From assembly GCF_964204645.1 (NCBI RefSeq), contig NC_134030.1:14694110-14758109 (forward strand): 64,000 nucleotides of DNA, in the 5' to 3' direction. A program made the position numbers and the translations under genes. Shown here in pieces: positions 1-64,000 of this stretch. The DNA comes from Tubulanus polymorphus. Its lineage: Eukaryota; Animalia; Nemertea. Under the pieces are notes generated by a model. That model searched no databases. It worked only from the letters and a program-made list of their open reading frames with translations, and was not told the DNA's origin. Position 1 is the stretch's first letter. Each line of letters starts with the position of its first letter.

Positions 1-1532
1 TACCGCGGGTTCACCCACGTGAACACCCGCTGATCTCTGCGGCTAAGCCAATCATAGAGGAGTCTTTGCTTTCTGATTGGTTTTTTAAAACGGATATTTT
101 TGCGAAAAAGCTCATATAAATTTTAACGAGCCCCTCTTTCAAAATTCAGCTTCATAGAGGATGGAGAACGGATAATGCTCTAATGAATGATTTGTATGAA
201 TTTATGCTCAGTTTCACAGTCAAAGAGCCTTAGCTCTGGCAACCATGTCATTTAAATTTGCTCCATTTGTATGGTTATAGGCTCAGTCTATGGCTGGCCT
301 AAAAATCAAGGGTTTTTATTATATTCAGAATGGAGAATGGATTTTATTCTATCAATACTGTTACTAGCATTAACACATTCAAAACTCTTGAGTGAAAGAA
401 ATAAACAAACAATTTACTGAGAAAGCAATTCACTGACCTGATGTAATCATATTGCATCAAAACAAATACATGTACCAGGACACAATTAAGCAAGGTGTTA
501 CTTTAGGGTAGTGAATTGATAATTTTCTATTACACAATATTCCATTGATTGTTATGTATTAGTCAAAAATATTAACTCTATACTAATTTCAGCAGCAAAA
601 ATACAGGTAAAGATTTATATATTGCAAAGTTTTGATAAACACACAATATTTCATTGATTAGTTAAATACATCTAGTCTATACACATTTCAGCAGCAAGTA
701 AATTATTGATTTACGAATTGTAAATTTTTGATTTACACAATATTTCATTGATTTTTATGTATTAGTTTAAAAAATTGTAACTTAGTCTTTACTTACAGTA
801 AGTAAACTATTTACACAGGTATACCAGCAGTAGAATAACCCAAATTGCAATTCTTTGGTGAACACAATATTTCATTCGCTAACTACAGACAATAACATTA
901 TAACCATCACTTATAGGGGTCATGAAGAGGTTTTTGAGATATGGCTAAAAGTATTTTTTATCATCAATCATAACTTATTGATTGATTTAGTGGTCAAGAA
1001 ATTAATTTTCAATTCTTCAATTAGTGTTAAAACGAGACTTTCGATTGGCCGCGCTGATGCCTTCCCAACCCGGAAGTGTGAAGTCATTCTGAGAACCCAA
1101 ACCATAACAACATGGTGAAGTGTATTGAAACAAACAGCGATTAAAGTGCAAAATAGTGACTCAAATACATCAGATTCCAATCAAACGTCTAAAGTTTAAG
1201 AAGCCAACTGTTCATCATTCCATTTAATTTGGACCTGATGCCTCAGAACAAAGCAACTTGTGACTATAGTACAGCACATTTCTACGTCAAGAAGCAGCGA
1301 GCATTCGTCATCATTTAAGTCATTCCCTCTATGTAAAAACCATGCGGAGGGGATGACTGATATAGACATCGCAGATATTTCTGTGGGTAGAGATATTTTT
1401 ATCCAGTACTGAACCATAAAAGCGTCCTGATAAAATAACACTACCCGGTATGCTTTCAAAACAGCACGAGACAGACAAATTAAATTGGGATCAGTTATGA
1501 AAACAAGATGTTTAGCTACCAAAGTACTGACT

Positions 1533-2720
1533 TCAGATATCCCTCACAGCAATAAACTCTGATGCAACTGATTCAGCAGACAAGGAGTCAGTGACGTCGT
1601 TGTGCACGTGCAAGAGCATTAGATGATTCAGCCGCTGCCGAGTCATAGTTGACCGCAGGTAAGCTTTCAGTAAACAGAGAGCACTGAAGGATCTTTTTGA
1701 AACCGCGTTTTTGGCTGGCATAGCAACTAACAACACAGTAACACAGTAACTATTTCTGATAAGAATTCTTTTTCTGCTGAGGTGCGCATCTAAACCTTTT
1801 TAATCACATCTCGAATCGTAATTCAAGCTTAAAAGATCTGCTGAACCTCCAGTCAATTTGCCTGAACATCACCGGATGGAGTGATGTCCTTATCACACTG
1901 TCTAATTCATCCTTATAGCATAAGCCAGTAGCAGCTTTCAGTAACAACTGCTCGACATTTTGATAAATTGTATACCCTGGCTGCTCAAACCTGGAAAAAC
2001 ACTATTCATTACTAGATCCAGAGCTTCGAGCTAACGACTTCTTATCAACTGAGAAATCAAAGTATGCGTGAACTCCTGTCCAGTTCCATGTTCATACAAA
2101 GGATTTCTTCTACACTGCCTCAGTAATATAGGTTCATCTATACCAAGATTTTCATTACGAGACTCTGTACACTTTTTCATACCATAAATCAAAACTGCCA
2201 TCATTTCTTACGCTCTTCAAAGTGTCCACACACTTCCGCGTGATAGCATGTCCCTCTGCTGCACTGGTATTGGGATTTTGGAGGGTACGGGAAAGATTTT
2301 CAACCTGTTCGAAGAGCAGCTCTCCCAGACAAAGACCAAAGAAGAAATCCTGACATTAACAGCACTGATTCTGGCACGCACGTCTTGGTCGGAGACTTTA
2401 GTAACAATTAGTAACAGATTCCTAAAGAAAAAGATACTTCATTTTAACATTTGTTCTTTCATCATCAACAAAAAGTAAATAAGTTCTAGGTCTCAGAGGT
2501 TACTTTTTTATGAATTGCTGTCTAAAGATCTCAATTTGGAACCATTAACCCCAGAATACTCTGCCACAGCAAGTTATTTGGCCCATAAAGATGGGGAAAA
2601 ATATATCAAATTGAAATTCAAGCACAGATTCCTGGACTACTCAGGTTGCCAACCAGTTGTGTTTAAGTAAATTACTTACATCCCACAAATCACGTAGATG
2701 TGCGTAATTTTCACGTACTT
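1533..2720 (-). pseudogene. hAT-superfamily (ZMYM1-like) transposase remnant, C-terminal part
   Basis: C-terminal hAT dimerisation-like motif (KRSFSAL..LKAYLRSTMTRQRLNHLMLLHVH) in ORF 1533-1736. Upstream minus-strand segment reads FFFGLCLGELLFEQVENLSRTLQ.P..SAAEG. Many stops and frameshifts. Confidence 0.75.
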
Positions 2721-2906
2721 TGCGTTGGGCACAGCACTCTTATTCCAGGCTTAGGGTTTTTATCTGGATTTGCCTCTTTGATTTGTTGAAATGTTGCTTG
2801 TCTGCCATACTGGGAACTATTTATAGTATAGGGACTGAAATAGAATATTTGTTAAATACATTGAAAGTGAATAAAAATAAACATAATCAGGCACTCTTAG
2901 TTAAAT

Positions 2907-3025
2907 CTAATCTAGTACTGGCTCATCGCTGGCTGCTTGCTGAATCTCATCTAGTACTGGCTCATCATCGATGGCTGCTTGCTGAATCTCATCTATTGGT
3001 TCATCATCGATGGCTGCTTGTTGAT
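2907..3025. repeat. Short tandem repeat, about 40-bp unit, about 3 copies
   Basis: CTAGTACTGGCTCATC(ATC)GATGGCTGCTTGCTGAATCTCAT repeated. Confidence 0.8.
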
Positions 3026-4191
3026 TGGCTAGTTGGTTATTGTTACTATTGCGATCATTCTTTTGGTTACACCCCGAGCCTGCGCACAAAAGATGCCCTT
3101 AAAATGACCATTTAAACACAAAAAGTAACCTTTTTAAAAATTGATTAGGCACGCCCAGATTATTTTTTTAAATAATCTAAGTCCCCTTTTAAATAATACA
3201 CCCCGGGCCCGCACACAAAAGATGCCGTTTTCAACATTTAAAACACATAAGTGCCCTTTTTAAAATTCTAGGCCCACAAAAATTTAACTCGCACAAAATG
3301 TGCCCTTTTTAAAAATAAGACCCAATTTAAGTGCTCTTAAAATCATTATACCCTACACGAAAAGTGCCCTTTCCATAAGGCCCAAATTCATTAGTTAGTC
3401 TGTTACACGAATCGATATACTACACTACTGCTACACATCAGTCACATTTTTATTTTTTTTTGTGAAAAATGAAAAACATACCTAAACAGGCTTCCAAAAG
3501 TACAGCATCGCTTGGCTTCAGACTCCAATGCCTTCTGCTGCTCTCTCACCCTCCATTGGCGGGCTGGCATGATTAATTTCTTACTTTACAACATGATTAC
3601 GATGATTAACGACAAAATAATCAATTTTCGGAATGCTTTTCTGTGAAATCCGAACCCGGAAGTAAAACAATGCAACGCTAGCGATCCTAATAACCTGAAT
3701 TGCAGAAACCGGTAAGCTTACGATACCATAGTGGTGAGCAGTGTCGAATCCCACAAAAGGCAACATTACCACGGAAAATGTATTCACGGCTAACGATCAC
3801 AAGTGACTCAGTACATATGTAACCGGCTGGTTGTTGTATCGGCAGGCTGGCTGGGGAACTAGCATTTACACCAGCGGTACAGGATTCCATCCATCAGGAA
3901 CAACAAGGCAGTTAAACCTTATATGTACAATCTTTATTGCATCCCGGAATGAGAATGATTATCATAGCTTTACATAGTCTTTATATACAGAATCATGAGT
4001 ATAATGTGAGAACTAGGTGTCAGACAAGTTGTAGACATCAGGACTCACAAACAAACACCTAGTGACACATTTGAGAGACATTAATTAATTATCGATGAGC
4101 ACTGACTATAGCTAATTATTGTGAAAACATATTGAGTAATGTCACATGTTGATTACGACCTTAAAGCACATATTGACACTATAGTCATAAG

Positions 4192-4247
4192 TTATATTAT
4201 ATTATTATTATTATTATTATCATTATTATTATTATTATTATCATTAC
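4192..4247. repeat. (ATT)n microsatellite
   Basis: Direct reading. Confidence 0.9.
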
Positions 4248-4337
4248 TAATATGTAGTAGAGCTATGAAATGTTATGAACTGATCGATATGACATTGTAG
4301 ATCTATATGATTATGAAATACGCAAATTATATCAGGG

Positions 4338-7130
4338 TGACACATATTTCTCGAACCCCCAGACTCCGACTTCTCCGAAAGAGGGAGAAAAAGTCTTTCA
4401 CTGGACTTACGCATGGGCTCGGAGCGGGACAGGAACATCCTCAAAGCCCTGACTGGGCACAAGGCCGAGGCAAATCACCGGAAACTCCCTGAGTCAGCGC
4501 CTCAATTCTCCACTCCCTGCCCACAGAGGATGGCTTCTGGTTTTTCGCCAGGAACGACAATCCCGGGGGAAGCTAAACAAACTGGTCAAGGGGGCCAAAA
4601 ACAATATGACCAGGCCGAGCCAACAAGGCATGAAGCTCCGACCTGCGCGCCGCCATAACTAAACACAGTAAAAACACGGTCTTCTTGCTAAAGGCTCGTA
4701 CGGAGCCGAAGTCAGACCATCAAATCCCATGGGGGAAGATCCCGGACCACCCTCGGACGAGAAATGGAAAACTTCGCAATCAGCTATGAAATACGAGGAT
4801 CTGCCGTGACTGACGGAAGGCCTGCCAAGCGATGGGTATGGGAGATCGCCGACCTATAGCCTTTCACTCCACAGACTTGAAAACCTTTCCTTGCAAAGAA
4901 AAAGGAAAAAATCGACTAAATCCGCTACAGAGGGTGAGGGAGGATCCACCTGTCTCCCACGGCACCAATTACTGAAGAGCTCCCACTTGGAGTCGTTAAC
5001 GAGACCTGTCGAGGGTCGTCTCGAAGTGACGATATATGAGGCAACGTCTGCCAGAAAACCTTCACTCTGGAGACTCAATGGACAGCGGCCACGCATGAAG
5101 ATTGAGCCAATGTAGATTGGGGTGTCATTTGAACCGACCCTGCGACAGAAGCGACGAAAACACCGGGGGAACCCTGGGGCTGTCGCACAAGAGCTGGATC
5201 AGAATGGTGAACCATGACTGGGTTGGCCAGCAGGGAGCCACCAGGACCAATTCGCAGTTGGTTGCTTGTTCCAACCAGGAGAGTGCCTCGCCGATGAGAG
5301 GGATCGGGGGGAATGCGTACGCATGGAGATCCTCCCAGTCTTGAGCTAATGCATCAACCGCCCATGCCTGGCCGTCCGGGAAGGGAGACACAAACGCTGG
5401 GCACCGAGGGTTGAACCGCGTGACAAATAGATCCAAGGTCGGCATCGCCATTAGGGATCTCACCTTGTTGGCCACCTCCTGATGTAGCGACCATTCCGTC
5501 GGAATGGGACGATCTTGACGCGATAGGGCGTATTGCGACCAGATTGAGTTCGTCCGCTAGGTGCGCTACTGACAGAACCGGCGAGAACCTTCGAGGTGAG
5601 TGCCCAGCCGTAGTGGCTGGCATCCGTAAATAGGAGAACTGGAGCATCGAGGGGAGCCAATGAGGAACCCTTTATTAAGTTCCGCGGTCAAGTCCACCAC
5701 AGCAGGCTTGGAAGGAGGTCCACCGGCGGCAGAGGCAGCAGGGAGTCCCAGAAATCGCCGGAAAGAGACTAGTAGGTCTTCCAAAACCTCCGCAGAGCAC
5801 GCCCGTGCAGACGACCCAGAGGGACGATCAGAGACATGGAACTTATCGGTCCCAACACCTGCGACCAAAAACGAGCGGAACGCTGTGTTCCACTGGTCAA
5901 GCCGAGAACCGCCGATGTGAATTCCTCTATTCGGCTGTCCGCCGGCCGGACTATCCCGCGAACGAGATCGAAAAAAATTCCGAGATGAAGGAATTTCTGC
6001 AATGGGGCCAGCTGGGACTTTTCTTCGTTTACGAGGAAACCTAATTCCCGAACACGATCGATCGAGCGTCTCTCCGATAGCTCTTCGACATTCTTCCTCC
6101 GAATTGCCTACCACCAGCCAATCGTCTAGGTATACAAAAAGACGAATACCTTTCCTTTGTAGCCTTTTCTGGACAGCCTTTACGACCTTGGTAAATACCC
6201 AAGGGGCTGAACCCAGGCCGAAGGGGAGGGACGTGAACTGATAGTGGACGCCTTTCCACTTGGAGATACTGCTGTGACTTCGGGTGCACCGGCACTTGAA
6301 AATAAGCGTTTTTCAGGTTGATAGAAGCAGCCCATTGCCCGAGTTTCAGGCCTTGAATGACTCCTTTGGGGGTCGTCATTTCGAATTTTGGGCAGTCGAG
6401 AACTTGTTTAGTAGAGAGAGGTCTATCACCATCCGAAGGCCGCCGGACGCCTTGGGAACGGTGAAGATCCTGGAATACCAACCCCGAGAGGAATGACCCC
6501 AAACGCGATGCAGGGCTCCTTTTTCGATTAGCTCCTGGATCGCCGGGGTAATGTGCTGCTCCTGACTTTTCTTGGGTCGCATGTCCAGAGGGGAGCTTCC
6601 CAAGGGAGGTTTCTTTCTGATCCTAAAATTTTGTGGGCGACGCTCACTGTGCGCACTTAACGAGCGATCCGCCGAGTTCCTGACTGAGACCGGACCGGGG
6701 ACTGAGTTCTTTAATGCGACTGGGACCGGGAAATCAGACGTGACCGGGCCCGTTGGCGCGAATTAGATCCCGTGAAGACGGAATCCGCCGGGACTGAACC
6801 CGGCGCACCTCCCGTAGGAGGTGGGTCCGAAACCTGCGTGACCGGTCGATCAAGAGCCGGGGGAGCAGGAATACTCGGAGAGTTAGTAACCATTGACGTA
6901 TTGTCAACGCTACTATTCGACTTCTCTTTCCGAGAAGCATAGGAGCGAGACTTGTCGGCCCGTTTCCAGGTGGCTTCATCCCACTCCAGACATGTTGCAC
7001 ATATCTGAGCCCTAGAACACGGAGCTCCGTGTAAGGTCGCCCGGCATTTCTGGCACGCGAGGTGCGAATCCCACTGCCCGAAAAACCTAGTGCAACTCAC
7101 ACCAGAACAGCGTTTTTGCCCTATGGGGGC
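4338..7130 (-). mobile_element. Degenerate DIRS1-like tyrosine-recombinase retrotransposon (gag ZnF, RT, RNase H, methyltransferase-like domain, YR fragments)
   Basis: GC-rich island. Cys/His-rich gag N-terminus (6711-7100). RT motifs YSRIFTVPKASGGLRMVIDL, LPFGLGSAPWVFTK and YLDDWL. RNase H LFTDAS..GW. MT-like DLF...AVDAL...YAFPP. YR fragments RRPST..SKWELFSNWC and CPVRALR..L. Frameshifted and internally deleted. Confidence 0.9.
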
Positions 7131-7668
7131 GGAAAATCCACTCGATTCGATCCCCCAACCGACCGATCACGATCAATATCGACAATCTTCCACTTCTCTG
7201 TCTCGATCAGTGACTGTTAATCATATATTGACAACCAGATGGGCGTTTAACAACCGATAAATTCAACCGATTTTCCAACCAAACAATTCAAGCAGTCTTG
7301 CTCACACCGATGCGAGCGTAAAAAGATGGTGAATCTCCCGTTGAGGGCACTTCTAGGCCTATACGGGTTCTCAAAGTCGTTATCTCTGGCGTTATTTCCG
7401 GCCAAGCTAGCGTTGGCTATGTATATTTTTACAGGGAACGTATTGAAGGGAATGTATCTGACAATTTGACTAGCACTGATAATTGGATAAGTTATAGGCC
7501 TATGCACTGATTACCCAGTAACATCGTTTCAGCAAACACTTTAGACAAATCGTCACGTAACATTTCCCTATCCAATATGGCGTCCTATTGAAAGATCGTC
7601 ATGATTCTTAGTCTGAATACCAGTCGTTGTTATGGTTCCCTACAACGTCAGACGCTAAAGTATCATAT

Positions 7669-10600
7669 AGAGGTTAACTCCTGTTGGGGGAATTCACTAA
7701 TTTCGGCCGGGTTTCACTAGCAAGTAAGTTATTAGTGTCAAATCAAACCTTTGTACTAAAACATATTAATTGGTTACCTTGTTGACTTTGAAAACGTGTT
7801 TTATAATAAAATTTTTGATGATTTAAATCGCGAACCGGAGAATTTATTGATTTGATTTGAATTGCAGGGGTAAAAACGGCCCATATTGAAAAAGTCGGAA
7901 AATATTTTCAAAAAAAAGAATTTTTTTGGGGAAAAAAAATCGGTAACTTTTAGCCAAAAAACTTACTTCCTTTTGGTCAAAATGTTAATAGTTTGGGCCT
8001 GAATTAGAGCTGCTTTTTGAATGAGCCATATTGGTTTCTCCGACTCCACAGTTGTGCTAACAACTGCCGAAAACCATCTTAAGGAGCACTCCTAACTACG
8101 GAGCGCTCCGATGTGACGCCCATGATTTAGGTGATTAAAGCGATTGAGGTGATTTACACTGTTCTCAAGAATAAAGAAAATGTTAGAAAAGGTCAGAAAT
8201 CCGTCTATGGTCGGAAGATTTTCATCCCTGGAATTAAATTGATTGCCACTATCGGGATTCCAAAAAGAACTAAATTAATAAAATGTGAAAATTCAATATA
8301 GGCTATCTCTCTAAAATTACTCTAGGCCTATATGTTATTTTTTGTTGATAGGCCTAAAACGCATCAATTATGGTCAATTTTAACCTTAAGAATTTTAAAC
8401 AAGAATAATATCTGCATCGGCATCAATGTCAGTCCAAGTTTAAGTCCGAATCCGTACGCTCCCACCATGCACCACGAAAAGCCGCCATATTTGTCATGGT
8501 GCTTCACTTCAACTGTTTTTTGAGGCTACTAGTCAAAAGTTTTGAGCTAGGCCTACTACGATCGGCCTACTAAAAGCTACTTAGCATTACAAATTTATGC
8601 ACAAATAGTTAACTTCCATCTGATTACAGAACAGTCAGTCTGAGGTAAGTTGATGGTGTTTTAAGGGGTGAAATAGACGCTAAAAATTAACATTATATGA
8701 GCACTTTCGCCCTACTGTCTGTCACACCTACTCTCCGTGCGACGTTTTTGTCCTTAATTTTGTTAATAATCGGTTTATCTACCTTTATTACGCATCAATT
8801 TGGTCAGTGTGGAATTTGCATTCAGAAATAAACAACAGTGGATGTTGTTTGAGGGGGTCATCCTTATTACCGAGATGACCTATTTTACCGAGACGAACCG
8901 AGATGAAATGAAATATAGCATATTTATTTATTTCTTATCGATTTTAAAACTTGAAATCATGTTATATCAGTAGGCTAATAAATACCTTCTAGAGTCATAT
9001 TTTACATATTTTTTTTATTTAAAAAAATTTTGACTCCAAATACGTAAACTCGGTTAGCAATAAAATTTCATTGAATTTGATTGATCGACGATCTTATCTT
9101 GGTAAAGTTAAGTTATTTTTCTACAAAAATATCCGACAAAATATGTAAAATATGACTCCAGCAGGCATTTATAACTGATATAATATGATCTCAATGGTAA
9201 AAATCGATAAGGAATAAATAAATATGTCAAATTTAATTTCATCTCGGTTGATCTCGGTTCATCTCGGTAAAATACGTCATCTCGGTAATAAGGATGACCG
9301 GTTTGAGGAACAACAGCTAGGTACTAGACTACATGATTCTGAGATAAAAACTGGGCCCAAAATCTACTTTCTATCATGGCTAGTGAAGATATCATAAAAT
9401 AAATCACTGCATTGGATTCCGTGAGACATTCTGAAGCTAGAACAGTTGCAGTTAGGCTAGTTTTAATACGGGATAGGCCTATCGACAAATTCAAGTTCTG
9501 CAATTTCTCGTTTGATGACTTGAATTTGTCGATATCCCATAGGCCTGGTCGATGTTTCGCGTCCGGTTAGTCAGTAACCTGACTGTGGTTTAGTTTCACG
9601 ATCCGATATTTTCACAAACCACAGTCAGGAATGGGAAGGTCATTTCAATGAAATTTTCACGAGTAATTTGCCTGGCATTTCATTGTCTCTTAAGATATCC
9701 GTCTAATTTCTGTTGTAATCAACGCACAACATATTCGTAGTTTGTTTGATCCCCATAAAACCTCACCTGACGATCTTAATACATGTGCAAATCGGCCGTA
9801 AAGTGTGAGTAAATTTCCGTCGATTCGACTGCTGCCATTTTGAAAACGTGTGGAGGGTGCCGGCACCCGTGGACTGAGGCCAGGACCACAACACAAACTA
9901 ACGAAACGAAACGACGAAATTGAAAAAATTAAGAAATCAACACTTATTCACGTTTTCTTCAACCAAAATTTATTTTTTCATCATTTATTGTGGAAAACAC
10001 GAAGATTTGAAATATAAGTTGGAAAACTATCAAAAATAAAAAATGTCGTTTCGTTTTGAAAGTTATATAAATCCTTGGAGGTCACCTATTCTATCATGCC
10101 AAATGTATGCAATACAGAGAAATGGTGGTCAATGGCGAAATTTGTGGAGAAATTGATTAATTTCTCAAAATAATGTTGATTAATCGCTCGAAACATAAAA
10201 TTGGATTACTTCGAAAGGTTTACCTGTGTTAGTTTGTGATTTAAGCCATTAATTGTGGACTGAAAAGTGAATAGAAAGTATATTTTTGAATAGTCTAGTA
10301 CCTAGCCGTTGTTCCTGAAACAACGTCTAGGGCGAAAGTGCTCATATAAGGTTAATTTTCGTCCCTCATTTTGAGGGACGAGGCTTTGAGCATCTATTTC
10401 ACCCCTTAAAACACCATCAACTTACCTCAAACTGACTGTTCTATAATCAGATGGAAGTTAACTATTGATTGTGTATAAATTTGTAATCCTAAGTAGCTTT
10501 TGACGATCGTAGTAGCTCAAAACTTTTGACTAGTCGCCTCAAAAACAGTTGAAGTGAAGCAACATAACAAATATGGTGGCTTTTCGTAGTGCATGATGGG

Positions 10601-10988
10601 AGTGTAAATTACGGATTCGAACTTAAACTTGGTGCCAATGCAGATATTATTCTTGTTTCAAATTATTAAGGTTAAAATTAGCCTAACCAAAATTTATGCA
10701 TTTTATCAACAAAAAATAACATTTAGGCTAGAGTAATTTTAGAGAGACATACGTATTGAATTATCACATTTTGTTAAATTAGTCCGTATTGGAAATCCCG
10801 ATAGTGGCAATCAATTCAAATCAAATCAATAAATTCTCCGGTTCGCGATTTAAATCATCAAAGATTTTATTATAAAACACGTTTTCAAAGTCAACAAGGC
10901 AACTAATTTATTTATTTTAGTACAAAGGTTTGATTTGACACTAAAATCAGTTGTTGCATTGCAATTAGCCTAACAGGAGTTAACCTCT
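7669..10988. mobile_element. Long-TIR (foldback) non-autonomous DNA element with AT flanks and AGAGG termini (ISL2EU/Harbinger-like, tentative)
   Basis: at|AGAGGTTAACTCCTGTT ... AACAGGAGTTAACCTCT|at. Inverted similarity continues for several hundred bp (7669-7864 and 8236-8712 versus 10328-10988). Related fragments at about 40677 and 42733-42996. Confidence 0.7.
8855..9300. mobile_element. Palindromic MITE with 8-bp TSD
   Basis: GGTCATCCTTATTACCGAGATGAC...GTCATCTCGGTAATAAGGATGACC. GTTTGAGG is duplicated at 8847-8854 and 9301-9308. Confidence 0.85.
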
Positions 10989-12285
10989 ATTTCACCAAGA
11001 ACCTTAGTGTCTGTGATGTACCACAGACACTAAGACACGAACGACATTTTCTCAATACTCTTAAATCACTGTGACTTTAAACCACTAGAAATCCAGTTTC
11101 ATCAAACCGATTGTGAAAAATAAACTCTCTTTACAAACCTCAAACATTCAGTTTTCTTATTATTATATTCATTCGGAGGTTCCTTCATCATAGTCCGTGC
11201 TTGATGCGATATAAATGCAGGCCTAAGCAAAAATGACACCATTTTTTAACTTTGAAACTAGGCATTGTAACACTGTAGTTCGTTAGCAACAAGACAACTT
11301 GAGCGATGCGTGTCTCATCGCTAAACAGCGCATCATTTTTGTATCTTGAATTTAATCGTACTAGAATCAGATTTATCGTCAAAATTATATAATGTCGAAC
11401 AAACGTAAGACATCATAAGGTTAGTGTACATAGTTTATTCATCAAAATCGGTTGTTTATATGCTGAGATATCGCAGTTTGAACACGGACAAAAAGGCTGA
11501 CCAAATTCTGGTCGGCAACTGTACAGCGAATTTGAATGCACGCGTCTGGGTGGTTGGTTACACTAGGATCGTAGATCACTGGTGGAGACAACCACTGCCA
11601 GTGCTGGGTGAAACCTCTATCTATAGGCCTATGATACTTTAGCGTCAGACGTTGTACGGAACCGTAACAACGACTGGTATTCAGACTAATTTTTGAAGTG
11701 TTACTTTTTTCAACCGTGTTTTGGCCCTTGTCATCCCTAACGTTGAACGGTATAAGCCCATCCGATTATAAAAAGCTTACCACCAACGATTAGGTAACTA
11801 AACTAGCGTCGGGTAATTCCGGATTTTCATGTATTTACTTCATCCCTTCTGGTTGAATTGTATTTATAATTATTAATGTATAGGCCTACCTTTCTGAGTG
11901 CGGGTTCGAAACCTTATTCTCTATTTCTACTTTGGAACATTATTTATTTACCTTCTTGTTGATACAGTATATAGTTAGGCCTATTATCGGTAACGGTTTA
12001 ACTGCAGCGTCAAGGTGAGAGGACCCGGGCCTGTGACGGGACATGGGTCCTCTCAAGGGACAAATGTAGAATTCTTACATGAAACGTCGATTCCAATGCT
12101 AGCGGTTTCGAGTCCCAATATTCTTATGTATTCTGCCTTTAACGATTAAATAAATTCACCTATCGATTATTATTATTACATTTTCCATTTTGATTTCATT
12201 TATGAATAGATAACGGCTTACCGATAAATCCTAATTTAATTAAATTCTAATTAACTGCATGGCCAGAGAGACAATAGGGGATATG

Positions 12286-12452
12286 AGTAATAGGGATAAT
12301 AGGGGTTCATACCAAAGGTCGAACGGTCGAGTAAGTAAAAAATTGAAATAAATCCTCGCAAGCTCGAATTTATTTTAATTTTTTACTCACTCGCCCCTTC
12401 AACCTTTGATATGAACCCCTATTATCCTATTAATTATCCTACTATCCCTATT
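12286..12452. repeat. Terminal imperfect palindrome (hairpin) of copy A
   Basis: AATAGGGGTTCATACCAAAGG...AAATAAAT-loop-ATTTATTT...CCTTTGATATGAACCCCTATT. Confidence 0.9.
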
Positions 12453-12750
12453 AAAATATTCATGTTTTAAAAGTGAGAGTAAAATGTTAACAGAATAATC
12501 TAGAAAATAAGATCAAATATAGATTTCGAATGATAAAATATAATTTTTAACATAAAAAGTAACGAGTATTAACGAGTAAAATAATTCATATTTAAAACAT
12601 TGAATATTTATATTTATATGCGTTAGATTCTTATTTTTAAACATAAAAAGTGTGAGTAATTAACAAGTGAAATAATTCATATTTAAAACAGCGAATATTT
12701 ATATTTGAATAACTTCTAAAATCAATTCTAATAAAAGATTTGATATTAAA

Positions 12751-13107
12751 ATGGAGAGTACCGAACAAGTGCACAGTGAGAACAACAAATCGTTTCTAGA
12801 TAGAATAAAAGATATCACAAATGCTAAATCTGTAGATTATAGATTTAAGAAGTTAAATGAACTAACAATTCATAAGAAATATCTAATTACAAATATTGAT
12901 ACAGTTACTAACAAATATGGAGATGAATTAGTTATTCACTTAGAATATGAAGGATTGAAAGGAAATACATATAAATTCAGAACATATTTACCAGATAGAT
13001 TTCATAGATTATCTAGTGAAGATTTAGAAGAATTATGTTCAGGTGATTTCTATTTCATATATAAAGGTAAGAATGAAAAAGGGCACCATGAAATAGATTT
13101 CGAATAA
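12751..13107 (+). CDS. Small Polinton-associated protein, putative OB-fold/ssDNA-binding (copy 1)
   Basis: Intact 118-aa ORF, near-identical to 26263-26616. FKKL.EL...KKY.I...NKYG..LV..L...F..YLP.RF pattern. Fold is an inference. Confidence 0.7.
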   Translation: MESTEQVHSENNKSFLDRIKDITNAKSVDYRFKKLNELTIHKKYLITNIDTVTNKYGDELVIHLEYEGLKGNTYKFRTYLPDRFHRLSSEDLEELCSGDFYFIYKGKNEKGHHEIDFE

Positions 13108-14412
13108 AATATGTAAAATCAATTTTAATAAAAAATTTGATATTAAAATGGAAGCAAATAAGTACTACTGTTCAACATCTAAAATTGATATAGATAAATC
13201 TCAAAAAGCAAGACATAATAAAACTAAAACACACTTAGAAAATAAATTAAAGTTAGAATATAGAGATGATATATTAGAAACTAAATTAGATGAATTAAAG
13301 AATGAAAAAGAAATATATAAATGTGATACATGTAATCAATTCAGCGACAAAAGATATTATAAAGAACATTTAAAATCTAAAAGTCATATTAGAAATATTA
13401 ATAATGATATTTTAGGTGAAAAATATTTTGATAAAGATATTGATAAGAAACAGAAGACAATTAAAAGAATAAAAGATAAATTAAACAATAAAAGACCATA
13501 CATGGAAGATGTAAGAAATTATATTTATTCATTAGATAGGCCTAATAAAAAAGAAATAGAAATAACCGAAGCATTCAAAAGTGATATTGGACCAGCTGCA
13601 ATTGAATTTAAATTTCATAAAGGCAAAACTTTAGAAGAAAATAAAAAGCATTTAGAAAATATGAAAAAAATTATAAGAATAATTACTGATGTTGAATACC
13701 CTAAAATTAGTATATCTTCTAAAGTTAAATTTATAAAATCTGAAGATAAACCAATATATAATATAAATTTTCATTCACAACATATTATATCTAAACAACA
13801 TATAGATGATAGATTAAATAAATGTTATAATGAAATAAAAAGTAAAATAGAAGAGAAATATTTTGAAGGATCAGGTTAAATATTTGATGAAATAATATTT
13901 ATGACATTACATGTTTATAACACAAAATATAATAAGTTAACTAAATCGAAACCAATTGACGAAAATAATTTATCATATTATAAAGATGATAATATAAATG
14001 GATCAAGTTATATCAAATTACCATTTAAAACTAATGCTGTAATAAATGTACAAAATTCTGATGATAAATGTTTTCTATGGACAATTATAAGTTGCTTACA
14101 CCCAACAGAAGATATTACACATAGTTTTAGATTAACAAATTATAAACCATTTGAAAATAATTATAAGATGGATAATTATCCTGTTAGAATTAAAAATATC
14201 CCAAAAATAGAAAGAGATAATAATATAAAGATAAATGTGTTTGATTTAGTCAAATTGCCAAAAACAAAAGGTAATAAAATTGAACATTTTACATTAGAAC
14301 CTTTATACCTGTCAAAAGATTATGATTCAAATGGTGTTATAGATATATTATAGGCCTATTATGAAAATCATTATATGTGGATTAAACAAATAGATTTATT
14401 TTTTAGAACAGA

Positions 14413-14840
14413 TGTAAGGAATAATTCCTGAAATTCTGCTTTATTGTATTCTGTATACTGTATTTGATATATTTCTATGGTTGTTATTTCATGGTTTCTG
14501 GTCATGGTAATTCTATAGCCTGAGAATTTGTATAGTTCAATAGATATATCAGATATTGAGATTTTTGGTCACTTGTTATATGGATTTAGACCTGTAAGGT
14601 TGTGTTGCTGTATTTGAGTAAAGGGTGAAGATTTAAATTGAAGGTTTAGACAGCCAAATATTACGGTAAATTGCTAATATAAAGATATTCTCTTATGTCA
14701 ATAATTATACAAATTTATTTATGGTAAGTTTCTATTTGTTTGTAGTTAATCGTGCATCCGTGTTTGTGACGTCTGAAAATAAATGTCCTAATGATTTTTT
14801 GCCACGGAACATGAATCTTACGTATCGGTTGATCTTCACA
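14413..14840 (+). repeat. 5' LTR of BEL/Pao element 1
   Basis: TGTAAGGAATAA...GATCTTCACA, near-identical to 20786-21213. Confidence 0.95.
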
Positions 14841-14856
14841 TTTTATTAACGTAATA

Positions 14857-16938
14857 ATGGCTACAGCAGCAACTGGCCAACAAGATGTTAGGCCAAAAGA
14901 AACAAGAAATAGGTCGCTGACCGAAAAAGGTGTCGAATACCAGAAGGAGAATAAACTGAAAGATAGAAAAAGTCTCCTGAAGAAGCTGAACAACCTGTCT
15001 AGTACTCTTCTGTCAGTTATTGAGCACAGTGACTATGATGTTGTCCAGAATTCATACAAAGACTGGATCAAGACGTACGAGAATTTCTTGCAAGTTTCAG
15101 ATGAGTACTGTCTTCTACTCAGTTCTAAAGAAAAAGAGAATTTGTCGGTCGAAAGTAACGAGATGAATACATACTTCAACCAAGTCAAAATGGCGGCTGA
15201 AAATACTTTGTCGGTACTCGCAAGATCGAAACGGTCTGCTGAATCCAGGAAGTCTGTTAGATCAAAAGCTAGTTCAGTACGCTCTGATTTGAGTAAGGGT
15301 AGCTCCATAATATCTGCTCGTTTGAAAGAAGAACAGAGAAAAGCAGAGCTTAATGTCTTGCTGAATAGTATGAAGAAAAAACAGACTCTTGAGCTTGAGA
15401 AATTGCGGCTGAAACAACAAGAAGAGTTTTTAGATTTGAATACGCAGCTGGAAGTTAGTGAAGCGAAGAGTAACGTGATTGAAACACTTTTAGATAGGGA
15501 ATCGAATAAGTCAATGATTGATGATAAATCGTTCCTTCCTGAACCATTTCCTACATTTCTGAAAAATGAAATAGCTGAAAATGATGGTTCTTACAGACCT
15601 TTGAATCCACGTGCTACTACGTTCATGCCATCTGATGTCGGAAGCGTTGTTAATGCGGAACCAAGAGGTCTAGATTCGATTGTGAAGCATATCAAAAAGC
15701 CGTTTGTTGAAATAAAAAAATTTGACGGAAATCCTCTTGAATACCGGCGTTTCATCCGTCAGTTCAATTCTAGAATTGCTGAGAATACGGACGACGACGA
15801 TGAACGGCTAAACTTTCTCGAACAATTCACAATTGGTGAGGCAAATAGAATTGTAACAGGTCTTAGCTATATTGGTTCAACACGAGGATACCAAGCTGTT
15901 CTTACAGAGTTTGAAGAACGATACGGTGACTCGGCGATCATTGCAAATGCTTTGTTAAAGAAAGCTATAAACTGGCCTATGATTAAGTCAGACAACAGTA
16001 AAGGCTTGGACGAATTCTCGATTTTCTTGTTAGAAGTAGAGAATGCTGTGAAAGATATAGATGCATTGAAACTTCTTGAGTACCCTGACAATCTGAGGAA
16101 GTTGGTGGGTAAATTACCATGGTCGCTTCAAGATAGATGGAGAACTATAGTACAGACAACGCGCTCTGCTGGTAATACTATAAATCTGAATACCTTAGTG
16201 AGTTTTGTACGGAAGGAGTCAAAAAAGGTGAACGACCCGATTTTTGGTAAAGATATGATGGCTGCTGCGTTAGATCAGAAGAAAGACAAAAAGTCTCTGC
16301 GAATATCACAGGGTAGCCGAAATACTGTTGCTGCACAGACGGGGAGCATTTCTCATACGAATCAACAAAACTCATTTAATCTTGCATTGAAGAAACCATG
16401 TATATACTGCGCTGGCGATCATGTATTAAATGATTGTAAAGACCTGTCTAATGTGGTCTTTGAAGAAAAAATATCTTTTCTTAAAAGAAAAGGCCTCTGT
16501 TGGGGTTGTCTCCGATCTGGACATCAGAAGAGAAATTGTAGATTGAAGATGAACTGTGATATATGTAAACGGTTGCATCCAAGTGTACTGCATGATGATT
16601 CTAGGTCACTTCCTGAAAACCCAGCAATTATGACACGAAGAGATCAGAATCAGAACACGATATCAGATGTAAAAGATGGAATTCCCTGTGGCGCCATAAA
16701 TGATGGTGAAAAGAAGACAGATGGATTCTGTACTATGGCTATACTTCCAGTTAGAGTGAAAGTGAAGGGAAGAATTCCAGAAGTGATAACTTTCGCCTTC
16801 CTAGATCCTGGAAGTAGTATTTCTTTTTGTACTTCGTCGTTGTTGAAGCAGATCGGCGGTATTGGCAAGAAAGTGAGATTGAATCTCGACACTATGGCGA
16901 GGTCTACAATGCTTGATACTCAGATTGTTCATTGTTAA
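14857..16938 (+). CDS. gag: BEL/Pao Gag (DUF1759-like region, triple Cys/His knuckles) plus start of aspartic protease
   Basis: KFDGNPLEY..F, CIYC..DH...C, CWGCLRSGH...C, CDIC...HPSVLH, and the protease motif FLDPGSSISF. Confidence 0.92.
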   Translation: MATAATGQQDVRPKETRNRSLTEKGVEYQKENKLKDRKSLLKKLNNLSSTLLSVIEHSDYDVVQNSYKDWIKTYENFLQVSDEYCLLLSSKEKENLSVESNEMNTYFNQVKMAAENTLSVLARSKRSAESRKSVRSKASSVRSDLSKGSSIISARLKEEQRKAELNVLLNSMKKKQTLELEKLRLKQQEEFLDLNTQLEVSEAKSNVIETLLDRESNKSMIDDKSFLPEPFPTFLKNEIAENDGSYRPLNPRATTFMPSDVGSVVNAEPRGLDSIVKHIKKPFVEIKKFDGNPLEYRRFIRQFNSRIAENTDDDDERLNFLEQFTIGEANRIVTGLSYIGSTRGYQAVLTEFEERYGDSAIIANALLKKAINWPMIKSDNSKGLDEFSIFLLEVENAVKDIDALKLLEYPDNLRKLVGKLPWSLQDRWRTIVQTTRSAGNTINLNTLVSFVRKESKKVNDPIFGKDMMAAALDQKKDKKSLRISQGSRNTVAAQTGSISHTNQQNSFNLALKKPCIYCAGDHVLNDCKDLSNVVFEEKISFLKRKGLCWGCLRSGHQKRNCRLKMNCDICKRLHPSVLHDDSRSLPENPAIMTRRDQNQNTISDVKDGIPCGAINDGEKKTDGFCTMAILPVRVKVKGRIPEVITFAFLDPGSSISFCTSSLLKQIGGIGKKVRLNLDTMARSTMLDTQIVHC

Positions 16939-19900
16939 GAAGTCAGAGGTTTGGAAACTGAAGACGTAGTTTTCATGCCTGCTGTTTATACTACAGAGCA
17001 GATGCCAGTTTCACCACTGCATGTGCCAACAGAAGATGACATCCGTAAATGGTCGCACATGAGTGATGTTAAATTGCCTAAGATAGATGCAGAAATTGGT
17101 CTGTTGATTGGCAATAATATTGCGGATGCATACACACCGTTCGAGTTACGGACAGGCCCTGCTGGATCACCACATGCTTCCAGAACCAGACTAGGATGGG
17201 TCGCCTGGAATGTTATTAGATCTGGTGATGAAGACGATGATATAGTTACCGACACTGTTGACAAAATCAGCTGTGCTGTGAGTTCTCTTGATCAATTGGT
17301 TCAGGAAGCTATAGATTTTGACTTTCCTGAGCGAATTGCTGAAGATAAAAAACAATGGTCAGTTGAAGATCATAAATTTATGACGATGATGGAGTCCAAT
17401 GTAAAAATAGAGAATGGACAGTACCAATTACCAATGCCATGGCGTGACAAGAATTTGAGGTTTCCCAATAATATTCGGCATGCTGAGAAACGACTGTCAA
17501 ATCTGAAAAATAAGCTGTTGAAAAATGACAAGTTTCGACATGACTATAATGTCTTTATGGACAATATATTGGCTAAAGGCTACGCGGAACAGGTTCCTAA
17601 TGAAGATTTACGTTTGGAAAATGGTCGTATATGGTATATACCTCATCACGGGGTATATCACCCCAAAAAACCTGAAAAAGTCCGTGTCGTTTTCGATTGT
17701 CCTGCACTTTATGGTGGAGTGTCTTTGAATTCTCAATTGTTACAAGGGCCAGATTTGACTAACACTTTGGTTGGTGTGTTGATACGTTTCAGACAAGAAA
17801 GAACCGCAATAATGGCAGATATAGAATCTATGTTTTATAGAGTAAGGGTTGCACCGGATGATAAAGACTGCTTGAGATTCTTATGGTGGCCGGATGGTGA
17901 TTTGAACAAGAAAGCCATACCATTCCGTATGTTAGTTCACTTATTTGGGGCAATCTCATCCCCGAGTTGTTCTAACTGGGCTTTACGCCGGACAGCCACT
18001 GACAACGTTAGCAAGTATGAAGTAGAAGTTACCAATACAGTCTTGAAAAACTTCTATCTTGATGACTGTTTGAAGTCTCGTGTACAAGATGGTCAAAATC
18101 CAGAATTTGTGATGAGACTGATATCTCTGTGTAAAGAAGGGGGCTTTCGACTCACCAAGTTTGTAAGTAATGATCGTTTTGTAATTGAAAGTTTGCCAGA
18201 AGAAGAGCTTGCTAAATCTTGCAAGGAGTTGAAGAGTCTGGATTTTGGTTCGCCAACAGAAAGAGCATTGGGCGTCCACTGGAATATAGAGAACGACACT
18301 TATGGCTTCAGGATAACTTCTAAGCATCAACCAAATACACGCAGAGGGATTTTGTCAACGGTCAGCACAGTCTATGATCCTTTGGGTATTGCTGCCCCAT
18401 ATGTACTGCCGGTGAAAATTCTGCTACAGGACTTATGTAGAGAGAAGCTTTCATGGGGTGAAGAAATTCCTGAAAAATATCTGAAAGTTTGGGAGAAATG
18501 GCAGGAAGGTTTACCTGGCCTTGAAGAGTTGGCTATATCACGATGCTTCAAACCTCATGGTTCTTCGAAATCTTGTCAGCTGCATCATTTTGCGGACGCA
18601 AGTAATGTTGGGTACGGCACTGTATCATATTTGCGCCTTGAAGATGAAAATGGTCAAGTACATTGTTGTTTTATATTTGCTAAAAGCAGAGTAGCTCCTT
18701 TGAAGAAAATGACAGTTCCTAGGATGGAATTAGCTGCAGCTGCATTACTGATTAAGATGAATAAGATGATGTTGGAAGAATTGGAGTACAGTGTTTCAAA
18801 TGTATATTTTTGGAGCGACAGCACTGCAGTACTGAAATATATTGCTAATGAGACTGCTCGTTATCACACTTTCGTAGCGAATAGAGTGAATTTAATTAGA
18901 GATGGTTCAAGTATTCAGCAGTGGAAGTTTGTAGATGGTCATCTGAACCCAGCAGATTATGCGTCTAGGGGTTTGTCACTGGATTGTATAGAACAAAACT
19001 CAGTAGTATGGTTACACGGCCCGGAGTTCCTTTGGAAGCCAATATCTGAGTGGCCATGTCAACACGGTGTTTTACGGTCCCTGAGTGATGATGATGTTGA
19101 GTTGAAGAAGACTTCTAATGCTGTACTTTCGGTTTCTGATGATGATCCTATAAAACATCTATTTAACTACTACTCAAGCTGGCATAGACTCAAACGTGCC
19201 GTTGCATGGTTTTTAAGGTTGAAAGATTGTTTGCTGTTGAGAGTAAGTAAACGTCTTTCTGGTGAAAACGCTAATGCTGAACGATTGAATACCAATAAGC
19301 TGAGTACTGATGATCTTCAAAAAGCCGAGCTGGCAATTATTAAATGCGTACAGGAAGATTATTTCAGGAAAGAATTAGTGATTCTCCGTTCAAATGATAG
19401 AAAGTTGATTCCCAGAGGTAGTCAATTGTATCAACTAGATCCTGTTTTAGAAGACGATATAATCCGTGTTGGTGGTCGGCTGAGAAAAGCATATTTTCTT
19501 GAATATGAACAACGACATCCGGTTGTATTGCCTAGATGTTCTCATGTGTCGAAATTGATATTGTTGAGTGTTCATGCATCGGTCGGGCATCTTGGTAAAA
19601 ACTCAATGTTAGCCCGATTGCGCGAGCGTTACTGGATTTTAAGGGCTAATCAACTGGTTAAGGATATAACGAGGAAATGTGTTTTATGTAAAAAGTACCG
19701 TGGTCAAGTTTGTAATCAGAAGATGGCAGATCTTCCTCAAGAGCGATTGTTGCCTGACAATCCGCCATTTACTAATACGGGAACAGATTACTTTGGCCCG
19801 TTTGAGGTAAAACGGGGTCGTTGTATTGAGAAGCGTTATGGTGTTATCTTCACCTGCCTGGTAACTAGGGCTGTTCATTTGGAGGTCTCGCCTACTCTGG

Positions 19901-20676
19901 CCACATCTGGTTGTATTAACGCTTATCGCAGATTTATCGCACGACGTGGAAATGTACGTCTAATTCGATCTGATAATGGAACCAATTTTGTTGGAACCAA
20001 TCGAGAGCTACAGAGGAATATTGATTGTTGGAATAAGGACCAAATCCATGATTTCTTATTGCAGAACAATGTCAAGTGGATTTTTAATCCTCCAGGTGCG
20101 AGTCACTTTGGAGGTGTATGGGAACGCCTCATTCGTTCCGTCCGTAAAATCTTGTTTTCATTGATGAAAGAACAAGGTTCAAATCTAAATGATGATAATT
20201 TATCCACATTGTTCTGTGAGGTCGAGTCGATTTTGAATAGTCGACCTATATCTACGTTATCAAATGATCCAAATGATCTACAACCTTTAACCCCGAATCA
20301 CCTATTACTGTTACACAAAGGATCTACTTTTCCCCCCGGACTATTTGACAAATCCGATTTATATACTCGACGTCGTTGGAGGCAAGTTCAGCATATTGCG
20401 AATGTTTTCTGGAAGCGGTGGACATCTGAGTATTTGCATCTCCTGCAGATTCGCAGTAAATGGAATACTGCGAAACGAAACGTATGTGTTGGAGATATTG
20501 TCTTCATCGTCGATGGATCCATCCGTAACTCGTGGACTCTATCGCGTATTTCAGAAGTCCATCGTGATCGAAAAGGTTTTGTTCGTTCGGCTTCAGTAAG
20601 AACGGCAAAGGGTACTATTTTTCAGCGTCCTATTGATAAGCTGTGCGTTCTCGTCGAAAATGAAATTAAACTTTAG
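16939..20676 (+). CDS. pol: BEL/Pao Pol (protease end, RT, RNase H, integrase), in frame with gag across one TAA
   Basis: WYIPHHGV..K.RVVFD, ADIESMF, HLFGAISSP, FYLDD, HHFADAS, DYFGP, SDNGTNF, GGVWERLI. Confidence 0.95.
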   Translation, partial: EVRGLETEDVVFMPAVYTTEQMPVSPLHVPTEDDIRKWSHMSDVKLPKIDAEIGLLIGNNIADAYTPFELRTGPAGSPHASRTRLGWVAWNVIRSGDEDDDIVTDTVDKISCAVSSLDQLVQEAIDFDFPERIAEDKKQWSVEDHKFMTMMESNVKIENGQYQLPMPWRDKNLRFPNNIRHAEKRLSNLKNKLLKNDKFRHDYNVFMDNILAKGYAEQVPNEDLRLENGRIWYIPHHGVYHPKKPEKVRVVFDCPALYGGVSLNSQLLQGPDLTNTLVGVLIRFRQERTAIMADIESMFYRVRVAPDDKDCLRFLWWPDGDLNKKAIPFRMLVHLFGAISSPSCSNWALRRTATDNVSKYEVEVTNTVLKNFYLDDCLKSRVQDGQNPEFVMRLISLCKEGGFRLTKFVSNDRFVIESLPEEELAKSCKELKSLDFGSPTERALGVHWNIENDTYGFRITSKHQPNTRRGILSTVSTVYDPLGIAAPYVLPVKILLQDLCREKLSWGEEIPEKYLKVWEKWQEGLPGLEELAISRCFKPHGSSKSCQLHHFADASNVGYGTVSYLRLEDENGQVHCCFIFAKSRVAPLKKMTVPRMELAAAALLIKMNKMMLEELEYSVSNVYFWSDSTAVLKYIANETARYHTFVANRVNLIRDGSSIQQWKFVDGHLNPADYASRGLSLDCIEQNSVVWLHGPEFLWKPISEWPCQHGVLRSLSDDDVELKKTSNAVLSVSDDDPIKHLFNYYSSWHRLKRAVAWFLRLKDCLLLRVSKRLSGENANAERLNTNKLSTDDLQKAELAIIKCVQEDYFRKELVILRSNDRKLIPRGSQLYQLDPVLEDDIIRVGGRLRKAYFLEYEQRHPVVLPRCSHVSKLILLSVHASVGHLGKNSMLARLRERYWILRANQLVKDITRKCVLCKKYRGQVCNQKMADLPQERLLPDNPPFTNTGTDYFGPFEVKRGRCIEKRYGVIFTCLVTRAVHLEVSPTLATSGCINAYRRFIARRGNVRLIRSDNGTNFVGTNRELQRNIDCWNKDQIHDFLLQNNVKWIFNPPGASHFGGVWERLIRSVRKILFSLMKEQGSNLNDDNLSTLFCEVESILNSRPISTLSNDPNDLQPLTPNHLLLLHKGSTFPPGLFDKSDLYTRRRWRQVQHIANVFWKRWTSEYLHLLQIRSKWNTAKRNVCVGDIVFIVDGSIRNSWTLSRISEVHRDRKGFVRSASVRTAKGTIFQRPIDKLCVLVENEIKL

Positions 20677-20785
20677 ATTCTCTTTGTTACTTTAGATTCA
20701 TCGTGCTTAACAGTCAAGAATAGGTTTTTGTTTTTGGACATTATCGTTATTATGTTAATTGAGTTTCTCAATTAGGGGGCGGGTA

Positions 20786-21213
20786 TGTAAGGAATAATTC
20801 CTGAAATTCTGCTTTATTGTATTCTGTATACTGTATTTGATATATTTCTATGGTTGTTATTTCATGGTTTCTGGTCATGGTAATTCTATAGCCTGAGAAT
20901 TTGTATAGTTCAATAGATATATCAGATATTGAGATTTTTGGTCACTTGTTATATGGATTTAGACCTGTAAGGTTGTGTTGCTGTATTTGAGTAAAGGGTG
21001 AAGATTTAAATTGAAGGTTTAGACAGCCAAATATTACGGTAAATTGCTAATATAAAGATATTCTCTTATGTCAATAATTATACAAATTTATTTATGGTAA
21101 TTTTCTATTTGTTTGTAGTTAATCGTGCATCCGTGTTTGTGACGTCTGAAAATAAATGTCCTAATGATTTTTTGCCACGGAACATGAATCTTACGTATCG
21201 GTTGATCTTCACA
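20786..21213 (+). repeat. 3' LTR of BEL/Pao element 1
   Basis: Matches the 5' LTR; one substitution noticed by eye (GGTAAGTTT versus GGTAATTTT). Confidence 0.95.
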
Positions 21214-22401
21214 ACAGATAATAATCACAATAAAATATATCTATGTAGAAAATGTATAACTAAACTCAGTAATGAAAAGGCATTATTAAATCATAAACAA
21301 TTATGTGAAAATCATGATTATTGTAAAATAGCTTTACCAAATGAAAAGGAAAAAGTATTAGAATTCAAAAATATGATTTCAAGAATAAAGTACCATTTGT
21401 AATATATGGAGATTTTGAATCACTCAATAAAGAATTAACTGATCAAGATAGAAAAGAAATATATTATAAAAGAAAGAAATTAAATTCTAATGAAAATGAT
21501 GTAATTGATTATTCAGATCCTCTAATAACAAATACAATTAAAAAGATTCATCAATCAGCTGCAGCTTTTGGATTATATATAAAATCTGATTATCCAGAAC
21601 TAATCAAAAGTGAATATTATCATTATAGAAATGAAAATGTTATCAATCATTTTTGTGACTTATTAATTGAGTATGAAATAAAATTTAATAAAAAGTTAAA
21701 TGAAAATAAAGAAATAATTATGACAGAAGAAGATAAAGAAGAATTTGAGTTTGCTGATAAATGTTATTATTGTGAAAAGATATTCAATATATAGAACATA
21801 TGAAACAATTTCGGGCAAATAATCCAGAACATAATAAAGCGTATAATAACAATTATCAAAAAAAAGATATCAAACAGATTATAATTACAAATGTCGCGAA
21901 ACTCATAAAAATGAAAAATAATTCTCACACGCTCGAATTTATTTTTCATTTTTTATGAGTATAACTCCTAATTCAAGTAGAAATTGTTATTATTTTCATG
22001 TTTTTCATTTTTACGAGCTCGACCGTTCGACCTTTGGTATAGAACAACTAAACCCCTATTACTGACTTGATATTCGAAAATGTAATGACACCAGTAGAAA
22101 TCAATGTCATTATTTTTGCTCACTCAACCATTTAACCTTTAGTATAGAACAACTTAACCCCTATTACTCTTAAAATATTTATATATATGAATAACATTTT
22201 AATTGACAGATTATTCAATATAAAAGTGTTAGTAAAGTGTGAGCTCTTATAGAATAGATATATAGATATATTTTAAACATTATTTCAATATTTATATTTG
22301 TATGAGTTAGATTTTTAAACATTAAAAGTGTGATTGAAATAATACATGATATAAATCATTGAACTTCTAAAATCAATTTGAAAAAAAAATTTAGTATTAA
22401 A

Positions 22402-25400
22402 ATGGAAGCAAATAAGTACTACTGTCCAACATGTAATATCAATATAGATAAATCCCAAAAATCAAGACACAATAAAACTAAAACACATTTAGAGAATAAA
22501 TTGAAACTAGAATATAAAGATGATATATTAGAAACTAAATTAGATGAATTAAAGAATGAAAAAGAAACATATGAATGTGATACATGTAATCAATCATTCA
22601 GTGATAAAAGATATTATAATGAACATTTAAAATCTAAAAGTCATATTAGAAACATGAACAATGATATTTTAGGTGAGGATTATTTTGATAATGATAACGA
22701 TAAGAAACATAGACAATTAAAAGAATAAGAAATGAATTAAACAATAAAAGACCATACATGGAAGATGTAAGAAATTATATTAATTCATTAGATAATAGAA
22801 AAGATATAGAGATAACCGAAGCATTTAAAAGTGATATTGGCCCAGCAGCTATTGAGTTTAAATTTCATAAAGGAAAAACATTAGAAGAAAATAAAAAACA
22901 TTTAGAAAATATGAAAAATATTATAAAAATAATTACAGATGTTAAATACCCTAAAATAAGTATATCAGTTAAAGTAAAGTTTATAAAATCTGAAGATAAA
23001 CCAATATATAATATAAATTCTCATTCGCAACATATTATATCTAAACAACATATAGATGATAAATTAGATAAATGTTATAATGAAATAAAAACTAAAATAG
23101 AAGAGAAACATTTTGAAGGATCTGGTTTAATATTTGATGAAATAATATTTATGACTTTACATGTGTATAACACAAAATATAATAAGTTAACTAAATCAAA
23201 ACCAATTGATGATAATAATTTATCATATTATAAAGAACCAGATATTGAAGCATCGAGTTATATTAAACTACCACTTAAAACTAATGCTGTAATAAATGTA
23301 CAAAATTTTGATGATAAATGTTTTCTATGGACAATTATAAGTTGCTTACATCCAACAGAAGATATTACACATAGTTTTAGATTAACTCATTATAAACCAT
23401 TTGAAAATAATTATAAGATAGATAAGTATCCTGTTAGAATTAAAAACATCCAAAAAATAGAAAGAGATAATAATATAAAGATAAATGTGTTTGATTTACT
23501 CAAATTACCAAATACAAAAGGTAACAATATAAAACATTATACATTAGAACCTTTATATCTATCAAAAGATTATGATTCAAACGATGTTATAGATATATTA
23601 TATTATGAGAATCATTATGTGTGGATTAAAAGAATTGATTTATTTTTTAAATCAGAAAATGATTTTGATAATAAAATATATCTATGTAGAAAATGTTTAC
23701 ATAAATTGAGAACTGAAAATGCATTATCAAATCATAAACAATTATGTGAAAATCATGATTATTGTAAATTAATTTTACCAAATGAAAAGGATAAAATATT
23801 AGAATTCAAAAAATATGATTACAAAAATAAAGTACCATTTGTAATATATGGAGATTTTGAATCATTAAATAAAGAATTAACTGATCAAGATAGAAAAGAA
23901 ATATATTATAAAAGAAAGAAATTAAATTCTAATGAAAATGATTTTTCAGATGAACCACCAAAAACAAATACTATTAAAAAGATTCATCAATCAGCTGCAG
24001 CTTTTGGATTATATATAAAATCTGATTATCCAGAACTAATTGAAAGTGAATATTATGATTATAGAAATGAAAATGTTATCAAACATTTTTGTGACTTATT
24101 AATTCAATATGAAATAAGATTTAGTAAATTATTGAATACAAATAAAGAAATTATAATGACAGAAGAAGATAAAGAAGAATTTGCGTTTTCAGGTAAATGT
24201 TATTATTGTGAAAAGATATTTAATTATAAAGATAAAAAAGTTAGAGACCATGATCATTTGAACGGAAAGTTTAGAGGCGCTGCGCATGAGAATTGTAACT
24301 TACAAGCTAAGAAAATTAACTTTGTACCAGTTATATTTCATAATCTATCAGGATATGATGCACATTTATTCATCAAACAGTTATGTCATAAAATAGAAGA
24401 AATTAATAATGAAATAGAAAGATTAAATTCAAATAGATCAAAAGATAAAATACCAACTTATAAATTTAAAATGTTAGCTAGAACATCTGAGAATTATATA
24501 TCATTCCAATTTGGTTGCCTAAGATTTATAGATTCATATAGATTTTTAAATAGTTCATTAGATAACTTATCAAAATCATTAGTTGATGATGAATTAAAAA
24601 TATTAAAGCAACACTATCCAAATAATGATGATTTCCAATTAATGAGATATAAAGGAGCGATTCCATATTCTTTCTATAAAAATCATAATGATTTCAAAAT
24701 AACTGAACTTAAAAAGGAACAATTTTATGATGAATTAAAAAATGGACATGTTAAAGATGGAGTTTTTGAAAGAACGATTAATATATGGAATCATTTTAGA
24801 ATAAAAAAACATGGTAAAAATTAGTAGATTTGTATCTAAAATCTGATGTTTTATTATTATCGGATATATTTGAAAGGTTTAGAGATGTAAACCTAAAATA
24901 TTTTAACATTGATCCTTGTCATTGTTATTCATCACCAGGTTTAACATGGGATTGTGGATTAAAATTTACAGATATAAAAATGGATTTGTTAACAAATATA
25001 GATCAATTACTATTATTTGAAAAATCTTTAAGAGGAGGAGTTTCAGGTGTATTAGGCGACAGATATTTCAATGTAAATGATAACCCTGGATATAAGTTAT
25101 TATATATAGATGCAAATAATCTATATGGTTGGGCAATGATGGAACCTCAACCTTATGGAGTATTTGAAATAAGTGAAGTTTTACAACATGAAAATAATGA
25201 TAAATTTGATTGGAAGAAAAGAATTCTAGATGTTGCAGATGATTCAGATACTGGTTACCTCTTTGTTGTAGATTTAGAATATCCTGAACATATAAAATTT
25301 GAATCTAGAAATCTAGCATACTGTCCCGAACATAAAACTGTAACTCATGAAGAACTATCAAATTATCAAGAAAGAATTAAACCCGAAAATCATATTCATA

Positions 25401-26233
25401 CAGAAAAAGTAATGCTAACTCAAGAAGATAAATATAATTATGTAGTACATTATAGAATGTTGAAGTTTTATCTAAAACAAGGAATGATTCTAAAAAAGTA
25501 CATAGATATATTTCATTTAGTCAATCTAAGTGGTTAGCAAAATATATAGATTTTAACACCAAACAGAGAACTGAAGCTAAAACTGATTTCGAGAAAGATT
25601 TCTTCAAGTTAATGAATAATGTATTCTATGGTAAGACTTGTGAAAATATTAGAAATAGAAATGATATTGAGTTAGTTAGTAATCGTAAAAGGATAAGGCA
25701 TTTACAATCATATCCTAAGTCTTTAGGTAAAAACTAATAACATAACAGATGATTTAAAAACATTAAAACATCATTTTGATTTTAGTAACTATCCTAAAGA
25801 TCATGAATTGTTTAGCAATGATAATAAAATTCCTGGTAAATTCAAAGATGAATTAGGTGGTGAAGAAATGATTGAATTCATCGGTATTAGATCTAAAATG
25901 TATTCATATAAAACTAAAGAACATGAAGCTAAAAAGTTAAAAGGAATAACCAAAAGTGTAGTAGAAAAGAATATTCATTTCAAAGATTACATCAATTGTA
26001 TATTCAATGAAGAAGTTAGAAAACATAAGATGAGATGTTTAAGATCTGAAAATCATGAAATGTTTATTGAAGAAATTGAAAAGATAAGTCTAAACCCATT
26101 TGATGATAAAAGATATATTTTAGATGATGGAATTCATACAGTTGCTTATGGTTGTAATTTAGATGAATACTTAAAATTTAAAAGAGAAGAAACAAAAGAG
26201 AAGGAAATGATGAATAGGATTATAACGTGTTAA
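22402..26233 (+). pseudogene. polB: Protein-primed family B DNA polymerase polyprotein (2x C2H2 ZnF, terminal-protein region, vOTU-like protease, exonuclease with HNH insert, polymerase), frameshifted
   Basis: Exo I VIYGDFES, HNH/endoVII CYYC...RDHDH..GKFRGAAH..CN, Exo II FHNLSGYDAH, FIDS, YLKSDVLLL, motif A YIDANNLYGWAM, motif B FKLMNNVFYGKT, GKFKDE, FIGIRSKMY, DDKRY. Frameshifts at about 22715, 24820 and 25495. Motif C (DTDS) region deleted at about 25735. Confidence 0.95.
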
Positions 26234-26262
26234 TCAAATTTTAATAAAAATATGTATTATAA

Positions 26263-26616
26263 ATGGAGAGTAAACAAGCAAACAGTGAGAACAACAAATT
26301 ATTTCTAGATAGAATAAAAGATACTTCAAATGTCAAATCAGTAGCTTATAAATTTAAGAAGTTAAAAGAATTAACAATCCATAAGAAATATCTAATTACA
26401 GATATTGTTACAGTTACTAACAAATATGGAGATAAATTAGTTATACACTTAGAATATGAAGGATTAAAAGGAAATACATATAAATTCAGAACATATTTAC
26501 CAGATAGATTTCATAGATTATCAAGTGAAGATGTAGAAGAATTATGTTCTGGAGATTTCTATTTCGTATACAAAGGTAAGAATGAAAAGGGGCACCACGA
26601 AATAGATTTCGAATAA
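26263..26616 (+). CDS. Small Polinton-associated protein, putative OB-fold/ssDNA-binding (copy 2)
   Basis: Intact 117-aa ORF, paralogue of 12751-13107. Confidence 0.7.
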   Translation: MESKQANSENNKLFLDRIKDTSNVKSVAYKFKKLKELTIHKKYLITDIVTVTNKYGDKLVIHLEYEGLKGNTYKFRTYLPDRFHRLSSEDVEELCSGDFYFVYKGKNEKGHHEIDFE

Positions 26617-26630
26617 AATATGTAAAATAA

Positions 26631-27387
26631 ATGGTAAAATTAAAAGAATACAGAATATTTGCAGATTATAGAAGACTTACAAATTATAAATCTCATAATT
26701 TACTAGTACAATTAGATAGAGAATTTAAGAATTGTGTTGATTTAAAATTAGTTAATATAAGTTTATGTAATTGTTTTTACAATGTATCGGATAAAACTAT
26801 TGAACATAGTCTTTTTAATTCATGATAGAAATAAAAGTAAATGGTTTCATCTTTATCTTAAACCAGGATTATATAATTTAGATACATTAGCGCAGGAAAT
26901 TAATAGAAGAGCTCGGTTGAAAATGGGTGCATCTGCTGGATTTGGATTAAGACTGATTAAAAGTGATAGCTCCGATAAAATAAGAATAAAATTGGGTAAT
27001 GAAGATCAACATCAATTTCTAGTTAAGAAACCATTAGCTAGAATTTTAGGAATAACTCCAGATGTAGGGATACGGAATGCTGATGCTACACCAAACTTAA
27101 TACCTTTTACACACTTTTATATTCATTGCAATTTAATTGATCCTACAAAAACATTCGAAGCAACTAAAGATATAACTTGTAATTCTGGTTTACTAAACAT
27201 TTTACCATTGAAGAATGTTAAAGAATTTGGAACGAAAATAAATTATAATTTAGCCGAGTGTGATTTTAAACCATGCATTCCTAAATTTAATAATTTTAAA
27301 TTAGAAATAAGAAATCATAATGGATACTTAATTGATTTGAATAACTTTCCTGTAATTTATGAATTAGTTATAAGATGTAGAGAGTAA
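26631..27387 (+). pseudogene. Putative minor capsid (penton, single jelly-roll) protein, one frameshift
   Basis: ORFs 26631-26825 and 26782-27387 join into one gene. Motifs FYNVS, L.PGLYN, YIHCNLID and C-terminal IRNHNGYLIDLNNFPVIYELVI resemble Polinton pentons. Confidence 0.7.
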
Positions 27388-27404
27388 TTTTTTTCACTAT
27401 ATAA

Positions 27405-27746
27405 ATGAATATAACTGTTGGACCGAGTATATGTTTTGGGTTTGATTTTAAACATGGTAAAGAAATAAGAATTAAACTAAATGATGTAATTACTGATATA
27501 AAAAGTAAATCATTTAACAATGCATCAATGATTAATAAAGAAAATTATAATATAGAAAAAGTAATTGATTTAATTAAAACGCCTTTAGAATATTATGGAT
27601 TAAATGAAGATGGAATTATTGATGATATTAAAAACAAATTAACCAAAATATATGATAATCATAAAAGTAGTAATGAAATAAATGTTGAAATAATCATAAA
27701 TAAGATAACTAAATATTTCGATGATAGTAATTTTTTTGATAAATAA
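27405..27746 (+). CDS. Hypothetical viral protein
   Basis: Intact 113-aa ORF starting at TAAATG within the viral gene run. Confidence 0.6.
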   Translation: MNITVGPSICFGFDFKHGKEIRIKLNDVITDIKSKSFNNASMINKENYNIEKVIDLIKTPLEYYGLNEDGIIDDIKNKLTKIYDNHKSSNEINVEIIINKITKYFDDSNFFDK

Positions 27747-27968
27747 ATGAGTGATAATAAGTGGATAATAACTGGATTATATAATGGAGCATTACTATCA
27801 GTTGGAACTGTTGGTTATTCAATGGTATTAAAAAAAGTATTTAAAATGGGAAGTGTTAATGTTGATAGATTTGATATAAATGATATCTTAAAATTAACAT
27901 TAGCAGTTACTTTATCTAATTTAACTATTGATTATTTGGAAAAACAAAAATATATTCCTCCTATATAA
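27747..27968 (+). CDS. Small hydrophobic viral protein
   Basis: 73 aa with two hydrophobic segments; TAAATG start. Confidence 0.65.
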   Translation: MSDNKWIITGLYNGALLSVGTVGYSMVLKKVFKMGSVNVDRFDINDILKLTLAVTLSNLTIDYLEKQKYIPPI

Positions 27969-27992
27969 ATACATAATTATTTTACTAAATAA

Positions 27993-28195
27993 ATGGCTTC
28001 TGCAGTTATAACTATTATAGGATCGGCAATTGTTAACGCTTTAGCATTTACTGGTGGCACTTATTTATTTAAACATATAAACCTAAATTATCAGATTATT
28101 ATACTCCAAGTAAAGAACAACAGAAATATGAAATAATATGGATTCTAGGTGGAACAGTTATTGTTATATTTGTAGCATACAAATTTACTTATTAA
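27993..28195 (+). pseudogene. Small membrane protein, apparently internally deleted
   Basis: MASAVITIIGSAIVNALAFTGGTYLF joined out of frame to PKLSDYYTPSKEQQKYEIIWILGGTVIVIFVAYKF; TAAATG start. Confidence 0.55.
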
Positions 28196-28220
28196 TTATT
28201 TATTATTTTTTTCTAAATAA

Positions 28221-28649
28221 ATGGAAGATAAAGTTGATAATATTGATATTATTCCTCATGATATAAATAAAACTAAATTAAAAACATATTTAGAAAAACA
28301 AATATTAGAATTTGAAAGTGACTTAAAATTAAAAAGAAAAAATATTTAAAAAGTAAAATTATATATTATCTTATTATTAGTGGTTCGGTTACAATTAGTT
28401 CTGTAATAACATTTTCAGCAATATTCAGCCCATTAACACCTTTAGCTATATCAATTGGTGTGTTAGGATTATCATCAAGTGTTTTAACTGGTATAAGTTC
28501 AAAATATAAAAAGTAATAAAGAAAAGATTAAAACTAATATAAAAGAAATTAATAAATTGAAGAATACACTAGATAATATAATAAGTTTAAATGGTCATTT
28601 AACAGTTGAAGAACAAGATAAATTATTAAAAGAATTAATAAATTATTAA
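28221..28649 (+). pseudogene. Two-TM membrane protein, frameshifted
   Basis: MEDKVDNID..., then KIIYYLIISGSVTISSVITFSAIFSPLTPLAISIGVLGLSSSVLTGISSKY after a slip in an A-run. Confidence 0.55.
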
Positions 28650-28665
28650 TTTTTTTATTATATAA

Positions 28666-29988
28666 ATGGTAGATAGTTTTCCAAAAAGCTTTCCAATATA
28701 ATAAATCAATTAAATATAATATTCCAGCAATAGATTTTAATAATATTCCAGTAATAGATATTACATATAGAAATGAAGTTTTAATTTCATAAATTGATTT
28801 ATATATTTATGTTACTGAAAGTAATAATTTTCATGTAAAGATGAAAAATATATTTCATGTGTATACAATTCAAATGAGGCAAAACAATGGTTATTAAAAT
28901 CTAATATGAAGTATAGGCAGAACCAATTAAATTTTGCTGTTTATTGCGCAACAACAGGATGTGGAATAAGTTGGAATGATCATTTAAACAAACCAAGTTT
29001 ACCATTGATGTTATCACTCTTTAGATTTCATACTTATTCTCAAATAAAATTAATATTAGATGAATTAGAATGTCATTTACCAGGTTCAAAATATTTTAAA
29101 GAATTGAATAATAATATTAATTTGTCTAAGTTTTATGAAATATGTAATGAATTAAATATTAATTCAAATAAAGATTTTAGAGCAAAAATTGGAACAATGG
29201 GTGGATTAGGAATATTATATACTAAAGAATTTGGAAAAATAATGACAAATTCAGATATAACAACACTAAATTGGAATGAATTACCAAAATATTATAATAA
29301 TATACAACAACAAAACAATAATGGTTGGGTTAATTTCTTTTTTGAAAATAGTGAAGGTTTTACAAAATCAGGTATACAAAGAATAAATCAATCTATTAGA
29401 ACTTATTTGATATGTATTTTAGGTGCGCAAGTTAAAACAAGATCACCAATAGTTGGAAATGATAAAACTTCATTCGATGCGCAGAAACAATTCAAAGTAT
29501 TATTTGAAGATTCAATTCATAATGATAAAAATAGATCGATTCCAGAAAACATCGTAATATATCAAAATTATTTAGATAAATCACATATTAGATTAAATTA
29601 TTGTATAGGCCCTAATCTATTAATTATTTCTAATGATTTAGTATTAAAGATGGGAAATATAATTGGTTATAATAATCTAATTAAAACTGCAACAATAAAT
29701 AATTCATTTGGATTAAATGATATTAATAAAAAGATTATTACTGCTCCAAAATTAATGGAAGGTGAAAAAAATAAAAAACATATTCAATCAACAGAAACTA
29801 AAACTAAGAATATCAAATTAAATAATGATTCTAAACCGGATTATAATACATCAGAAAATATTAAAACTGATAATATTCAACATGATATACTTAAACTAAA
29901 TGATGATAATAAATCCCATGAAAATACTTAATTAGCTATAACTTGTATAGGAATTGTAATAGGAGGAATATTATATTTTAAATTCTAA
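28666..29988 (+). pseudogene. Viral protein with C-terminal TM anchor, frameshifted at both ends
   Basis: TAAATG start with ATG at 28666. Core ORF 28906-29931 (QLNFAVYCATTGCGIS...YLICILGAQ). Shifted tail LAITCIGIVIGGILYFKF*. Confidence 0.6.
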
Positions 29989-30004
29989 TTTTTTTATTAT
30001 GTAA

Positions 30005-31468
30005 ATGGCAGAAGGAGGTGGAGAAGATTATGAAATGGAAAACAAGGGAAATAATGATGATGCCAATACTACCGATGATGATTATGTGTCTGCTGATACT
30101 AATATTGATAATGATGATGAATCAGCATATAATTCTAATTCTAATTTAGCAGATAGTGGTTCTAAAGCCCCATCAACAGAGGAACATGATAGAAGAACTA
30201 GATCGAGAATAGCTCCTGAAAATTTAAATCCAGATTTAGAAAAAGAAAATATAGAAAATAATGAATTTATATATAATTTCCAACCTGTATTTGAAGATTC
30301 TGGATATAATATAAATGCCAGAGGCGCCAGACTTTTAGTACAAGATTTGAAATATTTAGATGGTGAATATCATTATCATTTGAAAGATGATTATTATATC
30401 AATATCACTTATAAAAATCAAAATATAATATTAGCAGAATCAACTTTGAGAAAATTAGAAACATTTAGAATTAAAAGAATAAGTAATAGTAATGAACTAG
30501 AAGATGTAACAAAAGAAGAAATAAATCAAAATAAAAGAGTATTTAAACAAAGAATTAATAAATTATTTGAAACAATCGATAATAATTTAGAACCAGAATC
30601 AACTTCTGAACAGAATAAAACTTCCAAAACTAGTAAAATTAAATCAAACGGAGTTCAAACTGAAAAACTTTTACCGAATGGACTACTTGATGCAACAGAT
30701 CAAGAAATAGAAGCTTTTAGTATGTTTTCTAAAAAAGCAATTAGAGAAATAATAAGTATACGAAATGAAGCTGATAAAATTGCGCGCGAAAAAAATATTA
30801 GATATAATAAAATTAAACCTTTAGAAAATAAATTATTTGACACCAGAAAAGAATTAGAACAATTAAAATTAGATAGAGAATTTAAAGTTATTGAAGAAAT
30901 TGAATTTAAAAAAAGAAATTCATATTTAGAAAAAGAAATTGATGATTTAGAATATAACATAGAATTTCAGAAAGAAAAAATGAAATTATTATTAAAATCA
31001 TATGATTATTGTATTAATAGATTAAAAGTTGTTGTTAAAGAGTAAATACTAAAACCAAATTCTGACATATCACTAAAAGATAGAATAAAATTATTATTTA
31101 AGTTTGAAGGGATAACAATTCTTTCAAATCTAACAGCCGTAACTATGTTATTTACAACAATTGGTTTAGCTGTATCAAATGCTTTAAAATCTACTCCTAC
31201 TCCCAATAAACCAAATAAACCCCCGAATGATAATAATTCTATACAAGATAAAGTTAAAGATGGTTTAAAGAAATTAGCAAAATATTTATGGGAACTATCT
31301 AAAAAATCTGCTGCAGCATTACCAGGAATTATTGCATCAATTGTTGGTTTTATATTGAAATCTGCAGGAAACATTATCAACTTTGCTGCTGAACATATTA
31401 TTTTATTTTTAATTACAGTTGTAAGTGCTATTATTTTTGGGTAAGTAAACATAATCAAAAATAAATAA
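30005..31468 (+). pseudogene. Acidic / coiled-coil / multi-TM viral protein with in-frame nonsense codons
   Basis: ORFs 30005-31045 and 31145-31444 share a frame, separated by one TAA. Hydrophobic and amphipathic C-terminus (ALPGIIASIVGFILKSAGNIINFAAEHIILFLITVVSAIIF). Confidence 0.65.
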
Positions 31469-31488
31469 TTAATTTTTTTGTTAAATAA

Positions 31489-31668
31489 ATGAGTGGGAGT
31501 TATATAAGTCCTTCTAAGATTTCTAGAATATCTAATGCTATTAAAGCAGAAAGATCACGCCATCTAATAATTACTCATAACCCTTCAAATATTAATCCCG
31601 ATGAAACTTTATATGTTAGAATTCCTCGATTAACACAAAATACTTTTTACGTTCCAAATAGTATTTAT
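31489..31668 (+). pseudogene. Major capsid protein N-terminus (double jelly-roll type), truncated
   Basis: IKAER...IITHNPSNINPDETLYVRIP.L......VPNS resembles adintovirus-type MCP N-termini; ends abruptly. Confidence 0.6.
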
Positions 31669-31671
31669 GGA

Positions 31672-31765
31672 GGGAAAAAAGTATTCTTTGGTGAAATATA
31701 AAGGATATGATGATAAATTTAATGAATGGATTTTATCTAGTAAAATTAAAAGTATAAATGAATAA
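31672..31765 (+). pseudogene. Chromodomain C-terminus, probably the end of a Polinton rve integrase
   Basis: Alternative frame reads KYSLVKYKGYDDKFNEWILSSKIKSINE*, matching the chromodomain YLVKWKGY...N.W pattern. Confidence 0.65.
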
Positions 31766-32369
31766 AGATTTATTTATATTTGAACCGCATAATATGTTAG
31801 TTACTGGGGTAACAAACTGTGGTAAAACACAATTCATAGTAGATTTGTTAGAAACTGTATATAAGAATTATTTTGATAATATAATATTATTCTGCCCCAC
31901 TTATGAAATGAATAAAACATATAATAGAGATATAGCTAAGATAAAAAAGTTTATTACAATAGATCCTAAAGCAGTAAAAGAAAATTTAGATAATTGTATA
32001 AAAATAGCAATTGATACTTATAAAGGATCAAATACATTATTCATTATAGATGATTGCGCTAATTTACACAATTCAAAAGTCAGAGAAACTGAGTTATGTT
32101 ACCTAGCTTTCTCTGGGAGACATTTTGGGATAACAACATGGGTTTTAAATCAAAAATATAATTCAATTGTTAAAGACTTTAGGGAAAATATAAGATTTCT
32201 AGTTTTATTTTATAACAAAGATAGAAAATCTATGCAACAATCATTGGAAGAAAATCAAATTATACCTACTGAGTTACATGATGAATATATGAATAAATTA
32301 AAGAATAATAAAGGTTCAAAATTATTACTGAGACTACAATTTCCATATGAATATAAATTTATAAAATAA
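31758..32369 (+). CDS. A32/FtsK-like genome-packaging ATPase
   Basis: Walker A GVTNCGKT, Walker B LFIIDD, and GRHFGITTWVLNQKY; intact 203 aa. Confidence 0.92.
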   Translation: MNKDLFIFEPHNMLVTGVTNCGKTQFIVDLLETVYKNYFDNIILFCPTYEMNKTYNRDIAKIKKFITIDPKAVKENLDNCIKIAIDTYKGSNTLFIIDDCANLHNSKVRETELCYLAFSGRHFGITTWVLNQKYNSIVKDFRENIRFLVLFYNKDRKSMQQSLEENQIIPTELHDEYMNKLKNNKGSKLLLRLQFPYEYKFIK

Positions 32370-32551
32370 CTATTTATATACCTATGTATTAGATACCCTA
32401 ATACCTGATACCCTATTGTATACCCTAATACCTACCTATGTATTAGATACCCTATTAGATACCTTAATACTTAAAACCCCATTTTTTATTTACTATTATT
32501 TTATACAATTTTCAACCAATATTATTATTTGAGTTAAATATAATTAATATC

Positions 32552-32920
32552 TTAATCACTTTCACTATCAGACCCTAACAATTTATTCAAACTCTCTACC
32601 GTATCATCATCAATAGTTGTTTTATTGAACTTATTCATCCTTTCTACCGCATCATCAATAGTTTCTTCTTTATCTTTCACCAAAAGTGTGTCCACATAAT
32701 CTTTAATATCAATATGCTTATCTGTAACTATATTTTCATTATCATCTTTCTTAGTGTTTGCTCCTAATATTTCATTTACAATGTTTGATCCTAATATTTT
32801 ATTAGCATCGGTTAAATCTAATTCATCTTTATTAGGTGTTGCTAATAATCTTCATATAATTCTTTACCATTTACTTTTTTATTTGAAACAAACTTTGTAA
32901 CATATTTAAATGGGTAATGG
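32552..32920 (-). pseudogene. 3' part of an acidic viral protein on the right arm
   Basis: Minus-strand frame LLATPNKDELDLTDANKILG...ESLNKLLGSDSESD*, joined upstream to truncated polB C. Confidence 0.45.
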
Positions 32921-34813
32921 GTCTCATGCCCTGCGCCTCTAAACTTCCCATTCAAATGATCATGGTCTCTTACTTTTTTATCTTTATAATAAAATATCTT
33001 TTCACAATAATAACATTTATCTGCAAACTCTAATGCTTCTTTATCTTCTTCTGTCATTATGATTTCTTTATTTGTATTCAATAATTTACTAAATCTTATT
33101 TCATATTCAATTAATAAGTCACAAAAATGATTGATAACATTTTCATTTCTATAATGATAATATTCACTTACAATTAGTTCTGGATAATCAGATTTAATAT
33201 ATAATCCGAAAGCAGCAGCTGATTGATGAATCTTTTTAATAGTATTTGTTTTTGGTGGTTCATCTGAAAAATCATTTTCATTAGAATTTAATTTCTTTCT
33301 TTTATAATATATTTCTTTTCTATCTTGATCAGTTAATTCTTTATTTAATGATTCAAAATATCCATATATAACAAATGGTACTTTATTTTTGTAATCACAT
33401 TTTTTGAATTCTTATATTTTATCCTTTTCATTTGGTAAAACTAATTTACAATAATCATGATTATCACATAATTGTTTATGATTTAATAATGTACTTTCAT
33501 TACTGAATCTATGTAAACATTTTCTACATAGATATATTTGATGGTGATCATTTTCTGATTTAAAAAATAAATCGATTTGTTTAATCCACATATAATGATT
33601 TTCATAATATAGTATATCTATAACATCATTTGAATCATAATCTTTTGATAGGTATAAAGGTCCTAATGTATAATGTTTTATATTGTTACCTTTTGTATTT
33701 GGCAATTTGATTAAATCAAATACATTTATTCTTAAATTATTATCTCTTTCTATTTTTGGGATATTTTTTAATTCTAACAGGATAATTATATATCTTATAA
33801 TTATTTTCAAATGGTTTATAATGTGTTAATCTAAAACTATGTTGTTTATAATCTTCAACTGGGTGTAAGCAACTTATCATAGCCCATAGAAAACATTTAT
33901 CATCAAAATTTTGTACATTTATTACAGCATTAGTTTTAAATGGTAGTTTAATATAACTCGATGCTTCAATATCTGGTTCTTTATAATATGATACATTATT
34001 TTAATCAATTGGTTTTGATTTAGTTAACTTATTATATTTTGTGTTATAAACATGTTAAGTCATAAATATTATTTCATCAAATATTAAACCAGATCCTTCA
34101 AAATATTTCTCTTCTATTTTAGTTTTTACTTCATTATAACATTTATTTAATTTATCATCTATATGTTGTTTTGAAATAATATGTTGCGAATGAGAATTTA
34201 TATTATATATTGGTTTATCTTCAGATTTTATAAATTTAACTTTTGATGAAATACTTATTTTAGGATATTCAACATCAGTAATTATTCTTATAATATTTTT
34301 CATATTTTCTAAATGTTTTTTATTTTCTTCTAATGTTTTTCCTTTATGAAATTTAAACTCGATAGCAGCTGGACCAATATCACTTTTAAATGCTTCGGTT
34401 ATCTCTATATCTTTTTTATTATCTAATGAATTAATATAATTTCTTACATCTTCCATGTATGGTCTTTTATTGTTTAATTTATTTCTTATTCTTTTAATTG
34501 TCTTATGTTTCTTATCATTGTCATTATCAAAATAATCTTCACCTTAAATATCATTATTCATATTTCTAATATGACTTTTAGATTTTAAATGTTCATTATA
34601 ATATCTTTTATCACTGAATGATTGATTACATGTATCACATTTGTATGTTTCTTTTTCATTCTTTAATTCATCTAATTTAGTTTCTAATAAATCATCTTCA
34701 TATTCTAATTTCAATTTATTCTCTAAATGTGTTTTAGTTTTATTGTGTCTTGCTTTTTGGGATTTATCTATATTGATTCTACATGTTGAACAGTAGTACT
34801 TATTTGCTTCCAT
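32921..34813 (-). pseudogene. polB: pPolB 5' half, copy C (inverted), truncated at the end of the HNH module
   Basis: ORFs 34544-34813, 34055-34456, 33412-33810 and 32842-33081 are collinear with copy B up to RGA.HE. Confidence 0.9.
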
Positions 34814-35075
34814 TTTAATACTAATTTTTTTTTTTAATTGATTTTAAAAGTTCAATGATTTAAATATGAATTATTTCAATCACACTTTACTAACACTTTT
34901 AATGTTTAAAAATCTAACTCATACAAATATAAATATTGAAATAATGTTTAAAATATATCTATATATCTATTCTATAAGAGCTTGTACTCTCGTACTCTGG
35001 CTTGAAAGCCTACTTTTCTAATTACTTATATATGTTATTCATTTATATTTTATTCACGTATATGATTATTTTAAG

Positions 35076-35269
35076 AGTAATAGGGGTAATGGGCTTTCAG
35101 GTTAAAGGTTGAGGGGTTGGGAAATTTTACAAATATGAAAATAATAATAATTTCTAGTTGAATTAGGAGTGTGCGCGACTAATTCAATTAGAAATTATTG
35201 TTATTTTTACATTTAAAAAATTTCTCGACCTCTCGACCTTTGGCTTGAAAGCCCATTACCCCTATTACT
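35076..35269. repeat. Terminal imperfect palindrome (hairpin) of arm C
   Basis: AGTAATAGGGGTAATGGGCTTTCA...TTGAATTAG-loop-CTAATTCAA...TGAAAGCCCATTACCCCTATTACT. Confidence 0.92.
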
Positions 35270-35672
35270 GCCATGAGGCAGAGTAGATCACCTCAGAATA
35301 AAAGAAAAACTTTCGTAAACCAGACCAAGGTAAACGAAACAACCAAATCGGAAGAGATGCAAATGATCCTTAACAAACTTCGGAAGATGGAAGGAGAAAT
35401 GAACAAAATGAGACTGGAACTAGAGCAACGGACCTGGAGACCATCGAGGTGGAGGAATAGTGGTCCACAGAACCGACCTCCCACGGTTCCGGTGGAAGAG
35501 AGAACATGTTATAGGTGTGGAGTAACATGAAAGCTCAGTGTCCGGAAAACGCAGAGGAACCTGGTCAGGGAGGCGGGGCCAGGCGGAAAATGGAGACAGC
35601 CTCCCAGAAACCCAAGACGCAACTAGTAGGTCCACGCCGCGAAATGCTCGTGTACATACAGAACCAACCAAG
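35270..35672 (+). pseudogene. LTR-retrotransposon (Gypsy-like) gag fragment with zinc knuckle
   Basis: GC-richer island; coiled-coil followed by RTCYRCG...CPE. Confidence 0.55.
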
Positions 35673-35674
35673 AA

Positions 35675-36648
35675 TAATATTTTGAAGGATCTGGTTTAAT
35701 ATTGTTGAAATAATATTTATGACTTTACATGTTTATAACACAAAATATAATAAGTTAACTAAATCAAAACCAATTGATGAAAATAATTTATCATATTATA
35801 AAGATGATAATATAAATGAATCAAGTTATATTAAACTACCATTTAAAACTAATGCTGTTAAAATTTACAAAATTTTGATGATAAATGTTTTTTTATGGAC
35901 AATTATTAGTTGCTTACATCCAACAGAAGATACTATACATAGTTTTAGATTTATAAATTATAAAAAATTTGAAAATAATTATAAGATAGATAATTATCCA
36001 GTTAGAATGAAAGATATTCCAAAAATAGAAAGAGATAATAATCTAAAAAAAATGTATTTGATTTAATCAAATTACCAAATACAAAAGGTAACAATATAAA
36101 ACATTATACATTTGAACCTTTGTATTTATCAAAAGATTATGATTCAAATGGTGTTATAGATATATGATATTATGAAAATCATTATATGTGGATAAAACAA
36201 ATCGATTTATTTTTAGAACAGAAAATGATCACCATAAAATATATCTATGTAGAAAATGTATAACTAAATTCAGTAATGAAAGTACATTATTAAATCATAA
36301 TCAATTATGTGAAAATTATGATTATTGTAAAATGATTTTACCAAGTGAAAAGGATAAGATATTAGAATCTAAAAAATATGATTACAAAATAAAGTACCAT
36401 TTGTAATATATGGAGATTTTGAATCACTCAATAAAGAACTAACTAATCAAGATAGAAAAGAAATATATTGTAAAAGAAAGAAATTAAATTCTAATGAAAA
36501 TGATTTTTCAGAAGAACCACCAAAAACAAATACTATTAAAAAGATTCATCAATCAGCTGCAGCTTTTGGATTATATATAAAATCAGACTATCCAGAACTA
36601 ATTGAAAGTGAATATTATAATTATAGAAATGAAAATGTTATCAATCAT
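35675..36648 (+). pseudogene. polB: pPolB internal fragment, copy D
   Basis: FEGSG.../MTLHVYNTKY through ENVINH, collinear with copy B at 23110-24090; many frameshifts. Confidence 0.88.
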
Positions 36649-37037
36649 TGAATGAAATAAAATTGAAATATCGATGTGCGGTCTTCTCTGGTTCCGATCT
36701 TCATTGCATTTAATGTTTCGCTTTGATGATATCATTGACCTGAAATAATCAAATTACGAAAAAATCTAGCTGTTCTAACATTATTTTGCGTGTATGTAGT
36801 AAACAATCGAGTTCAGTTACTTTCGGCATTTCGTTTAAGAAAGGCCAAGTTTTCATTTTCAATCGGGACCCGTGACGAGACAAGGATGTCTCGTCACAGG
36901 CCCGAGGTTCTCTCACGGGACACGCTGCATTGCTGCAGTTTAGCCTGTATCGACACCGGCTGAAAACCCACATTCTGCTTTCAAAAAACGTTTTTTTATG
37001 TGAAATTTATTTCCAGTCCTATTTTAGTCGTTATTAT

Positions 37038-37139
37038 ACCCTTGAAAATCATTGCCGTAAGTCCGTAAGCTTCTGTTATTTGAGACAACCCTTGAAAATC
37101 ATTGCCGTAAGTCCGTAAGCTTCTGTTATTTGAGACAAC
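37038..37139. repeat. About 51-bp tandem duplication
   Basis: CCCTTGAAAATCATTGCCGTAAGTCCGTAAGCTTCTGTTATTTGAGACAAC x2. Confidence 0.9.
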
Positions 37140-37422
37140 ACAGCTCAAAGAAGTCGGTAGAGTTAAATTCAAACTGAATCGGTGAATAAAATTTAAACAA
37201 AATTTAAATTTAAAACTAAATTCACTCAGTCAAATCCATGCCTTGTGGAAGAACAGGAGTTGTTGGATTTATTTTCTTCCCTGAGTTTTGTTGCTTTGAC
37301 CCTTTTAGGCCTATTTTTACAAAAAGTCAAGAAAAGAAAAAGCATAGGCACAGGTTGAATAAAGCCTATAAAAAGCCTAAGTTGATAAAATAATAGACAA
37401 ACGCTACCTACAAGCAGTTAGT

Positions 37423-39146
37423 AGGAACACTTTCCAAAAACAGCTTATTCTGCCAATTTCGGCGTTTTCCGCCAATTACGGCAGAATTAGCCGTTTATGG
37501 ATCACTCAGTTTTAAAACTTTCACAGTCGTTTATGGCTTAATCAGCCAGTTTCAGCTCACTAAGTTTCGAGTTTTGCTTTAAAGTGTTTTGCGCACTTCT
37601 GGTCCAATTAGCGCATGTTGCCGTTTACGTCATAATCTCGAGCAGACGATAAGCTTTCATGTGACGTTAGGATGGAAATTTTTGAGCTAGGTAAAGTGGT
37701 CAAATTTATGTTTTTCTAAATGATTACGTCATATGAAGTCCAAAAACTCCGGGAAAACTCTCAAAACTACTACAGCATGAAAAAAGTTTATTAATCATGA
37801 TTTTTGTTACAAATAAATGTGGGAACTAGTTTTAAAAACTATTATAAAGTTTTCAAGTAAACGTTGCCATGGGTACACATAAAAAGATTCGCCATTTCTG
37901 GCGTATTCCGCCGTTTTTGGCGTAGTTAGTTTTATAACCATAAACTAATAAGCCATTATTGGCAGTCCACTTGTTATATATGAGGATTCCCCCACCCACT
38001 TAGACGTTTTCCCTAGTGTCTACGCGGTACTTTTTTTAAAGGAATTTTTGAAATAATTAATTTGCTGAGGTGAACGTGTGTAAATATTATATGTTAAATA
38101 TAAAAATAAAATTATTATCATTATTATCATTCTCATAAGACAAATCAATCATGGACGTATAAACTAGTGTATCAAAAATCTAGTTTATAGGCCTAAGTGT
38201 TGCCCAAGGTCTTATCTTGCCTTATAAAGCATAGAATGGTTGAGGGATATATATATATATATATCTTTATTAACGTGTCATCTCAATAAACAAGCCAGCC
38301 TATAATAAGGCTTACAAGACACATTGACATTCACAAGTAGGCCTACAACAAACATGTGACATTGGATTAAGAATTAAGAATTTCGAAGTTTCATTGCGGC
38401 TGATATGAATCCGCAAACACTACTTACGATACGACTATTACTTAGTAGAATTTTAGTTTTTACGGCATTAGACAAAAGATTGATATCTATACTGGACTGC
38501 ATATGATGTTGGTTAATTGAAGGTAATTAAGATCTTCGATGCCTCCCAGCTAATTGGACTTGTGATGGATAGTGATTGAATGAATTGGTTGCCCATGACG
38601 TTACAACACTCAAAATCAATATACAGCTGTAGGCCTAGACTCATTTCAAAATACAACAAACATTTTCGAAACAATTTGGGATACAAGTATATATAAATTT
38701 ATTACATAGAATACAGGTATACAGAAAGAACAGAATTTTAATACAGTTGCCATCGAAAATTCTGTACATTTGTATTTAATTCTTTCTTGAAGCCTGGAAT
38801 GGATCAATGAGATTAATTTTTCGGCGCAAATATACAAATTTATGCCAGCAGAAAAGCGATGATGTCATAATAGGGACTCCAATTGATCTAAGCACTATAA
38901 ATAGCACCTGTATAACTATCTAAGCTAAAAACGCTGTTTCTAGCGATGTAGTTTTTAAAACTGTATCAGCAGAAAACGGCGGAAATGGCGTTTTTTAAGA
39001 ACAAGCCAAAAATGGCAGAAAACGCCGATTTCGCCTAAATTGGCAGAGGCAGTTTAAAACTGAGTAATCCATAAACGGCTGATTCTGCCGTTATTGGCGG
39101 AAAACGCCGAAATTGGCAGAATAAGTCATTTTTGGAAAGTGTTCCT
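37423..39146. mobile_element. Non-autonomous TIR element (about 90-bp TIRs)
   Basis: AGGAACACTTTCCAAAAA...GGATCACTCAGTTTTAAA is inverted at 39053-39146. Superfamily not assigned. Confidence 0.75.
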
Positions 39147-39226
39147 GACTGACAAGTCAACGTCAATAGGTTAATTGAACGGATTCCAAGAATAAGATTG
39201 CCGGATCATAAGTAAAGAATTCAAGT

Positions 39227-39287
39227 ATGTCTCATGTGAAGGATCGTCCAAGGTGCTTTTTCGACATTGAAATAGACAGCCAACCTA
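39227..39287 (+). CDS. PPIG: Cyclophilin (PPIG/NKTR-type) first coding exon
   Basis: ATG-MSHVKDRPRCFFDIEIDSQP plus a phase-1 GTAAG donor; splices in frame to 50234. PPIG versus NKTR cannot be resolved here. Confidence 0.85.
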
Positions 39288-39377
39288 GTAAGTTACCTCG
39301 TTTACCTACCTGTTCAGACTGTGACACTAAGATTGATTAGAGGGGGCTAAGTAGCCTGAATACCTATCATTTGTTGT

Positions 39378-40639
39378 TAGCCCACTTGGGACTTTAGTCC
39401 CAGCGGGCTATTGCGTTCACTTTTCGTCCGTCGTCCGTCCGTCCGTCCGTCAGTAGACGGAATCCAGTTGTTTAGGGAAGTTTTGAAGACGCTTCAAGGT
39501 AATGTCTTGATATTTGGTTTTTACATGTATCTACCCTAGACACATCTTCAGCCCAAAAACTGGCCCTGTCAGATTCAAGATGGCCGGCTGGCAGCCATTG
39601 TTGTTCGCCAAAATCAGCACTTTTTACACATTTTTGAAGTTTTTGAGGGAAATTTTGAAGACGCTTTGATCAATTACCTTGGTCTTTCGGATATATGTGA
39701 ATCTCCCCAGGGCCCATCAACATAACAAAAATTGGGTCGGTCGGACTCAAGATGGCCGTCCTATGACCTTTTTAGTGCCCAAAAATGTTAATTTTGGCCC
39801 GAATTCTGAGTCCTGTAGCTTCCTACTGGTTTGCCATTTCTCATTGCAATTTGTGATGGGTATTCTATGGAAAGGGATGTTTTATACCTGAGACAGGTAT
39901 TTTTCATCAGCCAATTATGACGCGATTGGCGGCCATCTTTGTGTCACCAGTACTCATTCGTAAGTGGGAAAAAGTTTTTCCACATTAAATTTATACCTAA
40001 GCGTATTTTGCTACCACAATCAATTAGAAAGTTGTAGCTAATAACGTGTTCTATGATTGTGGTGAGTTTCAAGGTAATTGGAATTCGTATATGGCCACCA
40101 GGGGGCGTTGAATAATACAATATCTTAGCATTTCTTTATTATATTCGTACCTATGCATATTTTGTAACCACAATCAATTGGAAAGTTGTAGCTCATGACA
40201 TCACCTATGATTGTTGCGAGTTTTAAGGACATTAGTTTTTCTATATGGTCACCAGGGGGCGTTGAATAGTAGAATAACTTAGTATTTCCTTATTATATTG
40301 GTACCTAGGCATATTTTGTTACCATGATCAATTGCAAAGTTGTAGTTCATGACATGTTCTATGATTGTGGTGAGTTTCGAGGTCATTGGGTTTTGAATAT
40401 GGTCACCAGGGGGCGTTGAATAGTAGAATGACTTAGTATTTCCTTATTAAATTGGCATATTTTGTTATCACAATCAATTACAAAATCGTAGCTGCTGACA
40501 TGTTCTATGATTGTGGTGAGTTTCAAGGTCGTTGGTTTTTGTAAATGGTCACCAGGGGGCGTTGAATATTGAAATTGTTAGATTGTTGAGCATTTGAAAC
40601 CACTTCCCAAGTGGGCATGGTGTCCCTGGACCCCTAGTT
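39378..40639 (+). mobile_element. Helentron-type non-autonomous element (HINE), full-length copy 1
   Basis: 5' subTIR and palindrome GCCCACTTGGGACTTTAGTCCCAGCGGGC, (CCGT)n, four ~154-bp internal repeats, 3' subTIR TCCCAAGTGGGC, short hairpin and CTAGTT. T-rich insertion site, no TSD. Confidence 0.85.
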
Positions 40640-40997
40640 ACAGTTCCATACAACGTCTGACACCAACCTGACAAATAGAGGTTAACTCCTGTTTATCTCA
40701 ATGCAACAACTGATATTAGTGCCAAATCAAACCTTTGTACTCAAATAAATAAATTAGTTACCATGTTGGCTTTGAAAACGTGTTTTATGATAATATTATT
40801 ATGACGATGCCTGGAAATCGGTTGTGTATGTTGCTTGTCATGCGAAGCACACGGAGGTGTATGCATGCGCGCTGAACAAATTGTTCCATAATTTTATGGC
40901 TAATAGCCTATACATTTTGGTAGGCCTACTTATGATTCCGGAGTGATTACGATGTATTATGAATAGCCTAAATGAATTGTCATGATTAAACTATTTT

Positions 40998-42031
40998 TAG
41001 CCCACTTGGGACTTAAGTCCCAGCGGGCTATTGCGTTCAGTTTTCGCCGTCCGTCCGTAGACGGAATCCAGTTATTTGGGAAGTTTTGATGACACTTCAA
41101 GGAAATGTCTTGATATTTGGTTTATACATGTATCTACCCTAGACACATCTTCAGCCCCCCAGGGCCCATCAGCATAACAAAAATTGGGTCGATTGGACTC
41201 AAGATGGCCGTGATATGACCTTTTTAGTGCCCAAAAATGTTAATTTTGGCCCGAATTCTGAGTCCTGTAGCTTCCTACTGGTTTGCCATTTCCCATTGCA
41301 TGTGATGGGTATTCTTTGGAAAGGGATGTTTTATACCTGAGACAGGTATTTTTCATCACCCAATTATGACGCAATTGGCGGCCATCTTGGTGTCACCAGT
41401 ACTATTCGTAAGTGGGAAAATTTTTCCACATTATATTGATACCTAAGCGTATTTTACTACCACAATCAATTAGAAAGTTGTAGCTCATGAGGTGTTCTAT
41501 GATTGTGGTGAGTTTCAAGGTCATTGGATTTTGTATTTGGCCACCAGGGGGCGTCGAATAATACAATATCTTAGCATTTCTTTATTATATTCGTACATAT
41601 GCTATTGCATATTTTGTAACCACAATCAATTGGAAAGTTGTAGCTTATGACACCATCTATGATTGTTGCGAGTTTTAAATCAATAAGCCGCAGAGCGGTG
41701 TACTAGCAAAATCCATCACTGATTCGTACACCGCACTGCGGTGTAGACGCACTGAAAGGGTTAAGGCCATTAGTTATTCTATATGGTCACCAGGGGGGGT
41801 TGAATAGTAGAATAACTTAGTATTTCCTTATTATATTGGTACCTAGGCATATTTTGTTACCATGATCAATTACAAAGTTATAGTTCGTGACATGTTCTAT
41901 GATTGTGGTGAGTTTCAAGGTCATTGGTGTTTGCATATGGTCACCAGGGGGCGTTGAATATTGAAATTGTTTGATTGTTGAGCATTTGGAACCACTTCCC
42001 AAGTGGGCATGGTGTCCCTGGACCCCTAATT
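40998..42031 (+). mobile_element. HINE copy 2, with a small TTAA-flanked insert at about 41678-41764
   Basis: Same termini as copy 1. The insert ends AAAGGG|TTAA, a piggyBac-like end. Confidence 0.85.
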
Positions 42032-43154
42032 CGATTAGTGAGTTGTAAATGCATTCATCTCTGTGCGGATGAATAAAACGACAATGTAGTGAGCCGTCAG
42101 CATTGCGCTTTTTTTACTGTGTGGATGATACCGCACATGTCGCCAGTAAGTGATTGTTTTTAGCTCTACTTAGAGGCACAAAAACAGCAAAATCGTTTCC
42201 CGAGAAAAAACATTGTAAATACTTGATTGAGTCCTTATACTGACTTATATAGCTAAATACCATAAGCGCGAGGCTAATTTGACAGAAATTTAGTCCTCGT
42301 GGAAAAAATAAGTGTAAAGAGCCAATCAGAGCCAAGCAGCAGCTGTATAATAAGCATTTCAAGATTTTTGTAAAATCTTGAATTGTTTAAGGAAGGACTT
42401 TGCAAAAAAAACAACAGAAAATTTATCGTTGACAATTGTGTAAGGGTTGGGTAAAATAGCGTTTTATCAAGTCGCTGCCGTAGGCGTGAATGTTGTGATA
42501 TGCTAATTAGCCATGTGTTTACGAACAAATCCAATTTGATTTTATTCAGCAAAAAAATATCAATCTAATTTAAGCTTTGTTCAGTATAAATCAATCTTTG
42601 AGAGGAAAAATAATTAAATTAAAGCATATGCTACTTCCTGGGTTACTTAAAAAATCAAAATTGTACTGTGTTAATAAAACAGGAGCTCGAGAGCACTGGA
42701 CCTTTGGTCCTCTAGTTGATGATTATAATCAGGAACCGGAGAATTTATTGATTTGATTTGAATTGAATTGTTTGCCAGAATCGAGATTTCCAATAGGCCT
42801 ACGGACTAAATTAATAAAATGTGAAAATTCAATATGTCTCTCTAAAATTAGACTGTTTGAGGTAAGTTGATGGTGTTTTAATTGGTGAAATAGACGCTCA
42901 AAGCCTCGTCCCCCAAAATTAGGGACGAAAATTAACCTTATATGTGCACTTTGGCCCTAGACATTGTTTGGGGAACAATGGCTAGGTACTAGACTAGGGG
43001 CTAAGTAGCCTAAAAGAAGGCTATTTCAACAAAGGGGCTTGTAAACTGGCTTGGATTTTATTTCCGGGTTGTTGATTATTTAAAAAGAAAAATCGTGGCT
43101 CCTATCTATTTTGGTATTCTCTTCTCTTCACCTGAAGTCACTCAAGTTAGTCAG

Positions 43155-46100
43155 GTTTTTGCATTCACTTTTCGTCCGTACGTTCGTCCGTCCATAGACG
43201 GAATCCAGTTATTCTGGGAAGTTTTTAAGACGATTCAATGTAATGCCCTTGATATTTGGTTTATACATGTATCTAGCCTAGACACTTCTTCAGCCCAAAA
43301 TCTGGCCCTGTCATAATCAAGTCGGCCGACTGGCAGCCATTGGTGTTCGCCAAAATCAGCACTTTTTACACATTTTGAAGTTTTTGAGGGAAATTTTGAA
43401 GACGCTTCAATCAATTACTTTGATCTTATATATAATTTTGAATCTACCAAGGGTTCATCAATGTAACAAAAATTGGGTCGATCGGACTCAAGATAGCCGT
43501 CCTATGACCTTTTTAGTTCCCAAAAATGTCAATTTTGGACGGAATTCTGGGTCCTGTAGCTCCCTACTGGTTTGCCAGTTCTCATTGCAATTTGTGATGG
43601 GTATTCTTTGGTAAAGGATGTTTTATACCTGTGACAGGTATTTTTGATCAGCCAATTATGACACAATTGGCGACCATCTTGGTGTCATCAGTTCTTATTC
43701 GTCGGTGGGAAAAAGTTTTTCCACATTAGATTGTGTTGAGAAGCGAACAAGTGTAATGCGTAAAACTTTCATTGATTAAGCTAATGACATTTTAATGCCT
43801 GCGCTACACTTAAGACTTTCTGACGAATTCACATGATGATGAATGTTTAATATAATTAGTGATAATAGGTTTTTGAAGATAAAATGATAAGAATTTAGTA
43901 TATTAGAGCAGTTCAAGTAGTCGAAATTTATACACATCCGCAGCAGTAATAAAGCAGTACAGCAGATTTTAAGCAGAAAACAGAAATCTTGTTGTGGTTA
44001 GTTTGTCGCATAGCCATAAGAAACTGGTAGCAGAGCGTAGTTGAACCGAAGTACAGAAGACAAAGAAGAAAATGATGTCAAGTCAATACAGAAAATACAG
44101 TAGCAAAAACAAGTGAAGTGAACGAAACTTTACTACTAGAGATCGAACTTCTGAAGCAGAAGAAATCAAGAGGAAAGGCTGCCGTAACACGGATTCGGCA
44201 CAACATTGAAGAGGCTGTCCATAACAACAGAAAGCGGACCAGAATACGAGAATTCCTCCACAAATATGACGAGAAGCGGGAAGATGTTCTAGGAGTTATG
44301 ATAGAGTTAAGTGAAAAATATTTGGTCAGCAGAGATCAACAAAGTGTGATGAAAATGTCGAAAGAAATAGAAGTCTACGCAGAAGAAATGTTAGATATGG
44401 AAACACGTCATCTACATCAGAGAGAAAATGAGCCATCGAGTATGATAGCCCTGAGCCGAGAAGAGGTTATGGATGGGGATGATGATGAAGTTTTAAGCCA
44501 GCATACCACGGCGAGCGAGATTCAATCCGTTGCCGCAGAGCAAGTAGTTACTTTGGCTCATGATATGTGGAAGCAACTCGAGCGAGTTTCTATCCTGATA
44601 TTCAATGGCGATAGAAAAACATATGCTAATTGGAAAGCGGCATTTATGGCGTGTATTGACAGCGCACCTGCCACAGCTGAGTATAAGTTACTACAGCTGC
44701 GTCAGTACTTATCAGGAGATGCATTGAAATGCATAGAAAGTTTAGGACATTCAGCAGCAGCTTACCAGACAGCGAAAGAACGTCTGAAAGAAAGTTTGGA
44801 GGAAAAAGGCGGCAGGTAGCAATATACATCGAAGAACTCAATAACTTCTGTCCAATCAGGTACGGAAATGCCCGGGATCTAGAGAAGCTCGCGGACTTAC
44901 TAGATGTTGCCGTGGTAAACCTAAAAGAAGCCGGAAAAGAATCAGATTTGGGCAAAGGTTCTCTGTACCACAGTCTCCAAAGAAAATTACCAAAACAAAT
45001 GGTATCGAGATACCATAGATGGGTGGTCGAGAAGTCTAAACCAGAGTCAGTAGAAACGCTGCGAACATGGATCAACCAAGAAGCGGACTTTCAAACAATA
45101 GCACATGAAACTGTCAAAGGTGTGACTGCGGAAAATCAGTACAACTCAAATGTCAGCAGAAAGCCGCGCACGATGCTTATTGGTAACAGTGGTCCAGGAA
45201 GAGGATGCAGTGTTTGTGGGACGAATCATCCCATATGGCAATGTGAAGATTTCAAAAAGATGAATATTGATGATAGATGGAACCATGCGAAGAAAAGCAG
45301 ATTATTTTTCAGATGTCTTGTAGAAGGTCACCGGGGAACAAGTTGTAAAGCGACCCAGATTTGCAGAGTAAACAAATGTAAAGAAACACACAATCGATTG
45401 TTGCATAGAGAAAAGCTAATAAACGTCGACGCACCTAGAGCGAGCTACTACCAGAGCGCTGCCACGGAAGGGGAGCATTGCAACACAGATAGAGTAACAG
45501 GCCAGATGAAAGCAGTTGACTGGAACGGCTATAGAGATAAGTGGAATCATCTAAAAGGCATACAGTTCCCACGTTTAGGAAAACGACCTATTGTAGACAT
45601 GTTAATAGGTATAGACAACATTGAACTACATTATTCGTATAGAGATATACGCGGAAGACCGAAAGAGCCAGTGGCAAGATTAACACCACTTGGGTGGACT
45701 TTGCTCAATAGTACTTCAATCCGCCACTCGCACCACATTTTGGAGGAGTCCACGAGACGATGATCAAGTCAGCGAAACGTGCTATATACGCTATACTGGG
45801 GAATGCAGACGTGAACGATGTAGAGTTATTGTTGGCATTTACTGGAGCTGAAGCAATGATTAACTCCAGGCCGTTAACATACCAATCGGCTAACCCAGAT
45901 GATGACGTTCCGTTGACACCAAATCATTTCTTGTTCGGTCAAATGGGAGGTCAGTTCGCACCAGATACCGTAGATGAAACGGATTTCAGTCCATGAAGAA
46001 GATGGCGACGTGTCCAAGAACTCATGAAACATTTTTGGCAAAGATGGATGAGAGAATGGTTACCACAGTTGAATTCGCGCAAAAAATGGACAGATACTTA

Positions 46101-47405
46101 ACAAGATTTTTAAGTCGGGGATGTCGTTTTAGTAATATCGTCAGATACACCAAGGGGTAAATGGCCTTAAAGGCGCGTTTCCAGGGAAAGACGGGCACGT
46201 TCGAGTAGTTAAGTTACAAGTGGGTAAAACAACATTACTTAGACCAATTGCAAAATTATGTCCGATGGAAACTACCGATTAGCAATTGTACATTATTATT
46301 GATTCATTTAAAAGGATTTAAATTACATGTATATTAATAACTAGAATTTAAAATTTGTATAACATGTGTAGAATTTATTTCATAGATATGTATATAATTG
46401 TATTTTAGCTTAATTGATTGTTGAAATTGTAGAATTAAAACCATGATAATCCTTAAGATTATCAGGAATAGAAGGGGAGAATGTTGAGAAGCGAACAAGT
46501 GTAATATGTAAAACTTTCATTGATTAAACTAATGACATTTTAATGCCTGCGCTACACTTCATCTAGACTTTCTGACGAATTCACATGATGATGAATGTTT
46601 AATATAATTATTGGTAGTAGGTTTTGAAGATAAAATGATAAGAATTTAGTATATTAGAGCAGTTCAAGAAGTCGAAATTTATACACATCCGCAGCAGTAA
46701 TAAAGCAGTACAGCAGATTTTAAGCAGAAAAAAGAAATCTTCTTGTGGTTAGTTTGTCGCATAGCCAAATTGATACCTAAGCATATTGTGTTACTATAAA
46801 AATTGGAAAGTTGTAGCCCATAACGTGTTCTATGATTTTCGTGAGTTTCAAGGTCATTGGTTTTTGTATATGGCCACCAGGGGCGTTGAATGATACAATA
46901 ACTTAGTATTTCTATAATTATATTTGTACCTATGCATATTTTGTTACCACAATCAATTGCAAAGTTGTAGCTCATGACATCATCCTATGATATTGGTGAG
47001 TTTTAAGGACATTAGTTATTTCATGTCACCAGGGTGCGTTGAATAGTAGAATAAATTAGTATTTCCTCATTAGATTGATACCTGTTTTGTGACCATGATC
47101 AATTGCAAAGTTGTAGTTCATGACATGTACTATGATTGTGGTGAGTTTCAAGGTCATTGGGTTTTGCATATGGTTACCAGGGGGCATCGGATAGTAGGGT
47201 TACTTTTCCATATTAAATTGGCATATTTTGTTATCACAATCAATTACAAAATTGTAGCTGCTGCCGTGTTTTATGATTGTGGTGAGTTTCAAGGTCATTA
47301 GATTTTTTCAAGGTCATTGGATGGGGCATTGAATATTAAAATTGTAAATTGTTGTGCATCTGAAACCACTAACCATTCGGGCATGGTGTCCCTGGACCCC
47401 TAGTT
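43155..47405 (+). mobile_element. HINE copy 3, interrupted by BEL/Pao element 2
   Basis: HINE sequence stops at 43733, resumes at 46768 and ends GTGTCCCTGGACCCCTAGTT. Confidence 0.8.
43734..46767 (+). mobile_element. BEL/Pao LTR retrotransposon 2, internally deleted
   Basis: About 285-bp LTRs (43734-44016 and 46482-46767, TG...CA). PBS TGGTAGCAGAG, complementary to initiator tRNA-Met. PPT GAAGGGGAGAA. Flanks GATTG/AATTG. Frameshifted gag is fused to the integrase C-half; RT and RNase H are absent. Confidence 0.92.
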
Positions 47406-48702
47406 TGAATTTCTTGAGGGAAATTTTAAAGACGCTTTGATCAATTACCTTGATCTTTCATATAAATTTGAATCCCCCAAGGGCCCATCAGCATGAGAAA
47501 AATTGGGTCAATCGGACTCAAGATGGCTGTCGTCCTATGACCTTTTTTGTGCCAAAAAATGTCAATTTTGTTCCGAATCTTGAGTCCTGTAGCTTCCTAC
47601 TGGTTTGCCAGTTTTCATTACAATTTGTGATGGCTATTTGGAAAAGGATCTTTTATACCTGAGAAAGGTATTTTTGATCAGCCAAAAATCATGCAATTGG
47701 CGGCCATCTTGGTGTCATTAGTGGTGTCATTTGTAGGTGGAAAAATTTTCCACATTGTATGGATACCTAAGTATATTTTGTTACCACAGTTAATTGGAAA
47801 CTTGTAGGTCATGAAGTGTTCTATGATTGTGGTGAGTTTCAAGGTCATCAATTTTAGCCCACTTGGGACTTTAGTCTCAGCGGGCTATTGCGTTCACTTT
47901 TCGTCCTGGATCCGTCTGCAGACGGAATCCAGTTATTATGGGAATGTATCTACCCTAGACACACCTTCAGCTCAAAAACTGGCCCTGTCAGATTCAAATG
48001 GCTGACTGGCAGCCATTGTTGTTCGCCAAATTCAGCACTTTTTCACATTTTTGAAATTTCCGAGGGAAATTTTGAAGAACGCTTCTATCAATTACCTTGA
48101 TCTTTCAGATATATTTGTATCGCACTCAAGATGGCTGTCCTGTGACCTTTTGGTGCCCAAAAATGGCCTGAATTCGGAGTCTTGTAATTTCCTAATGGTT
48201 TGCTATTTTTCATTGCAATTCGTGATGGGTATTCTTTGAAGAGAGATCTTTTATTCCTGAGACAGGTATTTTTGATCAGCCAATTATGACGCAATTGGCA
48301 GCCATCTTGGTGTCATCAGTACTCATTCGTAGGTGGAAAAAAGTTTTCCAAATTACATTGATACCTGAGCATATTTTGTCACCACAATCAATTGGAAAGT
48401 TGTAGCTCATAACTTGTTCTATGATTGTGGTGAGTTTTTCAAGGTCATTAGTTTTTGTATATGGCCAGCAGGGGGCATTGAACAATGCAATAACTTAGTA
48501 TTTCCATATTATAATTGTATCTATGCATATTTTGTAACCACAGTCAATTGAAAAAGTTGTAGCTTATGACATGTTCAATAATTGTGGTGAGTTTCAAGGT
48601 CATTAGTTATTCTATGTAGTCACCAGGGGGCGTCGAAAAGTAGAATAGCTTAGTATTTCTTCATTATATTGGTACCTAGACATATTTTGTTACCATGATC
48701 AA
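47406..48702 (+). mobile_element. HINE partial copies 4 and 5
   Basis: Internal fragment 47406-47850, then a new 5' end TTAGCCCACTTGGGA at about 47855. Confidence 0.8.
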
Positions 48703-50233
48703 ATGATAATTTATCATTGATAATCATTTAAACTATTATAGCTGAAGATGAGCACTGTATTTTTTGTTTGGTAGAACTTGTAATGAAACAGCGTCAATTC
48801 TTATAACCCGAAAATGCTAATGAGCAACCTATTTTCGCTTAAGTATAAGTCTAGGTCAATATTTTAGTTGAAATGTGGGGTTTAAAATGATCACTTAGGC
48901 CTATAGGTAGGCCTATAGGCTACACCGATTTTTTACGGTACCGGTATGTAAGCTTCCGTGGCCCTACCAGTGCTTCATCTAGCCAAAAATAGAGGGGCGG
49001 TTCGTCCCGCCCCAGAAAATAGCCGCCCTTGTGCCCTTCAGATGTGTCCCATGCTCGCTCTTGTGCCCTCATCACTTGCCTTAGGTTCGCCCTCCTGCCC
49101 TCGTCAGTCACGAGTAATGAGTCAGGGCTTTCAAAATAGGCTGTCGGCCATCGCATCCGAGTGTTAGTTAGAATCCTGCAACGGCTATGAAATAACTCGT
49201 ATGATATCAATGATAGTAGCTCATGTGATTAATGATTATATTTAAATATACTGCAGTCAGTCTGCATCTTGTGAAAACGTGTCTCAGACCTAGTTTTAGT
49301 TTCCAGGAAACTGGCTGCCTTCCAAACTGCCAATCATTCTAGCGACTGCCGTTGAAAGCTGGTAGTGTATATTCGATGGATTGTTTCGTTTAGAACACAT
49401 CGTGATGCTCTGGATCTTGTTATCTAGACTATTAGACAAATTTTATATACACAAGGTGAAAAACTTTGTTTGACGGACTCACAGAGAGACTCGCAGAGAC
49501 AATTAGTTTGAGTAGTCTAATAGCAATAATGTGTTCTTAAGCTGGCTGCTTACCAATTTTCAACAGTTACTTGCCAATCACTAGCACTTTCAATTTAAAT
49601 CAATTAATTTGATATTTCTAAGATTAAAAATATGCAATTTCATGTATACACTATTGCTGGCATTTTTCGCTGTATCATTTGCTTTTTGAGATTTCAAATC
49701 ATTTTGAAAGCCATGAGTCTATCATATTATTGAGTAACTTTTGTTCATTGACAGACATAGGTGTAAGGATGTACTGTGGTCAAGTGTTTCATGGCAAAAT
49801 TAGAGTTAAACATAATTCCCAGTCCTCAATCGTAGTAGGGGGGCTACCTCGATTCTATGCCATAGGGAACATTGCAGGTTGCCCCTAAAACAGATGTGAG
49901 TGCGTTTTATGTGCCCTTGGTCCAATGGAATCACGAAAAAAATGCCCTTATTTGAAATCAGCACCCTGCCCTTTTCACTGCCCTACAAAGGAAGACGTTG
50001 TCAAGACTTATGAAAGTATTCACATGTAAGTTTTATGGTGCAAATTTAGAGTTTGTCTACTTGGTAATCACATGTTACTTTGCATGGTAAATTCTTCTGT
50101 TACTTAGCTTTACTAGGCCTATAGGCCTACGTGACACCTTGACTGACCCTGGGGCCCTCTTTCATTTTCCCCAACTGTCCTATTTTTCTCGATGTGTTAA
50201 GGTCCATGGACCTCTTGGTATTTTATTCTGCAG

Positions 50234-50308
50234 TTGGTCGAATCATATTTGAACTATTCTCTGAAGCTTGTCCACGAACATGTGATAATTTTCGAGCTCT
50301 CTGCACTG
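50234..50308 (+). CDS. PPIG: Cyclophilin coding exon 2 (75 nt)
   Basis: ttctgcag| [26 protein letters not shown] |gtaag. Confidence 0.9.
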
Positions 50309-50399
50309 GTAAGTCGTACAATCTTATTATTGCAACAAATCAACAAAATGACAGCAGTTAGAGGCAGGGTGACTTTTAAATGTTTGTATTGTTATATAG

Positions 50400-50507
50400 G
50401 TGAACGCGGTTGCAGTACTTTAAGTGGTAAACCTCTGCATTATAAAGATGCACCATTTCACAGGATTGTGAAGAATTTTATGATACAAGGAGGTGACTTC
50501 ACAAATG
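50400..50507 (+). CDS. PPIG: Cyclophilin coding exon 3 (108 nt)
   Basis: atag| [36 protein letters not shown] |gtaag; divergent-loop cyclophilin with FHR and QGGDF motifs. Confidence 0.92.
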
Positions 50508-53387
50508 GTAAGAGTTCTGTCAGTGCTATTTCTTAGCCAACTTTGTGCAAAATCTCTGCAGGCTCTTGCATTCAATTTTCATCTGTCTCTCCGTCTGTTT
50601 GTAGACAACATCTAGTTTCATTGGGAAGTTTTCAACATGCTTGGTTGTTTGGTCTTGCTAATTGGTTCATGTATATACCTTGATGGTTGGAATCAAGATG
50701 GCCGATTCATTTCTGTTTTCCTAGTTAGATTATTTGAACCCTACAATAGGCCTATAACACCATGCAACTTCAGAGTGAATAGTGCTGTTTGCTGATGCTT
50801 CTGTGAACCTGACTCGGTTGTCCAGCCTCATATGCTATTATTCCAATTATTCCATTAATATTGGTAGGCCTATATAATTATAAATTCATTGATCCAGATA
50901 TAGAGTCTTGTGTAAATTTTGCTATCAGCCTTTTTGCTCAATTGCTGAACATGATTACGTCATTTTGGTTACTCTAACCCTTTATGACAAAATTTTTTAA
51001 ATTTCCAAGGAAAATATTTCCAACCAAATTTCCATCACTGAAGCCACCCAGCTAACAGTCCAACTTACAATTTTTCTTTGCCTGAAATTATTAGAAATAT
51101 TAATTTGATGATAGAAATTGGCATCATTGGGTTCATAATTCAGCTGATGTTATCGTTAAATTGATTTTGTTATTTATTTGATTTTGGAACTACATTTCGT
51201 TTCGGAAGAATGCATATGCGCCGTCATTTATATTCATGCTTCACACACGTGTGCGTCACACAGACTCGCTGCTATGAGGTTTATCGCTCTGTGCGTGTAT
51301 ATGAAAAATGCGCCTCGCGCTTGGCCTAGTTAAAGTTTTCCATGAAATTGCTTATGATTCAACTGCCAGGGTTCGTGGCGGCCAGCCGTGTAAAGCAGTG
51401 AATTTTATAGAATGGCAGGGCAATTGAGGAATGTGGAAGTGAATCTTGGAAATTTTTTCAATATATGAAAACAAATTGTCTAACAAACTACATACACAGT
51501 GTATGTAATGAATAAAACCGATCAGCATCCAGGCTCGTGGGTGGGTCTGGGTGCACTCCCCCAGAAAAATTTTGAACTCTAGGGGCTTGGAAACGCTATT
51601 TCCAAGGATTTTTCATCTTTGAATGCTGGATACTTATACTTACTTTCTATTTTACAAGTTATTGGGAAATCAATAAACTTTCTACAATTTTGCGAGTGCT
51701 ATTGAATAAGACTTAGGTGCGCTGTGAGTAGCGCTTCTACGAGATATTTTACGTGCGCGTAGTCGCGCCTCAAAATCTAACCCCTGCATGCGGCGCTGTT
51801 GTCATCACATTCCATTGTTGTTACGGTTTCTGCATTTAGCTGCCAAAACATCTGCATTCGATCCGATGAAAATAGATAATATATTATGTCTGAATTCGCA
51901 TCATTTCATCAACGACGTTGAAGGAACTGCAAGATGAGCTTCGATTATTTGGAGCGAAGGTATCTGGTGGAAAGCAAGAGCTTTGTGAGAGGTAAAACTC
52001 GAAAAATCTCAATCGCATATTACTTCCGGGTTTGTCCTGGCCGATTTCATCCTAATAGCCTGAATCAAATTAACGTGCATCTGATATTCTATACCCATCT
52101 ATGGTTCATGTGTCATAGTATGACCATCTATAGTCAACTCTTGATTTTTTAAGAGTGGCCTCTGTATGAAATAGCTTATTAGAGGGTAAAACCAAGGTTG
52201 TACAACTATTAACCACACTCACAGTCTACTCTTAATACATAATCATGAATGGTAGGCCTATAGGCCTACAGGCTGTGTGATAGAATCAATGATGGTGCAG
52301 AAGTAAAAGTCATTGTAATCACTTGCGGCCACATCGGAAAGATATTTGAAGATATTTAGGCTAATTCATTCTTTAAGTCTCATATTATTCTGAAATGACT
52401 GATCTGGTACCGATGATCAAAATGGAACGGATTAGAGAGTAACTAGGGCAGTTCAACAAGGAATTTGATGAAAAAATAAAGGATTTATATTTTCAAAGGT
52501 AAAAATAATCTTCCTAGTTTTTCTGTAGGTGGTTTTCAAAATTTTCGATTGAGAGTATGATGGAATGTGTATGAATTATTATGTGTATGATGTTTTAAAA
52601 TATCAATTTCTATACGGAAAAGAACTTCGATGTATTTTTTGTCGGTAATGTGGACTGAAATGAAAAAGGTTTCCTACAAAATAGATGTTCTGGTAGATGA
52701 CTGCGGTGTGGTAGATGAAGCGCAATGTGAATGTGGAGCTGGCAAGGGCCCGAATGCCCATTGCAAGCATGTGACTACTGTACTTTATGCGGTATACAAA
52801 TTGAAACAAGACAAGAAAATAGTAACTGAAATGACACGCACTCAGGTAAAGTTGCAAAAAATATTTGATTTGGTTCTAACTAGACCAGTACATTTGAGTT
52901 TTCATCATGTAGAAAAAATTTCTAACAAAATTGTTAAAATTAAAATAAACCATGGGAAACCTATAAATGGCAAACGTTTGATTGGACTAGGTGCCATAAA
53001 CGTGCAAATTCCAAATGCTCATTGCTGGTGAGAATATAATTATTTCACATATACGCCATAGGTATTGTTTCATTTTTGGCGAACCGTAGGTTGGCCTATG
53101 CAAACGGTCTGATGAAGCAGTTTTCATTGAAAATGAATAGATTAGCGGTGTGTCAACAAGGCACAAACATTGGCCATTGAACAAATAGTGTTGATTTTTG
53201 GCTTAATGAGTTCTCAAGCCCAAAAAAATTTCATAGTGATCGAGTTATTTTTAGGGGACTTATTCTTGAAAAACATGCAAAAACCCTACTTTTTAGCACG
53301 AAGTAATGGCACGTCTTTACATATGACAATTTGCATGCTTGGAATTGAAATATATAAAAGTTCAATCCTTCCTGGAAGTGTTGCCGT

Positions 53388-54288
53388 TTTAGCCCACTTG
53401 GGACTTTAGTCCCAGCGGGCTATTGCGTTCACTTTTCGTTCGTCCGTCCGTCTGTGTTTAGACAGAATCCAGTTATTTTGGGAAGTTCTAAAGACGCTTT
53501 AAGGTAATGTCTTGATATTTGGTTTATACATGTATCTACCCTAGACACATCTTCAGCCCAAATAGTGGCCCTGTCAGAATCAAGATGGCTGACTGGCAGC
53601 CATTGTTGTTCGTCAAAATCAGCACTTCTTACACTTTTTGAACTTTTTGAGGGAAATTTTGAAGACGCCTAAATCAATTACCTTGATCTTTCGTATATAT
53701 TTGAATCCCCCAAGGGACCATCACCATAAGAAAAATTGGGTCGATTGGACTCAATGTGGCCGTCCTATGACCTTTTTAGTGCCCAAAAATGTCAATTTTG
53801 GCCCAAATTCTGAGTCCTGTAGCTTCCTACTGGATTGCCATTTCTCATTGCAATTTGTGAAGGGTATTCTTTGGATAGGGATGTTTTATACCTGAGCCAG
53901 GTATTTTTGATCGGCCAATTATGACGCAATTGGCGGCCATCTTGGTATCATCAGTACTCATTTGTAGGTGGGAAAAAGTTTTTCCACATTATATTGATAC
54001 CTAAGCATATTTTGTTACCACCATCGATTGCAAAGTTGTAGCTCATGACATTGTCTATGATTGTGGTGAGTTTTAAGGACATTAGTTATTTTATATGGTC
54101 ACCAGGGGGCGTTGAATAGTAGAATAACTTAGTATTTCCATATCAAATTGGTAACGAGGCATATTTTGTTATCACGATCAATTACTAAATTGTAGCTGCT
54201 GACATGTTCTATGATTGAAGTGAGTTTGAAGGTCATTAGTTTTTGTATATGGTCACCAGGGGGCATTGAATATTGAAATTGTTAGATT
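53388..54288 (+). mobile_element. HINE copy 6 (3' truncated)
   Basis: Same 5' end and internal repeats as copy 1. Confidence 0.85.
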
Positions 54289-55004
54289 CAACTAGGTATC
54301 GTACCTTTGCTTATAATTTGTTCGTTGTCACGATTATAAGGGAGTAGGCTATTTAATTCAGTATATGAACTAGCAAGTATGACGATACCAATGGCAGGGT
54401 TCCTAGCGGATCTTATTTGTATATTTAGGAAAAAGATCATAGCCGGTATTTGTTTGATTTCTAGAAAAAAAGTCTGTATATGTTTGTATTTTTTGACATT
54501 TTGTTGATGGAAGTATTCTGGCTTGTGAAATTGCGGTCAATCTAATACTGCGTCGCTAGTACATTTATATATACGCGCATCAGCAGTCAGCCGCATGTGT
54601 GGGAATATAGGTTACAGTATATGGATGTGTGTGTTAGTAATCACCTGAGCGAGTCTATATATAGCACAGTGACTCGGCAATGATAGTATACACAGCACTC
54701 TCACACATCCGCAGGCGCATATTGTCAGCCTCATACATCTTCAATCGAAATTTTAATTTATATTTAGTATAATATTTTTGACAATATATACACTCAATGA
54801 TTTAATTGTGAGCCACAGGGCCATTGGACCGTTATAATCCCTGGGGATTGTTTTGATTGTCATTGAAGTGTAAGAGAACATTCACTTACAGATAAGGCCT
54901 CCATGTGCACTCAGAGTGCTCGCACACTTGTACAGTATACACTACTAGTGATACTGTAACGCTGCTTGCTGGCGCGTGCACGTTTGACATGAAAATACGC
55001 TTTA

Positions 55005-55541
55005 GGCCATCCCAAACTAATTGTCTGTTTGCCTTAACACCGACTCAAGTTTTCAGGATGAGTCGGTAGGTAGGTAGAAATTTTTTTTTGCAAAACTTTT
55101 GAGCAAAAAAAACAAATTTATCACCTTTTCTTACATGGAAACAATATCACAAACTTGCGTTTTGCACGGGAAATTTGTGTTTAGCCTAGATTTCAAGAAA
55201 AATTCTAAAATTATAACTTCGTCCAGAGCGTCATCTCTGTGTTCAATGAAATAGTACATTGAAATAGTACATTGAATATATGCGCGCTGTTACGTTACCA
55301 GCTTAAATGTAGTCATCAAGAATGAGTGGCAGCTTATTGGAACACTGCCAGTTTCCTGAAAAACTTTAACTAGGCCACACGTCAAGGCATGTTTTCACAC
55401 TTCAAACATACATAGCTCAAACATTGGCAGTGGGTCGACCGTTTTTATTTGAAAAAAATTGATTTCAATGATACCCAGAAAAAAGTTTTTGAAGTCGAGT
55501 CAGTCGGGTTACGGCAAACAGACCATTATTTTGGGATGGCC
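55005..55541. mobile_element. PIF/Harbinger-like MITE
   Basis: TTA|GGCCATCCCAAA...TTTGGGATGGCC|TTA; about 40-bp TIR and 3-bp TTA TSD. Confidence 0.8.
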
Positions 55542-56691
55542 TTATGAATAATCATTTAAACTTTTATAGCAGAAGATGAGCGCTGTGTTTCCTGTTTTAT
55601 AGAATTTGTAATAAATTGTAATTTCTTGTGACCTGAAAATACTAAGCAGCAAACTAGGTCTAGGTCTGAATATTAAAATCCAGGATTTATAACGATCTAC
55701 TTACATACGCCAATTTTTTAAGGTACCGGTATTTTAGCTTCCGCAGCCATACATTGGAAGAGATTTCCAAGACTCAATATTCAGTCACCCTCTGATTGGT
55801 TACCCCTGCCGCGCCTATATGTACCCTATGAAATGTTGTATGTGGACCGTAAACAATGTATATCTTTGGTCTTATTTGACGACAAAATAATTCTTTGAGA
55901 AAGATAAAATACAATATAAACTTATAGAACTTTGAAGCACGAACGAGATTTTTCATAAGTAATGCCCTTGCTGTAAACAACCTCTAGCTTTTTCAAGGTA
56001 AACCACACTTTGCCCATGGGCAATTTGTTTATTTTGTATTTTAGATTCTTCAGACATTTCACCTTGCAAAACCCCACTTAGAAAGTCATGTTACACTTAG
56101 AAGTCTACATCTACTGCTAAAACCAAAATCGCCAGCTGCTATAGATTATGACCTGCGGAAAGAGAGAGACAGAAATTTGGAAGGATACTATACTCATTTG
56201 AGGAATATATGCGTTAAGCATCAGGATGACAAAGGAGCAAACCGTATATTGCCTAGGTGGGCTTTATTATTAATTAAGTCAGGAGGTTTACGTAAGTAGG
56301 GTCTAGAATTCATTTTCTTAAGAAAAACTTGGCCAATTACAATTTGTATCATTTCATTTTTAACAGGCTTCTTATGGAGGTAATATACCAATCATGCATC
56401 TCAACCTGAAAATCCTCATGCTATACTACTCGACCACGACTACTTGAAATTAAGTCCCATTGACAAGTTCTTTGCAGATCAAAAGGTAACTGTATTTTCA
56501 TGGGCTTGCATGCTTGCGAGCCCATATTGCTATCACACAGATTGATAACTTGCTTGGGGAGTCGATTTCGTTCGTTAGAACCTTTCTTGGGCTCAGATAT
56601 TTACACACATTTAATGCAGTAACAAAATCTAGGTTCCTTTCGTGTATTGGCTATAACGGTTGTCGTTTTCATTGTTTTATGATTTTGTTTA

Positions 56692-57065
56692 ATTAGGGTT
56701 TTCTGTTACATCACAGATGTGAGATTCGCGGGTTTCTTATTAGGGTTTCTGCTGCCTCGGCAGAAACCCTATTGGATTCCTGCTGATTATTATTAGGGTT
56801 TTCTGTTACATCACAGAAAACCCTATTGAGATTCGCGTGTTTCTTATTATTATTATTATTAGGGTTTTCTGTTACATCACAGAAAACCCTATTGAGATTC
56901 GCGTGTTTCTTCTTATTATTATTTTATGTCACACTATTTTCACTAAAAGAACTAAGGCTTTGTTACCTTGCCGCTGTTGTCGATACAATCCGCATGATAT
57001 CGTTCAGCTCACTGAGATCTACAAATACTCATGATGTCTGAAAAACATGACTAGCAACTCCGCTT
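56692..57065 (+). mobile_element. Tandemly iterated 5' ends of a second Helentron/HINE-like family
   Basis: Repeated ATTAGGGTTTTCTG..CAGAAAACCCTATT palindrome followed by (ATT)n. Confidence 0.55.
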
Positions 57066-57099
57066 TCAGGTTTAAAGTTTTTTACATCTAATTTATGCT

Positions 57100-57915
57100 C
57101 TTTTATGCGTTAACTTTAAATACAATAATAAACTTAGTAACACATTGATTAATAACAAACCGAAAACCGAATCCCTAAACTGTGGAATTTATAAAATACC
57201 TTGTAAAGTTTGCGACAAAGTATATATAGGAGAAACAGGTCGGAACCTTAATCAACGCATAAAAGAGCATAAATTAGATGCTAGTCATGTTTTTCAGACT
57301 TCACACAATTTTGATTTTGCTAATGCTGAATTAATTTACCCTTGCAGCGATAAAACTAGAAGACATATTTTGGAATCTGCATTAATTATTGAAAATTCGA
57401 ACAACGTTGTAAACCTTAACAATGGTTTTTCACCCCATAATAAACTTATATCAAAATTCCTCTGTAAACTGGTTAAACTCAACACTTGATTTCCCCTTTG
57501 ATTATTTGTTATTTGTTCTCTCATCAATTTCGTCTCTGACTTAACTTGTATTCACCTTTGTTTTAATTTAAGTGCCCCCTAGTTTGTCTTTCTTTTTACT
57601 ACTGACTTTAAGTTTCATTTATATTTATACTCACTATTGTTGTTTATAATTACCCCTTAGTTTGCTTCCCTTTAATCTATTTTAGCGTGTTACTGTTTCT
57701 ACGTTAATTTTCCTTTAGTTTGTATCATCTCTGATTACTTGAATTAGTTTCTTTGTCTCTGGATTGTATATATATATCTCATAATTTCTGTAGTATCTCA
57801 TTATTCCTGAAGATGACTATTAGGATATAGTCGAAACGTTGAAATAAACTACTATCTCGAAGTTAACCATTTTCAGACTTTTTATTATCATTGTGGGATT
57901 CTCTCCTCATCGCGT
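57100..57915 (+). mobile_element. Penelope-like retroelement 3' end (GIY-YIG endonuclease plus 3' repeat)
   Basis: GIYKIPCKVCDKVYIGETGRNLNQRIKEH...RHILESALI...LN in ORF 57145-57489; T-rich tail; hammerhead-like motif. Confidence 0.9.
57801..57848 (+). ncRNA. Minimal type I hammerhead ribozyme-like motif of the Penelope repeat
   Basis: TTATTC-CTGAAGA-T-GACTAT(taggat)ATAGTC-GAAACGTT-GAAATAA: CUGANGA box, 6-bp stem II, GAAA box and palindromic AACGTT stem III. Confidence 0.65.
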
Positions 57916-58965
57916 CAACACGGATATAGTGTTCTACCAATCGTGATCAGTCCGGATGTTAGGCCTACGCATATACATAGGCCTACATAGGCTAGTAGCC
58001 ACTACTAGGTTAAAGCTAAGTTCACTGTATAGGAGGAACCAGATTTATTAAAATGCATGTTAATTAGTGATTTACTGGTTCTGACTTGCGACGATCAATC
58101 ACAATTATCTATTTTATTGGCAAAAATGAAGATTTTTTTGAAAATTTCGTCTGAGCAGACAGCTTTATAAGCCAGACTTTTCATTTGAGTTTTTTCATCA
58201 TAAATGAAACTGGTATTTCTTTAATTCCTATGACTTACGCCGGGGGTGGGTCGGCCTTGCAGCGGCTTGTGACTCACTGCGAGGCCATTCACTGCGACCG
58301 CCAGCGACGATTGTGTCGCAACGACTCATCGCCCAAAGCTCCCTTGCGACTACTTTCTGTGATGCGACGCGACACGACTGTCACAACCGACCTACGTGCT
58401 CTTGCAACTGGCAGAAACTAGTCGCACACAGTCGCTGACAATTGTATCGCAACCGAAACTTGCGATGCAACGCAAGGATCGCATCTCGTCGCAAGGCCGA
58501 CCTACGTCCGACTTTAAGTTACTGCGGAGCCCCAGAAATATCTTTTTTTTCGTTCAAAAGACCTTTCGCTTGAAAATTCTTTCGTCGGAACAAAATTTAT
58601 TTCGTTCGAACCAATAATATTCTGTTCGATTGAACTAATTTGAAAAAAATCGTCAGAACAAAGTTGAAGAAACTTTTTTTGTCCAAACGAAAGGTTTTTC
58701 GTTCCAACAATTGTTCGATCGAACAGAATCTTTTTAATTTGGACTGAATATTCTTGTCAGAACATTAAGTTTTTCGTTCGAACAAGTATATTGTAAAAAG
58801 TTTTTTCTCCGAACCAAAAGTATTAGGTATTTCGTTCAATCGAACAGAATTGTTTTCATTCAAACAATCGTTCGAAAAAATTGTTTTCGCTCAACCCAAC
58901 TTTTTTGCCGGGACGAAAAGTTTTTCATTTCAACAGTAACATAGGTTTTTATTCGAACACATCTT

Positions 58966-60216
58966 TAGGCCACTTGGGACTTTAGTCCTAGCGGGCTATT
59001 GCGTTCACTTTTCGTCCGTCCTCCGTCCGTCCGTAGTCTGAATCCAGTTATTTTTGGAAGTTTTGAAGACGCTTCAATGTAATGTCTTGATATTTAGGTT
59101 ACACATGTATCTACCCTAGACACATCTTCAGCCCACAAACTGGCCCTGTCAGAATCAAGATGGCTGACTGGCAGCCATTGATGTTTGCCAAAATCAGAAC
59201 TTTTTATACGTTTTTGAACTTTTTTGAGGGAAATTTTGAAGAAGCTTTGATCACTTAACTTGATCTTTTGTATATATTTGAATCCCCCAGGGCCCATGAG
59301 CATAACAAAAATTGGGTCGATCGAACTTAAGATGGCCGTCCTGTGACCTTTTTAGTGCCCGAAAATGTCAATTTTGGCCCGAATTCTGAGTCCTGTAGCT
59401 TCCTACTGGTCTGCCATTTCTCATTGCAATTGCTGATGGGTATTTTTGGAAAGAGATGTTTTATAGCTGAGATAGGCATTTTTGATCAACCAATTATGAC
59501 GCAATTGGCGGCCATCTTGGTGTTATCGGTACTCATTCGTAGGTGGGAATAAGTTTGTCGACATTATATTGATACCTAAGCATATTTTGTTACCGCAATG
59601 AATGAGAAAGTTGTAGCTTATAAGGTGTTCTATGATTGTAGTGAGTTTCAAGGTCATTAGTTTTTGTATATGGCCACAAGGGGGCGTTGAATAAGATAAT
59701 ATATTAGTATTTCTATATTATATTTGTACCAATGCATATTTTGTTACTACAATCAATTGCAAAGTTGTAGCTCATGACATCGCCTATGATTGTTGTCCGT
59801 TTTAAGGACATTAGTTATTCTATATGGTCACCAGGGGCATTGAATAGTAGAATAACTTAGTATTTCCTTATTATATTGGTGCCTAGGCATATTTTGTTAA
59901 CGTGATCAATTGCAAAGTTGTAGTTCATGACATGTTCTATGATTGTGGCGAGTTTCAAGGTCAATGGGTCTGAATATGGTCACTAGGGGGTGTTGAATTG
60001 TAGAATAACTTAGTATTTCCATATTAAATTGGTAACGAGGCATATTTTGTTGTCACAATCAATTACAAAATCGTAGCAAATGACGTGTTCTATGATTGCG
60101 GTGAGTTTCAAGGTCATTGGATTTTGTATATGGTCACCAGGGGACGTTGAATATTGAAATTGTTGAGCATTCGCAACCACTTCCCAAGTGGGCATGGTGT
60201 CTCTGGACCCCTAGTT
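58966..60216 (+). mobile_element. HINE full-length copy 7
   Basis: Both termini and four internal repeats present. Confidence 0.85.
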
Positions 60217-60454
60217 TTATCAGAATGAAGAAAGGTTTTGGTTCAAACAAAAAGCTTATTGTTCCATCAAACATAATAGTTTTCATTCCATAAGATTTTC
60301 TTGTGGGAACATTAAAGTTTTTGGTCAAACGGCGTGTTAAGGTCGTTTCGGAAATTTACTCGGTGTGGTATATCTTGGATTACTGTGTATGTCATTTGTC
60401 AGGACATTAAACAGAAGACGACTTAGGATACTACCTTGCGTGACTCCACTGCGT

Positions 60455-60828
60455 GACCGACTTATTCCAAGGCGTTCCGTTGATTTCGGCTACAAGTTTT
60501 CGTTCAGAGATAACTTCTGAGCCATTTGAGCGACCTATCATTGATACTGTTTCCTAATAGCCTGTTTAGTAATGGCTGATGTTGTGCCTTATCAAATGCT
60601 TTGTCGAAATCCACCGTTGAACAGGGTTTTAAGACACTAGTTAGACCAACTTATTCCAAGATGAGGCGTTCCGTTGATTTCGGCTACAAGATTTCGTTCA
60701 GAGATAACTTCTGAGCCATTTGAGCGACCTATCATTGATACTGTTTCCTAATAGCCTGTTTAGTAATGGCTGATGTTGTGCCTTATCAAATGCTTTGTCG
60801 AAATCCACCGTTGAACAGGATTCTAAGA
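60455..60828. repeat. About 190-bp tandem duplication
   Basis: ACTTATTCCAAG...CCACCGTTGAACAGG x2. Confidence 0.9.
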
Positions 60829-62124
60829 CTGTGCAGAAAACCCGTTATCGCTGCCTTGCAGCTATATTCGTGTTTGTTATTTCAGCAGCGCATACCAACC
60901 TTAATTACTTGTTGTTATAGAAAAATATGTGATGAAATAGACTATAGGAGATATTTAATAAATAACTAATAAACAACATGAAGGATGTGATATTAACTGA
61001 AACAAATTACTAATATCGTAAGCTAAAAATATAATCACAGGGTTACAATACCATACCGGTTGTAATTTACTCCTCCGACTTATTTCAGCTGACACAAATA
61101 TCTGACGATGAGATTGCATTGATTGAATCTGCTACCAGAGGACAAGCTACTAACACAACTTTCGAGACAGGAGAGGAAGATGCGGCTGACTGCTTCAAAA
61201 TTTGGCAAAACTGTGAAAGCTACAGACCGCCGAAATAAACCCAAATTGGCGCAAGACTGATGGCAACATCAAACGTGAAATCAAACGCTATACTGCACAG
61301 ACTTAAGTATGAGAGGATTGCAGTTGAAAAATATGAAAATCTCACAGGAATGAAAACATATGAATGCAAAACCTTTATTAGCAAAACCTCCCCGTGTTAG
61401 CTGCCTCACCAGATAGAATTGTCGATAATACCCTCATTGGTTCGAAGAATGAGAACCTAAGCTATAGTGAAGTTGCAGTCATGAAGTCACATGACAGGAT
61501 CCGAAGATTTTTTTTTTCAGATTGCGTGATACGCCTCAATAAAATAGGTCCACAGACGTAATTCGCTTGTCTTAAGAATATTATACTTATCATGATTAAG
61601 ATATCTAAATAAATATTAAATAATATCATTTTTTGAAAGCATGCGTAATGAACGCTGATTTAGCGGTTAAACAATTCATAACTTCTACTCGCGCATGAAT
61701 ACAATATCAATGCTGCGCCTGTTGTAAGTGCCAGTACCCGGCACGTACAGCCTACACACGACACCGACACCGGCCTCCACTTCAAAAGTTATTAAGAAAA
61801 TATTTGAAACATTTTTCATCCGAATTACACCAAATAAACCTTTAAAGTAAGGTATTTAGCATCGGATATTGTGCCGAAAATTCCAGATTGATACACAACA
61901 TAGTTTTTCAAGTAAGCGCATCTTAAACCAATAATGTTGATTGACAGGCAGGATCAGCTGCGTGCCTCATTTTATCGATGACGTCAGATGTAAACAATAA
62001 CATTACCACGTGCGTAATGCAAACGGCAAACAAATTGAATTTTTTAGGCAAATTTCTCTAATGGAATGTTAATTTCTTTTTCATAATTTGCCTTTCTTTT
62101 AAGGTTCGTGAAGTTCAATTGAGG

Positions 62125-63300
62125 AGTGACGAATTGACGAGTGACGAAATTCGTCAATATTAAGGAGAAGTTAGTTTGACGAATTGACGAAATTGACGAA
62201 ATCGTATTCTGGGGTTTTTAAGGCACTACAGGGTCCCAGGGGCCTATAACAATATAAGATATGTGATTTAAACGGGTGACCGGGCACGGGCCCGATGGTG
62301 ATATGACTAGCAATAACAAAGCTTACGGCAAAGTCGATAGAATCAAAACATATAAAGGCGTCGGCTGACTTCAAATTCATGTATAGGGCCCGGTCCTACT
62401 GGTGCTATGACCTATTTTTACCAATCAGTTCGCCGAATATTGTTGGTCAGTCATTCACAACGCTCTTGCGAGTGATCTTATTTCGTCACAACGTATAAAC
62501 AAATTTCGTCAATTTTTTCGTCAATTCGTCAATGCTGCTTGATGAATTGACGAAATCATATTGCGGCATTTTTTGGGCACTACAGGATCCCCAGGGGCCT
62601 TATAGGATATAGAATACGTGATTTAAACAGGTGACCGGGTGTGGGCCCAATGGTGATATGGAAATCAATAACAAAGGTTACAGCAAAATCTATAGAATCA
62701 GATGATATAAAGGCGTCCGTTGACTTCAAATTCGTTGAAAAATCAATCCAAGTCATATAGGGCCCGGTCCTACTGGTGCTATGACCTATTTAAAAGAATC
62801 ATGACGTGGAGAATTGTTGGTCAGCCATTCACAACGCTCTTGCGAGTGATCGTATTTCGTCACAACGTATAAACAAATTTCGCCAATTTTTTCGTCAATT
62901 CGTCAATGCTGCTTGCAAATTGACGAAATCGACGAAATTGACGAAATCGTAATGTGGCATTTTTGGGCTCTACAGGGTCCCCAGGGGCTGTTTAGGTCAA
63001 AATATACGCGAGCTAAACAGGTGACCGGGCACGGGCCCAATGGTGATATGGCAATCAATAACAATGGTTGGCAAAATCTATAGAATCAGAATATATAAAG
63101 GTGTCCGTTGACTTCAAATTCGTTGCAAAATCAATCCATGTCATATAGGGTCCTATTGGTGCTATGACCTTTCATCGAATCAGTTCGCCGAAAATTGTTT
63201 GGCAGTCATCCACAACGCTCTTACGAGTGATTTTATTTGGTCGAACCGTTGAAAAGAAAATTCGCCAATTCGTCAAGCTGAATTGACGAATTTGACGATC
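62125..63300. repeat. About 370-bp tandem repeat x3, rich in TGACGAA/TTCGTCA
   Basis: GGTCCTA(C/T)TGGTGCTATGACCT recurs at about 62392, 62766 and 63149; probably a TE-internal array. Confidence 0.8.
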
Positions 63301-64000
63301 GATGAAACCGTTAAAAAATATTTGCGCGATTTGGCTCATGATAAACCCTCCGAAACATATCACCACATTTGCTGCAATGACATAACATTATACAGTATTA
63401 GTCGCGGTAATTTAGGGAATATATTTTTCTCACACTGATCGTCATATTTTTGCTAAAGTTTGGTCAGATGTGGCCTTCACGGGTGCAGGACATCTTCGGT
63501 AGGTGAAGTACCGGTTTTCAAACACCAGTGAAGGACCTGGCCTCCATGGGCACATGTTATCCAAGATCTGCACGGGAGATCAGATACCGTATAATATTTT
63601 AACACAATACCAAAGAACCGAAAAGTTTTTCCTATCATTTATCAAACAAACATGATATAAGTAAATTCAACCGACCAGCCAAATCCAAGTCAAGTTAAAT
63701 AAGAGGCTACAATGTTGGTTTTCACACGAGCAGCAAAATAATCAACTCAAATTCAGTCACGATAAATCCCGTCCTTTGACGGGTTCTTTGCTAGTTTATC
63801 ATACATATTTTACTTTATACTTTTACATTGAATCAAGTTATTCTCTTTTCGTTGCATCTCCATTTGATACTGCAGTATCAACAGCACGAATGTCGTAAAA
63901 TGGAAATGGTTAAAATAGACAGTGTAGTGTTTATGTGCCTGTTTATGCATATCACCAATACAATACAATACAATACAATAAACTTTATAATCAAAAATAC

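Follow-up and report, generated by a model that had tools for sequence, protein, structure and literature searches.

An initial annotation of the 64,000-nucleotide stretch analysed here (the window) described an endogenous Polinton-like virus, with no RNA polymerase gene visible, in which poxvirus late-promoter grammar stands in front of the structural genes.

A decayed Polinton-type provirus

The element is indeed a Polinton-type provirus, with a double-jelly-roll capsid gene, an A32 ATPase, an integrase remnant and a probable protein-primed polymerase (Table 1). More precisely, it is a decayed, broken copy of a multi-copy provirus. The ten genes annotated with TAAATG starts are present, but most are broken by frameshifts, stops or deletions, and because of this decay the window copy cannot itself be an active agent. 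The ends of the element, at 22063 and 35269, have diverse flanks in reads and the end regions are inverted; nested copies obscure any clear 6-bp target-site duplication. Motifs that we take to be those of PolB are visible in the translation of the polymerase region, and the three polymerase fragments gave no polymerase match in Pfam, PHROGs, NCBIfam or PDB. An AF2 model of the orthologous major capsid protein (MCP) from the relative L001 (pLDDT 90) matched iridovirus, PBCV-1 and mavirus capsids in Foldseek (E 1e-10 to 4e-16), and the L001 integrase carries rve plus a chromodomain.

We do not place the element in the Virophaviricetes, since virophage capsids ranked below those of cytoplasmic large DNA viruses (NCLDVs) in both fold searches, and since no protease family, and hence no adenovirus-type cysteine protease as in Group 1 Maverick-Polintons (adintoviruses), was found in the ORFs of the window or of L001, although a divergent one is possible among the unassigned ORFs. 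The undetected protease, and a capsid fold for which NCLDV capsids stand above the first adintovirus entry (rank 28), also set it apart from Maverick-Polintons and adintoviruses. With these, and with animal PLVs near Aquintoviricetes, it shares the capsid, the A32 ATPase, the rve integrase and a high genomic copy number, and probably also pPolB and inverted ends (PMC8502044; bioRxiv 10.64898/2026.06.19.733378). In the latter work, octocoral, hydrozoan and bivalve ATPases fall outside the two Maverick groups, and these may represent the element's lineage.

As annotated, no RNA polymerase gene was found in the window, nor in the relatives L001-L009, of which L001 covers the whole morphogenesis block. 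Pfam gave none in the main ORFs, and tblastn with 144 frames of pox and giant-virus loci, including three RNA polymerase beta-subunit loci and pox RPO19, returned no homologue in the element or its relatives. The L001 kinase had no named poxvirus relative, g7 had no match in Atlas, and IMG/VR yielded no relative when scanned with g7, the ATPase (single sequence and profile), a polymerase fragment and a profile of the MCP; phage and plasmid collections gave no MCP match. Cluster look-ups returned only Bartonella-labelled records, probably host carry-over.

Table 1. Positions of the genes, start signals and end structures of the element in the window
Feature	Position	Strand	Basis or remark
A-rich start (A-run, TTT, TAAAATG) before polymerase N-terminus	22378..22404	+	sequence
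Probable protein-primed polymerase region	22402..26233	+	sequence
A-rich class start with TAAATG before g1	26238..26265	+	sequence
g1, 117 aa, likely OB-fold single-strand DNA-binding protein (weak)	26263..26616	+	
A-rich class start with TAAATG before putative minor capsid gene	26608..26633	+	A-run conserved in L001
Putative minor capsid protein, frameshifted, 254-aa ORF	26631..27387	+	size and position
T7-N7-TAAATG, putative late-type promoter/start of g3	27388..27407	+	sequence
g3, 113 aa	27405..27746	+	
T7-N6-TAAATG, start of g4	27731..27749	+	fused to g3 stop in window; stop 19 nt upstream in L001
g4, 73-aa hydrophobic protein	27747..27968	+	90% identity to L001 orthologue
Interrupted T-tract-N6-TAAATG, start of g5	27977..27995	+	sequence and reads of other copies
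g5, hydrophobic protein	27993..28192	+	internal deletion near 28075-28078 breaks frame
T7-N5-TAAATG, start of g6	28206..28223	+	sequence
g6, two-helix membrane protein, broken	28221..28649	+	orthologue: sub-threshold SLATT match
T7-N6-TAAATG, start of g7	28650..28668	+	21 nt before ATG identical in L001
g7, about 440 aa, broken in window	28666..29988	+	conserved out to distant relatives L007/L008
T7-N6-TAAATG, start of g8	29989..30007	+	sequence
g8, coiled-coil and hydrophobic C-terminus, broken	30005..31469	+	
T7-N6-TAAATG, start of major capsid gene	31473..31491	+	sequence and L001 comparison
Double-jelly-roll major capsid gene, 5' fragment	31489..31668	+	76% identity to L001 MCP residues 3-60; deletion cuts gene
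rve integrase 3' remnant (chromodomain end)	31667..31765	+	
A32-like packaging ATPase, open frame, TAAATG start without T-tract	31758..32369	+	PF04665, E 4.9e-12
Inverted second copy (92%) of 22157-24291: element end and polymerase 5' part	32922..35087	-	
Imperfect 194-nt terminal palindrome	35076..35269	.	

An ATG-anchored signal at gene starts

All ten starts (26263, 26631, 27405, 27747, 27993, 28221, 28666, 30005, 31489 and 31758) carry TAAATG, with TAA before each ATG, and at the six marked T7 in Table 1 a run of seven T precedes it by 7, 6, 5, 6, 6 and 6 nt, exactly as annotated. On the + strand of 26240-32400 the T7 runs (n=6) and the TTTTTNT matches (n=6) all lie at those six starts. 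The composite motif, observed 6 times in this interval, had a mean of 0.0075 and a maximum of 1 in 2000 dinucleotide shuffles; it is absent from the - strand of the interval and occurs once in the flanking regions 1-12400 and 37000-64000, which total 39 kb. By itself, TAAATG stands out less, with 19 sites on the same strand, 9 of them internal, against a shuffle mean of 8.0.

Other parts of the initial annotation required correction. The genes had been said to abut; most are separated, by 14-29 nt where measured, and true stop/start fusion occurs in the window only at 27747, while the start at 31758 overlaps an integrase remnant. The T-run at 27993, described as shorter, is interrupted in the window copy, but 563 of the 1008 reads that come from other copies have it intact. 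Restriction of the signal to structural genes was too narrow a description, as the T-tract in relatives also precedes a nucleoside kinase, an integrase and an HNH gene. Within the window, a structural role is shown only for the gene at 31489, whose orthologue is intact, and no T-tract stands before the genes for the ATPase and the putative minor capsid protein.

The A-rich start before the polymerase belongs to a class that recurs at 13148, 34813 (- strand) and 12751 and that appears to resemble poxvirus intermediate promoters. Start class is not bound to particular genes: g1 is of the T-class in L001 and the A-class in the window, and g3 the reverse. A pox-early-like AAAANTGAAAA before the polymerase was rejected as a candidate, since the fit at 22402 is loose and the copies at 13148 and 34813 lack it.

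We compared 44 starts from the window and six close relatives, a set that was partly hand-picked and whose members are not independent samples; 40 carry TAAATG and 4 TAAAATG, against TAAATG at 27 of 472 internal ATGs. TAAATG with at least five T at -16..-10 was found at 26/44 starts and 1/472 internal ATGs, and mechanical ORF calls agree (TAAATG at 14/16 ORFs in L001 and 7/8 in L004). Upstream DNA of the window and its L001 orthologues has an identity of 1.00 at -3..-1, 0.73 at -16..-10 and 0.39 at -40..-21. Eukaryotic start contexts usually have a purine at -3, and the T of the element runs contrary to this. Among sister copies, which were studied through sequencing reads, 1/26 motif positions vary compared with 5/12 spacer positions (Fisher p=0.008); for g4, 13 motif positions have no variant of 5% or more and 3/6 spacer positions vary. 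In the distant relatives L007-L009, TAAATG is found at 0/16 ORFs and the T-tract is absent. The annotation had itself named stop/start overlap as a possible explanation. However, fusion occurs at only 2/30 measured junctions and two divergent gene pairs carry the motif on both strands. Since it is also conserved in sister copies and relatives, the motif is an ATG-anchored gene-start signal, neither a stop/start overlap nor only a terminator.

Likeness to poxvirus promoters

The proposed likeness to vaccinia late promoters held when scored on real poxvirus DNA, with both sequence and register matching those of poxvirus post-replicative (late) promoters. Poxvirus late starts have T at -13 in 14/14 cases and at -14 in 13/14, and the tract of the element is centred there. 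With a matrix built from pox late promoters over -16..-4, from which TAAATG was left out, 40 true starts scored 0.93 versus -7.97 for 27 internal TAAATG sites (p=2e-6), the pox loci, like the relatives, not being independent samples. Conversely, under the element's own matrix none of the 850 background ATGs scored as high as poxvirus A17, A14 and A10, and the strict window motif was found before a poxvirus A14 gene, A14 being late in vaccinia. The late genes A7 and A21 scored at background level, and the matrix fails to distinguish the 9 late genes from the 6 intermediate ones (p=0.26).

PMC11980589 and PMC5294985 give the same register for vaccinia: late (and intermediate) promoters have TAAAT overlapping the ATG, a T-tract centred 10 nt upstream of TAAAT and a 5-7 nt spacer. 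Vaccinia likewise has an A-rich TAAA class alongside the T-tract class, and we could cross-score poxvirus A5-A23 DNA directly. In contrast to vaccinia, the element's motif sits in an integrated Polinton of roughly 13-kb scale without an RNA polymerase, and it is more uniform than in poxvirus loci.

The grammar is not unique to poxviruses: comparable starts occur in some giant viruses outside that group. In 70 non-pox IMG/VR loci selected by motif, TAAATG begins 83/710 ORFs, and it reaches 6/10 and 4/10 ORFs in two giant-virus loci. Whole-record counts of the motif versus the reversed pattern in non-pox giant-virus records were 11 vs 4, 6 vs 0 and 2 vs 3. We found no published description of pox-type late promoters in a Polinton element in the literature searched.

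Proposed transcription by a helper virus and its alternatives

These likenesses suggest that the T-tract/TAAATG motif probably serves as a promoter, read after replication by the RNA polymerase of an NCLDV helper that is most likely pox-like. From the promoters, we infer that the element would depend on this helper in the manner of a virophage. After helper infection, element DNA would reach the helper's factory, or helper factors the nucleus. Transcription would start inside the AAA of TAAAT, leaving almost no leader, and slippage would add a 5' poly(A) head. The A-rich class (polymerase and likely SSB) may be read earlier, in an intermediate-like phase, and the T-tract class later. In one sequencing run that may be RNA, two 35-nt pieces aligned, which speaks neither for nor against transcription. 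Two motif scans of IMG/VR, the first through roughly a third of the collection and the second through half of it, showed among the 120 matches listed for each no candidate helper beyond known-type poxvirus records; of five contigs followed up, two could be searched and had one site each.

There is precedent for such borrowing. According to bioRxiv 10.1101/068312 and 10.1101/2022.07.28.501842, mavirus with CroV and Gezel-14T with PgV pair an integrating small virus, with a double-jelly-roll capsid, an rve integrase and a (likely) protein-primed polymerase, with a large cytoplasmic helper whose promoters it copies. Those systems have protist hosts, Mimiviridae-type motifs and known helpers, whereas for the element, with a likely animal host and a pox-type motif, no helper was found. 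Polinton-like viruses are also present in entomopoxvirus occlusion bodies, and a role as hyperparasites of poxviruses in animal hosts has been suggested for them (Barth et al, 2024, PMC11296320). They encode a cysteine protease and either lack an rve integrase or have a tyrosine recombinase, unlike the element, with its rve integrase and undetected protease; the words 'promoter', 'TAAAT' and 'transcription' have zero occurrences in the main text of PMC11296320.

Alternatively, host RNA polymerase II or a nuclear factor encoded by the element might read the motif as a TATA-like core with a leaderless initiator, converged on the pox form and independent of any helper. TATATAAA or TATAAA does lie within several starts, the chromodomain on the integrase implies a nuclear stage, and the title of a work cited in PMC5294985 names intermediate and late elements of vaccinia as targets of TBP. 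Coral polintoviruses, which may be other lineages, are reported to be transcribed in coral colonies (PMC11131425), a counter-point to helper dependence. However, half of the starts carry TAAATAAATG rather than TATA, and the pox-late match reaches into the T-tract register. Moreover, the TATA-like letters adjoin the ATG and leave no space for a Pol II start, which usually lies 25-30 nt from TATA, and we regard this explanation as unlikely. A cytoplasmic NCLDV-derived polymerase might instead be supplied by a sister element or plasmid of the same family, as in the yeast pGKL elements, which have protein-primed linear DNA, as the element probably does, and a TAAAN initiator, related to poxvirus promoters and showing slippage, but encode their own RNA polymerase and neither form a capsid nor integrate (PMC6211774). 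The absence of an RNA polymerase gene from the window and L001-L009 argues against such a source, which we judge to be rather improbable.

The T-run could also be a terminator or 3'-end signal of the upstream gene (asfarvirus-like polyT, poxvirus early TTTTTNT or Pol III-like), in which case TAAATG would reflect stop/start or translational context in compact, AT-rich DNA. Consistent with this, in the window TAA directly precedes 5/6 T7 runs, the ATPase is followed by T-runs in both L001 and L004, ASFV transcripts end at 6-7 T (PMC7458399), and coding strands are depleted in T-runs (TTTTTNT 5 vs 18.6 expected, T5 29 vs 51.1). Yet A-runs are depleted as well (A7 16 vs 33.3), the window ATPase has no T-run within 100 nt after its stop, and the tract also stands before genes without a same-strand upstream gene. 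Its distance to the ATG is fixed, whereas the upstream stop can lie anywhere between -80 and 325 nt away. With fusions so rare, a termination signal is a still poorer candidate as the whole explanation, although a terminator role is compatible with a promoter role under a helper, and the T-run may serve as both. We do not take the avoidance of TTTTTNT to prove early termination of the pox type, as depletion beyond T5 or the mirror pattern is only borderline. Lastly, all of the sequence compared is 76-80% AT, GC content is 0.21-0.25 and nine internal TAAATG sites fall in the same 6 kb, but the shuffle, internal-ATG, cross-species and cross-copy tests all reject chance, leaving a compositional artefact with a negligible probability.

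If the lineage does carry promoters of a cytoplasmic large DNA virus, its genes would stay off in ordinary tissue and be expressed solely upon infection, which bears on how animal Mavericks and Polintons are expressed and why their virions go unseen. The provirophage model would then extend from protists to animals, and a pox-like virus would be predicted in the host. The promoters could even be a fossil trace of a poxvirus-like pathogen of the host that is yet to be discovered, a suggestion that we make only tentatively, and the element might possibly, as a hyperparasite, protect its host against such a virus.

Gene content, copies and the start-site motif

The gene at 31758 encodes an A32-like ATPase, with which as query six metagenomic relatives (L001-L006; 74-78% identity) were retrieved. 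In the 11.5 kb L001, gene order is as in the window and the frames are open. Most genes of the window copy are broken; one deletion near 31668 took most of its capsid and integrase genes, and there are other breaks besides. The gene at 22402-26233, which from sequence motifs we take to encode a protein-primed polymerase, yielded fragments with no polymerase match in four libraries, and a family search of the ORFs of the window and L001 found no protease. At E up to 1e-30 the capsid proteins form a large family of 412 clusters. Its members also occur in records labelled Bartonella, Burkholderiales, Saprospiraceae and Iainarchaeum (P0165 cluster; distant relatives L007-L009), labels that probably reflect eukaryote carry-over in prokaryote assemblies.

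In 1,934 million letters of a DNA run, the depth across 21800-35400 ranged from 110 to 990 and most reads were 90-99% alike; at 22063 and at 35269 reads pass out of the element into many different flanks. Such deep, diverged reads and diverse flanks indicate many diverged integrated copies. The presence of a Bel/Pao retrotransposon beside the element makes an animal the likely host. Among the nested polymerase-gene copies, g1 (the gene at 26263) lies ahead of the polymerase in one and behind it in another. The palindromic ends could be hairpin or flip-flop ends, which would be odd for a protein-primed element; the strand-switch and palindrome signal may also be alignment ambiguity.

Features of the window and of the intact relative L001
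Sequence	Feature	Position	Strand	Details
L001	Likely SSB			OB-fold, weak
L001	Putative minor capsid gene			
L001	Six small or unknown genes			Several hydrophobic
L001	Major capsid protein			Predicted model (pLDDT 90) matches double-jelly-roll capsids
L001	rve integrase			With chromodomain
L001	ATPase			A32-like
L001	Nucleoside kinase	10340-10981	-	Deoxynucleoside kinase, PF01712, E 1.7e-31
Window	Nested polymerase-gene copies, at least four	13148, 22402, 34813 (inverted), 35670		Within 12258-36650; 89-92% alike
Window	Long imperfect end palindrome	35076-35269		194 nt, 82% arm identity, -67.5 kcal/mol as DNA
Window	Second end palindrome	12288-12432		146 nt, 85%
Window	Weaker palindrome	21900-21960		
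Window	Strand-switch joints in reads	near 21894/21969		
Window	Young Bel/Pao LTR retrotransposon	14412-21213		LTRs 99.8% identical; 5 bp target duplication ACAGA; gag and pol frames open; inside another Polinton polymerase gene copy
Window	Repeat family	39377-60160		154-bp tandem units, 70-nt head ending in (CCGT)n; resembles non-autonomous Helentron-type elements of lophotrochozoans
Window	Broken reverse-transcriptase-like frames	4400-7200	-	GC-rich; presumably DIRS-like

Ten consecutive genes between 26240 and 32400 start at TAAATG, and in six of them a run of seven T and a spacer of 5-7 nt come first, exactly as the initial annotation had it, coordinates included. The coding strand holds six copies of this composite motif, whereas 2000 dinucleotide shuffles of the region had 0.0075 on average and never more than 1. 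The opposite strand has no site, and 39 kb of flanking DNA has one. TAAATG alone is moderately enriched (19 versus 8.0 in shuffles), with nine internal sites. The genes had been described as abutting, whereas short gaps separate most of them, and as structural, which is shown only for that at 31489, the 5' fragment of the major capsid gene.

Among 44 hand-picked starts from the window and L001-L006, 40 are TAAATG and four TAAAATG; TAAATG with at least five T at -16 to -10 marks 26 of the 44, versus one of 472 internal ATGs. Mechanical ORF calling gave TAAATG at 14/16 starts in L001, 7/8 in L004, 3/4 in L005 and 4/9 in the broken window copy. Over ten orthologous upstream regions, window and L001 are identical at -3 to -1, 73% identical at -16 to -10 and 39% at -40 to -21. 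Sister-copy reads over 27700-28010 (depth ~1000-fold) varied by at least 5% at 1 of 26 motif versus 5 of 12 spacer positions (p=0.008), the sole varying motif position lying in the tract before 27993, which is unbroken in 563 of 1008 reads. The distant L007-L009 (33-39% capsid identity) have TAAATG at none of 16 ORFs and no tract, so the full motif is confined to an AT-rich sub-lineage; TAAAATG stands at four of their seven picked starts.

Likeness to poxvirus promoters

The strict window motif has at least 120 matches in IMG/VR. Among those listed, 12 open a frame, including that of the poxvirus A14 gene, which is late in vaccinia (PMC11980589). From this match nine poxvirus loci were fetched, in which 20 genes, A5-A23, were identified and classed by the table of the same paper. 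In the poxvirus locus L130, TAAATG opens 7/9 late, 3/6 intermediate and 1/5 early genes; T occupies -13 in 14/14 late starts of two loci. A matrix of 28 poxvirus late starts (7 genes, 4 loci; -16 to -4) scored 40 true TAAATG starts of the element family at 0.93 versus -7.97 for 27 internal TAAATG (p=2e-6). By a matrix from the ten window starts, poxvirus late genes outscored early ones (p=0.0095) and the 850 background ATGs (p=1e-4) but did not outscore intermediate ones (p=0.26); A7 and A21 scored at background. In late promoters the tenth base ahead of TAAAT is T, and intermediate promoters have an A-rich stretch, then T (PMC11980589; PMC5294985). The register of the motif is the published vaccinia late register. 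A second, A-rich class of start (A-run, TTT, TAAAATG or TAAATG), similar to the intermediate promoters, lies ahead of the polymerase, g1 and the putative minor capsid gene. Since the class of a given gene varies between relatives, a two-step cascade, A-rich class then T-tract class, is only suggested.

An element-derived pattern returned 80 or more loci that have flanks and are at least 2 kb long. Among the matches listed, ten poxvirus loci, which are not independent because all cover the same A17 region, have TAAATG at 67/138 ORFs and the tract at 38, versus 83/710 and 14 for the other 70; poxviruses are thus the best match found there. Two listed non-pox giant-virus loci reach 6/10 and 4/10 ORFs, and genome-wide excess over the reversed pattern in non-pox giant-virus records is weak or absent (11 versus 4, 6 versus 0, 2 versus 3). 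Three such records with their own RNA polymerase (L166, G003; L190, G004; L150, G005) have many ATAAATG/TAAATG starts, some with a T-tract. For 144 frames from pox and giant-virus loci, no homologue turned up in the element family. The reader could conceivably belong to another AT-rich NCLDV or to an egovirus (bioRxiv 10.1101/2024.03.23.586382).

What may read the motif

Overlap of stop and start codons, considered in the initial annotation, does not account for TAAATG, since just 2 of the 30 junctions measured are fused. The upstream stop lies -80 to 325 nt from the ATG while the tract is fixed relative to it, and at two divergent gene pairs the motif stands on both strands. The L001 kinase gene, back to back with a Zn-finger gene, starts at a full T7-N6-TAAATG. 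Given the few fusions, the fixed register and the divergent pairs, translational coupling or termination by itself does not account for the motif. That it is no more than a terminator or translation signal is very unlikely. It may have a side-role as terminator besides that of start signal: five of six window tracts directly follow TAA, and ASFV transcripts end at 6-7 T (PMC7458399). T-runs are also rarer than expected in 20.6 kb of coding strand from the window, L001 and L004 (TTTTTNT 5 versus 18.6 in per-gene synonymous shuffles; T5 29 versus 51.1), but so is A7 (16 versus 33.3). TTTTTNT depletion is somewhat stronger than that of T5 or the mirror pattern and may mean that the reading polymerase stops at T-runs. 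Family and homology searches of the window and relatives found no RNA polymerase, upholding the initial annotation. A polymerase on a sister element is an improbable reader; host Pol II or a factor of the element's own is somewhat less so, though still unlikely.

The motif, its conservation and its likeness to poxvirus late starts are established here, and from them we infer that a helper's post-replicative RNA polymerase probably transcribes the genes. Poxvirus early transcription takes place inside the virion core, so that a parasite could use only the intermediate and late machinery, which fits the two start classes. Initiation in AAA with slippage would produce a 5' poly(A) head and would explain the T at -3; pGKL elements have such a TAAAN initiator (PMC6211774). 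Mavirus is likewise integrated, with helper-type promoters, and silent until its helper infects (bioRxiv 10.1101/068312), and Gezel-14T employs the early motif of its helper (bioRxiv 10.1101/2022.07.28.501842).

A literature search over the titles and abstract openings of openly available papers found no description of poxvirus-type promoters in animal Polintons, and a prior mention is possible (background: PMC4542343; bioRxiv 10.1101/2025.04.19.649669). Barth et al. (PMC11296320) proposed PLVs as entomopoxvirus hyperparasites; the word 'promoter' is absent from its main text, and likewise from Starrett et al. (PMC8502044), a coral paper (PMC11131425) and one of two 2026 preprints. Judging by the element's promoters, the helper would be poxvirus-like, and the element may form virions and may benefit its host. 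The feature is real and conserved, a new variation on the helper-promoter principle that protist virophages are known for.
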